Source of the DNA: a virus | Lineage: Duplodnaviria > Heunggongvirae > Uroviricota > Caudoviricetes | Virus record (IMG/VR): IMGVR_UViG_2645728010_000003 | Strand: one strand, 5' to 3' | DNA length: 22,959 nucleotides | Part shown: positions 1 to 22,959 of the stretch, piece by piece | How positions within the stretch are numbered: position 1 is the stretch's first letter | How the letters are laid out: the number at the start of each line of letters is the position of its first letter | Notes under the pieces: model-generated | The model's input: only the letters and a program-made list of their open reading frames with translations | Databases searched by the model: none | Told to the model about the DNA's origin: nothing | Position numbers and translations under genes: made by a program

Positions 1-258
1 ATGCAAACCGTTATTTTTGGTCGTTCGGGTTGCCCTTACTGTGTGCGTGCAAAAGATCTGGCTGAGAAATTGAGCAATGAACGCGATGATTTTCAGTATC
101 AGTATGTAGATATTCGTGCGGAAGGGATCACTAAAGAAGATCTACAACAAAAGGCAGGTAAACCCGTAGAAACCGTGCCGCAGATTTTTGTCGATCAGCA
201 ACATATCGGCGGCTATACCGATTTTGCTGCATGGGTGAAAGAAAATCTGGACGCCTGA
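1..258 (+). CDS. grxA: Glutaredoxin 1
   Basis: 85-aa ORF with CPYC active-site motif (GCPYCVRAK); sequence recognised as E. coli GrxA; stop TGA at 256-258. Confidence 0.95.
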   Translation: MQTVIFGRSGCPYCVRAKDLAEKLSNERDDFQYQYVDIRAEGITKEDLQQKAGKPVETVPQIFVDQQHIGGYTDFAAWVKENLDA

Positions 259-267
259 TCGTCTGAC

Positions 268-300
268 AAGCCCTCGCGTTGAGGGCTTTACTGATTTTTT
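268..300. terminator. Bidirectional stem-loop between convergent grxA and ybjM
   Basis: aagccctc-gcgtt-gagggctt hairpin followed by T-run (tactgattttttc); overlaps ybjM stop. Confidence 0.55.
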
Positions 301-665
301 CTGTGCTGTGGTTTAAACAAACTACTGATAAATAAGAAACACAGTGCCCCCAGCGCACACCAGAACACCGCGCTTAGTAACCATGCCAGCTCTTGCCAGA
401 ATGAGCGCGTCGGTGAAAAAAACAGCCGCATAATGAGCATCGAACAGGGTGCCGCCAGCATTGCGCCAAACAGAGGTTTCAGGACTTCTCTACGCTGTGA
501 AAAGAAGCTGGCGACTGCTCCAGGAAGAATGAAAAATAGCAAGCCGATTTCAGGATGCCCGGCAGCCCGAAAAGCGCCTTTCATGTGCGTCGCCAGAAAA
601 AGGCACACCACAATGAAGAGGACAAAACAGCAGATTGCCCCCGCCCAACGTTGTTTATGTTTCAC
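288..665 (-). CDS. ybjM: Small inner-membrane protein YbjM
   Basis: 125-aa hydrophobic ORF in the position and orientation expected next to grxA; sequence recognised from memory. Confidence 0.85.
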   Translation of the reverse strand: MKHKQRWAGAICCFVLFIVVCLFLATHMKGAFRAAGHPEIGLLFFILPGAVASFFSQRREVLKPLFGAMLAAPCSMLIMRLFFSPTRSFWQELAWLLSAVFWCALGALCFLFISSLFKPQHRKNQ

Positions 666-934
666 TCGTTCCTCCTGACACTGCGTCTATCGAACACATT
701 TTTCGCCAGTGTGGCGTTCAGTAAGATAAAGCCGCTTCGCATTCCATGCTAATATAGGCCAACGCAATTCATATAGCCGTTGATACCTAATGTGATTACA
801 CTAGTAAAATATATTGTTACTTTACTATCGTTTAGGTGCGCTGAATGAATCTGCGCCCTGAATTCTGGTAAAAAACATTATCGTAAATTACCATTTCTTT
901 CAACAGCTTACTAGTAAACAAGAAGTTAGCCTCC

Positions 935-2620
935 GTGAATATAAACGTCGCCGAATTGTTAAATGGGAATTACATTCTGTTATTATTTGTGGTCCTCGCG
1001 CTTGGGCTATGTCTCGGAAAGTTACGACTTGGTTCGATCCAACTGGGTAATTCCATTGGCGTTTTAGTCGTATCGCTGTTATTAGGCCAACAACATTTCA
1101 GCATTAACACCGATGCGCTTAATCTTGGCTTTATGCTGTTTATTTTCTGCGTCGGGGTCGAAGCCGGACCGAACTTTTTTTCCATTTTTTTTCGCGATGG
1201 GAAAAATTACCTAATGTTAGCACTGGTGATGGTTGGCAGTGCGCTGGTGATCGCCTTAGGGTTAGGTAAGCTGTTTGGCTGGGATATTGGCCTGACGGCC
1301 GGTATGTTAGCAGGCTCTATGACGTCGACACCGGTTCTGGTCGGTGCTGGCGATACACTGCGTCATTCCGGCATGGAAAGCAGGCAGCTCTCACTGGCAC
1401 TGGATAATCTGAGCCTCGGGTATGCCTTAACCTATTTAATCGGTCTGGTGAGTTTGATTGTTGGTGCGCGTTACTTGCCGAAATTGCAGCATCAGGACTT
1501 ACAGACCAGCGCCCAGCAAATCGCCCGCGAACGTGGCCTGGACACTGATGCCAACCGTAAGGTTTATTTACCGGTGATCCGCGCCTATCGCGTCGGCCCG
1601 GAACTGGTGGCCTGGACCGACGGCAAAAATCTGCGTGAACTGGGTATTTATCGACAAACCGGCTGCTACATTGAACGTATTCGACGTAACGGGATTCTGG
1701 CAAATCCAGACGGTGATGCCGTGCTACAAATGGGCGATGAAATAGCGTTGGTAGGCTATCCCGACGCCCATGCCCGACTCGATCCCAGCTTCCGTAACGG
1801 TAAAGAAGTTTTCGATCGTGACCTTCTCGACATGCGTATCGTCACTGAAGAAGTGGTCGTTAAAAACCATAACGCTGTAGGTAAACGTCTCGCACAACTG
1901 AAGTTGACCGATCACGGTTGCTTCCTTAACCGCGTCATTCGTAGCCAGATTGAGATGCCGATAGATGACAACGTCGTGCTTAACAAAGGTGACGTTTTAC
2001 AAGTCAGCGGCGATGCCCGCCGCGTAAAAACCATCGCCGATCGCATCGGCTTTATCTCGATTCACAGCCAGGTCACTGACCTGCTGGCATTCTGCGCCTT
2101 CTTTGTTATTGGGCTGATGATCGGGATGATCACCTTCCAGTTCAGCACATTCAGTTTCGGCATGGGGAACGCTGCCGGGTTGTTATTCGCCGGAATTATG
2201 CTGGGCTTTATGCGTGCTAACCACCCGACCTTCGGTTACATTCCGCAGGGTGCATTAAGCATGGTGAAAGAGTTCGGCTTGATGGTGTTTATGGCAGGCG
2301 TTGGTCTGAGCGCCGGTAGCGGTATTAATAACGGCCTGGGCGCGATTGGCGGTCAGATGTTGATTGCCGGATTGATTGTCAGTCTGGTGCCCGTGGTTAT
2401 CTGTTTCTTGTTCGGTGCTTATGTATTGCGAATGAACCGCGCGCTGTTGTTCGGCGCAATGATGGGCGCACGTACCTGCGCGCCGGCAATGGAGATCATC
2501 AGTGATACAGCTCGCAGTAACATCCCGGCGCTGGGCTATGCGGGCACCTATGCAATCGCCAACGTCCTGCTGACGCTGGCAGGGACAATCATCGTCATGG
2601 TATGGCCAGGATTAGGATAA
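935..2620 (+). CDS. ybjL: Putative AAE-family transporter YbjL (GTG start)
   Basis: 561-aa polytopic membrane protein with central soluble domains; recognised as E. coli YbjL; start codon is GTG at 935. Confidence 0.93.
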
Positions 2621-2732
2621 AACTGAAGTTGCCCTGAAAATGAAATTTTTTTGCACAACCGCAGAACTTTTCCGCAGGGCATCAGTCTTAATTAGTGCCA
2701 CTGCTTTTCTTTGATGTCCCCATTTTGTGGAG

Positions 2733-2776
2733 CCCATCAACCCCGCCATTTCGGTTCAAGGTTGATGGGTTTTTTG
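2733..2776 (+). terminator. Stem-loop plus T-run downstream of ybjL (approximate coordinates)
   Basis: cccatcaacc ... ggttgatggg inverted repeat followed by tttttt; not anchored to an ORF boundary, so +/- a few nt. Confidence 0.4.
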
Positions 2777-2855
2777 TTGCCTGAAATTTATGCTCTTTAA
2801 AATCATGATGTTAGAAGCACTGTTTTTTAACGATGGCGACAAAATGGCGGCAGCG

Positions 2856-3074
2856 TCAAAGAGAGAGCGCCACCTGTCCTGATTTCATTGGATGCGGCTG
2901 AACCGGATTTGACTCTTTTGGCGTTGCAATCGAACGAACAAAAGTTTCATGAGTAACAAAAGTATGGCTGCAGTTAATGTTCTGGCACTGGTTGTAACGC
3001 TCTTTGGTCAATGAAGATACCTGAAAACTGCTGCGAGTATGGGCGGCACTTCCACACAGTGGGCAAATCATCAT
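2856..3074 (-). CDS. ogr: Ogr-type zinc-finger late-gene activator
   Basis: CPLCGSAAH ... CQNINCSHTF four-Cys pattern as in P2 Ogr; internal Met at 3072-3074 gives a 72-aa product (the track ORF has an 11-codon N-terminal extension). Confidence 0.85.
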   Translation of the reverse strand: MMICPLCGSAAHTRSSFQVSSLTKERYNQCQNINCSHTFVTHETFVRSIATPKESNPVQPHPMKSGQVALSL

Positions 3075-3164
3075 TTTTCGAGTTCTCCCCATTTTTGCTA
3101 AATTCACAATAATGATACCGCATTATTCCATTTTGAGAACTTAAAAGTTCTCCATTGCGAAGAA

Positions 3165-3565
3165 TCATTCCATTTCGAAATCATCAATCTTCACTTCAAG
3201 CTCCAGACTGGTCGTAAAACCGTTATCCGGGCTGACAGTATGCGTCAGGGTGGTAATAGTCCATTCCGCATCATCTATCGGCTGTTTAAAGCCACTGACT
3301 TTCACTGGCATTTCCGTGTAGAGATCTGCCCGCCCTTCCGCCAGTTGTAGCGAGAATGACGCAACGCCGCGTTGCAGGCGTTCCCACTGCATTTTCGCCG
3401 CTCGTTCGGCGTTGCTCCGGTTGGCATAAGTGCGATTAAGTACCAGCACGTTTTCATCCGTACCCACCAGGTAATCGCCCTGCTTCGCTTCCGGCTCTTT
3501 CTTCTGCTTCTTAGTTCTGCGCTTACGCTTCACCGTGGTGCTTTCTTTCTTCGCAGGTTCGCGGG
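3165..3565 (-). pseudogene. D: C-terminal remnant of P2 gpD-like tail protein
   Basis: C-terminal residues (NAERAAKMQWERLQRGVASFS ... LELEVKIDDFEME) resemble the gpD C-terminus; only about 130 codons remain, with no native start. Confidence 0.7.
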
Positions 3566-3811
3566 TAACTCTTCTATCAGCGTAACAAGATGCCGCATAC
3601 TGCGCCCCAACCTGTCCAGCTTCCAGACAACCAGCGTGTCTCCTGCCGATAGTGTCCTGAGCAGTTTTTTCAGCCCCGGTCTGTCGGACTTAGTGCCGCT
3701 GATTTTATCCTCAAAAATCCGCTCACATCCCGCGCAGTTCAGCGCACTACGTTGCAAATCGGTGTTCTGGTCATTTGTTGACACGCGTACATAGCCAATA
3801 AGCATGATCAT
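3530..3811 (-). pseudogene. pin: Pin/Gin/Hin-family serine invertase, N-terminal fragment only
   Basis: MLIGYVRVSTNDQNTDLQ catalytic-Ser motif and resolvase core up to about residue 82, then unrelated residues and a stop; the C-terminal HTH domain is missing. Confidence 0.75.
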
Positions 3812-3832
3812 CTCCTTGAATAAAAATCGGGG

Positions 3833-4375
3833 ATGATGCCAGTTAGTCGTAATCGCTGCATTTTCTTAAACGTTGGTTTGGGAGAAGACTCTGCATTACC
3901 TGTTGGGGTGCCTGTTCCGTGGCCTTCAGCCACTCCGCCTACAGGCTGGCTGAAATGCAATGGTGCAGCTTTTTCTGCTGAAGAATACCCGGAACTGGCA
4001 AAGGCTTATCCGACAAATAAATTGCCTGATTTACGTGGTGAGTTTATTCGTGGCTGGGATGATGGGCGTGGTATTGATGCTGGACGTGCCTTGCTAAGTC
4101 TTCAGAATGGAGGAGTGGAATCACACACCCACCAGGGACAGCTCTTCAGAGTCAGTGATTATCGTACAAAAGAAATACCAGCATCAGAAGTTATGGGAAG
4201 AGGATATATTGCAAGCCTGACGCCGGGTGCTGATAGCCCACTTGATTTTGATGATTATTCTGTATCCTCTAATCCAAATGGATATTTTGTCGGGAATCAG
4301 AGAACAACAGCATATGGGGTAAATGAAACCCGCCCACGGAATATTGCATTTAACTATATCGTGAGGGCTGCATAA
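3833..4375 (+). CDS. Alternative tail-fibre C-terminal cassette (Sv'-like), promoterless in the current orientation
   Basis: Tail-fibre tip-like sequence beginning at a conserved GLGE junction that matches GLGD in H; inverted relative to H. Confidence 0.6.
   Translation: MMPVSRNRCIFLNVGLGEDSALPVGVPVPWPSATPPTGWLKCNGAAFSAEEYPELAKAYPTNKLPDLRGEFIRGWDDGRGIDAGRALLSLQNGGVESHTHQGQLFRVSDYRTKEIPASEVMGRGYIASLTPGADSPLDFDDYSVSSNPNGYFVGNQRTTAYGVNETRPRNIAFNYIVRAA
3863..3886. other. hix/gix-like crossover site (TTCTTAAACGTTGGTTTGGGAGAA)
   Basis: Dyad resembling invertase crossover sites; shares a 13-bp core (TTGGTTTGGGAGA) in inverted orientation with 5950-5974 inside H. Confidence 0.45.
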
Positions 4376-4977
4376 TGGATAACGCTGTATTAAATAGCGA
4401 GCTTATTGCCACGAAGGCGGGAAATATTCCTGTCTATAACTATGATGGTGAAACACGGGAATATATTTCCACTTCAAATGAATATCTTTCCGTTGGTGTC
4501 GGCATTCCGGCATGTTCCTGTTTAGATGCCCCTGGCACACATAAGGCTGATTATGCAATCTGCCGTTCTACAGATTTTAACTCATGGGAATATGTGCCAG
4601 ATCATCGCGGTGAAATCGTCTATAACACCGAAACGGGAGATGCCAAAGAAATCACAGCTCCGGGTGATTACCCTGAAAATACAACCACTATCGCACCGTT
4701 AACGCCATACGATAAATGGGATGGTGAGAAATGGGTGACAGATACTGAGGCACAACACGGTGCCGCAGTAGAAGTGGCAGAAGCACAACGCCAGTCACTG
4801 ATTGATGCAGCAATGGCTTCCATTAGTCTGATTCAGCTGAAATTGCAGGCCGGGCGGAAGCTGATGCAGGCAGAAACCACCCGACTTAACATTGTGCTGG
4901 ATTACATTGACGCGGTGACGGCAACAGATACCAGCACCGCGCCGGATGTCATCTGGCCTGAACTGCCGGAGGCGTAG
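4375..4977 (+). CDS. Alternative tail-fibre assembly chaperone (Tfa'/U'-like)
   Basis: 200-aa ORF with Tfa-like conserved C-terminus (DYIDAV ... PDVIWPELP), translationally coupled to the Sv' cassette. Confidence 0.75.
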   Translation: MDNAVLNSELIATKAGNIPVYNYDGETREYISTSNEYLSVGVGIPACSCLDAPGTHKADYAICRSTDFNSWEYVPDHRGEIVYNTETGDAKEITAPGDYPENTTTIAPLTPYDKWDGEKWVTDTEAQHGAAVEVAEAQRQSLIDAAMASISLIQLKLQAGRKLMQAETTRLNIVLDYIDAVTATDTSTAPDVIWPELPEA

Positions 4978-5386
4978 GCCATTCAATATCTGGCACACTG
5001 GAGGTATCAACCAGCTCCAGTGCGTCCAGATAATCCAGCCACGAATTATATTGCGCCAGTTCCTCGCCTTTCAGACGACCAATAGCGGCTTTACCGGGCC
5101 ATTGTTTACTGTTCATGTATTCGTTGGCCTGATTAATTAATAGCTGTCTTTTTGACTCAGAAATTTCAATAAGTTCTTCATGCGTGGGTGAAGGAATATC
5201 TGCCCACGCAGGCATTCCGTCTGCACCTGCAATACGTCGCTTACCCTGCGGAGGTGTCGCCATAAACGACTCGGCACGTCGGGTTTCAATATCTTTTGCA
5301 TCATCAGGCCATGTGCCGGAATCGCGGTATACGGCCTCATTACCAGCCAGATAAAACGCATTTTTTTTAGCACTGTATTTGTACAT
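4949..5386 (-). CDS. G: Tail-fibre assembly chaperone (gpG/Tfa-like), expressed orientation
   Basis: 145 aa; C-terminus (LDYLDALELVDTSSVPDIEWP) parallels the Tfa' C-terminus; immediately downstream of H. Confidence 0.85.
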   Translation of the reverse strand: MYKYSAKKNAFYLAGNEAVYRDSGTWPDDAKDIETRRAESFMATPPQGKRRIAGADGMPAWADIPSPTHEELIEISESKRQLLINQANEYMNSKQWPGKAAIGRLKGEELAQYNSWLDYLDALELVDTSSVPDIEWPTPPAVQAR

Positions 5387-5387
5387 A

Positions 5388-7010
5388 TTATTTCCCTACC
5401 GCAATCCAGAAAAATGAACTCATGCTGGCTACTGGTGCTCCGCCCGCTGTTGGAATCATCAGATTTCGGACGCCGCATCCTAAATTAGTTATCGTTGGCG
5501 CTGAAATTACTGGCGACTGAACTACGTTAGGAAGCGATGCCTGCTGAGGACCAAATCCCACATACATCGGGTATGCAGAGAACGCGACAGGAAACGTAAT
5601 AAAGATCTCTCCAGTTGATGATGGATTGGCTGCCCCCCACTGAATAATCAGACCTGACGGTAATTTTTGCCAGCCAGGGCTGGTCAGGCTGGATGTGAAG
5701 TCATTCATATCCGGAATCTGATTTGCCCCTGAGCCAACATCCCTTTGAGCCGCACTTTTCAGATCAAGATAAGTTCTTAGTTCAGCCTTATCCTTACCGC
5801 TTAAATCTGTCAGTGTCTGGTCTTTTGGTTGCGCATAGTCTTTTGTTGCCAGACGAACTACTGTATTTGTTCTGGCGAATCGCATATACGGGGCATTGAC
5901 GTTACTACTGTCAAACCCTGCAATTTTACATTCATCACCAATTAATGCATCTCCCAAACCAAGGTATGCGAGAAGACCAGCTACATCCTTTCCACTCAAA
6001 TTAGTCAGCGTATTGTCCAACGGTTGTTTACCTGCCAGCGCATTAAGCATTGTCGTGGCAAAGTTCGGGTCATTCCCCAGCGCCGCAGCCAGTTCGTTCA
6101 GTGTATCCAGTGCAGCAGGTGCAGACCCCACCATTGCCGCAATTGCCGATTTCACAAAAGCCGTGGTGGCAATCTGTGTATTGTTAACCGACTGTGCGGC
6201 AGTGGGGGCTGTTGGCGTTCCGGTGAATGCCGGACTTAACAGCGGCGCTTTCAGTGCCAGCGCATTGTTAATGGTGGTACTGAATTTCGGGTCATTATTA
6301 ATGGCAGCGGCAATTTCTTTCATCGTATCCAGTGTGGCTGGCGCACCATTAATAAGGGCCATCAGTGCCGCCTGAACAAACGCGGTGGTCGCAATCTGCG
6401 TGGTGTTATTCCCCTCCGCTGGCGTTGGCGCTTTGGGTGTTCCGGTCAATGTCGGGCTTTCTTTGGGTGCATACTGTGAATGCGGGTCCGGTGCGGCAAG
6501 ATGTTTTGCCATCTTATCATCCACGAACACCTTCAGCTCCAGTACCTTGTCATCCACATACTTGCGGGTTGCCAGCACGACGGCAGGGTCGATTTTCAGG
6601 GTGATATTGTCCGTGCTGCTGGTAATCAGCACCATGCGCACGGTCTGGGTACGCCCACTGCCTTCAGCCAGTTGCGGCTTATAGCTTTCCGGGCAGTTTC
6701 CCACGGCAATCAATGCCCCGGACTCATCAAACAGGCCCACTTCACGTATCCACCAACCGCCCTCATTTTCAGGGATTACCTGTTCAGCAATAATCTGGCT
6801 ACTGTTCTGCGGGTCGATATAGAGCATATTCAGCGCAGCCCGGCGTTTCTCATTCACCAGTGCAGTCTGCTTTGCATCCGGCGTTGGCAATACTCCGCCG
6901 CCATCGCCGACCGCCATATGGGTAATTTTTAAAGGCACACCGAGCGCGGCGGCGCTGGCAAGTTTCGCCGCGCCAATATCCGTCAGCAGGGTATAAAATT
7001 TTGTGCTCAT
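5388..7010 (-). CDS. H: Tail fibre protein (gpH-like)
   Basis: 540 aa; conserved P2 H-type N-terminus, repeated NxxALxxKAPL / TGTPTAP collar motifs, variable C-terminus. Confidence 0.9.
   Translation of the reverse strand: MSTKFYTLLTDIGAAKLASAAALGVPLKITHMAVGDGGGVLPTPDAKQTALVNEKRRAALNMLYIDPQNSSQIIAEQVIPENEGGWWIREVGLFDESGALIAVGNCPESYKPQLAEGSGRTQTVRMVLITSSTDNITLKIDPAVVLATRKYVDDKVLELKVFVDDKMAKHLAAPDPHSQYAPKESPTLTGTPKAPTPAEGNNTTQIATTAFVQAALMALINGAPATLDTMKEIAAAINNDPKFSTTINNALALKAPLLSPAFTGTPTAPTAAQSVNNTQIATTAFVKSAIAAMVGSAPAALDTLNELAAALGNDPNFATTMLNALAGKQPLDNTLTNLSGKDVAGLLAYLGLGDALIGDECKIAGFDSSNVNAPYMRFARTNTVVRLATKDYAQPKDQTLTDLSGKDKAELRTYLDLKSAAQRDVGSGANQIPDMNDFTSSLTSPGWQKLPSGLIIQWGAANPSSTGEIFITFPVAFSAYPMYVGFGPQQASLPNVVQSPVISAPTITNLGCGVRNLMIPTAGGAPVASMSSFFWIAVGK
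5950..5974. other. Second crossover site, inside H at the constant/variable junction
   Basis: TCTCCCAAACCAAGGTATGCGAGAA; inverted partner of the 3863-3886 site; encodes LAYLGLGDA in H. Confidence 0.45.
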
Positions 7011-7612
7011 GGATTCACTCTCATTGTGTCAATAACATGGACCGCCCCGCCTTCATGCGCGGTGCCACCGGAAATAATTGTTTCGTTGATATACGGATAG
7101 ATCGTGATTTCTTCGCCAAGATAGCTGGCGGCTCCCACCCAATGCGGGCCGCTGGTCTGCAGGTTGATGGACATGCCGATCATGTGACGGCTGCATGGTT
7201 TGGCATCGCTTATCAGTCGCTCAAGTTCCAGATAGGTATCTTCAGTGATGCCCTGGTCCTGCACGCCGATATCCAGACGAAACGTGCCCGGTGTCTCTCC
7301 GGTCTGCCACCACTCAATAATGCGGATCAGAAAGCCGAACGGCTCCACCACCCGCCGCACGGCACTGGTGGTCCCTTTATGCTGATGAATATAAAAAGCA
7401 TCCTTCACCACCTGGCGCTTGACACTTTCTGTCCAGTCCTCGTCCCAGCGATCCACAGAGAACGCCCAGGCGAGATAAGGCAGGAAACTGACCGGACAGG
7501 TTGCCGGATTCCACAAGTCACGAAGCGGCACCTGCAGATCAGAAATCCCGCTGCAGGTTTGCGCCAGTCGGCGCTCCAGTGGTGTTGAACCCGGTGGCAG
7601 CAGACTATTCAT
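7007..7612 (-). CDS. I: Baseplate protein (gpI-like)
   Basis: Conserved gpI-like residues (LWNP.TCP ... LPYLAWAFSVDRWDE ... GTFRLDIGV). Confidence 0.85.
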   Translation of the reverse strand: MNSLLPPGSTPLERRLAQTCSGISDLQVPLRDLWNPATCPVSFLPYLAWAFSVDRWDEDWTESVKRQVVKDAFYIHQHKGTTSAVRRVVEPFGFLIRIIEWWQTGETPGTFRLDIGVQDQGITEDTYLELERLISDAKPCSRHMIGMSINLQTSGPHWVGAASYLGEEITIYPYINETIISGGTAHEGGAVHVIDTMRVNP

Positions 7613-8513
7613 CCGTTCCTCCGTTGGTTACGCTCCACTGCGTACATGATGCCGCCTGTGTTTTGTTCAGGACCACATCCGCCAGAGGAGAAGCCAGCTC
7701 CACACGCTGCACACCCTCAACATGCAAGGCGGCAAAGATGGCGCTACGGCGAATATCCCGACCAAGACGCGTCTGACTGGCGATGTACTTCTGCAGGCTG
7801 GCTTTTGCCGCTGCCATTACCGGCTCTGCTTCCGGTCCCGGATAGAGAAAAATGGTGGCTTCCACGCGATACGGGATGATTTCTGCGCTGCGAACCGTCA
7901 GACGGTCAGCCACCGGGCGGACGTTCTCACTGTTCAGGGCTTTTTCCACCACATCCAGCAGGTCTTTTTCTGCTGTTCCGTCGCCTTCACGGCTAAGGAC
8001 AGTCAGTACCACCTCTGCAGGTGCCGGACTGGTTGCACTGGCATCCGCCACCCGACCGTCGGCGCTTCGGGCATGAAATTCATAGGCTGCAGTTGGCCCC
8101 GCAACTGAAAGCCCTTCAAAGGCTGCAGGCACACGCAGGCGTAACGCTTCATCGCTTTCCATCACAGCCGCAACGGGCGGCACAGCGTCATTATCAGCAG
8201 GCGTCACCGTCAGGCGTTTCACGTTGTAGTTGGCAGCGAGCTGGTCAAGATCGCCGCCCATCGCGTAAGCCACCATCACCGCCTGCGCGGCTTCGTTAAT
8301 GCGCTGGCGCAGAAGCAACTCACGGTAAGCATTCTCCTGCAGCAATTTGGTGACGGGTTCAGATTCCAGTTCCAGCGTGCGGATCACGGCTTCCTGCTCA
8401 TCTTTCGGATGAAGCGCAACAAATTCGGCCTTGCGTTCGGCAAGCAACGTCTCAAAGTCCGGCACATCGACAATCTGCGGCGCAGGCAACTGCGAAAGGT
8501 CAATCACTGCCAT
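7605..8513 (-). CDS. J: Baseplate protein (gpJ-like)
   Basis: 302 aa from the internal Met (MAVIDLSQLPAP...); the track ORF has a 13-codon upstream extension. Confidence 0.88.
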   Translation of the reverse strand: MAVIDLSQLPAPQIVDVPDFETLLAERKAEFVALHPKDEQEAVIRTLELESEPVTKLLQENAYRELLLRQRINEAAQAVMVAYAMGGDLDQLAANYNVKRLTVTPADNDAVPPVAAVMESDEALRLRVPAAFEGLSVAGPTAAYEFHARSADGRVADASATSPAPAEVVLTVLSREGDGTAEKDLLDVVEKALNSENVRPVADRLTVRSAEIIPYRVEATIFLYPGPEAEPVMAAAKASLQKYIASQTRLGRDIRRSAIFAALHVEGVQRVELASPLADVVLNKTQAASCTQWSVTNGGTDE

Positions 8514-8859
8514 TCTCTGCTCCTGTTGATACGGAAAGGGAAACAGGCACACCGTTATTACGCCGCCCGGTCAGTCCCACCACCATTGAACCGTCAAAAT
8601 TGCTGTTAATGGTGATGGAATCCAGCGTCAGCCGTGGCTCCCAGCGACTCAGCGCCACATACACTGCCGACATGACCTGCAGGCGTAACGCCGGATTTTG
8701 TGGCTGGTCTATCAGTGCCGACAGCAGGGAACCATATTCACGGCGAGCAATGCGGCTACCCTGCGGCGTCAGCAGAATGTCCCGCACCGACTGGCGCAGA
8801 TGGTCAATATCAGTAATGACTTTGCCGCTGGTATTGTTCATCCCGCTATAAAGCGTCAT
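8500..8859 (-). CDS. W: Baseplate wedge protein (gpW-like, gp25 family)
   Basis: 119 aa, position between V and J, gpW-like sequence. Confidence 0.82.
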   Translation of the reverse strand: MTLYSGMNNTSGKVITDIDHLRQSVRDILLTPQGSRIARREYGSLLSALIDQPQNPALRLQVMSAVYVALSRWEPRLTLDSITINSNFDGSMVVGLTGRRNNGVPVSLSVSTGAENGSD

Positions 8860-9434
8860 ACCGGGCCTCCGGTTGTATCGCCGCCTTTCAGGACGCCAGT
8901 ATGCTGATGCGCATCAACCACGATCCCGTTAGAACTCATCGCTCCGCCGCCCTGGGTAACGCCACCATTGATCACCACTTCGCTGTTAATGCGCGTGCGG
9001 TCAGCCTCCAGTACAAACTCACTGGTTTTCATGGTGATGTTATCAGCGGCCTCAATGACCATTGATTTGATGCCCCTGACATACCAGCGCCCGGTGGCGG
9101 GTTCGTATTCAAACCAGCCACCGTCAGGATGTTCTGTCACGCAGGCGTCCGCCGACGTCGACGGTGGTGCGAACTGATTCGAATAGACAGCGGGCAGCGC
9201 AAAGGCAGTCTCCAGATTGCCGCCCAGACTCAGCAGCACCACCTGCTCACCTTCCGATGGTCGCCACCATGTGCGGGCATTACCCGCGCGCAGCGTCAGC
9301 CAGCTGATCCAGTTGGTTTCAAGGTCGCCCGTTTTCACCCGACAAAGCCAGTTTTCCCGGTCCACTTCGGTGACTACACCTATGCGGATCAGATTGGTGA
9401 TAAGGCGCATGATTTCGGTTAGTTGTGCGTTCAT
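8856..9434 (-). CDS. V: Baseplate spike/hub protein (gpV-like)
   Basis: Starts at internal Met (MNAQLTEIMRL...) at 9432-9434; the longer track ORF extends into the divergent moron. Confidence 0.85.
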   Translation of the reverse strand: MNAQLTEIMRLITNLIRIGVVTEVDRENWLCRVKTGDLETNWISWLTLRAGNARTWWRPSEGEQVVLLSLGGNLETAFALPAVYSNQFAPPSTSADACVTEHPDGGWFEYEPATGRWYVRGIKSMVIEAADNITMKTSEFVLEADRTRINSEVVINGGVTQGGGAMSSNGIVVDAHQHTGVLKGGDTTGGPV

Positions 9435-9537
9435 AGATATATGATGACAGCTGAAAACTTGTTTATAACTTCTTGCAAATTGTGGTATCGATGGTACAAA
9501 TTGATAAAAGGATAAAAAACAACCAATAGGTGGATAA

Positions 9538-10344
9538 ATGAGTGTTATGAATCCAATAAGTTCTAATATATTTAATGCTGAATTTTTAAACACCCCGGCA
9601 GCGGCACTTGCCGCATGGATTTCCATTATTGGAGCTGTTATAACTTTGGTGACGATAGTTATAAGAGCACTATTCAAATATAGAAAATCTCATGATGTAA
9701 TTTTGAAAAAATCAGGAATACCTGCGTTTATATTAAATTTTTTTCTTATACGAATATCATTAAAAAGGCTGCCTACTATCACATGGGCTGAAAAATCAAT
9801 CACGGTTCTCTTTTCACTTCTTTTTTTGTGTGCAATTTATATTTTTGGTCCAGTTTTCATCCAAGCCATTAGAACCCCACCAAATAGCACATTGCTTTAT
9901 TGGATAAAGTCCGGTGAATCATTTTATATGTCAAAAAAACTGGCGACTGCAGCTACAATATTAACCACTCCTGATTGGGAAATATCAAAAGATGATTGCG
10001 AAGAGTCATCCTCTGCCAGTACAGAGAAGTACAAATCATTAACTATCGAACATAAAGAAATTCTTTGTAAACTACTAACCACTGATGAAGGGAATACTTA
10101 CATTGATGAAGAAGTCAAGAATTTCGTTAAAGACAAATTCTTTATCTATTCCTTTGCCCCAACAACCATATTTATTCTATTATGGATTTCTTTGGGTTTT
10201 ATACTGACCATTCACTATTCTAAAAAAGTTAGGAAATATATTCTGACTGAACAAAAAAATGCAATTCATTGGGCATATGGTGAATTCAAGACAGAAGGAA
10301 TCTATTCAATATATCACGAGTTAGAACGTAAGACTCACCATTAA
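9538..10344 (+). CDS. AT-rich moron: polytopic membrane protein of unknown function
   Basis: 268 aa, about 4 predicted TM helices plus a charged soluble domain; AGGTGGA Shine-Dalgarno 5 nt upstream; low GC against a GC-rich late operon; opposite strand to flanking V and S. Confidence 0.7.
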   Translation: MSVMNPISSNIFNAEFLNTPAAALAAWISIIGAVITLVTIVIRALFKYRKSHDVILKKSGIPAFILNFFLIRISLKRLPTITWAEKSITVLFSLLFLCAIYIFGPVFIQAIRTPPNSTLLYWIKSGESFYMSKKLATAATILTTPDWEISKDDCEESSSASTEKYKSLTIEHKEILCKLLTTDEGNTYIDEEVKNFVKDKFFIYSFAPTTIFILLWISLGFILTIHYSKKVRKYILTEQKNAIHWAYGEFKTEGIYSIYHELERKTHH

Positions 10345-10732
10345 GACCCAACAAACGACGCTCTGCGTAACGCACTTCCGGTCCTTTGCGGCTGACGCGA
10401 TCGCGCAGGCCATAATGGTGAACGCGGGCAATGCGCTGCACCTTACTTTCAAACTGTACGCTGGCAGAGTCGGCGCTGGCGGCGGTTTTCAGGTATTTGG
10501 TGGTGCGCAGCTTTGCAAACATCTGACGTTTGATGCGGCCTTTTTTACTGCGCGCCGTGACCTTGCGCGGTTCATAACTGCTGCCATCTGGATTGCGCTG
10601 CATCCTGATATTCTGCTGCTGTGTCCGGCGCAGTTCCTGCGCCAGCTGGCGCATCATGCGGCTTCTTGCGACTGGTTCCAGATTCGCCAGTAAGGCACTA
10701 AGCCAGTCGTCCACCTTCTGCAGTTCAGCCAC
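10286..10732 (-). CDS. S: Tail completion protein (gpS-like), C-terminus altered by the adjacent insertion
   Basis: P2 S-like N-terminus (MAELQKVDDWLSALLANLEP ... QQQNIRMQRNPDGS); 3' end overlaps the moron 3' end. Confidence 0.8.
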   Translation of the reverse strand: MAELQKVDDWLSALLANLEPVARSRMMRQLAQELRRTQQQNIRMQRNPDGSSYEPRKVTARSKKGRIKRQMFAKLRTTKYLKTAASADSASVQFESKVQRIARVHHYGLRDRVSRKGPEVRYAERRLLGLNGESYVLTRDILNRFLLS

Positions 10733-11177
10733 GTTTCACCGTCCACATTTCTTCAGGTTCATCGGGTTCTGCTACAGCTTCAACGCTCGACACACTGCCG
10801 TCAGTGCTGACCAGCACACGTTCCGTCAGATGCAGGTTAAGGCTGATATCACAGACATCGTTGCGCAGAATATCCACCTCAAAGGTAAATAGTTTTTCCC
10901 GTAACGCCGGGTTATTGATGGCATCGGGCTGGTTATCCCGCAGCCACAGCAAAACCGGGGCCATCAGCAGATTCTGGTCGCCGCTGAAATCCTCAATCAC
11001 CGCGTTCAGGGTGTAACGGTACTCCCACGACATGGAGCTGGCCCCCGTGGCAACCAGCGAACCGTTATCCACAAACAGATGCAGTTTGTCCGGGTTATTG
11101 CGGACATAAGGCACCGCTTTATTGAGGGCGTGGCGCAGGGATTGTGGTTTGTTCACTGTTTCGCTCCTGACACGCAA
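10725..11177 (-). CDS. R: Tail completion protein (gpR-like); true start may be GTG at 11156
   Basis: gpR-like sequence (LHLFVDNGS ... RYTLNAVIEDF ... DILRNDVCDISLNLHLTERV). Confidence 0.8.
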   Translation of the reverse strand: MRVRSETVNKPQSLRHALNKAVPYVRNNPDKLHLFVDNGSLVATGASSMSWEYRYTLNAVIEDFSGDQNLLMAPVLLWLRDNQPDAINNPALREKLFTFEVDILRNDVCDISLNLHLTERVLVSTDGSVSSVEAVAEPDEPEEMWTVKRG

Positions 11178-11409
11178 TAATCATGTCCACTTTGTCTGCA
11201 CAGACCGCCCAGGCGGCCTCCGTTTCATCCAGCAACGCGTTCAGATCACCGTTAGTGCGCGGCGTTGCCTGATCCAGCCGACACGGCGTCACTCGCGGAC
11301 AACCACTGACGGTAAGCTGTACCTCCGGTGAGTGCCGGACGTTCCCGCAGCCGGATAATGTCAGCAGGCAAAGGAGTATCAGCCCAGCGGCGTAAATCCT
11401 CGTTCTCAC
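11119..11409 (-). CDS. lysC: o-spanin lipoprotein (LysC/Rz1-like) embedded out of frame in lysB
   Basis: Signal peptide with lipobox LSGC, Pro-rich mature part, 96 aa. Confidence 0.65.
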   Translation of the reverse strand: MRTRIYAAGLILLCLLTLSGCGNVRHSPEVQLTVSGCPRVTPCRLDQATPRTNGDLNALLDETEAAWAVCADKVDMIIACQERNSEQTTIPAPRPQ

Positions 11410-11680
11410 GTTTCAGTTCCTCGATCCGGTGTTGTCGTTGTCTCAGCAGTGCACTGGTCTGTTCTGCTTCGGCATAGAGCCGCGCCTGCTCCCGGTTATT
11501 GGTTTCAGTCAGAATGGACAGGCTGATAAGCTGGCTGTTTTTCTTCGTCAGTTCCTGCGCTTTACTTTTCAGCGCCGCGCGCTGCGTTTCGATGGTGTGG
11601 CTGGCGCTGTTAAGCCGCCACGACTGCCAGCCCAGCGCAACGAGTGCCAGCGCCACCACTACTGCCAGCGCACGCGTCAT
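11252..11680 (-). CDS. lysB: i-spanin (LysB/Rz-like)
   Basis: N-terminal TM helix then coiled-coil periplasmic region; 142 aa. Confidence 0.7.
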   Translation of the reverse strand: MTRALAVVVALALVALGWQSWRLNSASHTIETQRAALKSKAQELTKKNSQLISLSILTETNNREQARLYAEAEQTSALLRQRQHRIEELKRENEDLRRWADTPLPADIIRLRERPALTGGTAYRQWLSASDAVSAGSGNAAH

Positions 11681-11816
11681 AGTCCAGCTCCTTTAAGGCA
11701 CCAGGCCATCTCCCGCGCACGGCGGTTATCCAGCCCCTGATTAAACACACCTTTTACATAAACCCAGCGCGGCAACTGTCGGCACGCATCTGCCCAGCGC
11801 CGCTGATTGAGCAATT

Positions 11817-12569
11817 TCACCAGTGTGGAACTACAGGCATTGCCCGTTGCTGCTTCTGCAGAGCAGACTCCAGTTCAGACAGGCGTTCTTCCTGCTCAGA
11901 CAGAGATTTTTCGGTTCGCGCGCTCAGGTTTTGCTGCTCAGTGGCGACCAGCTCCACGGCCTTATGCACATCAGAGAACCGGGCGTCATCGGACTGCTCT
12001 TTTTTGGTGAACAGCGCCGTGACGCGGGAAAACAGGGACGGTTTGTCGTCCTGGACTTCCTCCAGTTCGATCACCGTTTCCTCTGCAGCGGTAAAGAGAT
12101 TGGCAGGATTCTGCTTGCGGTTTGCCAGCGGGTTATGGGCTGCACTGGCGCTGAATGTCAGCATTTCAGTGCCCAGACTGGCAGGGTCATCAGTGGCAGC
12201 CAGGCCGACCAGGTAGGCTTTGCCCGTATCAGCGAACTTCGGGCTGACTTCCATAGAGGTGAATAATTTCTGGCCTTTTTTCACCAGTTCCACCAGGGAC
12301 TCCGTTGGCTCAACGTCGGCATACAGCGCCATCTTGCCTGCCAGCGGACCTTCCGTGATTTCCTCAGCAAACAGCGCCGTCACCTTGCCGTAGCGGTTAA
12401 AGGTGCTGTCCGGCAGATAAGACTTGATGTGCTCAAGGTTAATCAGCGCGGTATACACCGCCGGGTTGTAGCTGGCTGCCATCTGTTCCAGCCATTCACG
12501 CTGGATTTCGCGTCCGTCGGTGGTGGCACCTTCCACCCCGATGCGAAAACGCTTTGCTTTCACTGTCAT
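11817..12569 (-). CDS. O: Capsid scaffold protein (gpO-like), C-terminally truncated
   Basis: RFRIGVEG ... INLEH ... YLVGLAATDDPASLGTE motifs of gpO; about 30 aa shorter than P2 O, and 137 bp from lysB with N, M, L, X, Y, K and lysA absent. Confidence 0.85.
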   Translation of the reverse strand: MTVKAKRFRIGVEGATTDGREIQREWLEQMAASYNPAVYTALINLEHIKSYLPDSTFNRYGKVTALFAEEITEGPLAGKMALYADVEPTESLVELVKKGQKLFTSMEVSPKFADTGKAYLVGLAATDDPASLGTEMLTFSASAAHNPLANRKQNPANLFTAAEETVIELEEVQDDKPSLFSRVTALFTKKEQSDDARFSDVHKAVELVATEQQNLSARTEKSLSEQEERLSELESALQKQQRAMPVVPHW

Positions 12570-12647
12570 GAGCCGTGCTCCGTTAAAAAAAACTTACTGG
12601 AGCCTTATGGTTGCGGTGATGGGGGTAGTGAAACAATGCGCGGTATT

Positions 12648-12665
12648 TGTACCGACAACCACACA
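12648..12665. promoter_or_regulatory. TGT-N12-ACA dyad (possible Ogr-dependent late promoter element for O)
   Basis: Dyad centred about 87 nt upstream of the O start codon in the divergent O/P intergenic region; motif alone is weak evidence. Confidence 0.3.
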
Positions 12666-12711
12666 AACCGCAGGCGGGGAAAGCCTTCATTCAAGGCTGT
12701 AGGTTTGTGCC

Positions 12712-14478
12712 ATGAACACCACACTGACACCCGCAGATCTCGATCCCCGTCGGCAGGCCATGCTGCTGTACTTTCAGGGATACCGCGTAGCCCGCATTGC
12801 TGAAATGCTGGGCGAGAAAGTTGCAACCGTTCACAGCTGGAAAAAACGCGACAAGTGGGGTGACTATGGGCCGCTGGATCAGATGCAGCTCACCACCGCC
12901 GCACGCTACTGCCAGCTCATTATGAAGGAGCACAAAGAAGGGAAAGATTTCAAAGAGATTGACCTGCTGGCGCGCCAGTCGGAGCGCCATGCGCGGATCG
13001 GCAAGTTTAACAATGGCGGCAACGAAGCCGACTTAAACCCTAACGTCGCCAACCGCAACAAAGGCCCGCGTCGTCAGCCGGAAAAGAACGTTTTCACCGA
13101 TGAACAGATTGAGAAGCTGGAAGAAATCTTCCATTCCTCCATGTTCAACTACCAGCGCCACTGGTGGGAAGCCGGAAAAACCAACCGCATCCGCAACCTG
13201 CTGAAGTCACGCCAGATCGGCGCGACCTTCTATTTTGCCCGTGAAGCCCTGATTGACGCCCTGCTAACCGGGCGTAACCAGATTTTCCTTTCCGCCAGCA
13301 AGGCACAGGCCCACGTCTTTAAGCAGTACATCATCGACTTCGCCAAAGAAGTGGAGGTGGAGCTGAAAGGCGATCCGATAGTGCTTCCTAACGGGGCCAC
13401 GCTGTACTTCCTCGGCACCAATGCCCGCACGGCCCAGAGTTACCACGGCAACCTGTATCTGGATGAATATTTCTGGATACCGAAATTCCAAGAGCTGCGC
13501 AAAGTGGCTTCCGGTATGGCTATTCACAAAAAATGGCGACAAACCTATTTTTCCACGCCATCCAGCCTGACACACAGTGCTTATCCGTTCTGGTCCGGTG
13601 CGCTGTTCAACCGTGGGCGCAACAAAGCCGACAAGGTGGACATCGACCTGTCCCACAGCAATCTGGCCCCCGGCCTGCTGTGCACAGACGGGCAATACCG
13701 CCAGATAGTCACCGTGGAAGATGCGGTGCGCGGCGGCTGTAACCTGTTCGACCTCGACCAGCTACGCATGGAGTACAGCCCGGACGAATACCAGAACCTG
13801 CTGATGTGCGAGTTCGTGGACGATCTCGCGTCCGTGTTCCCGCTCAGCGAGCTGCAAGCGTGCATGGTGGACAGTTGGGAAATCTGGACCGACTTTCATG
13901 CACTGGCCCTGCGCCCGTTTGGCTGGCGCGAAGTGTGGATCGGTTATGACCCGGCAAAAGGTACGCAGAACGGCGACAGTGCCGGATGCGTGGTGGTGGC
14001 ACCGCCAGCCGTGCCGGGTGGTAAGTTCCGCATTCTTGAGCGTCACCAGTGGCGCGGGATGGACTTCCGCGCCCAGGCTGACGCCATCAAAAAACTGACC
14101 GAGCAGTACAACGTGACCTACATCGGCATCGACTCGACAGGTGTCGGCCACGGGGTTTACGAGAACGTGAAAGCGTTTTTTCCAGCCGTCCGGGAGTTTG
14201 TCTACAACCCCAACGTTAAAAACGCCCTGGTACTCAAGGCCTACGACATTATCAGTCACCGTCGTCTGGAGTTTGACGCCGGACACACCGACATAGCGCA
14301 GTCATTTATGGCAATCCGTCGCGCCACCACCGCCAGCGGCAACCGCCCAACCTATGAAGCCAGCCGCAGCGAAGAAGCCAGCCATGCCGATCTGGCCTGG
14401 GCAACAATGCACGCACTGTTTAACGAACCGCTGCAGGGCGAGTCCGCCAATACCAGCAATATTGTGGAGATTTTTTGA
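12712..14478 (+). CDS. P: Terminase large subunit (gpP-like)
   Basis: 588 aa; P2 gpP-like sequence with ATPase and nuclease regions. Confidence 0.92.
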   Translation: MNTTLTPADLDPRRQAMLLYFQGYRVARIAEMLGEKVATVHSWKKRDKWGDYGPLDQMQLTTAARYCQLIMKEHKEGKDFKEIDLLARQSERHARIGKFNNGGNEADLNPNVANRNKGPRRQPEKNVFTDEQIEKLEEIFHSSMFNYQRHWWEAGKTNRIRNLLKSRQIGATFYFAREALIDALLTGRNQIFLSASKAQAHVFKQYIIDFAKEVEVELKGDPIVLPNGATLYFLGTNARTAQSYHGNLYLDEYFWIPKFQELRKVASGMAIHKKWRQTYFSTPSSLTHSAYPFWSGALFNRGRNKADKVDIDLSHSNLAPGLLCTDGQYRQIVTVEDAVRGGCNLFDLDQLRMEYSPDEYQNLLMCEFVDDLASVFPLSELQACMVDSWEIWTDFHALALRPFGWREVWIGYDPAKGTQNGDSAGCVVVAPPAVPGGKFRILERHQWRGMDFRAQADAIKKLTEQYNVTYIGIDSTGVGHGVYENVKAFFPAVREFVYNPNVKNALVLKAYDIISHRRLEFDAGHTDIAQSFMAIRRATTASGNRPTYEASRSEEASHADLAWATMHALFNEPLQGESANTSNIVEIF

Positions 14479-15503
14479 TGGGAAAGAGTAAGAAAAACCG
14501 CGCTGCGGCGACGAACCAGATCCAGCATAAAAACCAAACTTCAGCCGAAGCATTCAGCTTCGGTGATCCCGTTCCTGTTCTGGACCGCCGCGAATTACTG
14601 GACTATGTGGAATGCGTAAAGATGGACCGCTGGTATGAGCCACCCGTAAGTTTTGACGGACTGGCGCGAACATTCCGCGCCGCCGTACACCACAGTTCAC
14701 CGATTGCAGTAAAGTGCAACATTCTGACCAGCACCTACATCCCTCACCCGCTGCTCAGCCAGCAGGCGTTTTCACGTTTTGTGCAGGACTATCTGGTTTT
14801 TGGTAACGCCTACCTGGAGAAACGCACGAACCGATTCGGTGAAGTTATCGCCCTTGAGCCTGCGCTGGCAAAATACACCCGACGCGGATTAGACCTAGAT
14901 ACCTACTGGTTTGTGCAATACGGCATGACCACGCAGCCGTATCAGTTCACGAAAGGCAGCATTTTTCATCTGATGGAACCGGACATCAACCAGGAGATCT
15001 ACGGCCTGCCCGGCTATCTTTCTGCCATCCCATCCGCCCTGCTCAACGAGTCCGCCACGCTGTTCCGCCGAAAGTATTACATTAACGGTAGTCATGCAGG
15101 CTTCATCATGTACATGACCGATGCCGCGCAGAACCAGGAAGATGTGAACAACCTCCGCAATGCGATGAAAAGTGCCAAAGGCCCTGGCAACTTCCGCAAC
15201 CTGTTTATGTACTCGCCTAATGGTAAAAAAGACGGACTTCAGATTATCCCGTTGTCAGAAGTCACAGCGAAGGATGAGTTTCTGAATATCAAGAACGTGA
15301 GCCGTGATGACATGATGGCGGCACACCGCGTGCCGCCGCAAATGATGGGAATTATGCCTAATAATGTCGGGGGGTTTGGGGATGTGGAGAAGGCTAGCAA
15401 GGTATTCGTAAGAAACGAATTGATGCCCCTGCAGAAACGATTGCAGGAACTAAATAACTGGTTGGACGAAGAAGTGCTCAATTTTTCAACCTATGAGCTT
15501 TAG
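14475..15503 (+). CDS. Q: Portal protein (gpQ-like)
   Basis: 342 aa; gpQ-like sequence; overlaps the P stop by 4 nt. Confidence 0.92.
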   Translation: MMGKSKKNRAAATNQIQHKNQTSAEAFSFGDPVPVLDRRELLDYVECVKMDRWYEPPVSFDGLARTFRAAVHHSSPIAVKCNILTSTYIPHPLLSQQAFSRFVQDYLVFGNAYLEKRTNRFGEVIALEPALAKYTRRGLDLDTYWFVQYGMTTQPYQFTKGSIFHLMEPDINQEIYGLPGYLSAIPSALLNESATLFRRKYYINGSHAGFIMYMTDAAQNQEDVNNLRNAMKSAKGPGNFRNLFMYSPNGKKDGLQIIPLSEVTAKDEFLNIKNVSRDDMMAAHRVPPQMMGIMPNNVGGFGDVEKASKVFVRNELMPLQKRLQELNNWLDEEVLNFSTYEL

Positions 15504-15511
15504 TTTTAAAA

Positions 15512-15531
15512 CGAAGACCATTAGGTCTTCG
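15512..15531. terminator. Bidirectional hairpin shared by convergent Q and retron RT
   Basis: cgaagacc-atta-ggtcttcg with T-rich flanks on both strands; the RT stop codon lies in the loop. Confidence 0.6.
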
Positions 15532-16483
15532 CTTTATTTAAAGGGTTCTTTCCATATTTTTTTTCTAATTTGCTAATATAAGTTATTAATCTCCTATGGC
15601 TTTTTGAATCCACACTTAAAATAAATGACAACCATCCCCTAACGTGTTCTATCTCAGAAGACTTACCGCAAAATATATGATGTATCTTTGCTCTAATTTC
15701 TTTATATTTTTCTCTACCTATCCCAACTTTCTCTTGTGAAATAACTAAACCTGTAACTTTCCTCTGACTACGAGGCCCACTAATACAAGTTTTTTTTGAG
15801 TTAATAACCAATCCTTCACTTGGGATTATAGAAAATAAAAAATCACGTGCTTTAACAACCTTTTTCATAGACTGTGCAGATAAGGTGAGATCATCGGCAT
15901 ATCTCGTATATATCAAGCCCCGACTACCTGCATAACCCTGAATACGATAATCAAGTTTAGAACATATTAGATTAGCTAATTTAGGTGATGATGGAGCACC
16001 TTGTGGTAGCAGATTTTTATAACAACATATTTTTGTCAAAACTGAAGATATTAGTCGATTATAACCAAGAGAATGGAACACTCCAAAAACTTTGTTAGCA
16101 GTTAAACTTGGGAAAAAATCCTCCAAATCAATATTCAGTATAAAGTTTGCCCCAATATGCGGGGTAGCATTATTCAAAATAGATTGGTGCTTTTCAAATC
16201 CAATAGAAAAAGGAGATGACGACAGTTTATCTAAAATGTTACGTAGAACCCATCCTTGTAAGGCTTTAAGTTCTCGAGAAGGTTGGTAAATGGTTCTCAT
16301 TCTCTTCTCTGGGCCTTTCTTTTCTACAGTGTAGATCCTATAGCGAAAATCAGCTGTATAGATTAACAACCGAAGTGTTTCAACAGATATGCGAGTCGCC
16401 TTAGACATGTCATGCAAATTGTTCATGACAGGTAGGCCGAGATTTCTCAATCTAAAAGTGTTCAAATATTCAGCGGATTTCAT
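15521..16483 (-). CDS. ret: Retron reverse transcriptase (Ec86/Eco1-type)
   Basis: 320 aa; RT motifs including LPQGAPSSP and YTRYADDLTLS (YADD box); directly downstream of the msr-msd locus; matches my memory of the Ec86 RT. Confidence 0.95.
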   Translation of the reverse strand: MKSAEYLNTFRLRNLGLPVMNNLHDMSKATRISVETLRLLIYTADFRYRIYTVEKKGPEKRMRTIYQPSRELKALQGWVLRNILDKLSSSPFSIGFEKHQSILNNATPHIGANFILNIDLEDFFPSLTANKVFGVFHSLGYNRLISSVLTKICCYKNLLPQGAPSSPKLANLICSKLDYRIQGYAGSRGLIYTRYADDLTLSAQSMKKVVKARDFLFSIIPSEGLVINSKKTCISGPRSQRKVTGLVISQEKVGIGREKYKEIRAKIHHIFCGKSSEIEHVRGWLSFILSVDSKSHRRLITYISKLEKKYGKNPLNKAKT

Positions 16484-16489
16484 GAAAGT

Positions 16490-16658
16490 TGCGCACCCTT
16501 ACGTCAGAAAAAACGGGTTTCCTGGTTGGCTCGGAGAGCATCAGGCGATGCTCTCCGTTCCAACAAGGAAAACAGACAGTAACTCAGATTCAATGCAGGA
16601 TGCCGAAACAACATCCAGAGGTTGACCTTAATGATAAACCTCTCGCTAAGGGTGCGCA
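16490..16658 (-). ncRNA. msr-msd: Retron msr-msd non-coding RNA (msDNA template)
   Basis: Flanked by 12-bp inverted repeats a2 (16490-16501, TGCGCACCCTTA) and a1 (16647-16658); internal perfect 10-bp hairpin at 16533-16556; minus-strand sequence matches what I recall of Ec86 msr/msd. Confidence 0.9.
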
Positions 16659-17569
16659 TACGGAATCTTATCATAGTTAAATGTTGATTTTCTACGGTTT
16701 TCAAAATTCATAATCTCAAGCCGCAATCGGTCAAGTGTCTTTCTATCAAAGACGCTCCTAACATAGCTAGCCCCCAAAGCAGTGACCTGATAACCATCAG
16801 TCATTTGAAGTATTTTTCGTTCATTTATTAGACGAGAAACAACGGATCTAACAATAATTTTAGATAAAACATCATCTTGCTTTATCGCTTTAAAAGCTAG
16901 TTCACACAGTGTGCGGTAGTTGACACTATCCAGTAAATAGATACAAGGCAATAGAAACCGCTCTGCGTATAATATATTTCCAATATCTTTTGATACTTTA
17001 TTTTCTTTCCTAACCTTCTTAATAGATGCCATTAATTTTTTATATAATCGTAATTTTCTGGCAACATCAATAGATGAATCACACATTTCTTTTAGTTCAT
17101 TTGAACTACAACGCAAAACAGATTTTGAATTAAACTTACGCAACAGGCGAACAGGACCATAGTTAATAAAGCTACGTTTTGATTTAAATTTTGCATCTTG
17201 AATGCAAATCAACTTTCTCCTTAAGTTTTCATTATTAGAGAACGCACCAAGCTCTGTGAAAGACCCCGGACTTTCAGGAAATAAAATTATTACATCGACA
17301 GCTTCAGCCAGAATATTTTCTAAACTTAAAAGGCTATGCTGCCCTTGACCAGCCAAAAGATCATCAAATAGATCTTCTGGATAAAATATATCAACATCAC
17401 TGAACTTTGCTAAAAATTGTGATAATTGATGACGCCAAGATTGATGATTAGCAACGTCACCACCACATAGAAAAATGGTTATTTTAATATTAGCTCCTCG
17501 ATAGAAGCCTTTCTTTGTGAGATGTCCTATAAGCTGTTGTTGCTGCTCATCGGTAAATTTTTTATTCAT
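16646..17569 (-). CDS. Retron effector, nucleoside 2-deoxyribosyltransferase-like N-terminal domain plus C-terminal domain
   Basis: 307 aa directly upstream of msr; Rossmann-like IFLCGG ... ILFPESPGSFTELG pattern; stop codon overlaps a1; GGGGAG RBS. Confidence 0.8.
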   Translation of the reverse strand: MNKKFTDEQQQQLIGHLTKKGFYRGANIKITIFLCGGDVANHQSWRHQLSQFLAKFSDVDIFYPEDLFDDLLAGQGQHSLLSLENILAEAVDVIILFPESPGSFTELGAFSNNENLRRKLICIQDAKFKSKRSFINYGPVRLLRKFNSKSVLRCSSNELKEMCDSSIDVARKLRLYKKLMASIKKVRKENKVSKDIGNILYAERFLLPCIYLLDSVNYRTLCELAFKAIKQDDVLSKIIVRSVVSRLINERKILQMTDGYQVTALGASYVRSVFDRKTLDRLRLEIMNFENRRKSTFNYDKIPYAHP

Positions 17570-17642
17570 AATCTCCCCGCTTTTTTTTCTACTTTATACA
17601 TCAAGTTATGAATAGATCCAATCTCCATACCACATGGCGCGC

Positions 17643-17662
17643 GCTCGTATCCCCGCCACGCC
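17643..17662 (-). other. cos-like remnant (13 of 19 nt of the remembered 186 cohesive end)
   Basis: Minus strand reads GGCGTGGCGGGGATACGAGC; the first 13 nt equal the 186 cos start as I remember it (GGCGTGGCGGGGAAAGCAT). Confidence 0.35.
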
Positions 17663-17684
17663 TGCCCGCTTTATGCAGTGGTTT

Positions 17685-17786
17685 TCATGCACATGCATAA
17701 CATGAGCAAAAGCCCGCCAGTTCTGGCGGATCTGAGCAAAGACGATCCTCAATCGATCATGCGATTTCATGCAGCATAGTCATGCA
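17685..17786. repeat. Cluster of five to six (T)CATGCA motifs
   Basis: Copies at about 17685, 17692, 17757, 17767 and 17780, plus variants; function unknown. Confidence 0.35.
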
Positions 17787-18041
17787 CTGTCAAGGAAGTG
17801 AAAATCCGTATCTGAATGGCCACTTGAAAAACGGATCATACGGGTTTACAAAGATGAATGTTCGCTGTGAACGGGAAGCGGAAGTTAACTTTCAGATAAC
17901 ATAATCCATATGCACGAGAACCTCTAAAATAGAATGGGACACCTAAGCGGGGTACTTACAACGATTCTTTCCATATTCACAGTTAACACTCTGTTTGGCG
18001 TATTTTTATTCAAATAGCAAACACCAATAAAAGGAGTTTCC

Positions 18042-18377
18042 ATGAACAATATTCCCCCTATACCACAGTTAGGAATTTATGTCTCAAAAATCGATCCCAC
18101 CCTACGTATCACTGTAACCGATGTTGATATTGTTGATGGTGAGGATGATTCTCCTGATGATGAATTGTTTTATTTAGTCCACTGGATCGAGGGGGAAGAT
18201 GAAAGTGATATGACAGCAATGGGATTTGAGCTAGACCCAGTAGAGTGGCAGGCTTTCGTTGAATCTGAGCAATTAGTGTTTGAGCGTGATCCGTACATGG
18301 ATTCAATCCCCGAAAATTCAAACTTGGCAAAGATTCGGGATTTTCTCATGAAGACTAAACAGAATGATCATTCGTAA
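18042..18377 (+). CDS. Strongly acidic small protein of unknown function
   Basis: 111 aa with 26 Asp/Glu against 7 Lys/Arg; AAGGAG RBS 6 nt upstream; only + strand gene in the A-to-Q interval. Confidence 0.6.
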   Translation: MNNIPPIPQLGIYVSKIDPTLRITVTDVDIVDGEDDSPDDELFYLVHWIEGEDESDMTAMGFELDPVEWQAFVESEQLVFERDPYMDSIPENSNLAKIRDFLMKTKQNDHS

Positions 18378-18569
18378 GTGTAAGCATCCATCAGGAAAAT
18401 GGTTTTGTAAGTGAATCATCAACTTTTAGAGAGTCTCAGACACTCCCACTTCTGCTTCTGACACAAAGCGGACGATCACTTATCAAAATAACCGCCCACC
18501 TTACGCCTTATTTCACTCATTGCCCAAACTAGCCCCCATCAGAATGAATCCTCCTGGGGGCAACATTTC

Positions 18570-18803
18570 TTAATGCAGCCAGCTGTCGTCCTCCCACACC
18601 TTCTGCATAATTTTCATCACTTGTTTTCTTTCTTCATCCAGTTGCAGTCCGGTTAGTTCCACACCGTTAGAGCTACCTTTGCGAATGCGAATTACCGTTT
18701 TGGGATACAGGGGGCGCAGATTGCGGTAAAGCTCGGATTCAAGGGCGTCCAGGGTAGACTGGCTAATCTTCTGCTCTTTATCGATCATTATTTCAATGCG
18801 CAT
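18570..18803 (-). CDS. DinI-family protein (Tum C-terminal-like)
   Basis: 77 aa from the internal Met with GAGGTGA RBS; MRIEIMIDKE ... LDALESEL ... QKVWEDDSW resembles DinI. Confidence 0.7.
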   Translation of the reverse strand: MRIEIMIDKEQKISQSTLDALESELYRNLRPLYPKTVIRIRKGSSNGVELTGLQLDEERKQVMKIMQKVWEDDSWLH

Positions 18804-18813
18804 AAAAGTCACC

Positions 18814-19002
18814 TCAGCTGATGACATCCATTGAGCGGTTGTATTCGTGGCTTCTGATTTTTGCCATGAGTTCATCAGTCAATTCAGAAACCCACTGCAG
18901 AGCCAGCCCCTTCTCTTCATCACTACACTCACTAGCCGCTACAAGCTTAAGAAAAAAATCAATGCGCTGGAGCTTCAAAGACTCCAAAAAATAGTCCTGC
19001 AT
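18814..19002 (-). CDS. Small ORF upstream of the DinI-like gene (possible Tum N-terminal part)
   Basis: 62 aa; strong AGGAGG RBS 4 nt upstream; downstream of the LexA box. Confidence 0.5.
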   Translation of the reverse strand: MQDYFLESLKLQRIDFFLKLVAASECSDEEKGLALQWVSELTDELMAKIRSHEYNRSMDVIS

Positions 19003-19042
19003 CTTTCCTCCTATGACACCAAAACAATACTGTATACATAAC

Positions 19043-19062
19043 CACTGTTTATATTTACAGTA
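19043..19062. promoter_or_regulatory. LexA (SOS) box, CTGT-N8-ACAG
   Basis: cACTGTttatatttACAGta overlapping an AT-rich -10-like region about 40 nt upstream of the 62-aa ORF. Confidence 0.6.
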
Positions 19063-19154
19063 TATAATAATCTTACTGATGTAAAACGTTTTTTTACGTT
19101 CATCGGCCTGATATGCCTGGTATTATTAAGAGCACGAATTGTCAACCCGCGTAA

Positions 19155-20606
19155 TTAATACAGGTTCCGCCACTTATCATCTTCCTTCAGACGCTGGTTC
19201 CGATAGAAGATACGCAGGCCTGCTCCTGACGGAATACTGCCGCCGCGAAGGAGCAAATCGACTTCTTTCTCGCTGCCATCAAATCCCCTGGACTTCAGTT
19301 CATAGACGAGCTGCTGTCGCTGATGGTCTGTAATTCGCTGTTTGTAGTCTTTACGCCGTTTCGGTTTCACCTGGCGTAACCTTGCAGCCAGTTCCCGGCG
19401 CTCTTTTTTGCTCATACTGTGCAGGTAATTGTGCAACTCCTTGTCATTCATACGGGTAATATCCGTTCTGGAGTCCCCATCAGCTGATTTGTCTTTCCCT
19501 TGTTGGTTCAAATTTTCAGCAAGGGGACAGTTATTGCCACGAGTCCAAGGGGCGCAAGCGCCCTGGTCGGCTGCCGCCTCCTGAACGTCAACGGCCTTAC
19601 GAACCATTTTCCACTTCACCGCATGAGTGCAGATCTTGCCCTCTGCAATGGGTGACCAGATGCCATAAATACGAATACCGTGATCGCCATATGCGGTCGG
19701 TTCTTCGTTGATTTCATAAGCAGTTCTGATGAGGTGATATTTGCGGGGAACCAGTACGCCGCCCTGCTTCATGATGTAGGTGGCAAAACAACCAGCATCA
19801 GCAGCAGCCAGGATTGCATCAAGACGCGGGTTATCCAGTACCGGCGCACCTGCTTTTTTGTCACCCTGTTGCCTTGCCGCCTGACCAGCCAGCAATCGCA
19901 GTTCACGGTAAGCCTGACGCCCCGGAATGCCAAAGAAGCGGAATTGCTGAACACGATGCAGAGACGCCCAGGCATTAACGTATTCAGCGTTATCACGCAG
20001 GGATTTACCCGTTTCCTTGCTGATCTCCCCAGCCAGACCACGCCCGTCAATGTTCTTACTGATGTATTTCGCGATATAGCTTGTTGGCGTACCTTTGCGC
20101 GGGTTTATCAGCTCAGACTTAAAGCGTGGTCCCGTGTTATTGCCCAGCTCCTCGCGGTCTTCACGGATGGCAAACTTACGCAGTAATGCAGTGATGGCGC
20201 GGCGGTCTTTTTTACGCATGAAACACATGAGATGCCAGTGCACAGTACCGTCATGATGCGGCTCAGCTACCGCACCTGCAGCAACACGCCCGATCTCTGC
20301 GGTTGCACTCATGACGTAATGTGGCAGTTTCTCTTTTGCCACCTCATTAATCGGTACGCATGGCAGGCAGTGAATCTGAGCCAGAAAACCATCTACCAGC
20401 GTTGAATCTTCAGTCAGATCGGTAAGCAGCCAGATTTCTGGTGCGGTTAATAAATGAGGTTGCGCTGGGTTCAACTTGTTCCGCAGAATCTGCACATTCA
20501 TGCCAGCACGTTCTGCCAGTTGCACCAGGTTGTGGCGCAATGCGAATGCACGACAGGCTTCATCAAAATGTGGATGTTTGGAAACTTGGTAATCAAACAT
20601 GGTCAA
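19155..20606 (-). CDS. A: Chimeric ORF: CII-like N-terminus fused to a rolling-circle initiator (gpA-like) C-terminal part; probably a deletion product
   Basis: First ~115 aa resemble phage regulatory protein CII ([18 protein letters not shown] ... [24 protein letters not shown]); the rest carries HUH-like HWH and YIAKYISK tyrosine motifs; 483 aa, well short of an intact gpA. Confidence 0.75.
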
Positions 20607-20632
20607 TGCCTCTGATGTATTTCAGAATCGAA

Positions 20633-20854
20633 CTAATTAAGGTTTAGATTGCATTCTGAAAGCGCATCAACGGTCATTGCTGCTATGTTGATCATCACTT
20701 TTTCGCGTTTTTTATCTTTGCGCAGTCGGTGACGGATAAGGCGTCCATCAGCCAACATGTCATTGATGGTATCGATGGATAGCCCTGTCAGCTCGCTATA
20801 GCGTTCAATAGTCACATGAGGGGTGGTAAGAGTGATTGAAATGTTAGGTCTCAT
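20633..20854 (-). CDS. Apl/Cox-like small DNA-binding protein, first gene of the early operon
   Basis: 73 aa, HTH-like segment ([19 protein letters not shown]), divergent from the repressor gene. Confidence 0.5.
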
Positions 20855-20973
20855 GATGCAACATTCCTCGTTTAATGATGATTAATCAGGACGAATACGG
20901 ATCGTTTGTATTTTGTGAACACCATAAACATACGATCGCACAGTGAAATCGTCAAGATAAAAGTTCACTTGGA
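20855..20973. promoter_or_regulatory. Lysis/lysogeny switch intergenic region
   Basis: 119-bp AT-rich spacer between the divergent Apl-like and CI genes, with partial dyads around GATCG. Confidence 0.4.
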
Positions 20974-21549
20974 GTGACCATGAATTTGGAGAAAGGCGGA
21001 CGAGGCGCTATAGAGCGCATGGTAGAAGCTTATGGATTCAAGACTCGACAGGCGTTGTGCGATCATTTAGGAATCTCTAAAAGTACACTCGCCACACGCT
21101 ACATGCGTGACTCATTCCCAGCAGAATGGGTAATCCAGTGCGCCCTTGAAACAGGCACCTCGCTTAATTGGCTCACAACCGGGCATGGTTCAAAGCAAAC
21201 TTCAGGTAATACAAATACTATGGAAGTTGCTAAATATGTATTATCTGATGGGGCCTTGTGTGAAGACGGTTTTTATATTTTCGATAGAGAATTTCTACCG
21301 TCGGCATTCAAGAATCTTTTTGTAATCACAGATAATAATTCTGAATTTATTTGTGATAAGGAATTTGATGATATACGTGATGGTAAATGGGTAATAAGTA
21401 TTGATGGCGAAATAACGATCCGTGACATTACTCGTTTACCCGGTGGAAGAATCTTCGTCGAGGGTGGAAATAGAGCCTTCGAGTGCAAGATAGAAGATGT
21501 TGAAATAATTGGGAAAATTATAAGTTTAACAATTAAGTACGTTAGGTAA
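20974..21549 (+). CDS. cI: 186-type CI immunity repressor
   Basis: 191 aa; N-terminal HTH (LGISKSTLATRYMRD ... ALETGTSLNWLTTG) plus C-terminal domain; size and layout as in 186 CI. Confidence 0.7.
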   Translation: MTMNLEKGGRGAIERMVEAYGFKTRQALCDHLGISKSTLATRYMRDSFPAEWVIQCALETGTSLNWLTTGHGSKQTSGNTNTMEVAKYVLSDGALCEDGFYIFDREFLPSAFKNLFVITDNNSEFICDKEFDDIRDGKWVISIDGEITIRDITRLPGGRIFVEGGNRAFECKIEDVEIIGKIISLTIKYVR

Positions 21550-21564
21550 TACCGGGAGGAAACT

Positions 21565-21756
21565 ATGCTTGGTAAGGTATTTTTTGTGGTTTTATCATGC
21601 TCTTTGTTATTAAACCCACTAACTACCTATGCTAAAAATTATCCTTGTTCTGGGAAAAAGGGAGGTGTCTCTCACTGTACCTCCGATGGAAAGTTCGTTT
21701 GCAATGATGGAACTATTAGTAAATCAAAAAAAATCTGTACTAAAAACTCGCGATAA
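21565..21756 (+). CDS. Small secreted or lipid-anchored Cys-rich peptide
   Basis: 63 aa; N-terminal signal sequence; mature part has four Cys and many Lys; GGGAGG RBS; AT-rich. Confidence 0.5.
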
Positions 21757-21942
21757 ATTTTGCTTTTATATCTGCGCCTAATATAACAATGAGCCGCAGG
21801 CTAACCGCAAAAGTCACATACTCACATAGCAAAAAATAGCTAACTTCATTATGGCTTCAGTGAGATGTATGGTCGCAGGATTTCATACATTGACACTGGT
21901 TATACATACAGTAAAAATGCTCTCTACTGGAGGGCATTTTTT

Positions 21943-22959
21943 ATGGCAGTACGAAAACTCACCACAGGAAAATGGCTTTGCGAATGTTACCCCGCCGGAC
22001 GTAGTGGACGTCGTGTGCGTAAACAATTCGCCACCAAAGGCGAAGCTCTGGCTTTTGAGCGTCACACGATGGAAGAAACCGAAGCAAAGCCCTGGCTGGG
22101 CGAATCAGTGGATCGTCGGACATTGAAAGACGTGATTGAGCTATGGTTCAAACTACATGGTAAATCTCTGACAGCTGGGCAGCATGTCTATGACAAACTG
22201 CTGTTGATGGTTGACGCTCTGGGCAATCCCCTTGCAACTGATCTAACCTCTAAAATGTTTGCCCACTATCGAGATAAACGCCTGACAGGTGAGATCTACT
22301 TCAGCGAGAAATGGAAGAAAGGAGCAAGCCCGGTCACCATTAACCTGGAGCAAAGCTATCTAAGTAGTGTTTTTAGCGAACTATCCCGCCTGGGCGAATG
22401 GTCGTATCCGAACCCACTGGAGAACATGCGAAAATTCACCATCGCAGAAAAAGAGATGGCATGGCTTACCCATGAGCAGATTGTTGAACTGCTGGCTGAT
22501 TGCAAACGTCAGGACCCAATTCTGGCACTGGTAGTCAAGATATGCCTAAGCACAGGCGCACGCTGGCGAGAAGCAATAAATCTTACCCGCTCGCAAGTGA
22601 CCAAATACCGAATTACCTTTGTAAGAACGAAGGGGAAGAAAAACAGAAGCATCCCTATCAGTAAAGAGCTTTACGAAGAGATCATGGCGCTTGATGGGTT
22701 CAATTTCTTTACAGACTGCTATTTTCAATTTTTATCCGTGATGGAAAAAACGTCTATCGTGCTCCCTCGCGGTCAACTGACACACGTTCTGCGCCATACG
22801 TTTGCGGCGCACTTCATGATGTCGGGTGGAAATATCCTTGCTTTGCAAAAAATCCTCGGACATCACGATATAAAAATGACTATGCGCTATGCCCATTTAG
22901 CACCCGATCATCTTGAGACGGCTCTGAGATTCAACCCCCTCGCAACGCTAGAAGTGTGA
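21943..22959 (+). CDS. int: Tyrosine integrase (P2 Int-like)
   Basis: 338 aa from the internal Met (MAVRKLTTGKW...); conserved C-terminus with R ... HxLRHT ... Y (LSTGARWREA, HVLRHTFAAHF, MRYAHLAPDHL) similar to P2 Int; stop at 22957-22959. Confidence 0.9.
   Translation: MAVRKLTTGKWLCECYPAGRSGRRVRKQFATKGEALAFERHTMEETEAKPWLGESVDRRTLKDVIELWFKLHGKSLTAGQHVYDKLLLMVDALGNPLATDLTSKMFAHYRDKRLTGEIYFSEKWKKGASPVTINLEQSYLSSVFSELSRLGEWSYPNPLENMRKFTIAEKEMAWLTHEQIVELLADCKRQDPILALVVKICLSTGARWREAINLTRSQVTKYRITFVRTKGKKNRSIPISKELYEEIMALDGFNFFTDCYFQFLSVMEKTSIVLPRGQLTHVLRHTFAAHFMMSGGNILALQKILGHHDIKMTMRYAHLAPDHLETALRFNPLATLEV

Follow-up and report, generated by a model that had tools for sequence, protein, structure and literature searches.

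The P2-like prophage at rybB in Escherichia coli B carries, at positions 3165-3811 of the window (the whole analysed stretch of 22,959 nt), what is very probably the mark left when one illegitimate deletion took out 6,906 bp in the ancestor of the B strains. This deletion would have killed a Gin/Cin/Pin-type DNA invertase and locked a tail-fibre inversion switch, which should still be flippable by an enzyme supplied in trans.

In a megablast search of complete E. coli genomes, positions 2700-4400 are 100% identical over their full length to BL21(DE3), REL606, ATCC 11303, and other B-derived strains, and in total 44 genomes, here called B-lineage, match at 100% over the full length. By its sequence, the window is E. 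coli B chromosome; the RefSeq annotation of BL21(DE3) around the match has it begin with grxA, ybjM, and ybjL, enter a P2-like prophage, and end at the integrase of this prophage. The record NZ_CP029371.1, labelled 'Escherichia coli strain C, cow's milk', also contains the B-specific junction at 100% identity, and it may be a B-lineage strain under another label. The prophage retains the P2 gene order: int, cI, A', retron, Q, P, O', K', lysB, R, S, V, W, J, I, H, G, invertase', D', ogr, and then RybB. The RybB sRNA (2700-2778, + strand; Rfam, 105 bits) lies directly outside ogr and marks the right-end attachment site. The late-gene activator ogr (2856-3074, - strand; Pfam Ogr_Delta, E = 6.7e-22) is intact and is the last prophage gene before attR; its protein (WP_000972391.1, from a PGAP CDS) is identical to the ogr of intact relatives. 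With ogr at the right end beside the attachment site and collinearity with the intact relatives, the element is P2-like (Peduovirus-type). A P2-type prophage, Rybb*B, has been listed at rybB in E. coli B together with retron Ec86 (PMC3032704, Table 2). The sequence of the window fits this known defective prophage, and the two are the same element with no difference between them.

Two regions of the prophage deserve mention beside its gene order. A retron reverse transcriptase gene (about 15521-16408, - strand) and an effector gene (about 16646-17569, - strand), annotated as retron St85 family, are flanked by the portal gene and the early region; together (about 15521-17569) they are the locus of the E. 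coli B retron Ec86. In an Rfam scan of the window, RybB was the only match, and the retron msr/msd RNA had none at the gathering threshold. A DUF6216 gene (9538-10344, + strand) is inserted on the opposite strand between the baseplate gene V and the tail gene S. It is absent at that position in the intact relatives 1008S19 and KP12, where similarity stops at 9436 and restarts at 10335, and strain A41 has a different gene (DUF6602) at the same spot. The DUF6216 gene is likely a moron cargo gene.

Intact prophages at the same site beside ybjL, those of E. coli AR_0085 and 1008S19, served as references, 1008S19 being the closer of the two. Both have the gene order ogr, D, U, T, E', E, FII, FI, invertase (188 aa), Sv', tfa, tfa, H, I, and J. 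The 1008S19 prophage is 98.9% identical to the window over 974-3567 and 99.5% identical over 5947-9436, and BL21(DE3) encodes identical ogr, I, J, and W proteins. In a base-by-base comparison, the window agrees with 1008S19 through 3567 on the D side and from 3565 on the invertase side. The junction is thereby mapped to 3565-3567, where a first-pass annotation had placed it near 3566 and had proposed alignment with intact prophages and a search for microhomology. The shared nucleotides at the junction are GTA when 1008S19 is the reference and a single A when AR_0085 is used.

The lost content can be read directly from the same comparison. One contiguous block of 6,906 bp is missing, of the same size against 1008S19 and against AR_0085. 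It comprises 698 of the 1,101 nt of D from the 5' end (63%) and 329 of the 567 nt of the invertase gene from the 3' end, both genes being truncated in the window, as well as the whole of U (486 nt), T (3,078 nt), E' (120 nt), E (303 nt), FII (516 nt), and FI (1,173 nt). Among the lost genes, FI encodes the sheath, FII the tube, E/E' the chaperone, and T the tape measure. The first-pass annotation had ascribed the loss of the 3' part of pin, FI, FII, E, T, U, and most of D to one deletion. The contiguous gap against 1008S19 bears out this content, 'most of D' being roughly right, and we infer a single step.

The junction sequence itself is that of illegitimate end joining or slippage with minimal homology, as far as its few shared bases indicate, and not of homologous or site-specific recombination. 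Under a simple random model, about 5% of junctions would show an overlap of 3 nt or more. Since the microhomology is both reference-dependent (3 vs 1 nt) and subject to this chance rate, it says little about the mechanism. Two trivial or alternative origins were ruled out: an assembly artefact, by the presence of the junction at 100% identity in 44 independently assembled B-lineage genomes, and an IS-mediated or homology-mediated deletion, by an overlap of just 1-3 nt with no IS or filler at the junction.

Instead of an internal deletion, the junction could represent recombination between two P2-like elements, one donating the invertase and tail-fibre genes and the other D and ogr. P2-like phages are mosaic, and a second P2-type element is listed at cyaR in E. 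coli B (PMC3032704, Table 2). Klebsiella P2-like phages share 99.4% identity with the D/ogr side, and the invertase side is nearest to E. coli prophages. However, one intact rybB prophage, that of 1008S19, has counterparts of both sides (98.9% and 100% identical) with order and orientation unchanged. The Klebsiella phages also contain both pieces: in a phage megablast search, D-type similarity covers 3100-3567 and invertase-type similarity 3567-3887, and the same Klebsiella P2-like phages have these pieces about 6.9 kb apart. Only 1-3 nt are shared at the junction, which was therefore not produced by homologous exchange. An origin from two elements is accordingly held to be very improbable.

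An internal deletion is thus preferred, and the number of steps in which it took place can be considered in the light of a second prophage. In E. coli WWCOL-315, the rybB-site prophage has a separate, independent invertase-D fusion, in which 375 nt from the invertase gene and 882 nt from D meet at a 6-nt microhomology (positions 9729-9734 of that locus). As in B, these two genes are fused to one another and the tail module from FI to U is gone. The breakpoints are different, about 6.3 kb is lost, and the prophage has a second deletion of its own, in which a tail-fibre assembly gene is joined to a lysozyme fragment. No third case with invertase and D pieces within 900 bp was present in the genome ranking that gave the 44 B-lineage matches. 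The existence of the WWCOL-315 fusion, whose missing block lies wholly within the block missing in B, and of at least two other deletions in the B prophage raises the thought that the B scar is the end product of at least two overlapping successive deletions, for example of a smaller one like that of WWCOL-315 which was later enlarged. The WWCOL-315 flanks, however, are 98.0% and 94.4% identical to B, and this prophage is therefore not the direct ancestor; moreover, the B junction is without filler or extra scar, and one event is more parsimonious. A stepwise origin is thus considered hardly probable, although a single event cannot be proven, as nested successive deletions would leave the same scar. 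Under the preferred single deletion, a non-homologous event at the level of microhomology in the rybB prophage of the strain from which all laboratory E. coli B descend would have spanned invertase codon 80/81 to D codon 233/234, and the sheath, tube, chaperone, tape measure, and U genes would have gone with it.

The part of the invertase gene that survives is its 5' end (3568-3805, - strand), codons 1-80 of 188, recognised by Pfam Resolvase and by identity to 1008S19. The longest ORF here (3530-3811, - strand; 93 aa) begins at an upstream ATG at 3811; homology places the real start at ATG 3805 (MLIGYVRVS...), from which the remnant is 91 aa long. The cut falls after residue 80 of 188 when counted from ATG 3805 and after Leu82 when counted from ATG 3811, and the latter corresponds to the cut at about codon 82 that had been proposed. 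The invertase side (3568-3811) is identical at 244 of 244 nt to the intact gene for the 188-aa invertase of 1008S19. Pfam Resolvase (PF00239) matches residues 5-82 of the ORF (profile positions 2-89 of 145, E = 1.7e-28), and this N-terminal resolvase-type catalytic domain keeps the catalytic Ser9 (numbered from ATG 3805). In the intact relative, Resolvase extends over residues 3-135 (profile positions 2-144), Pfam HTH_7 occupies residues 138-181, and residues 1-184 align end to end with Mu Gin (PDB code: 3UJ3; E = 5.6e-92). The remnant has neither a complete catalytic domain with the long E-helix, to which the profile would extend at about residue 135, nor the C-terminal HTH_7 DNA-binding domain. 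At the tail of its ORF, the invertase frame instead runs on into D DNA out of frame (3530-3564, - strand), and this adds 11 alien codons (PANLRRKKAPR) before a TGA stop (3530-3532). The first-pass annotation had described just such a protein, with the catalytic-Ser N-terminus kept, the DNA-binding C-terminus lost, and 11 codons read from D in another frame.

Given what is known of serine recombinases, a fragment that has the catalytic Ser and is without the E-helix and the HTH would be nonfunctional, since these are the parts that are missing, and it should neither bind nor recombine the crossover sites. In BL21(DE3), PGAP describes it as 'recombinase family protein, incomplete, missing C-terminus', a pseudogene. 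The ORF stays open for 91-93 codons without a single change from one B strain to another, as might be the case if the truncated invertase with its 11 codons were a functional small protein under selection, either a regulator or a dominant-negative catalytic domain. This conservation is uninformative, however, because all B strains belong to one laboratory lineage of recent origin. Besides the pseudogene call, the tail of such a protein would be out-of-frame D, its dimerisation/E-helix region and DNA-binding domain would be missing, and a crude sigma-70 scan gave no promoter-like site upstream of 3805-3811, the sole sites being one upstream of ogr and one at chance level on the + strand. A functional role for the fragment is considered extremely improbable.

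On the other side of the junction, the 3' remnant of the tail/baseplate-hub gene D (3165-3567, - strand) consists of the last 133 of 366 codons and the stop, and 390 of its 403 nt are identical to the intact D of 1008S19. As seen from the translations, its frame differs from that of the invertase at the fusion. The ORF at 3165-3533 (- strand) matches only the C-terminal end of Pfam Phage_GPD (PF05954; profile positions 220-302 of 305), at 29.0 bits and thus just below the cut-off of 30.1, as opposed to 96.3 bits over positions 28-302 for the D of the intact relative. PGAP describes the D fragment of BL21(DE3), which abuts the invertase fragment, as 'contractile injection system protein, VgrG/Pvc8 family, incomplete, missing N-terminus'. 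Both fragments are already pseudogenes in RefSeq, and the scar as such is ordinary and already known. The base-level breakpoint, the 3-nt microhomology, and the inventory of the surviving switch were not found in the literature searched, and literature searches on the defective P2-like prophages of B yielded nothing specific to the invertase-D junction; both searches covered literature other than the original B genome papers of Jeong (2009) and Studier (2009).

The crossover sites of the switch lie upstream of the invertase remnant, where Pfam identifies a tail-collar fragment and two tail-fibre assembly genes. The invertase-proximal 26-bp crossover site is at 3861-3886 (TTTTCTTAAACG TT GGTTTGGGAGAA), and the distal 26-bp site is within the tail-fibre gene H at 5949-5974 (ATCTCCCAAACC AA GGTATGCGAGAA), inverted with respect to the proximal one. 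The inverted repeat pairs 3861-3885 with 5950-5974; after reverse complementation, 20 of the 26 positions match, and the cores read TT and AA on the + strand. The core dinucleotide was checked, and the two inverted sites share it and bound the variable end of the tail fibre. Similarity to many phages ends at 3887, and that to 1008S19, at 99.5%, sets in at 5947. Since similarity breaks at these two positions, both crossover sites are mosaic boundaries, as is expected of such sites. The segment from 5138 to 5946, which covers the expressed variable end of H and part of its assembly gene, has no counterpart in the otherwise near-identical 1008S19 prophage. Because similarity to 1008S19 resumes at the crossover site, relatives have exchanged whole cassettes at this boundary.

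The invertible segment between the sites measures about 2.1 kb (3874-5961), as defined from its ORFs and the Pfam Collar and Caudo_TAP domains. It contains the silent Sv' (3887-4375, + strand) and its assembly gene (4375-4977, + strand), followed by the expressed assembly gene (4949-5386, - strand) and the expressed variable end of H (5388-5961, - strand). When 3874-5961 is inverted in silico, the constant part of H joins Sv' in frame to give a protein of 516 aa, the present H being 540 aa long. A third cis element, a putative enhancer, may be retained within the invertase remnant itself. In the P1 record, the recombinational enhancer occupies nt 19-90 of cin. P1 cin aligns without gaps to the remnant over its 5' 238 nt, and the homologous segment falls at 3716-3787 (- strand); from this homology we infer that 3716-3787 may function as an enhancer, which in Din-family switches is Fis-dependent and lies in the 5' part of the invertase gene.

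The arrangement resembles the Gin/G segment of Mu, the Cin/C segment of P1, and the Pin/P segment of e14, in each of which a serine invertase lies by an inverted 26-bp-site segment that swaps the C-terminal end of the tail fibre together with an assembly gene. The layout Sc / Sv-U / U'-Sv' mirrors that of P1, and the stretch homologous to the enhancer is again found early in the invertase coding sequence, although P1 cin points toward cixL and the B invertase gene points away from its segment. The B switch differs from the Din-family switches in that it has the cis sites and no enzyme, the invertase being cut at 80 of 188 residues.

The orientation of the segment is uniform in B. A query spanning the junction and the crossover site matched 44 of 44 B-lineage genomes at 100% in a single orientation, a synthetic flipped-junction query found no B genome that covers the flipped arrangement, and thus the two orientations do not both occur within these 44 genomes. 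The flipped arrangement of the same cassette is present in the non-B strain PF9285, at 92% identity, beside a gene annotated pinE. In K-12, pin is borne by the element e14. Another Din-type invertase that keeps the B switch active was ruled against, as e14 is listed as absent from B (PMC3032704, Table 2) and the sensitive search described here gave none. With the 244-nt remnant as query, sensitive blastn found one place in each B chromosome and no second invertase-like sequence, down to a limit of about 65-70% identity, the search being one of chromosomal DNA that a distant serine invertase or a plasmid-borne one would escape. For comparison, genomes with any match to the remnant have a median of two places.

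Since the fragment is without the E-helix and HTH_7, the segment has one orientation in 44 of 44 genomes, and no other invertase-like sequence is present, the evidence supports the conclusion that the tail-fibre switch is locked in its present orientation for want of an enzyme. The first-pass claim of a frozen switch is upheld in this sense, namely that the switch is frozen for lack of the invertase only. With the deletion as the cause, the 2.1-kb tail-fibre segment would be held in its current orientation. Because both 26-bp crossover sites and the enhancer-homologous stretch look intact, it is plausible that Cin of P1, Gin of Mu, or Pin of e14, supplied in trans, could still flip the segment.

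The invertase-D junction is not the only deletion in this prophage. At about 11842-11848 (genes about 11677-12569), the lysozyme gene K, reduced to a 3' fragment, abuts the capsid scaffold gene O, which is without its 3' end; about 3.1 kb has been lost relative to Klebsiella phage KP12 (the rest of K, Y, X, L, M, and N), and the flank alignments overlap by about 7 nt. At about 20264-20275 (genes about 19155-20600), the replication endonuclease gene A has lost its 5' end and is fused to a CII-like regulatory gene that is itself truncated, with a loss of about 3.4 kb relative to KP12 and an overlap of about 12 nt. Genes at these two places are called partial by PGAP. Because these two further large deletions disable the same prophage, the frozen switch is inconsequential for phage production. 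In K-12, a cryptic P2 remnant at cyaR is listed as ogr-D' (PMC3032704, Table 2). This decayed P2-type prophage likewise retains, at the right end, ogr and only the 3' part of D. It differs from that of B in that nearly the whole prophage is gone, whereas B keeps about 20 kb and its D' is fused to an invertase fragment.

The surviving cassette may be cis-competent and invertible on infection or lysogeny by P1 (through Cin), Mu (through Gin), or a P2-like phage that carries an invertase. Taken with WWCOL-315, this might even mean that rybB prophages recurrently lose the sheath-to-U module and keep the tail-fibre genes as a recombination reservoir for incoming phages, a suggestion offered only tentatively and one that is rather doubtful at present. 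The finding raises no new biological question and has little importance beyond its possible use in the engineering and annotation of B strains and in studies of prophage decay. For E. coli B, it provides a base-resolution record of one of the three deletions that killed the P2-like prophage of BL21 and REL606, which rank as the most used strains for protein expression and experimental evolution, and it suggests that the tail-fibre inversion switch in these strains is without its enzyme and otherwise intact.

Follow-up and report, generated by a model that had tools for sequence, protein, structure and literature searches.

The region analysed here is, with a probability of roughly 93%, a host-range module of the Din family of invertible segments (Hin/Gin/Cin/Pin), of the Pin/pix type known from e14, that has become frozen in E. 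coli B. By the window we mean the whole 22,959-bp stretch of DNA, which consists of E. coli B/BL21 chromosome (grxA–ybjL) followed by a multiply deleted P2-like prophage; the segment lies in this defective prophage, between rcdA and ybjL. The E. coli B/BL21 prophage itself is already known and has long been recognised as defective, and P2 Hy dis presumably arose historically by recombination with it. Our literature text searches found no explicit description of the B copy of the segment, and an Rfam scan of the whole window returned RybB at 2700–2778 as its sole match, with none in the segment region. The earlier note, made from the sequence alone, had read the region as a fossil invertible tail-fibre segment, a reading now supported by the crossover sites, by the orientation of the segment in relatives and by a truncated invertase.

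In a working copy of such a module, a serine invertase encoded beside the segment would pair two inverted 26-bp sites, assisted by Fis at an enhancer that lies within the 5′ part of the same invertase gene, and strand exchange at the central AA dinucleotide would flip the ~2.09 kb in between. Each flip would change which of two C-terminal tips, both with an assembly chaperone of their own, is joined to the constant part of tail-fibre gene H, so that the phage population would display two specificities of receptor binding. By deletion, the invertase of E. coli B lost its dimerisation helix and DNA-binding domain, which left the switch dead, with a gp53-like tip expressed and a collar-type tip silent.

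Alternative cassettes and crossover sites

Tail-fibre gene H (5388–7010, minus strand; 540 aa, with Pfam Phage_tail_fib and Gp53-like_C) is made up of two parts. Its constant N-terminal part, Hc (5963–7010, minus strand; Phage_tail_fib, residues 1–150), lies outside the segment and is common to both alternative fibres, and its variable C-terminal part, Hv (5388–5960, minus strand), carries the gp53-like C-terminal domain (Gp53-like_C, H residues 449–539) and is the tip now expressed. The chaperone gene of this tip, tfa (4949–5386, minus strand; 145 aa, Pfam Caudo_TAP), encodes WP_000280166.1, a protein accession that recurs in the annotation of the e14 variant of strain PF9285, within its silent cassette. 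On the plus strand, a silent collar-type, StfE-like tip cassette (3875–4375; Pfam Collar), with neither a constant part nor a promoter of its own, precedes the gene for a tfaE-like assembly chaperone (4375–4977; 200 aa, Pfam Caudo_TAP), annotated as tfaE. The ORF of the alternative tip is annotated as 3833–4375 (plus strand), with a start at 3833 that is fortuitous. Positions 3557–4105, from the invertase 5′ end into the collar tip, share 86.7% DNA identity with the 5′ end of e14 pinE and stfE, and positions 4325–5116, covering tfaE and the 3′ end of tfaP, share 88.9% with e14. The RefSeq annotation of BL21(DE3) is concordant with our gene calls for the region; the 180-aa ‘phage tail protein’ at 3833–4375, listed there as a stand-alone gene, is really a promoterless cassette without an N-terminal part. 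Both the H plus tfa pair claimed by the earlier note for the minus strand and the alternative tip plus second tfa claimed for the plus strand are present by ORFs, Pfam and RefSeq. Moreover, ORFs, Pfam and in-silico inversion together reveal the cassette arrangement that marks the Din family, that is, alternative C-terminal cassettes in opposite orientations, each with its own chaperone, and a constant N-terminal part outside.

Two crossover sites delimit these cassettes. Site L, the invertase-proximal one (3861–3886, minus strand; 26 bp, core dinucleotide at 3873–3874), has the reverse complement TTCTCCCAAACC AA CGTTTAAGAAAA and is identical at 25 of 26 positions to the pin-proximal pix site of e14 and to the proximal site of phage pro483; its single private change is A>T at position 6 of the outer half-site, a position that varies among known sites. 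Site R, within gene H (5949–5974, plus strand; 26 bp, core dinucleotide at 5961–5962), reads ATCTCCCAAACC AA GGTATGCGAGAA and likewise matches 25 of 26 positions, here of the distal site of pro483, p13P477T-2 and 2017.15.01CC, the private change being T>A at position 1, which turns GLGE into GLGD. The two sites are inverted relative to each other and have the layout of 12-bp half-site, AA and 12-bp half-site, with the same 2-bp core in both, as in cixL and cixR of P1, for which the P1 record marks the crossover points. The exact core common to both sites is the 13-bp TCTCCCAAACCAA, in agreement with the two inverted crossover-like sites and 13-bp core described in the earlier note, and the ~2.09 kb of flipping DNA between the core dinucleotides bears out its segment size of about 2.1 kb. 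The note had also proposed alignment to known crossover sites as a check, and both sites align base for base with crossover sites of the Din family that were defined by experiment.

A repeat search gave 3861–3885/5950–5974 as the top inverted repeat (25 nt, 80% complementary). In 4.5 kb of DNA, a repeat of this length and identity is not in itself unusual. Searching the 22,959 bp for the pix-type pattern TTCTCCCAAACCAASGTWT with at most three mismatches retrieved sites L and R only, with 0.06 expected, and two or more sites occurred in none of 100 shuffled sequences. We considered a chance inverted repeat and rejected it, since the repeat matches the pix pattern and real crossover sites of e14, pro483 and P1. 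Both sites fall on a coding junction, LAYL/GLGD in H and FLNV/GLGE in the alternative tip, and the corresponding motif is NLGLGE in e14, NLGLQE in Mu and YLGLRE in P1. The conserved GLG(D/E) junction claimed earlier for this segment and for Mu and P1 alike thus stands for H and the alternative tip; in Mu and P1 it has to be widened to LGL(G/Q/R)(E/D), GLG(D/E) being the e14 type.

In-silico inversion and orientation in relatives

Inverting the segment in silico fused the collar tip in frame to Hc, generating an open 516-aa H′ with the tfaE-like gene directly downstream. Both junctions predicted by this inversion exist in nature. The Hc–collar junction is found in 62 records (up to 98% identity), and the junction between the invertase and the gp53 tip occurs in strain PF9285, where the B-type gp53 tip is a silent cassette adjoining a complete pinE, with 93% identity across the predicted junction. 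In prophage 2017.15.01CC, which has an intact 188-aa recombinase, H is 96.5% identical to Hc and collinear with it, starting exactly at 5950, and the invertase and its site are likewise collinear with the window (94.4%), whereas the block of collar tip and tfaE (93.3%) runs the other way round, its homology breaking off exactly at the two sites. Phage pro483, taken as the intact reference, has the order V-W-J-I-H-tfa, tfa′-tip′, invertase and then sheath-tube-…-D, and shares the orientation of the window, opposite to that of 2017.15.01CC. Both orientations are thus seen among relatives with intact invertases, but not in the E. coli B copy. For the e14 Pin segment and for segments in EPEC P2-like prophages, inversion in culture has been demonstrated (PMC4272514).

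These comparisons bear on whether the region was ever invertible. Tail-fibre genes are notoriously mosaic and short inverted repeats of like length and quality are common in the region, so it might be supposed that two convergent fibre modules came together as a mosaic and that the repeat reflects conserved LGLG(D/E) coding and nothing else. We give this virtually no credence: the match extends over full-length 26-bp crossover sites and takes in the outer half of site L, which is non-coding; the alternative tip lacks a constant part; an invertase remnant is positioned exactly as in e14, pro483, Mu and P1; and the comparative data already contradict such an origin, the same block being opposite in relatives with its breakpoints at the sites. 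An invertible module that lost its function later is the reading we retain.

Truncated invertase and the frozen state in E. coli B

Immediately to the left of the segment lies a truncated gene for a Pin-like serine invertase of the Din family (3566–3805, minus strand), which had been absent from the earlier note. A complete Din-family invertase has ~184–197 aa; its catalytic serine stands close to residue 10, and it has a helix E and ends in a helix-turn-helix. In place of such a complete enzyme beside the segment, codons 1–80 alone are left; they encode the catalytic-serine motif VRVSTNDQ, but the deletion took helix E and the DNA-binding helix-turn-helix at the C-terminus. The retained part is 88, 86, 76 and 78% identical to PinE, the pro483 invertase, Gin and Cin respectively, and is followed by an unrelated 11-aa tail; it covers only positions 2–89 of the 145 in the Pfam Resolvase profile, and PGAP calls it a pseudogene ‘missing C-terminus’. 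Judged by its sequence, with 88% identity to PinE, the descent of the remnant from the Din family is clear. On the far side of the truncating deletion is a 3′ fragment of P2 gene D, the tail/baseplate hub (3165–3566, minus strand), annotated by PGAP as a pseudogene ‘missing N-terminus’. The fragment spans positions 220–302 of the 305 in Pfam Phage_GPD at 29.0 bits (gathering cut-off, 30.1 bits) and is 97% identical to D of the WWCOL-315 prophage up to position 3567, which places the deletion junction in the window at ~3566/3567. The deletion fused codon 80 of the invertase to the remaining 3′ portion of D and took away the genes for sheath, tube and tape measure. Because the adjacent invertase gene is truncated, the segment is a fossil.

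What remains of the invertase gene includes the region equivalent to the Fis-dependent recombinational enhancer (3716–3787, minus strand; invertase nt 19–90), with the Cin enhancer annotated at cin nt 19–90 in the P1 record as reference. This stretch is identical to the P1 Cin enhancer at 55 of 72 positions, and to pinE and pro483 at 63 of 72 each; its position and its match to the annotated P1 enhancer suggest that it may serve as an enhancer.

We then compared orientations in the B lineage. All 44 complete B-lineage genomes carry the native arrangement (match at ≥80% coverage), and the best 30 of these 44 matches, those listed, are all 100% identical. The in-silico inverted form found no record at ≥80% coverage, and none in the B lineage. 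Since an assembly gives only the majority orientation, and a reference may have guided some of those for B strains, inversion at low frequency could escape the 44/44 count. For a helper invertase, B genomes were searched at the DNA level by ‘distant’ blastn (reach ~65–70% identity) with a B-specific anchor joined to full pinE, which located one pin-like place in DE3 strains and two in other B strains. The second place was rejected as a helper, since in REL606 it is a 112-nt C-terminal fragment within a lambdoid-remnant pseudogene at att-lambda. This DNA-level search, with its reach of ~65–70% identity, yielded no complete Din-family invertase in B genomes; a much more divergent serine recombinase would escape it, yet pix sites would be unlikely substrates for such an enzyme.

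It could be argued that inversion continues in E. coli B, driven by a trans-acting invertase from elsewhere in the genome or by the 80 N-terminal residues that remain. Neither site, nor the enhancer-equivalent region, nor either cassette has been disrupted, and cross-complementation among Din invertases is established. Such cross-complementation is also echoed in PMC4272514. Nevertheless, we regard continued activity as very improbable, given 44 of 44 B-lineage genomes in one orientation and none inverted, other pin-like DNA in B limited to the 112-nt pseudogene fragment with DE3 strains lacking even this second match, and a truncated protein without helix E and DNA-binding domain. The segment is therefore best described as frozen in E. 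coli B, because its invertase was truncated by deletion and no other complete Din invertase is detectable. Together with the single orientation in 44 of 44 genomes, the cut after residue 80 and the lack of a second detectable Din invertase uphold the ‘fossil’ status proposed earlier.

With both sites, both cassettes and the enhancer-equivalent region preserved, Pin, Gin or Cin provided in trans should set the segment flipping again, the sites being predicted to be competent. A double loss is conceivable, in which, besides the missing invertase, the private site substitutions or enhancer changes would block recombination even with an invertase supplied. Each site is one base off those of relatives with working invertases, and A at half-site position 1 occurs in none of 16 tabulated reference half-sites. 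We nonetheless consider this unlikely, as the changed positions vary among functional sites (C, A, G or T at position 6; T or C at position 1), no change affects the conserved AAAC block or the AA core, and the enhancer-equivalent stretch is as near to pinE as that of pro483 (63/72 each).

A segment frozen with competent sites would have some practical consequences. BL21 and REL606 naturally contain two silent pix-type sites, have no invertase of their own that could be detected, and thus offer a clean background for assays of Din invertases or engineered serine invertases; conversely, an introduced Din invertase could rearrange the BL21/REL606 segment unintentionally. Rather more speculatively, and in our opinion doubtfully, the relic may persist as a dormant switch that an incoming Din invertase could flip (Cin in P1 transduction, Gin in Mu infection) or as a reservoir of two receptor-binding tips that incoming P2-like or e14-like phages could acquire by recombination. 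The occurrence of the same cassettes in e14 variants and P2-like prophages, and the presumed origin of P2 Hy dis, are consistent with such a role. Whole invertible modules and single cassettes move between e14-like and P2-like elements, which fits the known modular evolution of tail fibres. The B segment is an ordinary relic of a textbook system, one more decayed Pin/Gin/Cin host-range switch, and its scientific weight is small, this being a decayed copy of a classical switch in a defective prophage.

Comparison with known invertible segments

The closest known system is the Pin/pix P segment of e14 in E. coli K-12 (pinE, stfE′, tfaE, tfaP, stfP/ycfK). Both follow the same order of invertase, site, silent tip, tfa, convergent tfa, expressed tip, site and constant part, with crossover on the same LGLGE coding junction. 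Site L differs from the pin-proximal pix site at a single position of 26, the N-terminal remnant has 88% protein identity with PinE, and in DNA the 5′ end of its gene, the collar tip and tfaE reach 87–89%. The e14 variant of PF9285 has, moreover, a B-type tip and a tfa with the same protein accession as the B tfa. They differ in that the B segment resides in a P2-like myovirus prophage at ybjL, that of K-12 in the e14 element at icd, and in that the constant part in B is a P2-type H rather than StfP, with a second tip that is gp53-like instead of StfP-type. Unlike the e14 segment, which is active in K-12 (PMC4272514), that of B has a truncated invertase and does not flip. Intact P2-like modules (pro483, 2017.15.01CC, EPEC E2348/69) resemble it in their place in the P2 late region, flanked by H and the sheath gene FI, in their sites (25/26 each) and in having the same collar tip plus tfaE cassette, but these relatives retain an invertase of 188–197 aa and the FI-FII-E-T-U-D tail genes.

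With the G segment of Mu (Gin/gix) and the C segment of P1 (Cin/cix), the B module shares the mechanism class, the overall design, 26-bp sites of 12-2-12 layout, the position of the putative enhancer in the invertase 5′ end and crossover in a tail-fibre gene at an LGLxE junction, and its invertase N-terminus is 76–78% identical to Gin and Cin. By contrast, the segments of Mu (3 kb) and P1 (4.2 kb) exceed it in size and carry S/U-type fibres, the core dinucleotide is GA in Mu rather than AA, and the cassette sequences are unrelated except at the junction. Of the label ‘G-segment/shufflon-like’ given in the earlier note, the invertible segment holds; the closest family is Pin/pix of e14 and not Mu G, and the likeness to a multi-site shufflon fails. 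Rci shufflons of R64 and the Min system of p15B are comparable in that programmed rearrangement swaps C-terminal ends of adhesins or fibres. However, shufflons employ the tyrosine recombinase Rci at many sfx sites and p15B Min has six sites, whereas the B segment has exactly two sites and a recombinase remnant of the resolvase/invertase serine family, on which grounds we rejected a shufflon identity.

Tail-fibre genes and crossover sites

The tail-fibre region carries two convergent gene pairs, all four members of which were found with the expected Pfam domains, in line with the earlier note. The pair currently expressed, on the minus strand, comprises H (5388–7010; 540 aa, with a Phage_tail_fib N-terminus and a Gp53-like_C tip) and tfa (4949–5386; 145 aa, Caudo_TAP), and the silent pair, on the plus strand, an alternative tip ORF (3833–4375; 180 aa, Collar) and the tfaE-like tfa' (4375–4977; 200 aa, Caudo_TAP). 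RefSeq treats 3833–4375 as an independent gene for a 180-aa 'phage tail protein' (WP_012767713.1). The ATG annotated as its start is fortuitous and lies upstream of the crossover site, and residues 1–14 are translated from the flank and non-coding outer half of that site. The constant part of H contains a 94-nt direct repeat (6144–6237/6366–6459; 71% identity, 222 nt apart) encoding a repeated motif, ...NNTQIATTAFV..., which looks like an internal shaft-repeat duplication comparable to the annotated P1 S repeats and those of other tail fibres.

The top inverted repeat within 3000–7500 in a repeat search (3861–3885/5950–5974; 25 nt, 80% complementarity) is not significant by itself. It coincides with the two proposed crossover sites, the invertase-proximal site L (3861–3886) and site R inside H (5949–5974), which do share the exact 13-bp core TCTCCCAAACCAA attributed to them. 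Moreover, the pix-type pattern TTCTCCCAAACCAASGTWT (pix being the crossover site of e14), searched with up to three mismatches across 22,959 bp, matched only at sites L and R, with a chance expectation of 0.06 and two hits in 0 of 100 shuffles. Reference sites came from MG1655 e14, Mu, phage pro483, two prophages and P1, in whose record cixL, cixR and the crossover points are marked, and sites L and R proved alignable, as proposed, with those of e14, pro483 and P1. Site L (reverse complement) reads TTCTCCCAAACC AA CGTTTAAGAAAA and the proximal site of e14 and pro483 TTCTCCCAAACC AA CGTTTATGAAAA; site R reads ATCTCCCAAACC AA GGTATGCGAGAA and the distal site of pro483 and of the prophage of strain 2017.15.01CC TTCTCCCAAACC AA GGTATGCGAGAA; P1 cixR is TTCTCTTAAACC AA GGTATTGGATAA. 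Each window site is one base away from a site serving an intact invertase, both changes being at positions variable among the 16 reference half-sites, and the core dinucleotide, which must be the same in both sites for strand exchange, is AA in each. The reading frames cross the sites as LAYL|GLGD in H (site R) and FLNV|GLGE in the silent tip (site L). The claim that crossover falls on a GLG(D/E) junction as in Mu, P1 and e14 holds for e14, where the same coding junction is used (NLGLGE), but is slightly too specific for Mu (NLGLQE) and P1 (YLGLRE).

The inverted arrangement in silico and in relatives

Inversion of 3873–5962 in silico yields an open 516-aa alternative H, in which residues 1–350 of the constant N-terminal part (Hc) continue into GLGEDSALPVG... 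and the collar tip, with the tfaE-like gene directly after. A total of 62 E. coli records contain the predicted Hc–collar junction, at identities reaching 98%. Its best match, the prophage of strain 2017.15.01CC, encodes a complete 188-aa recombinase and has the collar tip and tfaE on the expressed strand, with a gp53-like tip and tfa silent beside the recombinase. Relative to the window, this prophage is collinear over Hc from 5950 (96.5%) and over the invertase and site up to 3887 (94.4%), with 3870–5011 inverted (93.3%); the inversion breakpoints between the two are sites L and R.

The other predicted junction, linking invertase, site and the B-type gp53 tip, is present in strain PF9285, in an e14 variant where it adjoins a complete pinE. 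This variant (4167–7133 of its locus) lies at icd with mcrA and pinE. Its P segment has the B-type gp53-like tip, and in the silent position a tfa with the protein accession of the BL21 one (WP_000280166.1). Single cassettes thus move between e14-like and P2-like elements. Published whole-genome work has shown inversion in culture of the e14 segment and of segments in EPEC P2-like prophages (PMC4272514).

A truncated invertase and an apparently frozen segment in E. coli B

Immediately left of site L, the minus strand carries the remnant of a Pin-like gene. Its residues 1–80 share 88% identity with PinE, 86% with the invertase of pro483, 78% with Cin and 76% with Gin. Past residue 80 its frame enters an unrelated 11-residue tail, and only profile positions 2–89 of the 145 in the Pfam Resolvase catalytic domain are matched. 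Having lost helix E and the helix-turn-helix domain, the product would, from what is established for serine invertases, be unable to bind or recombine DNA. Phage pro483 preserves the full order: H, tfa | tfa', tip' | a 197-aa invertase | sheath, tube, E, E', tape measure, U, D, ogr. In the window, invertase homology ends at ~3567, where the match to the D gene's 3' end begins, so one deletion took out the 3' half of the invertase and everything from FI into D, of which most is gone. The counterpart of the enhancer annotated in P1 (cin nt 19–90) was kept at 3716–3787 (55/72 identical to P1, 63/72 to pinE). At the same ybjL locus, the P2-like prophage of strain WWCOL-315 (6066–7305 of its locus), which has also lost H, carries a different invertase–D fusion, with ~125 recombinase codons and a 293-aa D; around the junction, E. 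coli B is missing another 598 bp relative to that prophage, which suggests that deletions here were stepwise or repeated.

RefSeq annotation of BL21(DE3) places grxA–ybjM–ybjL before the P2-like prophage, which begins with ogr and two pseudogenes, D ('missing N-terminus') and a recombinase ('missing C-terminus'). A phage tail protein, tfaE, another tail fibre assembly protein and the phage tail protein H come next, ahead of I, J, W and V, and the prophage ends with an integrase adjoining rcdA. The prophage is multiply defective, since further deletions join a lysozyme fragment to the capsid scaffold and a replication endonuclease fragment to CII. The RybB sRNA gene (2700–2778, plus strand; Rfam RF00110, 105 bits) separates ybjL from ogr, which starts at 2856, so that the prophage abuts rybB and may have its attachment site at, or close to, the 3' end of that gene. 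Also aboard is a retron, at ~15521–17569 on the minus strand (mapped from BL21(DE3) 877889–879937), annotated as a 'retron St85 family' reverse transcriptase with effector and presumably Ec86, the classical retron of E. coli B; Rfam yielded no ncRNA match for it at the gathering threshold. Between baseplate gene V and virion morphogenesis genes, and opposite in strand to these flanking late genes, 807 nt (9538–10344, plus strand) encode a DUF6216 membrane-like protein; this gene resembles a cargo (moron) insertion into the late operon.

In the sequence collection, 44 records contained the native arrangement of 2600–7100 (at least 80% coverage in one place) versus none with the in-silico inverted one; an active switch is expected to give mixed orientations among assemblies. 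The 30 best matches listed, all 100% identical over the full length, were BL21, BL21(DE3), REL606, ATCC 11303 and further laboratory strains of the B lineage. A helper invertase was sought with a B-specific anchor (3100–3560) joined to complete pinE. At blastn sensitivity this DNA-level search detected no complete Din invertase in B, matching one expected place in DE3 strains and two in other B strains. The second place in REL606 was rejected as a helper, being a 112-nt match to pinE codons 138–175 (85% DNA identity) inside a pseudogene (796551–796661) of a defective lambdoid prophage remnant at att-lambda. This second Din-invertase relic, even smaller than that in the window, lies next to acyltransferase genes and one for tail fibre assembly, and is apparently absent or undetected in DE3 lysogens. 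With one orientation in 44 genomes and no complete Din invertase detected in B, the term 'fossil' is justified. Inversion is probably truly zero in B cultures; judging from their sequences, the sites and enhancer-equivalent region are probably still competent, and supplying Pin, Gin or Cin would be expected to restore inversion.

Relation to known inversion systems

The segment is no shufflon, despite the proposed label 'shufflon-like', since it has only two sites and a serine-type recombinase remnant. By descent, the module belongs to the Din family, within its Pin/pix group, and it lies inside a P2-like prophage, like its counterparts in pro483 and the EPEC prophages. Because of the deletion, the window lacks the complete invertase and the two observed orientations of a functional Din segment; both orientations are seen in its relatives. 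Nothing in its mechanism is new, and since our literature search found no published description of this particular E. coli B relic, we file it as a decayed member newly added to a known kind.

Follow-up and report, generated by a model that had tools for sequence, protein, structure and literature searches.

A single gene inserted antiparallel to the late operon between the tail genes V and S of a P2-like prophage is a candidate for a single-protein exclusion or immunity factor that would act at the cell envelope and that the host would keep as cargo of the orf30 slot. This is our best guess, and we give it a probability of roughly 40%. The gene lies in a stretch of 22,959 nucleotides (the window). 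E. coli B (BL21/REL606) harbours a defective P2-like prophage with which the window shares 100% identity. Several genes of this prophage are missing and others are pseudogenes. The coordinates of the features discussed below are collected in Table 1.

Table 1. Positions, strands and supporting evidence of the features in and around the cassette between V and S (numbering of the window).
Feature	Position	Strand	Basis or remark
gpV baseplate spike gene, flank of the cassette	8856-9434	-	
AT-rich cassette in the S/V (orf30) slot	9437-10345		909 bp; composition and empty-site alignment
Candidate sigma-70 promoter, extended -10	9473-9500	+	TTGCAA 9473-9478, 16-nt spacer, TACAAA 9495-9500
TGT-N12-ACA dyad, Ogr/Delta activator site of late promoter P_V	9481-9498	-	
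Shine-Dalgarno sequence AGGTGGA	9528-9534	+	3 nt upstream of ATG
CDS of the DUF6216 family protein, 268 aa, ATG start	9538-10344	+	RefSeq WP_000115390.1; ECB_RS04445 in REL606
N-terminal tail, aa 1-23, predicted periplasmic			charge distribution, 35 family members
TM1, aa 24-46	9607-9675	+	hydropathy
Cytoplasmic loop, aa 47-87, K/R-rich	9676-9798	+	net positive in 35/35 members; alignments
TM2, aa 88-110	9799-9867	+	hydropathy; AF2 helix 83-112
Predicted periplasmic domain, aa 111-204	9868-10149	+	about 95 residues; four short beta-strands plus helices
TM3, aa 205-227	10150-10218	+	hydropathy; AF2
C-terminal tail, aa 228-268, cytoplasmic, K/R-rich	10219-10341	+	alignments, charge
gpS tail-completion gene, other flank	10286-10732	-	3' end supplied by the cassette
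Antiparallel dual-coding overlap	10286-10344		59 bp; DUF6216 C-terminus (+), last 19 codons of gpS plus stop (-)

The cassette is a horizontally acquired, single-gene insertion. Its AT-rich, antiparallel placement between V and S had already been claimed in a preliminary description of this DNA, and the claim is borne out by composition, empty-site alignment and synonymous divergence. The cassette has a GC content of 32.7%, against 57.2% in V and 57.6% in the non-overlapping part of S; regional values range from 0.31 to 0.37 within it and from 0.56 to 0.59 in the flanks, and GC3 is 0.27 for the ORF and 0.64 for V and S. The empty-site reference was Escherichia phage 500465-1, where only 68 bp separate V from S. 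Alignment with this phage and with phage Cartapus places one boundary at about 9436, just past the V start codon, and the other at about 10345, inside S. The site is empty, and the cassette thus absent, in phage 500465-1 and in many other close phages. In its absence from close relatives and its deviant composition (33% vs 57% GC), the insert resembles a moron, which for lambdoid phages denotes an additional gene with signals of its own set among conserved genes. It also moves independently of its flanks, as in the comparison with locus L026 its dS is 0.04 and that of V and S 0.6-0.9. Within the cassette, the 268-aa membrane-protein ORF is confirmed by its ATG start, its hydropathy and the length of the open stretch, which none of 5000 cassette shuffles reached (shuffle mean 67, maximum 177). 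A 273-aa ORF on the opposite strand (8856-9677) is not a gene, but arises only because the V frame can be prolonged through the cassette to an upstream TTG start.

The junction with S needs a more careful reading. It had been proposed that the insert has overwritten the 3' end of S, and this end is indeed replaced by cassette sequence, with 34% GC in the overlap DNA. The last 17 residues of S are unlike those of the empty-site S; however, the protein is still of full length (148 aa), and its residue pattern remains similar, so that "overwritten" has to be understood as replaced and not as truncated. Overlaps of this 59-bp type recur in orthologous loci and also in a relative that is only 21% identical. 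For S itself, comparison with locus L002 returned a pN of 0.62, which is implausibly high against the 70% identity obtained by tblastn.

The protein encoded by the ORF scores 44.5 bits (E 1.5e-11) against Pfam DUF6216 (PF19723), which is above the gathering cut-off of 27.3, and the RefSeq annotation agrees. The preliminary description, which recognised no family, was therefore wrong on this point. DUF6216 is a rare family, with 50 representatives among 1.84 billion proteins. Searches beyond Pfam returned little: the ORF protein and two distant relatives found no match by tblastn in 50,697 sequenced phage genomes, neither the ORF protein nor any of 35 DUF6216 members matched a PHROGs family, PADLOC-DB 2.0 returned no family for the ORF protein even at E-values up to 10, and its NCBIfam matches were at chance level only. 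In the literature searched, the name "DUF6216" was found only in an unrelated wastewater study, the protein accession led to no paper, and the old REL606 locus-tag prefix led to an irrelevant paper only.

Hydropathy resolves three strong segments (TM1-TM3) rather than the approximately four membrane passes initially suggested; a further stretch (residues 60-76) is weaker and amphipathic. An alignment of 35 DUF6216 representatives, reaching down to 14% identity, permits orientation of these segments. Net charge is positive in the C-terminal tail, as in the first loop, of 35/35 members and in the N-terminal tail of only 1/35, and the central domain is near neutral. The loop between TM1 and TM2 contains a conserved amphipathic segment, G-[IV]-P-A-F-x-L-N-F-F. 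Taken from these sequence features, the predicted arrangement is that of a three-pass inner-membrane protein, N-out/C-in, with a periplasmic domain between TM2 and TM3. The only residues invariant throughout the family are Cys154 (9997-9999) and Cys177 (10066-10068), both situated in the central domain and 18-23 residues apart across the family, with Pro114, Phe129 and Trp147 of the same domain being near-invariant. The cysteine pair is predicted to hold the periplasmic domain as a disulfide. The ORF protein thus has the three transmembrane segments and the invariant cysteine pair in common with DUF6216 at large; the enterobacterial subfamily differs in carrying an extra C-terminal extension. 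This extension, the last approximately 20 residues of the tail, is subfamily-specific and is encoded antisense to the S 3' end.

The site of insertion is not idiosyncratic, but corresponds to orf30, a locus whose variability among P2-like phages has long been known and which is listed as one of three horizontally acquired gene regions in this group (PMC3091744). The defence hotspots of P2 that are named in three recent studies are the gpA-gpQ region, the vicinity of the integrase and Z/fun; the S/V slot is not named in them, and one of these studies also lists a hotspot "within the tail genes". In P2 itself the slot is occupied by orf30 (NP_046770, phrog_2407), which the P2 record marks as nonessential. 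Both genes lie in the same inter-operon position, between S at the end of the O operon and the activator site of P_V, and both are single antiparallel AT-rich genes of similar length (261 aa in P2, 268 aa here). Their products also share an architecture, namely a TM segment, a K/R-rich loop, a second TM segment, a Cys-Cys domain, a third TM segment and a basic tail. P2 Orf30 differs in its longer cytoplasmic loop of about 80 aa, in the missing overlap with S, from which a terminator separates orf30, and in a start that is only 15 bp from the activator site.

Direct comparison of the ORF protein with P2 Orf30 by BLAST, HMMER and PHROG found no similarity. Comparison of family profiles suggests a distant link. 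When a profile of 35 DUF6216 sequences was aligned by hhalign with one of 31 sequences of the Orf30 family, the probability was 76.8% and the E-value 2.1e-5 over 165 collinear columns, which extend from TM2 across the domain, where Cys falls on Cys, to TM3 and the tail. An unrelated cargo from the same slot, used as a control, gave an E-value of 0.42. Moreover, 7/31 Orf30-family members have a sub-threshold Pfam match to DUF6216 (best E 0.00096). At the level of profiles, a distant relationship of the ORF protein to P2 Orf30 is thus probable. This does not extend to other occupants of the slot, as the ORFs of R18C (246 aa) and Cartapus (176 aa) encode unrelated proteins. DUF6216 relatives with only 21% identity are still positioned between V and S.

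Upstream of the ORF, two regulatory signals share the same DNA. The sigma-70 promoter proposed earlier stands in so far as its -35 hexamer, TGn element and -10 hexamer are conserved in 13/13 orthologous loci around a diverging spacer, which here ends in TGG (9492-9494); what has to be added is that the stretch also contains the Ogr/Delta activator site of P_V, which is found in empty-site phage as well. P_V drives V-W-J-I-H on the minus strand, and 55.5 bp separate the dyad centre from the A of the V ATG. The same TGT-N12-ACA dyad occurs in phage 500465-1 and in Cartapus. In the P2 record the activator site is annotated, and transcription is given as starting with the first base of V. In 4/13 loci the promoter hexamers are kept although the Ogr dyad that they overlap has gone and V is defunct or missing; the half of the dyad lost in these prophage remnants is the TGT half, and the hexamers are the most conserved upstream elements. 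A simple consensus scanner did not call the candidate promoter because its -10 hexamer lacks the final T. From the position of the hexamers, transcription of the ORF would start near 9507. The strong ribosome-binding site ascribed to the gene is likewise present, and a GGAG-type motif is conserved among orthologues. Neither an intrinsic terminator nor a terminator-like hairpin was found on either strand, and an Rfam search of the region gave no match.

The gene is under purifying selection, with a dN/dS of 0.15-0.34 against orthologues, and intact copies of the ORF occur in 111 complete E. coli genomes as well as in other genera. In Citrobacter youngae, C. sedlakii, Scandinavium and two further genomes the intact ORF adjoins ybjL, and V, S and R are there fragments or gone. 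It is likewise intact amid decay beside mug in Klebsiella aerogenes and in Serratia rubidaea, and the same holds for a 20%-identical relative. In several Enterobacterales species it is the sole intact gene remaining from the prophage. As the ORF stays intact after decay of the surrounding prophage, it is probably of benefit to the host, and the gene has probably been retained by selection for this benefit independently of phage propagation. Between 50%-identical alleles, divergence is concentrated in the TM2-domain-TM3 core (pN 0.44-0.50, vs 0.04-0.14 in the N- and C-terminal tails), which is compatible with a diversifying surface; the same pattern would be expected from allele exchange. Distant relatives in mobile elements adjoin defence systems at a handful of loci: GAAD/GASH/DO-GTPase/GAP1, SIR2 with a relaxase, and Hachiman in an ICE. 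The island at locus L032 carries a weak microcin-like gene.

Based on these features, we envisage that the ORF would be transcribed in the lysogen from its own predicted extended -10 promoter, which overlaps the Ogr site of P_V. The gene and the late O operon, whose last gene is S, are convergent, with no terminator between them, and late lytic transcription would therefore oppose expression of the gene. The periplasmic domain may then interfere with an incoming phage tail that delivers DNA across the inner membrane, and the cell would be protected without being killed. T4 Imm, P22 SieA and HK97 gp15 are small inner-membrane exclusion proteins that are encoded by single phage or prophage genes, are made by the lysogen or soon after infection, and act at the step of DNA entry. 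By analogy, such a block of DNA entry is the mechanism that we propose for the ORF protein, while we know of no counterpart among exclusion proteins for a periplasmic domain of the disulfide type.

Within P2, the genes old, tin and fun(Z) offer a second comparison, in that they are nonessential, horizontally acquired and located at fixed variable loci of P2-like phages. The gene fun(Z), which blocks T5 according to the P2 record, is moreover an antiparallel gene between two late operons. These genes differ from the ORF in being unrelated in sequence, in not being predicted to encode three-pass membrane proteins, and in having experimentally known phenotypes. Homology of the ORF protein to a described exclusion or defence protein was not found in PHROGs, Pfam or PADLOC. 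No homology to a housekeeping transporter or to a known non-defence protein emerged either, a result that the preliminary description had named as speaking against a role in defence. Phages T1-T7 have in E. coli B their classical permissive host, and at its native level the gene therefore does not protect broadly against them.

A broader version of this proposal is more tentative than the candidate role itself. DUF6216 and P2 Orf30 might together form a superfamily of single-protein envelope immunity factors that originated in the S/V slot and that Enterobacterales domesticated time and again as the last gene of decayed prophages. Its members would keep phage DNA from entering, or prevent P2-type tails or tailocins from puncturing the cell, via a new disulfide-stabilised periplasmic domain.

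Among the alternatives, the one that fares best, although we regard it as unlikely, is that the protein confers immunity to a membrane-targeting toxin (a pore-forming bacteriocin, an R-type tailocin, a contact-dependent or a type VI effector) or alters the envelope as a lysogenic-conversion factor. Immunity proteins against bacteriocins and effectors are small multi-pass inner-membrane proteins with periplasmic exposure, and the size and predicted topology of the ORF protein may suit this class too. The long-term retention of the gene on the chromosome of several species, where it stands alone, the fast divergence of the periplasm-facing core and the microcin-like gene of the L032 island would also agree with such a function. 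However, a cognate toxin gene adjoins the ORF at none of the loci examined, the protein has no similarity to known immunity families in Pfam and NCBIfam, and the deep association of the family is with the phage slot, to which even the 21%-identical relatives adhere.

Less probable again is an abortive-infection membrane effector, that is, a latent SLATT-like pore-former or depolariser that kills or arrests the cell once triggered by infection. The NTPase, SIR2 and Hachiman conflict systems that adjoin relatives would be in keeping with this, as would the UniRef name of the Orf30-family cluster P0091, [quoted passage not shown]. Yet no SLATT model matched, even at permissive E-values, when the ORF protein and six Orf30-family members were scanned with Pfam and NCBIfam and 31 members with Pfam. 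Membership in SLATT was consequently rejected, the name of P0091 being its only link and one that was not reproduced. A conserved sensor partner is also missing, and the invariant residues are the predicted periplasmic cysteines and not cytoplasmic sensing elements. In addition, a constitutively promoted toxin would be hard to retain as a lone chromosomal gene across species-level divergence.

A role in the phage life cycle, as a lysis-timing or holin-like protein or as a helper of tail or baseplate assembly, is very improbable. It could be suspected from the situation of the ORF among tail and lysis genes and from a weak match of TM1 to Phage_holin_2_3 (E 0.037; 14.5 bits vs a cut-off of 28.8), but the ORF runs opposite to the late operons, is missing from viable phages that are close relatives, and remains intact where every structural and lysis gene has decayed; its P2 counterpart orf30 is nonessential by the record. 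The identity as a holin was rejected, since the match is below threshold and confined to the TM1 helix, and the ORF lies antiparallel and outside the lysis genes. Finally, the defective state of the prophage in the window might suggest a decaying, non-functional ORF, which is scarcely credible for 268 open codons in 33% GC DNA that no shuffle reproduced, with a dN/dS well below 1, conserved start codon, ribosome-binding site and promoter motifs, and intact copies in so many genomes.

Exclusion or immunity at the envelope hence remains our preferred reading of the gene. P2 orf30 has been a nonessential gene without explanation for about three decades. Here Pfam DUF6216 is tied to P2 Orf30, if distantly and on the basis of profiles, and the gene is seen to persist under purifying selection after its prophage has decayed; this tie and this survival make it a concrete and cheap target. 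The gene is present in BL21 and REL606, which are among the most widely used E. coli strains, and even a negative outcome would be relevant to those who use B strains as phage hosts. If a function in exclusion or immunity were true, it would define a new single-gene class of envelope defence or immunity and would explain a classical gene of P2.

In the E. coli B strains (REL606, BL21(DE3) and derivatives), which matched a 1.8-kb query spanning the cassette region at 100% identity, the AT-rich cassette between V and S is part of a P2-like prophage. According to the REL606 annotation this prophage adjoins ybjL and carries ogr, a gpD fragment, an invertase fragment, tail-fibre genes, I, J, W and V, followed by the DUF6216 gene ('DUF6216 family protein', WP_000115390.1, ECB_RS04445), S, R, lysC/lysB, a lysozyme fragment, O, P, Q and a St85-family retron. 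The same annotation lists no genes for N, M, L, X and Y and flags several further genes as pseudogenes; the prophage is defective. The retron, which we take to be the Ec86 retron of BL21, occupies a well-known P2 defence hotspot.

The preliminary description had proposed an antiparallel insertion into the late genes with a GC content far below that of its neighbours, and both points hold. The DUF6216 gene is read against V and S, and the cassette (9437-10345) has 32.7% GC, with values across the ORF falling to 0.31-0.37 against 0.56-0.59 in the flanks and a GC3 of 0.27 against 0.64 in V and S. An open stretch of 268 codons arose in none of 5000 cassette shuffles, the longest being 177. In close relatives such as Escherichia phage 500465-1, the V-S gap measures 68 bp and contains no gene. 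Alignment with this empty-site phage puts the left end of the cassette immediately past the V start codon and its right end at about 10345, within S, so that cassette DNA supplies the last 17 residues of S (GESYVLTRDILNRFLLS in the window versus DDVEAMTRDMILQWLAG in the empty-site S). The 3' end of S, described earlier as overwritten, has thus been replaced by cassette coding but not shortened: its length is unchanged and the residue pattern is similar. The DUF6216 gene and S share a dual-coding overlap of 59 bp, of a type seen again in orthologous loci and in a relative 21% identical. A 273-aa ORF at 8856-9677 (minus strand) was rejected as a separate gene; it is merely a TTG-started extension of V that crosses the promoter region and the cassette 5' end.

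Features of the prophage and of the compared slots (window coordinates unless a locus is named)
Feature	Position	Strand	Remark
gpD/VgrG-family fragment	3165-3566		pseudogene (annotation)
Invertase fragment	3566-3805		pseudogene (annotation)
V	8856-9434	-	flank, antiparallel to DUF6216 gene
TTGCAA (-35)	9473-9478		candidate promoter of DUF6216 gene
TGT-N12-ACA dyad	9481-9498		inside candidate promoter stretch
TACAAA (-10)	9495-9500		candidate promoter of DUF6216 gene
DUF6216 gene, 268 aa	9538-10344	+	ORF call
S	10286-10732	-	flank, antiparallel to DUF6216 gene
C-terminal lysozyme (gpK) fragment	about 11677-11847		abuts O
Scaffold gene O, 250 aa	11817-12569		adjoins C-terminal gpK fragment
Retron St85-family reverse transcriptase and effector	15521-17569		immediately past portal gene Q
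176-aa protein, phrog_18838 (phage Cartapus)	L009 1175-1705		slot cargo, antiparallel like DUF6216 gene
246-aa Cys-rich protein, phrog_10503 (phage R18C)	L041 581-1321		slot cargo, co-oriented with S and V

Pfam assigns the protein, for which no family had been recognised, to DUF6216 (44.5 bits, cut-off 27.3); PHROGs, PADLOC and NCBIfam gave no meaningful match. Instead of the roughly four transmembrane segments first suggested, hydropathy shows three strong ones (residues 24-46, 88-110 and 205-227), with residues 60-76 forming a weaker amphipathic stretch. Searched exhaustively with a profile, 1.84 billion representative proteins yielded only 50 relatives. Among 35 aligned full-length relatives, with identity down to 14%, Cys154 and Cys177 are the sole invariant residues and Pro114, Phe129 and Trp147 are near-invariant, all five falling between TM2 and TM3. 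Loop 1 and the C-terminal tail carry net positive charge in 35/35 relatives, the N-terminal tail in a single one, the central domain being close to neutral; under the positive-inside rule, such a charge distribution predicts an N-out/C-in topology with a periplasmic central domain. The cysteine pair, spaced by 18-23 residues, may form a disulfide, which would be its simplest reading in the periplasm. AlphaFold2 (AF2) modelled the full protein at pLDDT 75.6 and the isolated domain at pLDDT 87 and pTM 0.78, as four short strands and then helices continuing into TM3; neither model resembled any solved structure, PDB sequence or predicted viral structure.

The slot is a known variable locus. The orf30 locus is one of three regions that accumulate horizontally acquired genes in P2-like phages (PMC3091744), and in phage R18C this place is taken by another gene (PMC6823313); the R18C product has weak HNH-like matches. 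P2 orf30 itself encodes 261 aa, is marked 'nonessential' in the P2 record, and has the same position and orientation as the DUF6216 gene. BLAST and HMMER detect no similarity between the two proteins, which nevertheless share one layout: TM, basic loop, TM, two-cysteine domain, TM, basic tail. Profile-profile probability climbs with the depth of the Orf30 alignment, from 12.5% (one sequence) through 44.7% (five) to 76.8% (31), and the 31-sequence profile aligns with DUF6216 at an E-value of 2.1e-5 over 165 collinear columns with the cysteines matched, against 0.42 for the unrelated R18C cargo as control. DUF6216 is also the most frequent Pfam match of the Orf30 family (7 of 31 members, sub-threshold, best E 0.00096). 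DUF6216 and Orf30 are thus likely to belong to one superfamily.

Close subfamily members (at least 47% identity) come exclusively from Enterobacterales. Of 5426 complete E. coli genomes, 111 carry the cassette, each in one copy; 61 of these match the window at 99% identity or more, those listed being mostly B-lineage laboratory strains, and the remaining carriers are mostly clinical, animal or environmental isolates. No copy was found in 50,697 sequenced phage genomes, and IMG/VR prophage contigs of 31-38 kb do contain the gene. Every close-subfamily locus has it about 100 bp from the V start, and wherever S survives the gene overlaps its 3' end. P0059, a relative 21% identical, sits in the same slot with the same overlap within a complete P2-like prophage, so the tie to the slot is old. 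Against L026, the closest locus compared, cassette dS is 0.04 and that of V and S 0.6-0.9, indicating that the cassette moves independently of its flanks. dN/dS lies at 0.15-0.34 in all other comparisons; the L026 value of 0.69 rests on a dS of just 0.04. In the two 50%-identical alleles analysed by region (L002 and L030), pN reaches 0.44-0.50 in the TM2-domain-TM3 core versus 0.04-0.14 in the N- and C-terminal tails. On the predicted topology, conserved and diversifying parts would both face the periplasm.

The promoter proposed earlier remains a candidate. Its hexamers are separated by a 16-nt spacer ending in TGG, an extended -10 arrangement, and the -35 hexamer, TGn and -10 hexamer are conserved over 13 orthologous loci; the element escaped a simple consensus scan, as its -10 hexamer lacks the final T, and it overlaps a TGT-N12-ACA dyad, a type of site that the P2 record labels as the activator (Ogr/Delta) binding site of the late promoter P_V. 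The empty-site phage and phage Cartapus also have the dyad and a similar hexamer pair, so the motif was not brought in by the cassette. Four loci without the TGT half-site (L006, L037, L038 and L039), in which V is truncated, fragmented or absent and the spacer has diverged, retain the hexamers, a pattern expected if a promoter of the DUF6216 gene were under constraint. The P2 record starts V transcription at the first base of its coding sequence; here 55.5 bp separate the dyad centre from the first base of the V ATG, V is preceded by no Shine-Dalgarno sequence, and the V-W-J-I-H mRNA is probably leaderless as well. No intrinsic terminator was found on either strand, so the gene and the late O operon converge unblocked, and during lytic growth late transcription would counter its expression.

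The gene also outlives its prophage. It is intact beside ybjL in Citrobacter youngae, C. sedlakii, Scandinavium sp., an Enterobacteriaceae MAG and the L012 genome, where V, S and R are fragments or undetectable, and among remnants at a second, mug-adjacent site in Klebsiella aerogenes and Serratia rubidaea; a 20%-identical relative has a similar mug-linked place adjoining a Fic gene. P0091, of the Orf30 family (L048/L049), is widespread in Enterobacter (341 index blocks), where its gene stands alone on the chromosome between host genes. Distant DUF6216/Orf30 relatives reside on mobile elements and neighbour predicted or known conflict systems: GAAD/GASH/DO-GTPase/GAP1 with AlpA and CbtA (L032, 6060-12141), a SIR2_2 gene near a MobA relaxase (L034, 594-2159), and HamA with a helicase (Hachiman) in an ICE (L050, 7778-10780). 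In Scandinavium sp. (L005, 6836-11849; the same locus as L039), a ybjL remnant that has lost its structural genes retains a GIY-YIG protein, the DUF6216 gene, a CI-type repressor and a 662-aa AAA_15/AAA_21 ATPase, and resembles a small defence island.

Purifying selection after prophage death argues that the gene benefits the bacterium, and its retention without any partner that it works alone; a complete lack of function is unlikely. Many viable P2-genus phages have an empty slot, which makes the gene dispensable for phage growth, and a role in lysis or assembly is likewise unlikely. Most economically, the protein is read as an envelope-level protective factor. We tentatively favour, with a probability of about 0.4, the view that it would exclude incoming phage at the DNA-entry step; P2 fun(Z), a lysogenic-conversion gene blocking T5, also lies antiparallel between operons (P2 record). 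The main rival, immunity to a membrane-targeting toxin or tailocin, or another envelope function, seems doubtful, and an abortive-infection pore more doubtful still: its sole specific support is the UniRef name 'SLATT' on the P0091 cluster, which was not recovered in scans against Pfam and NCBIfam. T1-T7 have E. coli B as their standard permissive host, so that native-level protection, if any, does not cover these phages.

Altogether, the DUF6216 name is already annotated and the slot a textbook variable locus, while the link to P2 Orf30, the conserved candidate promoter overlapping the P_V activator site and the repeated survival of the gene alone after prophage decay appear undescribed in the searchable literature. 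The function is easy to test in BL21 or REL606, and the most telling result is this persistence of a single prophage gene.

Follow-up and report, generated by a model that had tools for sequence, protein, structure and literature searches.

A 3,146-bp deletion joins the capsid scaffold gene O to an endolysin fragment in the retron-Ec86 prophage remnant of Escherichia coli B

Why does the capsid scaffold gene O of this prophage end early and lie so close to the spanin gene lysB, with the genes that P2 carries between the two gone from the element? The DNA analyzed, referred to here as the window, is 22,959 bp long, and sequence comparison places it, gapless and with 100% identity, in the genome of E. 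coli BL21(DE3) (NC_012971.2 872499-895457, reverse orientation). An earlier note on this DNA had located a deletion scar within positions 11681-11860, and the breakpoint reported here, 11847|11848, falls inside that interval. The substance of the deletion is already known, being visible in the RefSeq annotation and in the literature. The remnant described there is the same DNA, its endolysin pseudogene is already annotated, and nothing biological differs. In the literature on the element, with the 2009 J Mol Biol B-genome papers outside the scope, we found neither the base-level breakpoint, nor the nine-codon tail of the truncated O gene (O'), nor an intact counterpart. The contribution made here is a base-resolution account of why the BL21 retron-Ec86 prophage cannot form particles or lyse its host. 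BL21 is the most widely used protein-expression strain; otherwise, the scar is of little consequence.

The element and its intact relatives

The BL21 element is a P2-like prophage remnant at the rybB site, between rcdA and ybjL, with retron Ec86 (Eco1) aboard. It has been listed as 'Rybb*B (P2)', the carrier of retron Ec86 (PMC3032704), and a 2026 preprint refers to a 'P2-like prophage remnant' encoding retron Eco1 (bioRxiv 10.64898/2026.09.05.749240). Judged from its genes, it appears to be a P2-like, Elveevirus-like prophage of the Peduoviridae, belonging to the E. coli B lineage (BL21, REL606, and relatives). The RefSeq gene order runs through portal, terminase, GPO family, endolysin pseudogene, lysB, lysC, tail-completion, DUF6216, and baseplate genes. 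Save for the deleted block, the late region of the window is collinear with those of Cartapus and 20A24, and Q-P diverge from O, which is the P2-type synteny. A cos-like match at window 17633-17690 lies beside Q, as cos does in P2-like prophages. A complete head module (O, N, M, L) and a lysis cassette of holin and endolysin were not found in the window, and the element reads as a defective remnant rather than a functional P2-like member. Two other assignments were rejected. A tailocin does not fit, since the sheath and tube genes are deleted as well, nor does a satellite, since the element has P2-type int, CI, ogr, P, and Q and its gene order follows that of a full phage.

Among isolated phages, the closest relative is Escherichia phage Cartapus (NC_070909.1, Elveevirus, Peduoviridae), whose late region is about 95% identical to that of B and which carries DUF4145 where B has the retron. 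The prophage of strain 20A24 (NZ_CP147044.1, wastewater, Japan) is closer still, with a late-region identity of 99.4-100%. It is intact and has the same rcdA-ybjL site, gene order, retron, and DUF6216 gene as B. Both references keep the 3,146 bp considered here, together with the other two blocks deleted in B. The immunity and int region of 20A24 differs from that of B (86-96% identical); the 20A24 prophage is not the literal ancestor of the B prophage, and only the late region serves to infer the ancestral state.

P2 itself has a late O operon of O N M L X Y K lysA lysB lysC R S, which is divergent from P-Q, like that of B. However, its O, lysB, lysC, R, and S products share 35-50% amino-acid identity with their B homologues, and at this level P2 is unusable as a nucleotide reference. 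P2 further differs in having lysA, and no similarity could be detected between its endolysin (K) and the endolysin remnant of B (E>0.6). The breakpoint mapping by alignment that the earlier note had proposed was therefore possible not with P2, which is too divergent, but with Cartapus and then 20A24, which place it at 11847|11848.

Apparently intact 'retronphages' occur in wild E. coli, namely in 20A24, VG1046-3E9 (farm, Switzerland), and JNE082640 (human, Japan). These wild retronphages have retron Ec86 between cos and the portal gene, along with a full set of head, lysis, and tail genes. They could be of use in studying the spread and regulation of retron Eco1 within the phage that naturally carries it. 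The reference locus is as follows.

NZ_CP147044.1 2806463-2848913 (L006): 20A24 retronphage locus; related loci are L010, L007, and L008

The deletion junction and its origin

The features on either side of the junction are listed below in window coordinates.

11847..11848, minus strand: deletion junction, equivalent to NC_012971.2 883610|883611
11817..12569, minus strand: O', truncated scaffold/protease gene, an ORF of 250 aa (Pfam PF05929 Phage_GPO)
11677..11847, minus strand: endolysin pseudogene remnant, the 56 C-terminal codons plus stop of a 171-aa phage lysozyme (PF00959)
11252..11680, minus strand: lysB (Rz-like i-spanin), intact, 142 aa, with an AAGGAG Shine-Dalgarno sequence 8 nt upstream
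11119..11367, minus strand: lysC (Rz1-like o-spanin), intact; RefSeq annotation and Pfam PF23793 LysC, E=6e-16
10286..11156, minus strand: tail-completion genes R and S, intact, the rest of the O operon downstream
12712..15503, plus strand: P (large terminase, 588 aa) and Q (portal), intact; Terminase_6N/6C/Terminase_5 and Phage_portal
12570..12711, no strand assigned: divergent P/O intergenic region, with TGT-N12-ACA at 12665..12648 (minus)

The two references give the same picture. In blastn against Cartapus (L001), window 15494..11847 aligns with positions 887..4534 and window 11848..10383 with 7681..9145. Against the 20A24 locus (L006), window 20275..11847 aligns with 17475..25904 and window 11848..5950 with 29051..34949. 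The unmatched block is exactly 3,146 bp in both. The flanks shared with 20A24 match perfectly over no fewer than 850 nt on the side of O and about 1,600-1,650 nt on that of lysB. The breakpoint comes from deterministic alignment and not from statistics.

Read along the minus strand, base 11848 is the final base attributable to O (codon 241) and base 11846 is the first unambiguous endolysin base. The bases 11848-11847 ('AA') form a 2-nt microhomology and are the sole bases common to both parental sites. On this strand, the junction reads ...CAGAAGCAGCAA|CGGGCAATGCC..., and it joins codon 241 of the 277 codons of O to codon 115/116 of the 171 codons of the endolysin gene. The deleted block comprises the 3' end of O (36 codons), N (major capsid), M (small terminase), L (head completion), the tail gene X, the holin gene, and the 5' two thirds of the endolysin gene (115 codons). 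The scar is one real, clean 3,146-bp deletion. Among the genes that the earlier note had counted as missing (N, M, L, X, Y, K, and lysA), N, M, L, X, and the holin gene are indeed gone, whereas K is two-thirds deleted and lysA was not lost here. Searching the window by tblastn with Cartapus or P2 proteins did not find N, M, L, X, or Y (best E about 0.05-1). The earlier expectation that neither N, M, and L nor the missing lysis genes would turn up elsewhere in the element was thus borne out by tblastn of the window.

This arrangement is almost certainly explained by one 3,146-bp illegitimate-recombination deletion in the late O operon, running between the two codons given above. We propose that the event was of the end-joining or replication-slippage type, requiring at most 2 nt of homology. 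Slippage and simple end joining are indistinguishable here because a 2-nt microhomology is too little to separate them. By a rough estimate, microhomology of 2 or more nt is found in about 16% of random junctions, so the label 'microhomology-mediated' would be a weak one. The proposed deletion would account for the loss of everything from the C-terminus of O through the holin gene, and of the 115 N-terminal codons of the endolysin with its catalytic domain. It would have left behind O' as a chimeric ORF and the 3' end of a dead endolysin gene, with lysB, lysC, R, and S intact behind the original late promoter region.

A deletion through a mobile element, or by homologous or site-specific recombination between IS copies, invertase sites, or longer repeats, might also be considered, given the abundance of IS1 in the B lineage and the DNA invertase gene of the prophage. 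However, three-way alignments with Cartapus and 20A24 showed neither an IS sequence nor a target-site duplication at the junction, nor any filler, and the parental sites share the 'AA' only. The invertase gene, moreover, is truncated by a separate deletion, and its recombination sites are about 8 kb away. We consider an origin of this kind very improbable.

What remains of O, the endolysin, and the late operon

O' consists of 241 native codons followed by nine out-of-frame endolysin codons (RAMPVVPHW) and a stop, and 36 native C-terminal residues are lost. The earlier note had O ending about 30 codons early, in agreement with the lengths measured. O' is 27 codons below the 277-aa O of Cartapus and 20A24 and 34 below P2 gpO (284 aa), and no full-length O was found. 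The match of O' to PF05929 (E=2e-105, 352.5 bits vs a gathering cut-off of 33.6) covers profile positions 2-236 of 268. Over P2 gpO residues 6-233, it is 48% identical and retains the TDGR, INLEH, and TSME motifs at the aligned positions. INLEH and TSME are the motifs around H48 and S107 of P2 gpO, so the protease residues appear to be kept in O'; besides S107, the protease triad of P2 gpO presumably comprises D19 and H48. The protease-dead mutant of P2 gpO is S107A, and the protein is divided into a protease (residues 1-141) and a C-terminal scaffolding domain (residues 195-284), the latter being 'absolutely required' for procapsid assembly (PMC7552001). In O', the protease domain and the middle region are present, and the C-terminal scaffolding domain is incomplete.

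In RefSeq, O' (WP_000216259.1) is listed as a plain 'GPO family capsid scaffolding protein', without a pseudogene or truncation flag. The alignments show that this annotated 'GPO family' protein is a truncated chimera, its final nine codons being derived from out-of-frame endolysin DNA. This is one of two corrections that follow from the breakpoint; the other concerns the spacer between O' and lysB, which is an endolysin 3' fragment and not lysA.

The endolysin remnant is identical at all 56 of its 56 residues to residues 116-171 of the 20A24 lysozyme and 98% identical to the Cartapus protein. It matches the Phage_lysozyme profile PF00959 (E=9e-11) at positions 81-125 of 125. It is not a full-length phage lysozyme, as residues 1-115, with the N-terminal catalytic part and the start codon, are deleted. 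RefSeq annotates a 'glycoside hydrolase family protein, incomplete, missing N-terminus' as a pseudogene at exactly 11677..11847. The stop codon of the remnant overlaps the start of lysB (ATGA), as in the intact loci of 20A24, Cartapus, and JNE082640.

The gap from the O' stop (11817) to the lysB ATG (11680) is 136 bp (11681-11816). The close spacing described earlier stands, although the figure of 137 bp does not. O does not directly abut lysB, as had been stated, since the 3' end of the endolysin gene (56 codons) lies between them; it fills the whole spacer, and the O' ORF runs into it for its last 31 nt. The suggestion that the spacer might encode a C-terminal remnant of lysA is likewise rejected. 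P2 LysA gave no tblastn match in 11677-11860, and the 3' end of the 20A24 endolysin gene covers the entire spacer at 100% identity.

There is no lysA-like gene between the endolysin gene and lysB in 20A24, Cartapus, or JNE082640. A 125-aa gene of the 'DNZ54_00345 family' occupies the lysA position in VG1046-3E9 (L007 18220-18597) and FDAARGOS_433 (L009 16646-17023). Since this gene is present in some relatives and absent from 20A24, Cartapus, JNE082640, and B, the lysis cassette is mosaic within this phage group.

The structure of the two truncated genes also bears on the direction of the change. If the short form were ancestral, the N-to-K block would be an insertion in the other phages. However, the O of B lacks GPO profile positions 237-268 and ends in an out-of-frame tail, and the endolysin lacks profile positions 1-80, including the start codon, so that both flanks are cut in mid-ORF. 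The order of the full block, in addition, is the same in P2, in Cartapus, and in over 1,000 E. coli genomes. That the short form came first is therefore vanishingly improbable.

Beyond the two truncated genes, the surroundings of the deletion are well preserved. The protein accessions of LysB, LysC, R, S, and V are the same in BL21 and in the intact 20A24, and LysB is 96% identical to Cartapus LysB. The intact, overlapping LysB and LysC genes are predicted to specify an Rz/Rz1-type spanin pair. P2 R and S match the window by tblastn with E=1e-39 and 7e-31, respectively. P and Q equal their 20A24 counterparts in gene length, and they have no capsid to act on. The earlier note had observed that P, Q, the baseplate, the spanins, and the retron are still there; the RefSeq annotation and the alignments confirm this, and they show R and S to be retained too. 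Its statement that the prophage can neither build heads nor lyse the host also agrees with what was found. The head genes and the holin gene are deleted and O and the endolysin are truncated, and both functions would be expected to be lost.

The TGT-N12-ACA sequence in the P/O intergenic region may be an Ogr/Delta activator site serving the late promoters PO and PP, and the P2 record has its activator-binding site in the same P/O intergenic position. With this candidate site in place, the remnant operon O'-'K-lysB-lysC-R-S seems to keep its promoter region, and O', the spanins, R, and S may be transcribable if Ogr is made. It is conceivable that O', having the protease domain and the middle region without the capsid-binding C-terminus, acts as a dominant-negative scaffold/protease against the capsid assembly of superinfecting P2-like phages, making the scar an accidental anti-phage factor. 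For this, the Ogr-responsive late promoter would have to be trans-activated by the superinfecting P2-like phage or by a P4-type satellite, a possibility that arises because O', P, Q, LysB/LysC, R, and S all lie behind such a promoter. We regard such interference as a long shot.

Distribution, age, and the other deletions

The retron block beside the portal gene occurs in 48 of 5,426 complete E. coli genomes, which are 44 B-lineage genomes and four wild isolates. The junction, searched for with a 501-nt spanning query at a coverage of at least 80%, was found in 44 of the 5,426. Its carriers among the 30 matches listed are all of the B lineage (BL21 derivatives, REL606, ATCC 11303, and others), and the count of 44 equals the number of B-lineage genomes with the retron block, NCTC10537 and 'B' included. 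The junction is absent from the four wild retron-bearing strains. The deletion is thus private to the B lineage and older than the split of its sublines. These counts also bear on the possibility of a collapsed or mis-joined contig. An identical junction in 44 independently assembled complete genomes, produced by many laboratories on several platforms, and a base-perfect join without ambiguous bases leave an assembly or sequencing artefact with a negligible probability.

A plain search with the deleted block says nothing about whether B lacks it, since the B genomes are outranked by about 1,000 others. A chimeric query was used instead, consisting of the B retron block and the N-M genes of 20A24, with which the B genomes rank first and any extra copies appear as additional places in a genome. 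With this query, each of the four wild retron-carrying strains showed two places. All 44 of the 44 B-lineage genomes showed a single place, the retron, and no N-M genes elsewhere at the sensitivity of megablast. In BL21(DE3), yegQ and yegR are 330 bp apart, and there is no second P2-like element at this other P2 attachment site. REL606 has a P2-like remnant between yegQ and yegR, which is without P, O, N, M, L, and all lysis genes, P through S being missing.

The right-hand 5.9 kb of the window differs from 20A24 by a single mismatch. This points to a recent deletion and gives no evidence on selection acting on the leftover genes.

Two further scars of the same kind, likewise from clean deletions, are present in the window. 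At the invertase'/'D scar (window 3565-3567), the parental sequences overlap by 3 nt, and 6,906 bp are missing relative to 20A24, with the loss of the tail sheath, tube, E/E', tape-measure, and U genes and the 5' end of D. Measured against JNE082640, the cII'/'A scar (window 20269-20275), with its 7-nt overlap, lacks 4,394 bp, and measured against 20A24 about 3.4 kb; the deletion removes fil, the DUF5347 and DUF2732 genes, a TraR-like gene, the Dam methylase gene, and the 5' end of the gene for replication endonuclease A. The loss of head and lysis functions, to which the earlier note had attributed the defect, stands but is not the sole one, as these two deletions hit tail and replication genes. 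We propose that the three deletions together, one in the O operon and its two siblings in the replication genes and in the tail sheath, tube, and tape-measure genes, would leave a prophage that makes no particles and causes no lysis. Such a prophage would be a passive carrier of retron Ec86/Eco1 and other accessory genes.

Comparable losses are seen in other P2-like prophages. The REL606 element 'P2*B' at yegQ-yegR and the FDAARGOS_433 prophage resemble the B element in that simple internal deletions have cut into two genes and taken out head modules, lysis modules, or both. Their breakpoints, S'/'Q in REL606 P2*B and N'/'L in FDAARGOS_433, are independent of those in B. In FDAARGOS_433 (NZ_CP023899.1; L009 15029-15729), a truncated N is joined to a truncated L and M is lost. 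The second REL606 remnant (NC_012967.1; L005 20410-42348) has a tube'/'D deletion in addition to S'/'Q, and its cargo comprises an ABC-three-component system, an AAA ATPase, and a glycosyltransferase.

The scar in B is an instance of ordinary prophage decay. An adaptive domestication, in which deletions that disarm the killing functions (holin and endolysin, replication, virion release) were selected while the defense cargo (retron Ec86, DUF6216) was kept, would bear on why the scar persists, not on what it is. In its favor, the retron, DUF6216, the immunity repressor, and the integrase have survived all three deletions; a second retron-Ec86 prophage, that of FDAARGOS_433, has its own independent N'/'L deletion; and the other P2-like remnant of REL606 has also lost its head and lysis genes. 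However, P, Q, R, S, V, W, J, I, and H are intact, although they are purposeless without a capsid or a tail tube, and the single mismatch to an intact phage in 5.9 kb of leftover genes is in keeping with a loss that was very recent and unselected. Of the five retron-bearing lineages, furthermore, three are intact in the regions examined, and five are too few for a test of selection. Domestication is therefore unlikely, though it deserves some weight; ordinary decay through illegitimate recombination remains the preferred reading.

Two variable parts of the element deserve mention. The slot between S and V is occupied by orf30 in P2, by a different hypothetical gene in Cartapus, and by a DUF6216 gene in B:

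9538-10344, plus strand: DUF6216 membrane-type protein, 268 aa, in the variable slot between S and V

This DUF6216 gene has been described as low-GC, bound by H-NS, and derepressed in an hns/stpA mutant (bioRxiv 10.64898/2026.09.05.749240). The invertible segment that carries the tail-fibre and tail-fibre-assembly genes (window about 3870-5100) is opposite in orientation to that of 20A24, and, as the invertase gene is truncated, it is presumably frozen in this orientation in B.

Follow-up and report, generated by a model that had tools for sequence, protein, structure and literature searches.

The window analysed here is the whole of a 22,959-nucleotide stretch of DNA from a virus of the Caudoviricetes (IMG/VR record IMGVR_UViG_2645728010_000003), and it is 100% identical to DNA of E. 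coli B, BL21 and REL606. The conserved phage backbone is represented by the gene for the terminase large subunit, a gpP homologue (12712–14478, + strand; Pfam Terminase_6N/6C/Terminase_5), whose DNA is 92–93% identical to that of the closest related phages and 84% identical to that of Fels-2, followed by the gene for the portal protein Q (gpQ, the homologue of 186 W; 14478–15503, + strand), which is delimited by Pfam Phage_portal, the RefSeq annotation and BLAST end-points. Next come the parts of a retron (15521–17569), a cos site with its cohesive end at 17644–17662, a DinI/Tum-like gene (18570–18803, − strand; Pfam DinI, phrog_189, RefSeq annotation), with which the conserved backbone resumes, and A′ (19155–20270). 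A first-pass annotation of the window had placed the retron between the portal gene and cos and had described it as convergent with Q, and both statements are correct, as Q lies on the + strand, with its stop codon at 15501–15503, and the effector, ncRNA and reverse transcriptase (RT) all lie on the − strand.

All of the parts that characterize a type II-A retron are present, namely a retron-clade RT, a cognate nucleoside-deoxyribosyltransferase (NDT)-like effector in the same operon and an adjacent msr-msd ncRNA with a1/a2 repeats and an msd stem-loop. The RT (320 residues; 15521–16483, − strand) matches the PADLOC model RT_II-A (E = 7e-128) and Pfam RVT_1, and aligns over its full length (residues 1–320) with the 'retron Ec86 RT' of PDB entries 7v9u, 7v9x and 8qbk (E = 5e-214). 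The effector, an NDT-like N-glycosidase of 307 residues (16646–17569, − strand), matches PADLOC NDT_II-A (E = 3e-94) and, over residues 1–307, the 'Retron Ec86 putative ribosyltransferase/DNA-binding protein' of PDB entries 7v9x_C and 8qbk (E = 1e-203). The msr-msd ncRNA (16490–16658, − strand) was delineated from its inverted repeats and its fold (−81 kcal/mol, z = −8.6). Its a1 and a2 segments form a perfect 12-nt inverted repeat (16490–16501 and 16647–16658), with a2 overlapping the effector stop codon (16646–16648), and the msd hairpin (25 nt, 16518–16571) contains a CCTGG Dcm motif at 16521–16525, which was the only such motif seen when the msd stem-loop region was inspected by eye, where no GATC was found. 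A gathering-threshold scan of Rfam returned no retron ncRNA family, RybB being the sole match. The Dcm motif in the Ec86 msd stem-loop, the operon order effector-ncRNA-rrt and the native host BL21(DE3) have been described previously (bioRxiv 10.1101/2023.08.16.553469), and branched msDNA and anti-phage activity are reported in the literature, including the same study, for this exact BL21(DE3) sequence. Identified from these matches, the retron is the well-studied Ec86 (Retron-Eco1, type II-A) of E. coli B/BL21.

Immediately beyond Q is the hairpin CGAAGACC-ATTA-GGTCTTCG (15512–15531), recognized by a terminator scan, by folding and by its inverted repeat. Its stem consists of 8 G+C-rich base pairs, or 13 if the flanking A-U pairs are counted, T-tracts are found on either side, the z-scores of the fold are −5.3 (+ strand) and −9.5 (− strand), and the RT stop codon (15521–15523) is within the loop. 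The hairpin had earlier been read as a terminator shared by Q and the retron; its structure agrees with this, and it would, as a candidate intrinsic terminator acting in both directions, end transcripts of Q on the + strand and of the retron operon on the − strand. BLAST end-points show that homology of Q with relatives carrying other cargo stops at 15433–15473, within the last 10–23 codons, and such relatives do not share either the hairpin or these last ∼10–23 codons. Hence the 'shared' terminator appears, from these comparisons, to belong to the cassette and to move with it, and not to be part of the phage backbone. At the other end of the operon, a weak candidate promoter for effector, ncRNA and RT was read directly from the sequence (TTGGAT, 17 nt, TATAAA; 17593–17621, − strand), with a Shine-Dalgarno sequence, GGGGAG, downstream at 17573–17578. 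Its −35 hexamer matches at only 3 of 6 positions and a consensus promoter scan missed it, and its function as a promoter is accordingly put forward as putative.

The cos core (17637–17662, − strand) is made up of a 19-nt cohesive end, GGCGTGGCGGGGATACGAG, which is the reverse complement of 17644–17662, and seven conserved bases, CGCGCGC. It had been noted as a 13/19 match to the cohesive end of phage 186 and as a cos-like remnant. The match to the 186 end, GGCGTGGCGGGGAAAGCAT, is real but was undercounted, as 15 of the 19 positions agree and the first 13 are contiguous, while the description as a remnant does not stand because the same 26-mer occurs as the cos of the Fels-2 group. It is found 26/26 in Fels-2, Cartapus, vB_EcoM-813R9, Klebsiella phage ST512-KPC3phi13.2 and an E. 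coli phage-like plasmid, and it corresponds to positions 1–26 of Salmonella phage SEN8, the record of which labels positions 1–19 (19/19) as 'putative cos site'. The proposed alignment to the cos regions of 186 and P2 was carried out and supports the homology, with 79% identity over 67 nt to the joined ends of 186 (E = 2e-11) and 75% identity to P2 (E = 8e-7). The site therefore has the 19-nt G+C-rich cohesive end and the conserved flanking packaging sequence of a P2/186-type cos. By its sequence it is an intact cos of the Fels-2/SEN8 type and not a degenerate 186 remnant. Cleavage at 17644–17662 would follow from the annotated 'putative' ends of SEN8 and Cartapus and from the homology to 186 and P2, rather than from end sequencing. 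The prophage is defective, O being fused to a lysozyme fragment and cII to A′, and the cos is thus functionally idle in E. coli B.

The cos core forms one edge of a conserved 'cos island' (17637–17788) on the right-arm side of cos, which is 85–90% identical to all relatives, with unalignable DNA on both flanks, and which keeps this level of identity in 56 phage records spanning at least 80% of its length. The island contains a hairpin at 17713–17730 (− strand), found by terminator scan and resembling the annotated t95b of 186, which would stop transcripts of the DinI/tum operon ahead of cos. Beyond the island, toward A and DinI, alignment boundaries define a second variable slot (17789–18559), with one ORF (18042–18377, + strand) encoding an acidic protein of 111 residues that falls in phrog_17127 ('unknown function') and has no Pfam or PADLOC match. 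The related phages have in common three conserved blocks, P/Q, the ∼150-bp cos island and DinI onward, which separate two independently variable slots, the contents of which are not shared.

The slot between Q and cos was compared among 56 species-level loci, where it is empty (148–249 bp) in nine and at least 800 bp in 45. In all 47 filled loci the distance from its left junction to the cos nick is exactly 26 bp, and conservation across these loci collapses at +27; in the window the retron cassette likewise ends 7 bp from the cos 19-mer (cargo junction 17637|17636). The cargo is diverse and defence-like, including bSEFIR, AbiL, AriA, PD-T4-9, Old-like, TIR and KAP proteins, and the ORFs are convergent with Q in 82 of 86 cases. 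The cassettes that were examined each come with a hairpin and a Q 3′ end of their own. The GC content of the Ec86 cassette is 0.32–0.35, against 0.53–0.60 for P/Q. No second retron RT was found in the 56 species-level slots, such that retrons are a minority cargo in this sample. The survey undercounts loci, however, because the strict cos regular expression missed Klebsiella phage 4LV2017, the cos island of which is found by BLAST, and because 24 of 80 loci lack the exact cos core. The Ec86 cassette itself occurs at the same junctions in four natural E. coli isolates. Three of them, 20A24, VG1046-3E9 and JNE082640, have full-length flanking genes (N capsid and gpA), whereas the capsid genes next to the cassette are fragmentary in FDAARGOS_433. 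Across cos, the contents of the second slot vary independently from isolate to isolate, and in FDAARGOS_433 that slot holds a three-gene PADLOC Hp1-Hp2-Hp3 set. The suggested comparison of A-to-Q intervals in related prophages thus showed the identical junctions occupied by different cargo or by a different retron. The first-pass annotation was also right to regard this as an expected place for defence cargo. The retron is between A and Q and directly beside cos, with conserved flanks enclosing unrelated contents that include empty states, as in the published defence hotspot between gpA and gpQ of P2-like phages (Rousset et al., 2022; PMC9122126), which has been catalogued over >18,000 E. coli loci.

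Three other readings of the locus were considered. In the first, the cos-like sequence would have arisen by chance or be a relic in decay, and the retron would have inserted into bacterial or prophage DNA with no connection to cos; both the limited identity to the 186 19-mer (15/19) and the heavy deletion of the prophage could be cited in its favour. This reading can be given next to no credence and is refuted by the complete identity of the 26-mer to the cos of viable phages, by the conservation of the island, by the sharp +27 junction common to the filled loci and by the chance expectation, which is 0.00 occurrences of the 26-mer in the window against the one observed (for a 12-mer of the cos core, 0.06 against one). 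The retron might instead be mobile in its own right, inserting by an RT-mediated or transposon-like route of the kind suggested for retrons early in the 1990s, and in favour of this the cassette encodes an RT and is foreign, AT-rich DNA whose boundaries are sharp. However, neither direct repeats nor terminal inverted repeats flank its junctions; a search of the cassette ends for target-site duplications and terminal repeats gave only short chance-level matches, which argues against transposition. The cassette moreover replaces ∼150 bp rather than inserting, the very same two junctions are used by cassettes that are not retrons and lack an RT, and retrons are stated to encode no mobility functions (PMC6868368). 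Self-mobilization is for these reasons considered very improbable.

The remaining alternative concerns the analogy that had been drawn with old and tin of P2. In its strongest form, the retron would be a direct positional replacement of these genes, occupying the same slot (the 'TO region', from gene A to cos). Both old/tin and the retron are indeed beside cos and within the gpA-gpQ interval, a single hotspot in Rousset et al. (PMC9122126). The P2 genes, however, are on the A side, old (31620–33380) and tin being upstream of cosR (33575–33593) with only 186 bp from cosL to Q, while the retron lies between cos and Q (14478–15503, 17644–17662 and 19155–20270 being the order of Q, cos and A′), outside the region of the right arm between gene A/orf91 and cos. 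The A-side slot (17789–18559) is a separate one with a different ORF, and the two vary independently among Ec86-bearing isolates. There is hence hardly any likelihood that the retron took the slot of old/tin, a reading refuted by the position of cos, and the analogy is valid for the interval and not for the exact slot because the two sets of genes are on opposite sides of cos.

Instead, the window almost certainly contains the native Ec86 locus in a defective 186/Fels-2-like (P2-family) prophage of E. coli B, with the retron as self-contained conversion cargo in a Q-cos slot whose contents would be exchanged by recombination. The AT-rich cassette of 2.2 kb would run from its own weak promoter through effector, msr-msd and RT to its own hairpin terminator, and would fill the slot between the 3′ end of Q and a position 26 bp into cos from its left end, in place of ∼150 bp of non-coding DNA (the tQ terminator and left-arm sequence) of the 'empty' relatives. 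As lysogenic-conversion cargo it would be expressed from the prophage, insulated upstream by the t95b-like terminator and downstream by the hairpin that would also end Q transcription. According to the literature on the same sequence, the RT copies msd into msDNA, and RT-msDNA and dimers of the NDT-like N-glycosidase effector form filaments in which the effector is kept inactive. Activation is reported to follow when the CCTGG of the msDNA stem-loop is methylated by a Dcm-type methyltransferase that a phage encodes; the effector then hydrolyses NAD(P)+ and depletes adenine nucleotides, and the infection is aborted. The idea that the prophage-borne Dam methylase of intact relatives self-triggers Ec86 was also considered; as noted above, inspection of the msd stem-loop region by eye showed CCTGG and no GATC. 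The mosaic boundaries suggest that P2-like phages swap the cassettes of this slot through recombination within the conserved sequences on either side, Q and the cos island, rather than by retron-driven transposition. Nothing was found that contradicts the native-locus explanation, several steps of which are deduced.

The placement of Ec86 between Q and cos is real but ordinary and already known, and it carries little weight as a discovery since its position next to cos has been in the literature since 1996. Ec86/Eco1 is the most widely used retron and the basis of retron recombineering, and it is seen here at its native locus in the most widely used expression strain. The value of the analysis is that of a positive control, in which a reader with the sequence only placed the retron, the convergent terminator and cos correctly and in the right biological context. 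The additions are modest, namely an intact cos of the Fels-2 type, two slots rather than one and a terminator linked to the cassette.

The location of Ec67 and Ec86 was published by Dodd and Egan (Virology 1996, 219:115; PMID 8623520), whose title, as given in the reference list of PMC6868368, places Ec86 between cos and a terminator of a 186-related prophage. As far as that title goes, the locus is the same with no substantive difference, and what the present analysis adds is the Fels-2/SEN8 type of the cos (26/26, against 15/19 for the 186 cohesive end) and the linkage of the hairpin terminator and the 3′ end of Q to the cassette. The hotspot of Rousset et al. (2022; see also PMC13586616) has the same locus definition, is beside cos and includes retrons among its cargo. 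There the interval is one hotspot, whereas here two slots flank a conserved 150-bp cos island. The slot pattern itself is seen in these comparisons. A further reading, that the published 'single' hotspot is two independently exchanging slots whose pattern reflects an exchange mechanism linked to cos ends or terminase, with transcription into cos selected against, is speculative and unlikely; much of the pattern is probably already covered by the cos-to-terminator replacement indicated in the title of Dodd and Egan (1996) and the cos-end recombination of Rousset et al. (2022). Like the retron, old/tin of P2 (the 'TO region') and orf97 of 186 are non-essential lysogenic-conversion or exclusion genes adjoining cos in the same phage family, although they are on the A (right-arm) side and Ec86 is on the Q (left-arm) side. 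The closest parallel in position is in the related Klebsiella phage 4LV2017, where a type II-A retron (RT and NDT-like effector) convergent with Q is in the same Q-cos slot, but its proteins match other II-A sub-models (RT PDLC02939 and NDT PDLC02928), its effector has 350 residues and its cassette DNA has no similarity to that of Ec86.

The block of about 2.2 kb that follows the portal gene Q contains every part of an Ec86 retron, in agreement with the first-pass annotation. These parts are, on the minus strand, a reverse transcriptase (RT; 15521-16483; PADLOC RT_II-A, 7e-128; Pfam RVT_1), an NDT-like effector (16646-17569; PADLOC NDT_II-A, 3e-94) and, between them, the msr-msd, with a perfect 12-nt inverted repeat (a1/a2, 16490-16501 and 16647-16658), a 25-nt msd stem-loop and a 175-nt transcript that folds at −81 kcal/mol (z = −8.6). 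The RT and effector are matched over their full length by PDB 'retron Ec86' chains (E = 5e-214 and 1e-203), and GC content is 0.32-0.35 in the cassette versus 0.53-0.60 in Q and the terminase gene P. The effector stop codon overlaps a2, which fits the 'effector-ncRNA-rrt genetic unit' of BL21(DE3) (10.1101/2023.08.16.553469).

Q (14478-15503, +) and the retron are convergent, as previously described, and are separated by a hairpin, CGAAGACC-ATTA-GGTCTTCG (15512-15531), which begins nine bases past the Q stop, is flanked by TTTTAAAA and CTTTATTT, and has the RT stop codon inside its loop. It is terminator-like by scan and much more stable than shuffled sequences on both strands (z = −5.3 and −9.5). 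The suggestion that the two share a terminator holds as to its position, and the hairpin may reasonably be regarded as a candidate for terminating transcription of both from either direction. In each of five aligned relatives the cassette comes with a hairpin of its own shortly after the Q stop.

On the other side of the retron is a cos site (17644-17662) that had been read as a cos-like remnant with a 13/19 match to the 186 cohesive end. Its reverse complement, GGCGTGGCGGGGATACGAG, is in fact identical at 15 of 19 positions, 13 of them contiguous, to the annotated 186 cohesive end (record positions 1-19, GGCGTGGCGGGGAAAGCAT), and alignment to the cos regions of both reference phages is significant, with 79% identity over 67 nt to the joined 186 ends (E = 2e-11) and 75% to P2 (E = 8e-7), the similarity continuing into the right arm. 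The 26-mer GGCGTGGCGGGGATACGAGCGCGCGC, expected 0.00 times by chance in the window, is found unchanged in Fels-2, phages vB_EcoM-813R9 and Cartapus, Klebsiella phage ST512-KPC3phi13.2 and an E. coli phage-plasmid, and makes up the first 26 positions of Salmonella phage SEN8, where 1-19 are recorded as a putative cos site. The site is therefore intact and belongs to the Fels-2 lineage, rather than being a decayed 186 cos, so that 'remnant' is to be withdrawn.

When the interval was compared by BLAST with five related phages and four E. coli isolates, three conserved blocks emerged: P/Q as far as 15433-15473, a 'cos island' (17637-17788), and DinI onward from 18560-18572. Between them lie two variable slots. 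The first, slot L, extends from the 3′ end of Q to cos+26 and holds the retron, and slot R (17789-18559) holds one strongly acidic 111-aa ORF (18042-18377, +) with a good SD (AAAGGAG), a match to phrog_17127 (unknown function) and none in Pfam or PADLOC. From its acidity one might speculate that it is a DNA-mimic or anti-defence protein. In the cos island a hairpin (17713-17730, −) lies where 186 has its terminator t95b, and it would shield the cassette from the DinI/tum operon.

A scan with the Q protein, using one genome per species, gave 80 loci; in 56 of them Q was followed by the exact cos core, and these were used to survey both slots. Slot L was 'empty' in nine (148-249 bp, comprising a tQ-like terminator and conserved left-arm sequence) and at least 800 bp in 45, and slot R reached 1 kb or more in 27 of 50. 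Nearly all slot-L ORFs were convergent with Q (82/86), while those of slot R were mixed (33 minus, 18 plus). Slot-L cargo matched a variety of defence families (bSEFIR, AbiL, AriA, PD-T4-9, PD-T7-4, Old-like, TIR, KAP NTPase, DUF4145 and others) and included no second RT; relatives thus carry alternative cargo, and also empty states, at the same junctions. Among 47 filled loci, the columns of the right arm and of the 19-mer apart from position 13 were conserved at 90% or more, as were six of the seven bases that follow, and conservation was at background by +28. The roughly 150 bp of the empty state are absent from the window, and therefore the cassette replaces this DNA rather than being inserted into it; no direct repeats flank the cassette.

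Of 5426 complete E. coli genomes, 48 carry the Ec86 cassette; about 44 are B-lineage laboratory strains and at least four are natural isolates, and in those four it has identical junctions. In three of the four the genes on either side, capsid N and gpA among them, are full length; FDAARGOS_433 is the exception, its adjacent capsid and head-completion genes being annotated as fragments. Isolates 20A24 and VG1046-3E9 have the 111-aa ORF together with Ec86, and slot R instead holds a 176-aa ORF in JNE082640 and three genes, a complete PADLOC Hp1/Hp2/Hp3 set (E < 1e-150), in FDAARGOS_433 (locus L097, 7376-10126). Since slot R differs among isolates with the same cassette, the two slots vary independently. 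In FDAARGOS_433 one cos site lies between two defence systems in one prophage, Ec86 on the Q side and Hp1-Hp2-Hp3 on the A side.

The window is the known defective P2-family prophage of E. coli B, on the basis of 100% identity over 4.5 kb around the retron to B-lineage chromosomes (BL21(DE3), REL606, C41/C43, NEB Express and others), the RefSeq gene order (portal protein, retron St85-family RT and effector, two hypothetical proteins, DinI-like protein, truncated replication endonuclease, truncated CII, CI, integrase), and the flank, where RybB sRNA (2700-2778, +; Rfam, 105 bits) has ybjL/grxA to its left. An ogr-like gene at the prophage end is about 80 bp from RybB, and hence the attachment site appears to be at or beside rybB. 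In one ORF (19155-20606, −) an N-terminal CII (CP76) domain runs on into the C-terminal part of replication protein A, with homology to intact gpA stopping at 20275, and so a deletion took out cII through the 5′ half of A; relatives whose A is intact have a Dam methylase or PAPS-reductase-like gene within this stretch. The prophage is incapable of replication. Two further deletions are seen: at ~11680-11850, where the O scaffold gene now adjoins a lysozyme fragment, N, M, L, X and holin are missing, and at 3165-3805, where truncated fragments of an invertase/recombinase gene and of a gpD-like gene are fused, tail sheath, tube and tape genes are missing; the cos is thus intact although the prophage can no longer make heads or tails. 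A DUF6216-family gene (9538-10344, +), with no PHROG match, lies between the virion-morphogenesis (S-like) and baseplate V genes, runs opposite to them, and is probably further cargo at a second insertion point within the tail module.

In published work on this same sequence, RT-msDNA assembles into filaments together with dimers of the effector, an NDT-like N-glycosidase (10.1101/2023.08.16.553469; PMC12673091, citing Carabias 2024, Wang 2022/2024). Methylation of CCTGG in the msDNA stem-loop (here 16521-16525) by a phage Dcm-type methyltransferase activates the effector, leading to NAD(P)+ hydrolysis/adenine-derivative depletion and abortive infection (10.1101/2023.08.16.553469; PMC12673091). 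Two Ec86 prophages with full-length flanking genes (loci L094, L096 (11063-11920)) carry a DNA adenine methylase gene beside A. The trigger of Ec86 is phage cytosine methylation of CCTGG, and no GATC was seen by eye in the msd stem-loop region, an absence that would avoid self-triggering.

A retron beside a prophage cos is an already known feature. Rousset et al. 2022 (PMC9122126) identified the gpA-gpQ interval next to cos as a hotspot for defence genes, which across 18,150 E. coli loci takes 1,650 arrangements, retrons included, and a 2026 paper reaffirmed this (PMC13586616). The cos-adjacent retron is confirmed and its interpretation as defence cargo is supported. The comparison with old and tin of P2 is valid for cargo in the A-cos-Q interval and wrong as to the side of cos, since in P2 these genes occupy the slot-R position, upstream of cosR, with just 186 bp from cosL to Q, and the retron in slot L is opposite them across cos. 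Phage 186 agrees with P2 here, with orf97 in slot R and a slot L of 176 bp. Klebsiella phage 4LV2017 carries in slot L a different type II-A retron.

Follow-up and report, generated by a model that had tools for sequence, protein, structure and literature searches.

Three co-oriented elements lie on the minus strand of the window, the 22,959-nt stretch of DNA analysed here, in the order effector, non-coding RNA (ncRNA) and reverse transcriptase (RT). The open reading frame list gives an effector gene of 307 amino acids at 16646–17569 and a retron RT gene of 320 amino acids at 15521–16483; between them, a retron ncRNA locus (msr-msd) extends from a1 to a2 over 169 nt (16490–16658) and was assigned from its sequence, its fold and its position between both Ec86 genes. 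The initial annotation had proposed a complete retron module of the Ec86/Eco1 type with these three elements, and all of them were recovered on the claimed strand and at the claimed coordinates.

The RT gene ends in a stop codon at 15521–15523, and a motif search of its product confirmed the YADD catalytic box claimed for it, at residues 195–198 (15890–15901, minus strand). Besides this box, the protein carries the retron-typical motifs NAxxH, in the form NATPH (residues 105–109), and VTG (residues 243–245). Its sequence is identical over 320 of 320 residues (100%) to PDB chain 7v9u_A, deposited as 'RNA-directed DNA polymerase from retron EC86'. RT_II-A is its best PADLOC model (7.1e-128), and in NCBIfam it reaches 287.6 bits with retron_St85_RT (NF038233; cut-off 235), so that the similarity to retron RTs is significant in PDB, PADLOC and NCBIfam. 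The only Pfam domain found in the protein is RVT_1 (2.9e-25). The classes of group II intron maturases, DRT2 and DRT3 were also considered for this RT and rejected, with scores of 46.4, 35 and 36 bits that lie below the respective cut-offs of 300, 390 and 200.

The effector consists of an N-terminal NDT-like/N-glycosidase domain and a C-terminal DNA-binding part. All of its 307 residues (307/307, 100%) are identical to PDB 7v9x_C and 8qbk, described as 'Retron Ec86 putative ribosyltransferase/DNA-binding protein'. Just one further variant of the effector has been deposited, 8qbl_G; it differs from that of the window solely by E106A, and the protein encoded here therefore has the wild-type catalytic glutamate E106. 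Both E106 and D69, reported as the active-site residues of the effector (Wang et al. 2023 preprint), are intact in the window. The best PADLOC model is NDT_II-A (2.7e-94), and the St85-family effector model of NCBIfam, STM3845_fam (NF038232), scores 176.6 bits against a cut-off of 100. Searches of the 307-aa protein matched no family in Pfam and none in PHROGs. Because Pfam gives the effector no family, the NDT-like label that had been put on its N-terminal domain rests on PADLOC and on the literature, both of which support it.

Landmarks of the ncRNA locus

The ncRNA locus is bounded by a perfect 12-nt inverted repeat (TGCGCACCCTTA / TAAGGGTGCGCA, at 16490–16501 and 16647–16658) that encloses exactly 169 nt, as stated in the initial annotation. 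The a1 arm (UGCGCACCCUUA, 16647–16658, minus strand) overlaps the end of the effector gene, namely its last four sense codons and the TA of its TAG stop codon, and the a2 arm (UAAGGGUGCGCA, 16490–16501, minus strand) ends 6 nt before the start codon of the RT. The first base after a1, inside UAGC, is the priming (branching) guanosine at 16646 (minus strand), which doubles as the final base of the effector stop codon. This agrees with published work, in which the priming guanosine directly follows a1 within UAGC and a UUU loop serves as the RT recognition element (PMC11754653). An msr stem-loop with a UUU loop (GGAUGUUG-UUU-CGGCAUCC; 16598–16616, minus strand) appears in both the predicted minimum free energy fold and the centroid fold, and is the RT recognition hairpin (P3).

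The overlap between a1 and the effector stop could mechanically couple effector translation with ncRNA folding or priming on one transcript, an arrangement that we consider improbable. If it were true, ribosomes ending the translation of the effector would transiently unpair a1 and a2, and could in this way set the toxin:antitoxin ratio. Compact packing alone may account for the overlap.

The predicted structure of the 169-nt RNA pairs a1 with a2 and contains two 5' hairpins and one long 3' hairpin. Its folding energy of -80.3 kcal/mol compares with -46.0 +/- 3.8 kcal/mol for 200 dinucleotide shuffles of the same RNA (z = -9.0), none of which was as stable (0/200). The msd covers 16503–16588; here the plus strand reads as the msDNA, and the minus-strand transcript is the template. 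Over this interval the plus strand of the window exactly matches the presumed 86-nt msDNA sequence of Ec86, by which the msd was placed. The 169-nt locus as a whole is presumably identical to the Eco1 ncRNA. A 19-nt string of the ncRNA was not found in a full-text literature search; the probable match of ncRNA and msDNA to the published strings is supported by the identity of the locus with BL21(DE3).

The msDNA is 85 nt long in the cryo-EM structures and 86 nt in the classical description (PMC12673091). Its hairpin (the DNA stem-loop, DSL), recognised both as an inverted repeat and in the fold, has 25-nt arms (16518–16542 and 16547–16571) that are 88% complementary and separated by a 4-nt loop. 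The stem includes a CCTGG Dcm motif at 16521–16525 (plus strand), which is the only CCWGG within the ncRNA locus. This motif has been reported as the trigger site of the system, and its mutation abolishes defence (Wang et al. 2023 preprint).

A covariance-model search of 16490–16658, suggested in the initial annotation as a check, matched no Rfam family. At gathering thresholds, Rfam found only RybB in the whole window and no retron ncRNA family, and a permissive search (E <= 10) of 16400–16760 returned only chance miRNA-like or leader-like matches. The missing match reflects the content of the library; it is no evidence against the ncRNA and has no bearing on the identity of the retron.

Identity of the locus and related retrons

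Judged by its sequence, the locus is almost certainly retron Ec86 (Retron-Eco1, type II-A3), present as the native chromosomal copy of E. coli B/BL21. The type II-A3 assignment of Ec86 is summarised in PMC12673091, and the presence of a native Ec86 operon in BL21(DE3) is documented (Wang et al. 2023 preprint). The whole window corresponds to positions 872499–895457 of BL21(DE3) (NC_012971.2) at 100% identity, and is also found in other B-lineage genomes. The comparison of both proteins with those of Ec86, which the initial annotation had called for, gave full-length identity for RT and effector alike, and the a1/a2 repeat, the priming guanosine, the UUU hairpin, the msd hairpin and the CCTGG motif are all equally present here. 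No sequence difference from Ec86 was seen; only the annotated start of the RT varies between records, being placed at Met26 (295 aa) in RefSeq BL21(DE3) and giving the 320-aa form in the structures and in the record of isolate JNE082640. Since the sequences are identical, we regard the identity as beyond realistic doubt. The label of Ec86/Eco1 type was thus right in direction but too weak, as this is Ec86 itself, with both proteins 100% identical to the PDB chains.

The description of the module as a known defence system, and not a novel one, also holds: RT, effector and the BL21(DE3) region match the published Ec86 exactly. Ec86 is among the bacterial retrons that have been characterised best: it is a standard tool in genome editing, and its structure as an anti-phage system has been solved (PDB 7V9U, 7V9X, 7XJG, 8QBK–8QBM and 9JM0). 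The module being already known and structurally solved, and lying here in its type strain, no new biology follows from its presence. The useful by-products of the analysis are an exact coordinate map of its landmarks, the finding that the retron lies to the portal side of cos, and an apparently complete prophage that carries the retron in a clinical isolate.

In the identical BL21 region, RefSeq labels the two genes as retron St85 family RT and retron St85 family effector. Both proteins indeed exceed the NCBIfam cut-offs (NF038233 and NF038232) for Retron St85/Retron-Sen2 of Salmonella, a kinship that holds at family level only and does not amount to identity. The msDNA of St85 is not the one made by Ec86, and the triggers reported for St85 differ as well. 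The RT core of Retron Ec67 is also homologous to the RT found here (PDB 9i2f_C, E = 4.5e-34, residues 23–273). In Ec67, however, the RT is fused to an endonuclease domain (RT-Toprim; 596 aa in all), whereas Ec86 has a separate NDT-like effector upstream; with the NCBIfam model retron_Ec67_fus, the RT of the window scores 203 against a cut-off of 450.

Mechanism of defence and effector chemistry

The present analysis covers the identity, anatomy, context and distribution of the locus, and the steps from ncRNA folding to abortion come from published work on the identical sequence. In the resulting scheme, the minus strand would be transcribed through effector, ncRNA and RT, presumably as a single operon. 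The ncRNA would fold with a1 and a2 paired, and the RT would recognise the UUU hairpin, prime from the 2'-OH of the guanosine at 16646, right after a1, and copy the msd into a hairpin DNA of 85/86 nt that would still be joined to the msr RNA, forming the msDNA. For the identical sequence, production of the Ec86 msDNA is documented in the literature and by cryo-EM structures of RT-msDNA (PMC12673091; Wang et al. 2023 preprint).

The RT-msDNA would then assemble with the NDT-like/N-glycosidase effector into filaments that hold the effector inactive, following an antitoxin-toxin logic. On infection, a phage-encoded Dcm would methylate the CCTGG in the msDNA stem and free the activity of the effector. 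The freed effector would hydrolyse NAD(P)+ and/or deplete adenine nucleosides, leading to growth arrest and abortive infection. Filaments of Ec86, the Dcm trigger, the requirement for CCTGG and the depletion of adenine derivatives have all been reported (Wang et al. 2023 preprint), and NAD(P)+-hydrolysing filaments with possible ADP-ribosylation, together with the Dcm trigger, are summarised in PMC12673091.

The output of the effector has thus been reported in two ways, as NAD(P)+ hydrolysis/ADP-ribosylation and as depletion of adenine nucleosides, and the literature is not settled on this point. It is possible, if rather doubtful in our view, that the effector of this same retron is mainly an NDT-like consumer of nucleosides or adenine derivatives that poisons the nucleotide pool, and not an NAD(P)+ hydrolase/ADP-ribosyltransferase. 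At 15 min after Dcm induction, adenine, adenosine and deoxyadenosine had dropped and guanine derivatives had risen (Wang et al. 2023 preprint), which argues for nucleoside consumption, as does the match of the effector to the PADLOC NDT_II-A model. Later summaries, however, describe an NAD(P)+-hydrolysing filament, cite the ADP-ribose bound in 8QBM and call the detailed mechanism unclear (PMC12673091). The nucleoside and NAD(P)+ chemistries are not discriminated by the sequence of the effector.

Prophage setting, distribution and integrity of the module

The module (15521–17569) has a GC content of 0.355, whereas the terminase and portal genes on its left reach 0.548 and the A-gene remnant on its right 0.516, which bears out the earlier remark that it is more AT-rich than the phage backbone (35.5% GC versus about 52–55% in the adjacent phage genes). 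A defective P2/Fels-2-like prophage carries the retron as AT-rich cargo, with the portal gene on one side and the cos site on the other. Pfam and the annotation available for the identical region of BL21 place this prophage between rybB/ybjL and rcdA and show that it has undergone many deletions: a lysozyme fragment is joined to the scaffold gene (O'-K' fusion), an event in which the genes for capsid, small terminase, head completion and holin were lost; a CII'-A' fusion ORF lies at 19155–20606, with the A remnant at 19155–20270; and only fragments of D and of an invertase are kept.

On the left, the stop of the portal gene is found at 15503 and the retron begins 17 nt beyond it; an 8-bp hairpin between the convergent portal and RT genes (15512–15531), detected by pattern match, is terminator-like on the plus strand. 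On the right, the prophage has a cos-site homologue at 17633–17690, which precedes the start codon of the effector by 64 nt. A search with a 19-mer taken as P2 cos gave no match with up to 3 mismatches, and the site was then placed by alignment with the annotated cos of Escherichia phage Cartapus, to which it is identical at 57 of 59 positions, with one mismatch and one gap. The reference feature in Cartapus, at the end of its genome, is described as a 'putative cos site, homologous to the cos of P2 phage'.

P2-like phages have a hotspot of anti-phage cargo, with retrons among it, in the cos-proximal gpA-gpQ region (Rousset et al. 2022, PMC9122126). Both flanks of this hotspot are present in the window, with the portal gene Q on one side and cos and the replication gene A on the other. 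Since the retron is flanked by the portal stop at 15503 and by cos at 17633–17690, its place within the gpA-gpQ hotspot is to the portal side of cos. Its position 64 nt from cos, at the extreme end of the phage genome, might matter for expression after the entry of phage DNA. Across cos there is a second variable sub-slot, occupied by a 111-aa ORF here and by other genes in relatives. PADLOC identified no additional known defence protein among seven further cargo-like ORFs of the window.

The Ec86 module is present in 48 of 5,426 complete E. coli genomes, always as a single chromosomal copy and at 99.7% identity or more; 44 of these are laboratory strains of the B lineage and four are wild isolates. 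E. coli B is dcm-deficient. The reported use of Ec86 in MG1655 without toxicity (Wang et al. 2023 preprint) argues against a compatibility constraint between the retron and the host dcm gene. The human isolate JNE082640 has a retron of 99.9% identity at the corresponding slot of a prophage that appears complete, its capsid, terminase, lysis, A and CII genes all being full. The retron-bearing prophage of FDAARGOS_433 is partly damaged, and its retron shows six nucleotide differences, all of them in the two ORFs and none in the ncRNA. The deposited phage genomes that were searched yielded none with the retron, the best coverage being 37% and confined to the flanks. In Fels-2-like phage genomes these flanks are kept at 88–93% identity, and the slot is filled with Abi/AIPR, TIR, DUF4145 or other genes.

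Given the state of the host prophage, the locus could be read as a decayed, non-functional relic, silent or inactive within a heavily deleted element. We consider this very improbable. The prophage is clearly defective, as seen in its O'-K' and CII'-A' fusions and in the fragments of D and the invertase, and a promoter consensus scan of the region found 7 sites where 8.8 were expected by chance, with no convincing promoter standing out. Against decay, neither ORF is truncated and their products are identical to proteins that have been purified in active complexes with msDNA, the ncRNA is intact in its inverted repeat and fold, and the near-identical copies of wild isolates are without any change in the ncRNA. 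Moreover, msDNA in BL21 and a deletion phenotype of the native locus have already been reported in the literature: native BL21(DE3) fails to tolerate induced phage Dcm, while the Ec86 deletion strain tolerates it (Wang et al. 2023 preprint). An intact retron Ec86 within a defective prophage remains the reading that we adopt.

That the RT instead belongs to another bacterial class (group II intron maturase, DRT/UG or Abi), with the flanking inverted repeat being incidental, has a negligible likelihood, since its weak cross-matches to group_II_RT_mat, Drt2 and Drt3a in NCBIfam and to PDB group II intron RTs fall far under the curated cut-offs where these apply, its best matches are retron RTs, exact for Ec86, and the ncRNA shows every retron landmark.

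The setting of Ec86 has parallels in related elements. The old/tin exclusion genes of phage P2 and other gpA-gpQ cargo occupy the same slot as AT-rich, exchangeable genes near cos with a presumed anti-phage role, but their proteins and mechanism are unrelated to Ec86. The retrons Ec67 and Ec73 reside on P2/186-like and P4-like elements too, a 'retronphage' precedent for the arrangement seen here. Retrons have likewise been noted in the hotspots of P4 and P2 (PMC9122126).

Deletions in the early and structural regions

Taken as a whole, the prophage has been rendered defective by more than one deletion. In the early region, a minus-strand ORF of 483 amino acids (window 19155-20606) joins, in frame, the N-terminal part of a CII (CP76) regulator (aa 12-115) to a C-terminal portion of replication protein A (beginning at approximately aa 113). 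Intact relatives carry Fil, DUF5347, DUF2732, TraR and Dam, whereas the prophage in the window lacks them; the fusion arose by deletion of these early-region genes. More complete relatives encode a DNA adenine methylase adjacent to gene A (17202-18059 in L003 and the region 15350-17205 in L004, two such prophages numbered in their own coordinates), and the prophage of JNE082640, a human E. coli isolate, also has a PAPS-reductase-family protein adjoining gene A. By comparison, the E. coli B copy has lost both the methylase and the PAPS-reductase-family genes. A Dam-encoding phage with a retron that senses methylation is a pairing of possible significance.

The deletions at 11677-12569 and 3165-3805, both on the minus strand, have likewise made the prophage defective. 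At the former, a truncated scaffold gene abuts a lysozyme fragment, and the capsid, small terminase, head-completion, tail X and holin genes have therefore been lost. At the latter, a fragment of D (VgrG-like) abuts a truncated invertase, and these fragments adjoin oppositely oriented tail-fibre and assembly genes (window 3833-7010). This arrangement resembles an invertible tail-fibre segment that has become frozen.

Probable insertion at rybB

The RybB sRNA (window 2700-2778; Rfam, 105 bits) adjoins the ogr end of the prophage. A 27-nt imperfect direct repeat (23/27 matching) has one copy in this region (2700-2791), beginning with the last 14 nt of RybB, and a second beyond the window, approximately 590 nt past the integrase gene (24151-24177 of L001, the longer stretch). 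This repeat is probably the att core, which would place the probable insertion site at the 3' end of rybB.

Variable cargo

The A-Q hotspot has a second variable sub-slot on the side of cos away from the retron, filled here by a plus-strand ORF encoding an acidic protein of 111 amino acids (window 18042-18377). This ORF had no match in Pfam or PADLOC, its sole match being phrog_17127, of unknown function (2e-70). In the same sub-slot, the JNE082640 prophage instead carries a 531-nt ORF, and that of the isolate FDAARGOS_433 three hypotheticals.

A second AT-rich island (GC ~0.33), inserted with baseplate gene V on one side and tail-completion gene S on the other, encodes a DUF6216 protein of 268 amino acids (window 9538-10344, plus strand), with no match in PADLOC or PHROG. 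The gene, an uncharacterised moron, is missing from this spot in FDAARGOS_433 and found in the related prophage of JNE082640.

Start of the reverse transcriptase

The RefSeq annotation of BL21(DE3) begins the RT at Met26 (295 aa, 888 nt), omitting the N-terminal stretch at window 16409-16483 (minus strand), while the 320-aa form is used in the PDB constructs and in RefSeq's record for JNE082640. Since the N-terminal helix of Eco1 is reported to be essential to dimerisation (PMC12673091), the short 295-aa annotation is probably wrong.

Follow-up and report, generated by a model that had tools for sequence, protein, structure and literature searches.

The window analysed here, a stretch of 22,959 nucleotides, matches the defective P2-like prophage of E. 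coli B and BL21(DE3) at 100% identity. In RefSeq, the order of its genes is terminase, portal gene Q, a 'retron St85 family' reverse transcriptase (RT) and effector, WP_001059831.1, a DinI-like gene, a gene for a 62-aa hypothetical protein, a truncated replication endonuclease A, CI and integrase. The gene under study encodes WP_001059831.1 on the + strand and, as first described from the open reading frame list and the sequence, starts with ATG at position 18042 and specifies 111 aa up to position 18377. The features relevant to its interpretation are as follows.

15521-17569, - strand: retron Ec86/Eco1 (type II-A), with an NDT-like effector gene at 16646-17569 and the RT gene at 15521-16483, separated by about 160 bp
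17637-17787: conserved block flanking cos, containing repeats of the CATGCA type and, at 17713-17730, a terminator-like hairpin for transcription of the - strand
17644-17662, - strand: equivalent of the cos cohesive end, reading GGCGTGGCGGGGATACGAG on the - strand versus GGCGAGGCGGGGAAAGCAC in P2, placed by by-eye alignment to the annotated cosR/cosL of P2
17788-18449, + strand: cargo of the slot between cosR and the DinI-like gene, about 660 bp, which most related P2-like prophages lack or have exchanged for something else
17871-18041, + strand: conserved non-coding leader/promoter region with a sharp left edge, (T)GAGCGA..GAACGGAAGTT, which moves with the gene
18031-18036, + strand: Shine-Dalgarno sequence AAGGAG, 5 nt before the ATG, kept in seven independent contexts
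18042-18377, + strand: the acidic coding sequence, WP_001059831.1, 'Ybl33', DUF8087/PF26332, PHROG 17127
18364-18414, + strand: fossil of the 5' end of an integrase gene (int), 16 codons, whose ATG overlaps the end of the acidic gene and which reads MIIRKCKHPSGKWFCK followed by a stop codon

The encoded protein (12.8 kDa, pI 4.05) contains 15 aspartate and 11 glutamate residues versus 4 lysines and 3 arginines (26 versus 7), which corresponds to a net charge of -19, and the GC content of its gene is 40%, compared to 48.6% across the window. The net charge, the two acidic runs and the strong ribosome-binding site to which an earlier note on this DNA had drawn attention are all present in the sequence and its translation, and the gene is, as also stated there, the only one on the + strand from A (19155-20606, - strand) to Q (14475-15503, + strand). 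The label 'orphan' had to be given up, since the protein is a member of DUF8087 (PF26332) and of PHROG 17127, with the latter match (E=2e-70) covering residues 1-111 of 111. The PF26332 domain is precomputed for the exact protein and for all 61 of its homologues; in line with this assignment, the newer RefSeq name of WP_001059831.1 is 'DUF8087 domain-containing protein', while UniRef uses the name 'Ybl33'. Family scans of the protein with NCBIfam, PADLOC and a copy of Pfam that did not include PF26332 gave no match, a Pfam scan of 37 family members returned noise only, and a profile search of PDB sequences with DUF8087 gave no match. The literature was searched by family, accession, locus tags, peptide strings and the name 'Ybl33', and these searches returned nothing relevant on this protein.

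A word-indexed search of 5.8 billion proteins yielded 61 homologue clusters with 50-98% identity, all of them from Enterobacterales, and when 1.84 billion cluster representatives were searched exhaustively with a profile, only 35 proteins (44-132 aa) emerged, which have residues 5-80 in common. The exact sequence of the acidic protein is indexed in 19,248 blocks of an assembly collection, and only five DUF8087 loci were found among 185,579 species-representative genomes. Conservation of the gene spans 12 or more genera and several genomic settings that are independent of one another. Ratios of dN to dS were determined by the Nei-Gojobori method and could be computed only for pairs with an estimable dS, dS being saturated in the remaining ones; they amounted to 0.18-0.21 for closer pairs and to 0.06-0.16 for three more distant pairs. 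Values of about 0.2 indicate purifying selection. The acidic gene is real, conserved and under selection; it is an uncharacterised representative of a DUF family already catalogued, and the hotspot in which it lies is well known.

Acidity is a trait of the whole DUF8087 family, with a median net charge of -17 among close relatives and of -12 among distant relatives (68-132 aa), and although the acidic loops differ in length and sequence, they remain acidic. The positions that are invariant in close and distant members are P8, G11, Y13 and W69, together with a hydrophobic core; given that the charge is kept as well, it is the fold plus its negative charge that is conserved, without any catalytic constellation. 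An AlphaFold2 model built from a 34-sequence alignment (pLDDT 80, pTM 0.66) predicts strands at residues 11-15, 22-31, 43-50, 61-64 and 78-82, a helix at residues 66-76 and a C-terminal helix at residues 94-108; its confidence is lowest for residues 31-40 (block mean pLDDT 60), inside the acidic loop 32-42. The resemblance of the modelled five-strand β-barrel to SH3/Tudor-like proteins is generic, at fold-class-level scores and 4-13% identity and without a close structural relative, and it is so weak that the deduction of a mechanism from the fold is unsupported. The small β-barrels concerned, those of DUF1653 (PDB 3be3), FeoA and the CarD/CdnL type, reached fold-class scores only, which do not justify a transfer of function. 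None of these barrels is known to be as acidic as DUF8087. In one copy, from E. coli 20KM2222 (locus L004, 7043-7357), a 5-nt insertion near codon 100 alters the C-terminal tail, giving a protein of 104 aa. Distant relatives lack the C-terminal tail, so that it may be dispensable.

The cos site of the prophage is located between the retron and the acidic gene. Around it (17630-17680), the - strand reads AAAACCACTGCATAAAGCGGGCA-GGCGTGGCGGGGATACGAG-CGCGCGC, and the corresponding sequence of P2 (NC_001895) is AAAACCGCCCCGTGAAGCGGGCG-GGCGAGGCGGGGAAAGCAC-TGCGCGC; since the P2 cos sequence itself found no match within the window at up to 3 mismatches, the prophage cos has diverged. The flanking block at 17637-17787 occurs in over 1,000 P2-like prophages of E. 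coli. When eight loci (six prophages and two islands) were aligned, all six DUF8087-bearing prophages were identical rightwards from position 17637 and unrelated leftwards of it, and in a BLAST search with positions 15521-18377 homology stopped exactly at 17637 in hundreds of genomes. The A-Q region of P2 has been described as a hotspot for defence cargo and was treated as one interval (Rousset et al. 2022, PMC9122126; NAR 2026, PMC13586616). The P2 'A-Q hotspot' consists of two sub-slots, one on either side of cos, which exchange their cargo independently, and because cos divides the interval, neighbourhood across it is no sign of functional linkage. In packaged DNA, the retron is part of the left end (cosL-Q) and the acidic gene belongs to the right end, where it starts about 380 bp from cosR and points away from cos. 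The gene lies inside the published hotspot, beside validated kinds of defence cargo (retrons, GmrSD), and it is not recognised by PADLOC.

Several smaller observations concern the immediate surroundings of cos. The retron-side cargo starts 7 nt past the 19-nt cohesive-end equivalent (GCGCGCG plus CTCGTATCCCCGCCACGCC). Among the DUF8087-bearing prophages, almost nothing is conserved on the cosL side, and about 125 bp (17663-17787) are kept on the cosR side. An open reading frame of 54 aa on the - strand (17606-17770), which appears as a gene call in GenBank CP001509, overlaps both cos and the conserved block and is for this reason probably no real gene.

PADLOC assigned the retron to type II-A (RT_II-A, 7.1e-128; NDT_II-A, 2.7e-94). 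The description of the acidic gene as lying next to it is correct in terms of base pairs, with 472 bp between the start of the gene and that of the effector gene, and misleading otherwise, since the cos site of the prophage stands between them. This short distance, and the joint presence of retron and acidic gene in 46 complete E. coli genomes (including laboratory strains of E. coli B and BL21), would suit a protein that regulates retron Ec86, serves as its antidote or acts against retrons. The two genes are, however, divergently oriented and separated by cos and the conserved flanking block. In a P2-like context, the acidic gene was found in about 131 E. coli genomes, of which about 85 (about 65%) contain other cargo on the retron side, namely RTs of 447, 586 or 646 aa, GmrSD, an AAA_21 ATPase, a three-gene cassette of RT, AAA-type ATPase and a 222-aa protein, a PDC-S59-like ATPase or a 2TM protein. 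Its homologues, moreover, reside in operons and islands without a retron. The gene thus does not co-occur obligatorily with the retron RT, ncRNA and NDT effector (opposite strand, cos between, 46 of about 131), and the proposed link to a retron partner or effector is not borne out. A role of DUF8087 with the retron is very unlikely, and retron Ec86 requires no explanation that involves the acidic gene.

In related prophages, homology to the cosR-DinI region was confined to query positions 68-218 and 881/991-1591, and the interval between them contains either nothing or a gene for a GNAT, HNH endonuclease, DUF6236 or DUF4145 protein. About 10% of the more than 1,300 E. coli genomes with the cos block and the DinI-like operon carry the acidic gene, and positions 17788-18449 are missing in most. 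Situated between the A-side genes and cosR and pointing away from cos, the acidic gene shares its slot and orientation with the old/tin cassette of P2, and both represent swappable right-end cargo. P2 Old (an ATPase-nuclease) and Tin have no sequence or domain relation to DUF8087, in which no enzyme domain can be recognised. The acidic gene is cargo of the P2 old/tin slot, with exclusion as a candidate activity only.

Both the P2-like cassette of E. coli and the islands of E. coli ECONIH1, Morganella, Serratia, Symbiopectobacterium, Lonsdalea and Proteus contain the leader. Over its last 91 nt, identity amounts to 86-89%, so that this part is as conserved as the coding sequence, at a dS of 0.3-0.37; the leader is therefore conserved above the neutral rate and under constraint. 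The segment that the E. coli prophage copy has in common with all island copies extends from about 17871 to 18410 and comprises the 170-nt leader, the coding sequence and the scrap of int. DUF8087 constitutes an autonomous single-gene cargo cassette, or 'moron', made up of these three elements.

A search for a consensus sigma-70 promoter upstream of the acidic gene gave no candidate. Late control by Ogr was dismissed, as no TGT-N12-ACA motif lies nearby, and so was SOS control, as the only LexA box (19045-19060) belongs to the operon of the 62-aa and DinI-like genes. The leader gave no Rfam match, and RNAalifold returned a covariation term of +0.36 with 1 compensatory pair, so that a cis-regulatory RNA was rejected as well. 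An origin of the leader as a fossil 3' end of the FlkN gene described below had a single 17-aa match (E=1.6) in its favour and was left as unsupported.

The LexA-box pattern at 19045-19060 (CTGTTTATATTTACAG) is perfect and lies just upstream of the - strand operon of the 62-aa and DinI-like genes (19002 down to 18570); 27 out of 100 shuffled versions of the window contain a match of LexA-box type by chance. We take this region, with its LexA box and DinI-like operon, to resemble the SOS-controlled tum region of phage 186. Judging from the LexA box and the likeness to tum, the prophage lineage may be SOS-inducible. In the 483-aa open reading frame at 19155-20606 (- strand), the N-terminus of a CII/CP76-like regulator is joined to the C-terminal portion of replication protein A, the result of a deletion of the early genes between the two. 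Both halves of the fusion are annotated as pseudogenes in RefSeq, which fits a defective prophage, and the scaffold and lysis genes of the BL21 prophage are likewise truncated. An additional cargo slot of E. coli P2-like prophages is the gap between CI and int (loci L005-L014, e.g. L005, 15195-16336), which contains genes for a KAP NTPase, SNIPE/T5orf172, AAA_15/SMC-like proteins or YdcA.

The int fossil at the end of the acidic gene matches KLPSGKWLCQ, the N-terminus of the P2-like Int of Klebsiella (tblastn, E=0.034, 931-nt target). In P2-like prophages of Klebsiella and Enterobacter, a homologue that is 65-81% identical lies in the order C, FlkN, DUF8087 and int, with gaps of 9-10 bp and a DUF8087 stop codon that overlaps the int start by 4 bp. 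FlkN ('Flk_N') is a tail-anchored protein of 211-215 aa in these operons. The same gene order was found in Buttiauxella and for a 41%-identical relative, while a distant member of 82 aa is part of an operon with the order C, int and DUF8087, and another distant member stands alone, as a remnant, at the pgsA-uvrC attachment site. Location on the same strand and with tight spacing within a C-int operon is thus seen in Klebsiella, Enterobacter, Buttiauxella and distant homologues, but not for the window copy at cos. From gene order and the retained piece of int, the DUF8087 cassette can be traced to the repressor-integrase operon of P2-like prophages, and it was captured later, with the int scrap, in the right-end slot of E. 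coli P2-like prophages and in islands. The fossil shows how lysogeny-operon cargo is excised and finds new use, in other slots and in islands.

A short metagenomic contig (L040) encodes a presumed C repressor (113-496) and, downstream, a tail-anchored FlkN-like protein (506-1135); the C-terminus of the former and the N-terminus of the latter share the motif NRxAGRDFxE, with 78% identity over 18 aa. The motif also occurs in FlkN of the Klebsiella, Enterobacter and Buttiauxella prophages (L017, 6343-6990; L026, 5341-5976; L039, 7341-7970).

The island copies of Serratia, Symbiopectobacterium, Lonsdalea and Proteus retain 28-62 codons of int. Downstream of DUF8087, Lonsdalea, Proteus and E. coli ECONIH1 encode a transmembrane (TM) protein of 127 aa. 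In Morganella/Providencia, the cassette lies 250 bp downstream of mkoC of a Mokosh type II system (PADLOC, 1497 bits), on an island that also holds KlcA/Antirestrict and DUF932 genes. An 88% variant present in 82 E. coli genomes lies between IS1182 and a gene for a 1,589-aa TmtA/MkoA-like helicase (Tiamat-like/Mokosh-like). A tblastn search of 50,697 GenBank phage records returned no copy of DUF8087, and among 72,556 plasmids the same type of search identified one, on a 45-kb non-mobilizable record; given these figures, DUF8087 is not a gene of virulent phages or of plasmid leading regions. FlkN and DUF8087 were also considered as an obligate pair, an idea that was rejected because FlkN is far commoner (195 versus 61 clusters) and usually occurs without DUF8087. 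Obligate adjacency to FlkN or to the 127-aa TM protein, as expected for a two-gene module, was not found, the E. coli P2 and Morganella copies being without either. In the commonest K. pneumoniae prophage, the gap between FlkN and int is filled by an unrelated gene for a 288-aa protein.

The reading that best joins these results, to which we give an even chance, is that DUF8087 is stand-alone cargo encoding a non-enzymatic acidic β-barrel that serves as an inhibitor or decoy in conflicts of mobile elements, independently of retron Ec86. The protein would be made by the resident prophage or island, in the case of E. coli presumably by the lysogen. It would then act stoichiometrically, by binding to a basic and probably nucleic-acid-binding surface of its target protein, and this interaction would make it a competitive inhibitor or decoy in the conflict of the mobile element with its host or with other phages. 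Its lysogen-type slots, together with the tiny size, non-enzymatic nature and persistent acidity of the protein, make binding to the basic surface of another protein the most likely mode of action. The slot context leans towards a lysogen-protective role and the physico-chemical properties lean towards an inhibitor. Against this reading, the same cargo slots also take up genes unrelated to defence, and an argument from slot position is one of guilt by association. The interpretation offered in the earlier note survives in part, in its general form of an acidic inhibitor, but not in its link to the retron, given the intervening cos site and the independent distribution. If it is an inhibitor or decoy, DUF8087 would extend the range of small acidic proteins in phage-host conflicts by a new fold and a new family, and since BL21 already carries the gene, it is an easily tested candidate.

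More tentatively, DUF8087 could represent a new family of nucleic-acid-mimic inhibitors that is built on an SH3-like barrel, expressed by the resident element from lysogeny-type slots and active in anti-defence or in defence by mimicry. An inhibitor of this kind might inactivate a defence nuclease or helicase by which the element is endangered, similar to an anti-CRISPR protein; as a decoy, it might instead disable the DNA-binding protein of a superinfecting phage. In either case, DUF8087 would hop as a single-gene cassette among the slots of P2-like prophages and the cargo regions of ICEs and islands. The strong negative charge typical of DNA mimics is kept throughout the family, and like T7 Ocr, ArdA, T4 Arn, Ugi, AcrIIA4/AcrF2 and CarS, the DUF8087 proteins are small, acidic (pI about 4), non-enzymatic and borne by mobile elements. 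Unlike these proteins, to which they have no homology or fold match, they are encoded in lysogeny-type slots and, bar one plasmid record, in integrated elements only. Family, PDB-profile and structure comparisons detected no sequence or fold homology to known DNA-mimic or anti-defence families. Myxococcus CarS is an acidic SH3-like antirepressor, which illustrates that an SH3-like barrel can serve as a DNA mimic.

The same properties could be accommodated by an entry-phase DNA mimic of the Ocr/ArdA/Arn type, blocking restriction-modification, CRISPR and other DNA-binding immunity proteins as the DNA enters the cell. A charge of -19 in 111 aa, the family-wide acidity and the small, non-enzymatic nature of the protein agree with this idea, as do the carriage of the gene by several kinds of mobile elements and its location close to one end of the packaged genome (about 380 bp away), behind a conserved leader of its own. 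We nevertheless consider it rather unlikely. Apart from the lack of sequence or fold likeness to any known DNA-mimic or anti-defence family, the near-absence of the gene from phage and plasmid records (0 of 50,697 and 1 of 72,556, respectively) makes an entry-phase role less likely, and both the ancestral C-int operon and the present old/tin slot are classically expressed in the lysogen, where a constitutive blocker of immunity would be costly. The operon position points to an alternative within the phage itself, in which the protein modulates Int or the C repressor by mimicking their DNA sites and thereby tunes integration, excision and immunity. Its translational coupling to int and position in the C-int operon in several lineages, the int fragment that still travels with the gene and the precedent of CarS speak in favour of such a lysogeny factor, which is improbable all the same: purifying selection persists away from int and C, at cos and in islands, most P2-like prophages are without the gene, and the position between FlkN and int is a cargo slot, as is evident from its unrelated 288-aa occupant in K. 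pneumoniae.

Another explanation that draws on the neighbouring genes holds the protein to be the antidote or partner of a small membrane protein next to it, either the FlkN-like one upstream or the 127-aa TM protein downstream, within a two-gene exclusion or abortive-infection module; in E. coli, the antidote would have been left without its partner. Adjacency to FlkN is indeed kept down to 41% DUF8087 identity, and the block of DUF8087, truncated int and 127-aa gene recurs in E. coli, Lonsdalea and Proteus and, in part, in Serratia. The excess of FlkN over DUF8087 clusters, the usual occurrence of FlkN without DUF8087 and the conservation of the E. coli P2 and Morganella copies in the absence of either partner render this explanation quite improbable. 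That the open reading frame is a functionless hitchhiker would accord with the empty searches for literature, function and promoter and with the frameshift near the C-terminus in one copy; in view of a dN/dS of about 0.2, the presence in at least 12 genera and several contexts and a leader conserved above the neutral rate, it is extremely unlikely.

Distant members of the family from metagenomic sequences have an N-terminal extension of the form MGxAKxRGxxxxRIxQA, which is also present on an unrelated protein of 103 aa encoded just downstream (locus L041, 275-583 and 659-970). Metagenomic members of this type adjoin toxin-antitoxin pairs (BrnT/A and HigB/A).

Follow-up and report, generated by a model that had tools for sequence, protein, structure and literature searches.

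The closest described relatives of the locus analysed here are the tum genes of P2/186-family phages. In phage 186, tum (promoter p95) is a single fused gene with internal starts, which codes for a 146-aa protein, lies downstream of gene A and is followed by orf97, and its product targets the 186-type CI repressor. Tum antirepressor biochemistry is known for 186 Tum only, according to the work cited in PMC3121763. The C-terminal half of this protein is DinI-like and its N-terminal part is presumably the antirepressor half, an assignment that goes back to the upstream gene of the split tum of phage PSP3, given in PMC3121763 as a personal communication. The PSP3 operon, also located behind gene A, has two genes, tumA and tumB, of which PMC3121763 presents the upstream one as the antirepressor and the downstream one as a DinI homologue. 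The Salmonella prophage Fels-2 has the pair STM2728/STM2726.1; according to PMC3121763, a stop codon divides its tum in two, and the lethal lexA-null phenotype is attributed to the Fels-2 prophage. The experimentally tested copy is that of DuoHS from E. coli HS (ECHS_RS04495/04500), in which mitomycin-induced lytic growth is abolished by an in-frame deletion of ECHS_RS04495 and also by lexA(Ind-), which is non-cleavable (PMC12055606).

Two further systems share part of this organization. The antirepressors GfoA, GftA and FsoA of the Gifsy and Fels-1 prophages are likewise encoded in LexA-repressed operons outside the immunity region, which combine a small antirepressor with a DinI homologue, but the order is reversed, with dinI first. 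At roughly half the size of Tum (146 aa), these antirepressors target repressors of another kind, the gfoR/gtgR group that includes DicA and RacR (PMC3121763). The promoters of colicin R (pColR) and pesticin (pPCP1), which drive toxin production, have double LexA boxes, and colicin operators are reported to bind two LexA dimers, with very tight repression (PMC2994835).

The defective BL21 prophage and its tum locus

The window, that is the whole stretch of 22,959 nucleotides that was analysed, is a defective P2-family prophage of E. coli B/BL21(DE3) with retron Ec86 aboard. Three lesions separate it from DuoHS, which is a complete inducible phage. A 3.36-kb deletion, from the cII C-terminus to the gene A N-terminus, leaves cII fused with what remains of gene A, its C-terminal part. 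Two further stretches are absent, capsid gene through lysozyme gene and tail sheath through U. The first-pass annotation had stated that the phage cannot complete a lytic cycle, and these early, capsid-lysozyme and tail deletions agree with it. Two features are needed here:

2765..2791, plus strand: attachment-site core on the ogr side, ATGGGTTTTTTGTTGCCTGAAATTTAT, whose partner is just outside the window, beyond int
19155..20606, minus strand: cII'-'A in-frame fusion ORF of 483 aa, the product of the 3.36-kb deletion

The deletion corresponds to positions 14986-18344 of the DuoHS locus (L005), with a junction overlap of 12 bp. The fusion ORF matches the Pfam models Phage_CP76 at residues 12-115 and the C-terminal part of Phage_GPA at residues 113-189, the region is annotated as two pseudogenes in RefSeq, and the lesion takes away replication. 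The att cores, a 14-bp exact repeat with an imperfect extension, mark either end of the prophage in BL21 and likewise in HS, where DuoHS occupies the same chromosomal site (rcdA/ybjL).

Among the packaging and tail genes compared, identity is 84-97% to Fels-2 and, with the exception of the tail fibre, 94-100% to DuoHS. The integrase is 99% identical to DuoHS Int, 56% to 186 Int and 35% to P2 Int, and Ogr is equidistant from 186 and P2 (55% and 54%). By these comparisons the element belongs to the Fels-2/DuoHS lineage and is not a P2/186 hybrid; the earlier proposal that 186-type immunity is combined with int, ogr and tail-fibre features of P2 type is not upheld.

The minus strand of 18570-19062 has a strong LexA operator and two ORFs, one of 62 aa and a DinI-like one of 77 aa, and the interval is bounded exactly by the tumB stop codon and by the outer edge of the LexA 20-mer. 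It is very likely the tumA-tumB SOS operon of a Fels-2/DuoHS-type phage of the P2/186 family, preserved in the defective BL21 prophage. The operon begins at about 19085, on the same strand as the gene A remnant that ends at 19155, which places it downstream of A and outside the immunity region, a layout common to 186, PSP3, Fels-2 and DuoHS. This SOS operon belongs to the already known Tum type, and roughly 1,080 of 5,426 complete E. coli genomes (about 20%) carry it. The comparison with 186 tum made in the first reading stands for a LexA-controlled Tum/DinI-like operon; the two-ORF arrangement, however, is that of PSP3 and Fels-2, whereas tum of 186 is one fused gene.

Operator and promoter of the tum operon

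The control elements of the operon are the following:

19043..19062, minus strand: LexA box 1, TACTGTAAATATAAACAGTG, overlapping the -10 region of the tum promoter
19028..19047, plus strand: LexA box 2, TACTGTATACATAACCACTG, weaker (heterology index 8.2), offset by 15 bp and overlapping box 1
19057..19085, minus strand: putative sigma-70 tum promoter, with -35 TTTACA at 19085-19080, a 17-nt spacer and -10 TACTGT at 19062-19057

The sole CTGT-N8-ACAG match in the window, CTGTTTATATTTACAG at 19045-19060, is located on the promoter of a two-ORF unit (minus-strand ORFs 19002->18814 and 18803->18570), as had been noticed at first. The bare pattern is weak evidence, because 0.29 matches are expected in such a sequence and 27 of 100 shuffles contain one or more. 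Scored with a matrix derived from 18 documented E. coli LexA sites (PMC3009722 Table 4), a check that the first-pass annotation had suggested, box 1 has a heterology index (HI) of 4.3-4.5 and 23 bits. In leave-one-out scoring this is better than the recA, lexA, sulA, uvrB and uvrD boxes, and 300 dinucleotide shuffles of the window contain no site with HI <= 5.1. The matrix score is decisive, and box 1 is a strong site and not a chance match. The same box is found unchanged in DuoHS of E. coli HS and in Fels-2, and a LexA box is kept at the same place in ten relatives, from DuoHS through 186, PSP3 and ESSI-2.

The tum promoter is assigned putatively after the annotated p95 of 186, in which the -10 is the first 6 nt of the LexA box. 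The assigned -10, TACTGT, matches the consensus poorly, TATACT (19064-19059) is an alternative -10, and a simple consensus scan called no sigma-70 promoter in 18300-19300. The promoter with its double box is identical in DuoHS.

Boxes 1 and 2, two 20-mers placed 15 bp apart with a common CAGTG junction, read together as a colicin-type double overlapping LexA operator at 19028-19062. Fels-2 has the same double operator at the same place behind gene A, unlike 186 and PSP3, which carry a single LexA box on their promoters, over the -10 in 186 as in BL21 and near-consensus in PSP3. Aligned over its 35 nt, the double box agrees at nearly every base with those of the colicin R and pesticin promoters, and the common core of the three is TACTGTA-N-ATA-N-AA-N-CAGTGGTT-N-T-N-T-N-TACAGTA; the second box of pesticin has the same CCACTG half and an HI of 8.8. 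In BL21 the double operator drives a phage antirepressor instead of a toxin, and box 1 overlaps the -10 and is not just downstream of it as in colicin and pesticin, because the promoter above the boxes is 12 nt shorter.

TumA and TumB

The two genes of the operon are:

18814..19002, minus strand: tumA, 62-aa antirepressor candidate, WP_001154431.1, with the Shine-Dalgarno sequence AGGAGG upstream
18570..18803, minus strand: tumB, 77-aa DinI-like protein, WP_001217575.1, whose Shine-Dalgarno sequence GAGGTGA overlaps the tumA stop codon

TumA (WP_001154431.1) carries the RefSeq label "hypothetical protein" in BL21 as well as in all copies listed from complete E. coli genomes, and it has the same amino-acid sequence as the product of ECHS_RS04495, called "tum" in DuoHS of E. 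coli HS. From this identity to an experimentally required antirepressor it follows that the 62-aa "hypothetical" gene can be named. The support that DuoHS gives to the role of TumA is genetic, and TumA would bind CI in BL21 by analogy. The mechanism being already known, the gain is mainly in annotation and in practical use. The coding sequences of tumA and tumB differ from the DuoHS copy at six positions, all synonymous, and Fels-2 has a TumA that is 97% identical and a TumB that is 100% identical.

The relationship of TumA to 186 Tum is seen with profiles. TumA matches phrog_698 at 5.9e-38, the N-terminus of 186 Tum cross-matches the same family at 5.9e-6 with colinear coordinates, and hhalign aligns TumA with 186 Tum over residues 3-44 with 94.9% probability and an E-value of 4.5e-8. 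These alignments point to TumA as a homologue of the N-terminal part of 186 Tum at profile level only, and the likeness to PSP3 TumA is also profile-only (phrog_1993 at E 0.002, with a weak hhalign result). BLASTP of TumA gives no alignment with 186 Tum or with PSP3 TumA. A phmmer search among 1.84 billion representatives retrieves 67 proteins, mostly of 50-100 aa, and a single-sequence search fails to bridge TumA to 186, because a DinI-like domain fused behind the TumA match is present in none of the 67. The AlphaFold model of TumA is a helical hairpin (pLDDT 88). The TumA profile has no match among PDB sequences, and the predicted fold yields no mechanistic lead, because Foldseek retrieves generic helical hairpins only, all with E > 0.8.

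The assignment of the second ORF as DinI-like is confirmed: TumB matches Pfam DinI (PF06183) with E 1.2e-22 over its full length (profile positions 1-63 of 63). It is 41% identical to residues 71-145 of 186 Tum, in the DinI-like half, and 78% identical to PSP3 TumB. The match to DinI of PDB 1GHH (2.7e-6) covers residues 1-75, and the score against the NCBIfam equivalog NF007893 is 42.7 bits, below the cut-off of 111. TumB is on this comparison a phage DinI-like paralogue and not the chromosomal dinI of E. coli. The split layout consists of the tumA stop TGA at 18816-18814, GAGGTGA and the tumB ATG at 18803. A mechanical ORF of 101 aa (18875->18570) was rejected as the second gene; the Shine-Dalgarno sequence, RefSeq and all homologues favour the start at 18803.

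The CI switch, the candidate int promoter and the probable response to DNA damage

The immunity region and int contain the following features:

20633..20854, minus strand: apl/cox-like excisionase-repressor, first gene of the early lytic operon
20855..20979, no strand: control region between cI and apl, expected site of the divergent lytic and lysogenic promoters and of the CI operators
20980..21549, plus strand: cI, 186-type immunity repressor (Pfam Phage_CI_repr and Phage_CI_C), the presumed TumA target
21890..21918, plus strand: candidate LexA-repressed int promoter, with -35 TTGACA at 21890-21895 and -10 AAAAAT or TAAAAA at 21912-21918
21894..21913, plus strand: LexA box of the int promoter, CACTGGTTATACATACAGTA, HI 4.4-5.0 with the LexA matrix
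21943..22959, plus strand: int, tyrosine integrase, WP_000290930.1, a RefSeq CDS that ends at the window edge and is not marked as a pseudogene

The 186-type CI that had been placed about 2 kb away is found 1.9 kb from the tum operon; its product matches 186 CI (PDB 2FJR) at 3.7e-31 and is only 32% identical to it. Apl matches the "Cox-like excisionase and repressor" family phrog_575 at 6e-31. The Apl protein is identical to its DuoHS counterpart and the cI-apl control region is 100% identical to DuoHS over 156 bp. The immunity module of Fels-2 differs from that of BL21, with a CI that is only 40% identical and an Apl that is unrelated by tblastn. Since TumA, TumB, Apl, the tum promoter and the cI-apl region match those of the functional DuoHS, the SOS-Tum-CI circuit in BL21 is very probably intact, which sustains the earlier suggestion that it may still work. 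In the literature searched, no SOS, expression, LexA-binding or excision data specific to the BL21 prophage were found, which is no proof of absence.

An operon regulated by LexA could still feed a dead circuit, if TumA misses CI or if CI is unmade or unneeded, and the locus would then be a neutral relic that does no more in the SOS response than produce two small proteins. The heavy decay of the prophage speaks for this, as do three substitutions in CI relative to DuoHS (V174I, I185V and R189K), but these are conservative and located at the extreme C-terminus, and the control region and the products of tumA, tumB and apl are identical to those of a working phage. In addition, TumA is 97-98% conserved in phages of the group whose CI proteins are only 40-53% identical, at least two of which (Fels-2 and DuoHS) are LexA-controlled or SOS-inducible. 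The three substitutions are unlikely to break recognition, because near-identical TumA proteins pair with such divergent CIs, and a dead circuit is improbable.

Retention of the module for the host or against other phages, with TumB as an extra DinI that tunes RecA and TumA acting in trans on 186/Fels-2-type CI, is less probable still, although it is compatible with a preserved tumA-tumB operon and does not exclude it. The conservation of TumA beside divergent CIs would fit such a role, as would the full-length DinI-family nature of TumB, the activity of Salmonella antirepressors on non-cognate repressors (PMC3121763) and the synonymous-only differences of tumA-tumB from DuoHS despite the heavy decay around them; this identity, however, may only reflect recent decay. 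Last, the view of box 1 as a chance AT-rich palindrome before ORFs that are not SOS-regulated, which could invoke the pattern matches in 27% of shuffled windows and the promoter scan, is effectively refuted by a matrix score that tops many bona fide SOS boxes and is reached in no shuffle, by the conservation of the box across distant relatives and by the block that lexA(Ind-) imposes on induction of the identical DuoHS locus.

The pairing of near-identical TumA with divergent CI raises a further idea, of fairly low probability: in this lineage TumA may be an antirepressor of broad spectrum that reads an invariant surface of CI, for example the stretch RDSFPAEWVIQCALETG...WL.TG, which is conserved. 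In that case what is left in BL21 would not be a mere relic. During SOS it could inactivate the CI of co-resident or incoming phages of the Fels-2/186 family, the LexA box of the int promoter, the second one, could act with Apl to excise the retron-Ec86-bearing element, and an SOS-gated, lysis-free switch would reside in the most widely used protein-expression host.

The LexA box of int is also present on the int promoter of DuoHS. Its CTG-N10-CAG core and the TTGACA are kept in DuoHS, Klebsiella 4LV2017, vB_EcoM-813R9 and ESSI2_ev129, the last 71% identical, and the flanks vary. Fels-2, in which int follows directly after cI, has no LexA box near int in its whole genome. No earlier description of a LexA box on a P2-family int promoter was found in the literature searched, which does not prove that none exists. 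The first reading had overlooked both this box and the double operator.

For the preserved tumA-tumB operon the following course is proposed. In the undamaged cell, LexA would occupy the double operator (19028-19062) over the -10 region, probably as two dimers, and keep the operon off. After DNA damage, active RecA would trigger self-cleavage of LexA and the tum operon would be transcribed, as the genetics of the identical DuoHS locus suggests for BL21. TumA is expected to bind the 186-type CI and to stop its binding to operators, after the model of 186, and the expected role of TumB, in line with the DinI family and the 186 annotation, is modulation of RecA filaments and of the SOS signal. 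Once CI no longer represses them, apl and the cII'-'A fusion would be switched on, and the second LexA box would free int simultaneously. The likely output is a flip of the switch and perhaps excision of the element, to judge from apl, int and the two att cores that are still there. With gene A, the capsid genes, the holin, the lysozyme and most tail genes deleted, the element should neither replicate nor form virions nor lyse the cell. DNA damage thus probably still flips the repressor switch of the BL21 prophage without virus production.

BL21(DE3) and its derivatives are standard hosts, and an SOS flip of this prophage, with possible excision of the element that bears retron Ec86/Eco1, could influence both retron experiments and the stability of the strain when cells are stressed or meet DNA-damaging conditions. 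The remnant also offers a naturally lysis-free background for studies of the Tum-CI switch, and it extends the 186 paradigm by a colicin-type double operator, a LexA box on the int promoter and a lack of co-variation between TumA and CI.

One minor feature borders the operon:

18532..18561, minus strand: GC-rich hairpin directly past the stop codon of tumB, possibly a terminator of weak or partial effect

The RNA fold of 18470-18580 (minus strand) has a 7-bp GC stem, and the hairpin is a terminator candidate only, because its U-tract is poor; Rfam at the gathering threshold gives no match in 15000-22959. Homology to DuoHS stops at the tumB stop codon, and downstream of tumB BL21 carries retron Ec86 whereas DuoHS carries other cargo.

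LexA operators of the tum operon

The two genes of the tum operon and their control elements are arranged as follows.

19110-18540, minus strand: stretch holding the tum promoter elements TTTACA, 17 nt and TACTGTAAATATAAACAGTG, with GTTATGTATACAGTA next
19002-18814, minus strand: ORF1 (tumA), 62 aa, with AGGAGG and then ATG
18803-18570, minus strand: ORF2 (tumB), 77 aa, with GAGGTGA and then ATG after the ORF1 TGA
within 19110-18540, minus strand: GC-rich hairpin after ORF2

A consensus scan called no sigma-70 promoter for this operon. The annotated SOS promoter p95 of coliphage 186 has a -10 element, TACTGT, which is the first six bases of its LexA box and lies 18 nt after TTCACA, and the putative tum promoter is read in the same way, as TTTACA (19085-19080), 17 nt and TACTGT (19062-19057). 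The alternative -10 element is TATACT, with a spacer of 15 nt. The LexA 20-mer at 19043-19062 (box 1) covers the predicted -10 under either reading.

The pattern CTGT-N8-ACAG matches once in the window with 0.29 expected, which by itself is not significant, so a LexA matrix was built from 18 sites documented in E. coli (PMC3009722, Table 4). Box 1 scores 23 bits with this matrix, at a heterology index (HI) of 4.3-4.5, HI values here being on this analysis's own scale and different from published ones. The recA, lexA, sulA, uvrB, uvrD and ruvA boxes all rank behind it in leave-one-out scoring, and 300 dinucleotide shuffles of the window gave no site with HI of 5.1 or less (median best score 12.6). 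The first-pass annotation had named a poor LexA matrix score as one of the results that would count against its proposal, an objection that therefore fails.

A second 20-mer (box 2, 19028-19047, TACTGTATACATAACCACTG; HI 8.2) overlaps box 1 at a 15-bp offset. A 47-nt query spanning both boxes is 85-87% identical to promoters of small colicin plasmids and Yersinia pPCP1, directly upstream of colicin R and pesticin, and these operators align with the tum operator nearly base for base over both boxes. The second pesticin box shares the CCACTG half-site with box 2 and has a similar score. In a ten-way alignment the overlapping second box is visible by eye in DuoHS (the functional prophage of E. coli HS), Fels-2, 500465-1 and Yersinia MLG42, and is weaker in SEN8; the matrix scan, which did not cover 500465-1, places it at HI < 10 only in DuoHS, Fels-2 and MLG42. 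ESSI2_ev129, Cronobacter ESSI-2, 186 and PSP3, in contrast, have one box only, aligned with the downstream box. We infer that two LexA dimers bind the double operator at 19028-19062. This colicin-type double operator goes beyond what was found described, as a modest and testable point.

TumA, TumB and the probable SOS-Tum-CI circuit

186 Tum joins an antirepressor and a DinI-like half in one protein (PMC3121763), while in Fels-2 and PSP3 tum is split by a stop codon and the antirepressor activity is in the upstream gene (PMC3121763; PSP3 annotation). ORF2 matches the Pfam DinI family over the whole domain (E 1.2e-22), and resembles the solved DinI structure (PDB 1GHH); its identity is 41% to 186 Tum (residues 71-145), 78% to PSP3 TumB and 100% to Fels-2 STM2726.1. 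It falls short of the threshold for the chromosomal DinI equivalog and is therefore a DinI paralogue.

ORF1 has no family match in Pfam or NCBIfam and no BLASTP similarity to 186 Tum or PSP3 TumA, and it is through profiles that it is connected with both. It matches phrog_698 (5.9e-38), phrog_8554 (1e-8) and phrog_1993, the PSP3 TumA family (0.002), and residues 1-70 of 186 Tum match the same three at colinear coordinates (5.9e-6, 3e-12 and 1.5e-23, respectively). An alignment of 28 diverse ORF1 relatives, used as hhalign input, matches residues 3-44 of 186 Tum with a probability of 94.9% (E 4.5e-8). The AlphaFold model of ORF1 is a two-helix hairpin (pLDDT 88), for which a PDB profile search and a structure search found no informative neighbour. 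The proposal of a LexA-controlled Tum/DinI-like operon in a defective prophage is borne out. The module is of a kind already known, the split-tum SOS operon found in 186-like phages, but was previously unnamed in BL21. It is present in 1,083 of 5,426 complete E. coli genomes (coverage at least 80%), annotated throughout as "DinI-like family protein" and "hypothetical protein" among the matches listed.

In ESSI2_ev129 and Cronobacter ESSI-2 the tumA homologue comes with one strong LexA box, and the gene after it is a convergent regulator, not a DinI-like gene; the DinI-like partner of TumA is therefore dispensable in some lineages.

E. coli HS carries DuoHS, complete and inducible, at rcdA-ybjL, the site shared with the BL21 prophage. 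In DuoHS, in-frame deletion of tum (ECHS_RS04495) and lexA(Ind-) each end mitomycin-induced lysis and virion foci (PMC12055606). The product of ECHS_RS04495, WP_001154431.1, has the accession of BL21 ECD_RS04410, which is ORF1. TumA, TumB, Apl and the 156-bp cI-apl control region are identical in BL21 and DuoHS, the tum promoter does not differ from the -35 through box 1, and the substitutions V174I, I185V and R189K are the only differences in CI. Judged by this identity, BL21 has all parts of the circuit, in which LexA represses tum, Tum inhibits CI and CI represses the early lytic promoter, in the version that is functional in DuoHS. The circuit may thus still work in BL21, a reading strongly supported by identity to the tested copy.

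TumA (18814-19002) and CI (20980-21549) do not co-vary in the phage records compared. In Fels-2 and in phages of Klebsiella, Salmonella and Escherichia, TumA stays at 97-98% identity, against only 40-53% between their CI and the CI of BL21. The CI alignment has a nearly invariant block, RDSFPAEWVIQCALETG..WL.TG, which, with the near-constant TumA, suggests a conserved surface of CI as the recognition site of TumA, which may act across immunity types. This lack of co-variation is likewise modest and testable, and beyond what was found described.

The LexA box on the candidate int promoter

21894-21913: LexA box of the int promoter
21943-22959, plus strand: int, downstream of this box

The int box equals the tum box in strength (HI 4.4-5.0, 18-site matrix) and escaped the earlier pattern search because its right half is CCAG. 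A perfect TTGACA (21890-21895) and an A/T-rich -10 element flank it (region 21890-21918), some 30 nt ahead of the int start codon. The box is conserved in DuoHS, Klebsiella 4LV2017, vB_EcoM-813R9 and ESSI2_ev129, being nearer still to consensus in the last (71% identical). TTGACA and CTG-N10-CAG are invariant among the aligned int promoters, while interior and flanks vary. In 4LV2017, KP12, vB_EcoM-813R9 and ESSI2_ev129 homology starts exactly at the int promoter, upstream cargo notwithstanding.

Over the 40-45 kb that surround the prophage in both BL21 and HS, no site other than the tum operator and the int box has HI < 9.5. Unlike the BL21 prophage, P2, 186 and Fels-2 lack the int box: no LexA site below HI 10 occurs in the complete P2 genome or in the left 22.5 kb of 186, the p95 box is the only one below HI 9.5 at the 186 right end (22000-30624), and Fels-2 has only the tum operator and one weak site. 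The int box suggests that the promoter is SOS-gated in this int module. Both att cores are present and apl and int are apparently intact, which makes SOS-triggered excision of the BL21 remnant plausible. This int box was not found described in the literature searched; the proposed LexA-gated int promoter is a modest, testable step beyond what was found described.

Lineage, cargo slots and decay of the prophage

The element had been taken to mix P2-type features with 186-type immunity. It is no P2/186 mosaic, and by protein identity the prophage is a member of the Fels-2/DuoHS lineage.

Identity of prophage proteins to their counterparts in P2, 186, Fels-2 and DuoHS
Int: P2 35%, 186 56%, Fels-2 54%, DuoHS 99%
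Ogr: P2 55%, 186 54%, Fels-2 68%, DuoHS 100%
Terminase P: P2 63%, 186 64%, Fels-2 97%, DuoHS 99%
CI: P2 no match, 186 32%, Fels-2 40%, DuoHS 98%

DuoHS homology runs right up to the tumB stop codon (18572) and no further; from there to the portal gene is a cargo region (15521-18377). The list gives its features, followed by two genes that lie elsewhere in the prophage.

18042-18377, plus strand: ORF of 111 aa, phrog_17127
16646-17569, minus strand: retron Ec86/Eco1 effector
about 16490-16640, minus strand: retron msr/msd region
15521-16483, minus strand: retron reverse transcriptase
21565-21756, plus strand: ORF of 63 aa between cI and int, signal-peptide-like N-terminus, NCBIfam PRK10040 family (E 4e-34)
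9538-10344, plus strand: DUF6216 gene, inserted between tail-completion and baseplate genes at the P2 orf30 position

Rfam did not call the retron ncRNA at the gathering threshold. DuoHS and Fels-2 differ from BL21 in having other cargo than the retron between tumB and the portal gene, so this interval is a cargo or defence hotspot. Just upstream of the effector gene, 149 bp (17637-17785) are 87% identical to 20894-21042 of the DuoHS locus (L005), where the sequence is intergenic and precedes an unrelated cargo gene, and may be a common hotspot boundary or promoter. Between cI and int, 4LV2017 encodes a hypothetical protein of 349 aa and 813R9 an ATPase of 558 aa. The interval resembles a second cargo slot, a possible reason why int is driven by a separate promoter. 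A 2026 preprint reports that H-NS binds three low-GC spots of this prophage, namely the DUF6216 gene, the reverse transcriptase and the effector.

Window positions 15000-21900 match E. coli B derivatives (BL21(DE3), BL21, C41, C43, BLR and NEB B strains) at 100% identity over the full length (megablast). The prophage lies between ybjL and rcdA in NC_012971.2, where RefSeq annotates a decayed P2-family prophage with a "retron St85 family" reverse transcriptase and effector, which is retron Ec86/Eco1. The decay in the BL21 RefSeq annotation includes the following lesions.

D/VgrG and invertase genes: partial
O scaffold gene to lysozyme C-terminus: gap
tail sheath-to-U block: gone
"replication endonuclease, missing N-terminus" beside "CII family, missing C-terminus"

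The cII/A lesion is a single 3.36-kb deletion relative to E. coli HS (L005 14986-18344), with a 12 bp overlap at the junction. It leaves an in-frame chimeric ORF, cII'-'A (19155-20606, minus strand, 483 aa), made of the first ~112 cII codons and the last ~371 gene A codons. RefSeq counts this ORF as two pseudogenes; it would be expressed as part of the early lytic operon, behind apl. The functions that BL21 lacks are downstream of the switch: replication, heads, most of the tail, holin and lysozyme. Within 2739-2791, the att core on the ogr side (ATGGGTTTTTTGTTGCCTGAAATTTAT) overlaps the hairpin-plus-T-run terminator of the host gene ybjL, and its int-side partner lies ~590 bp past the window end.
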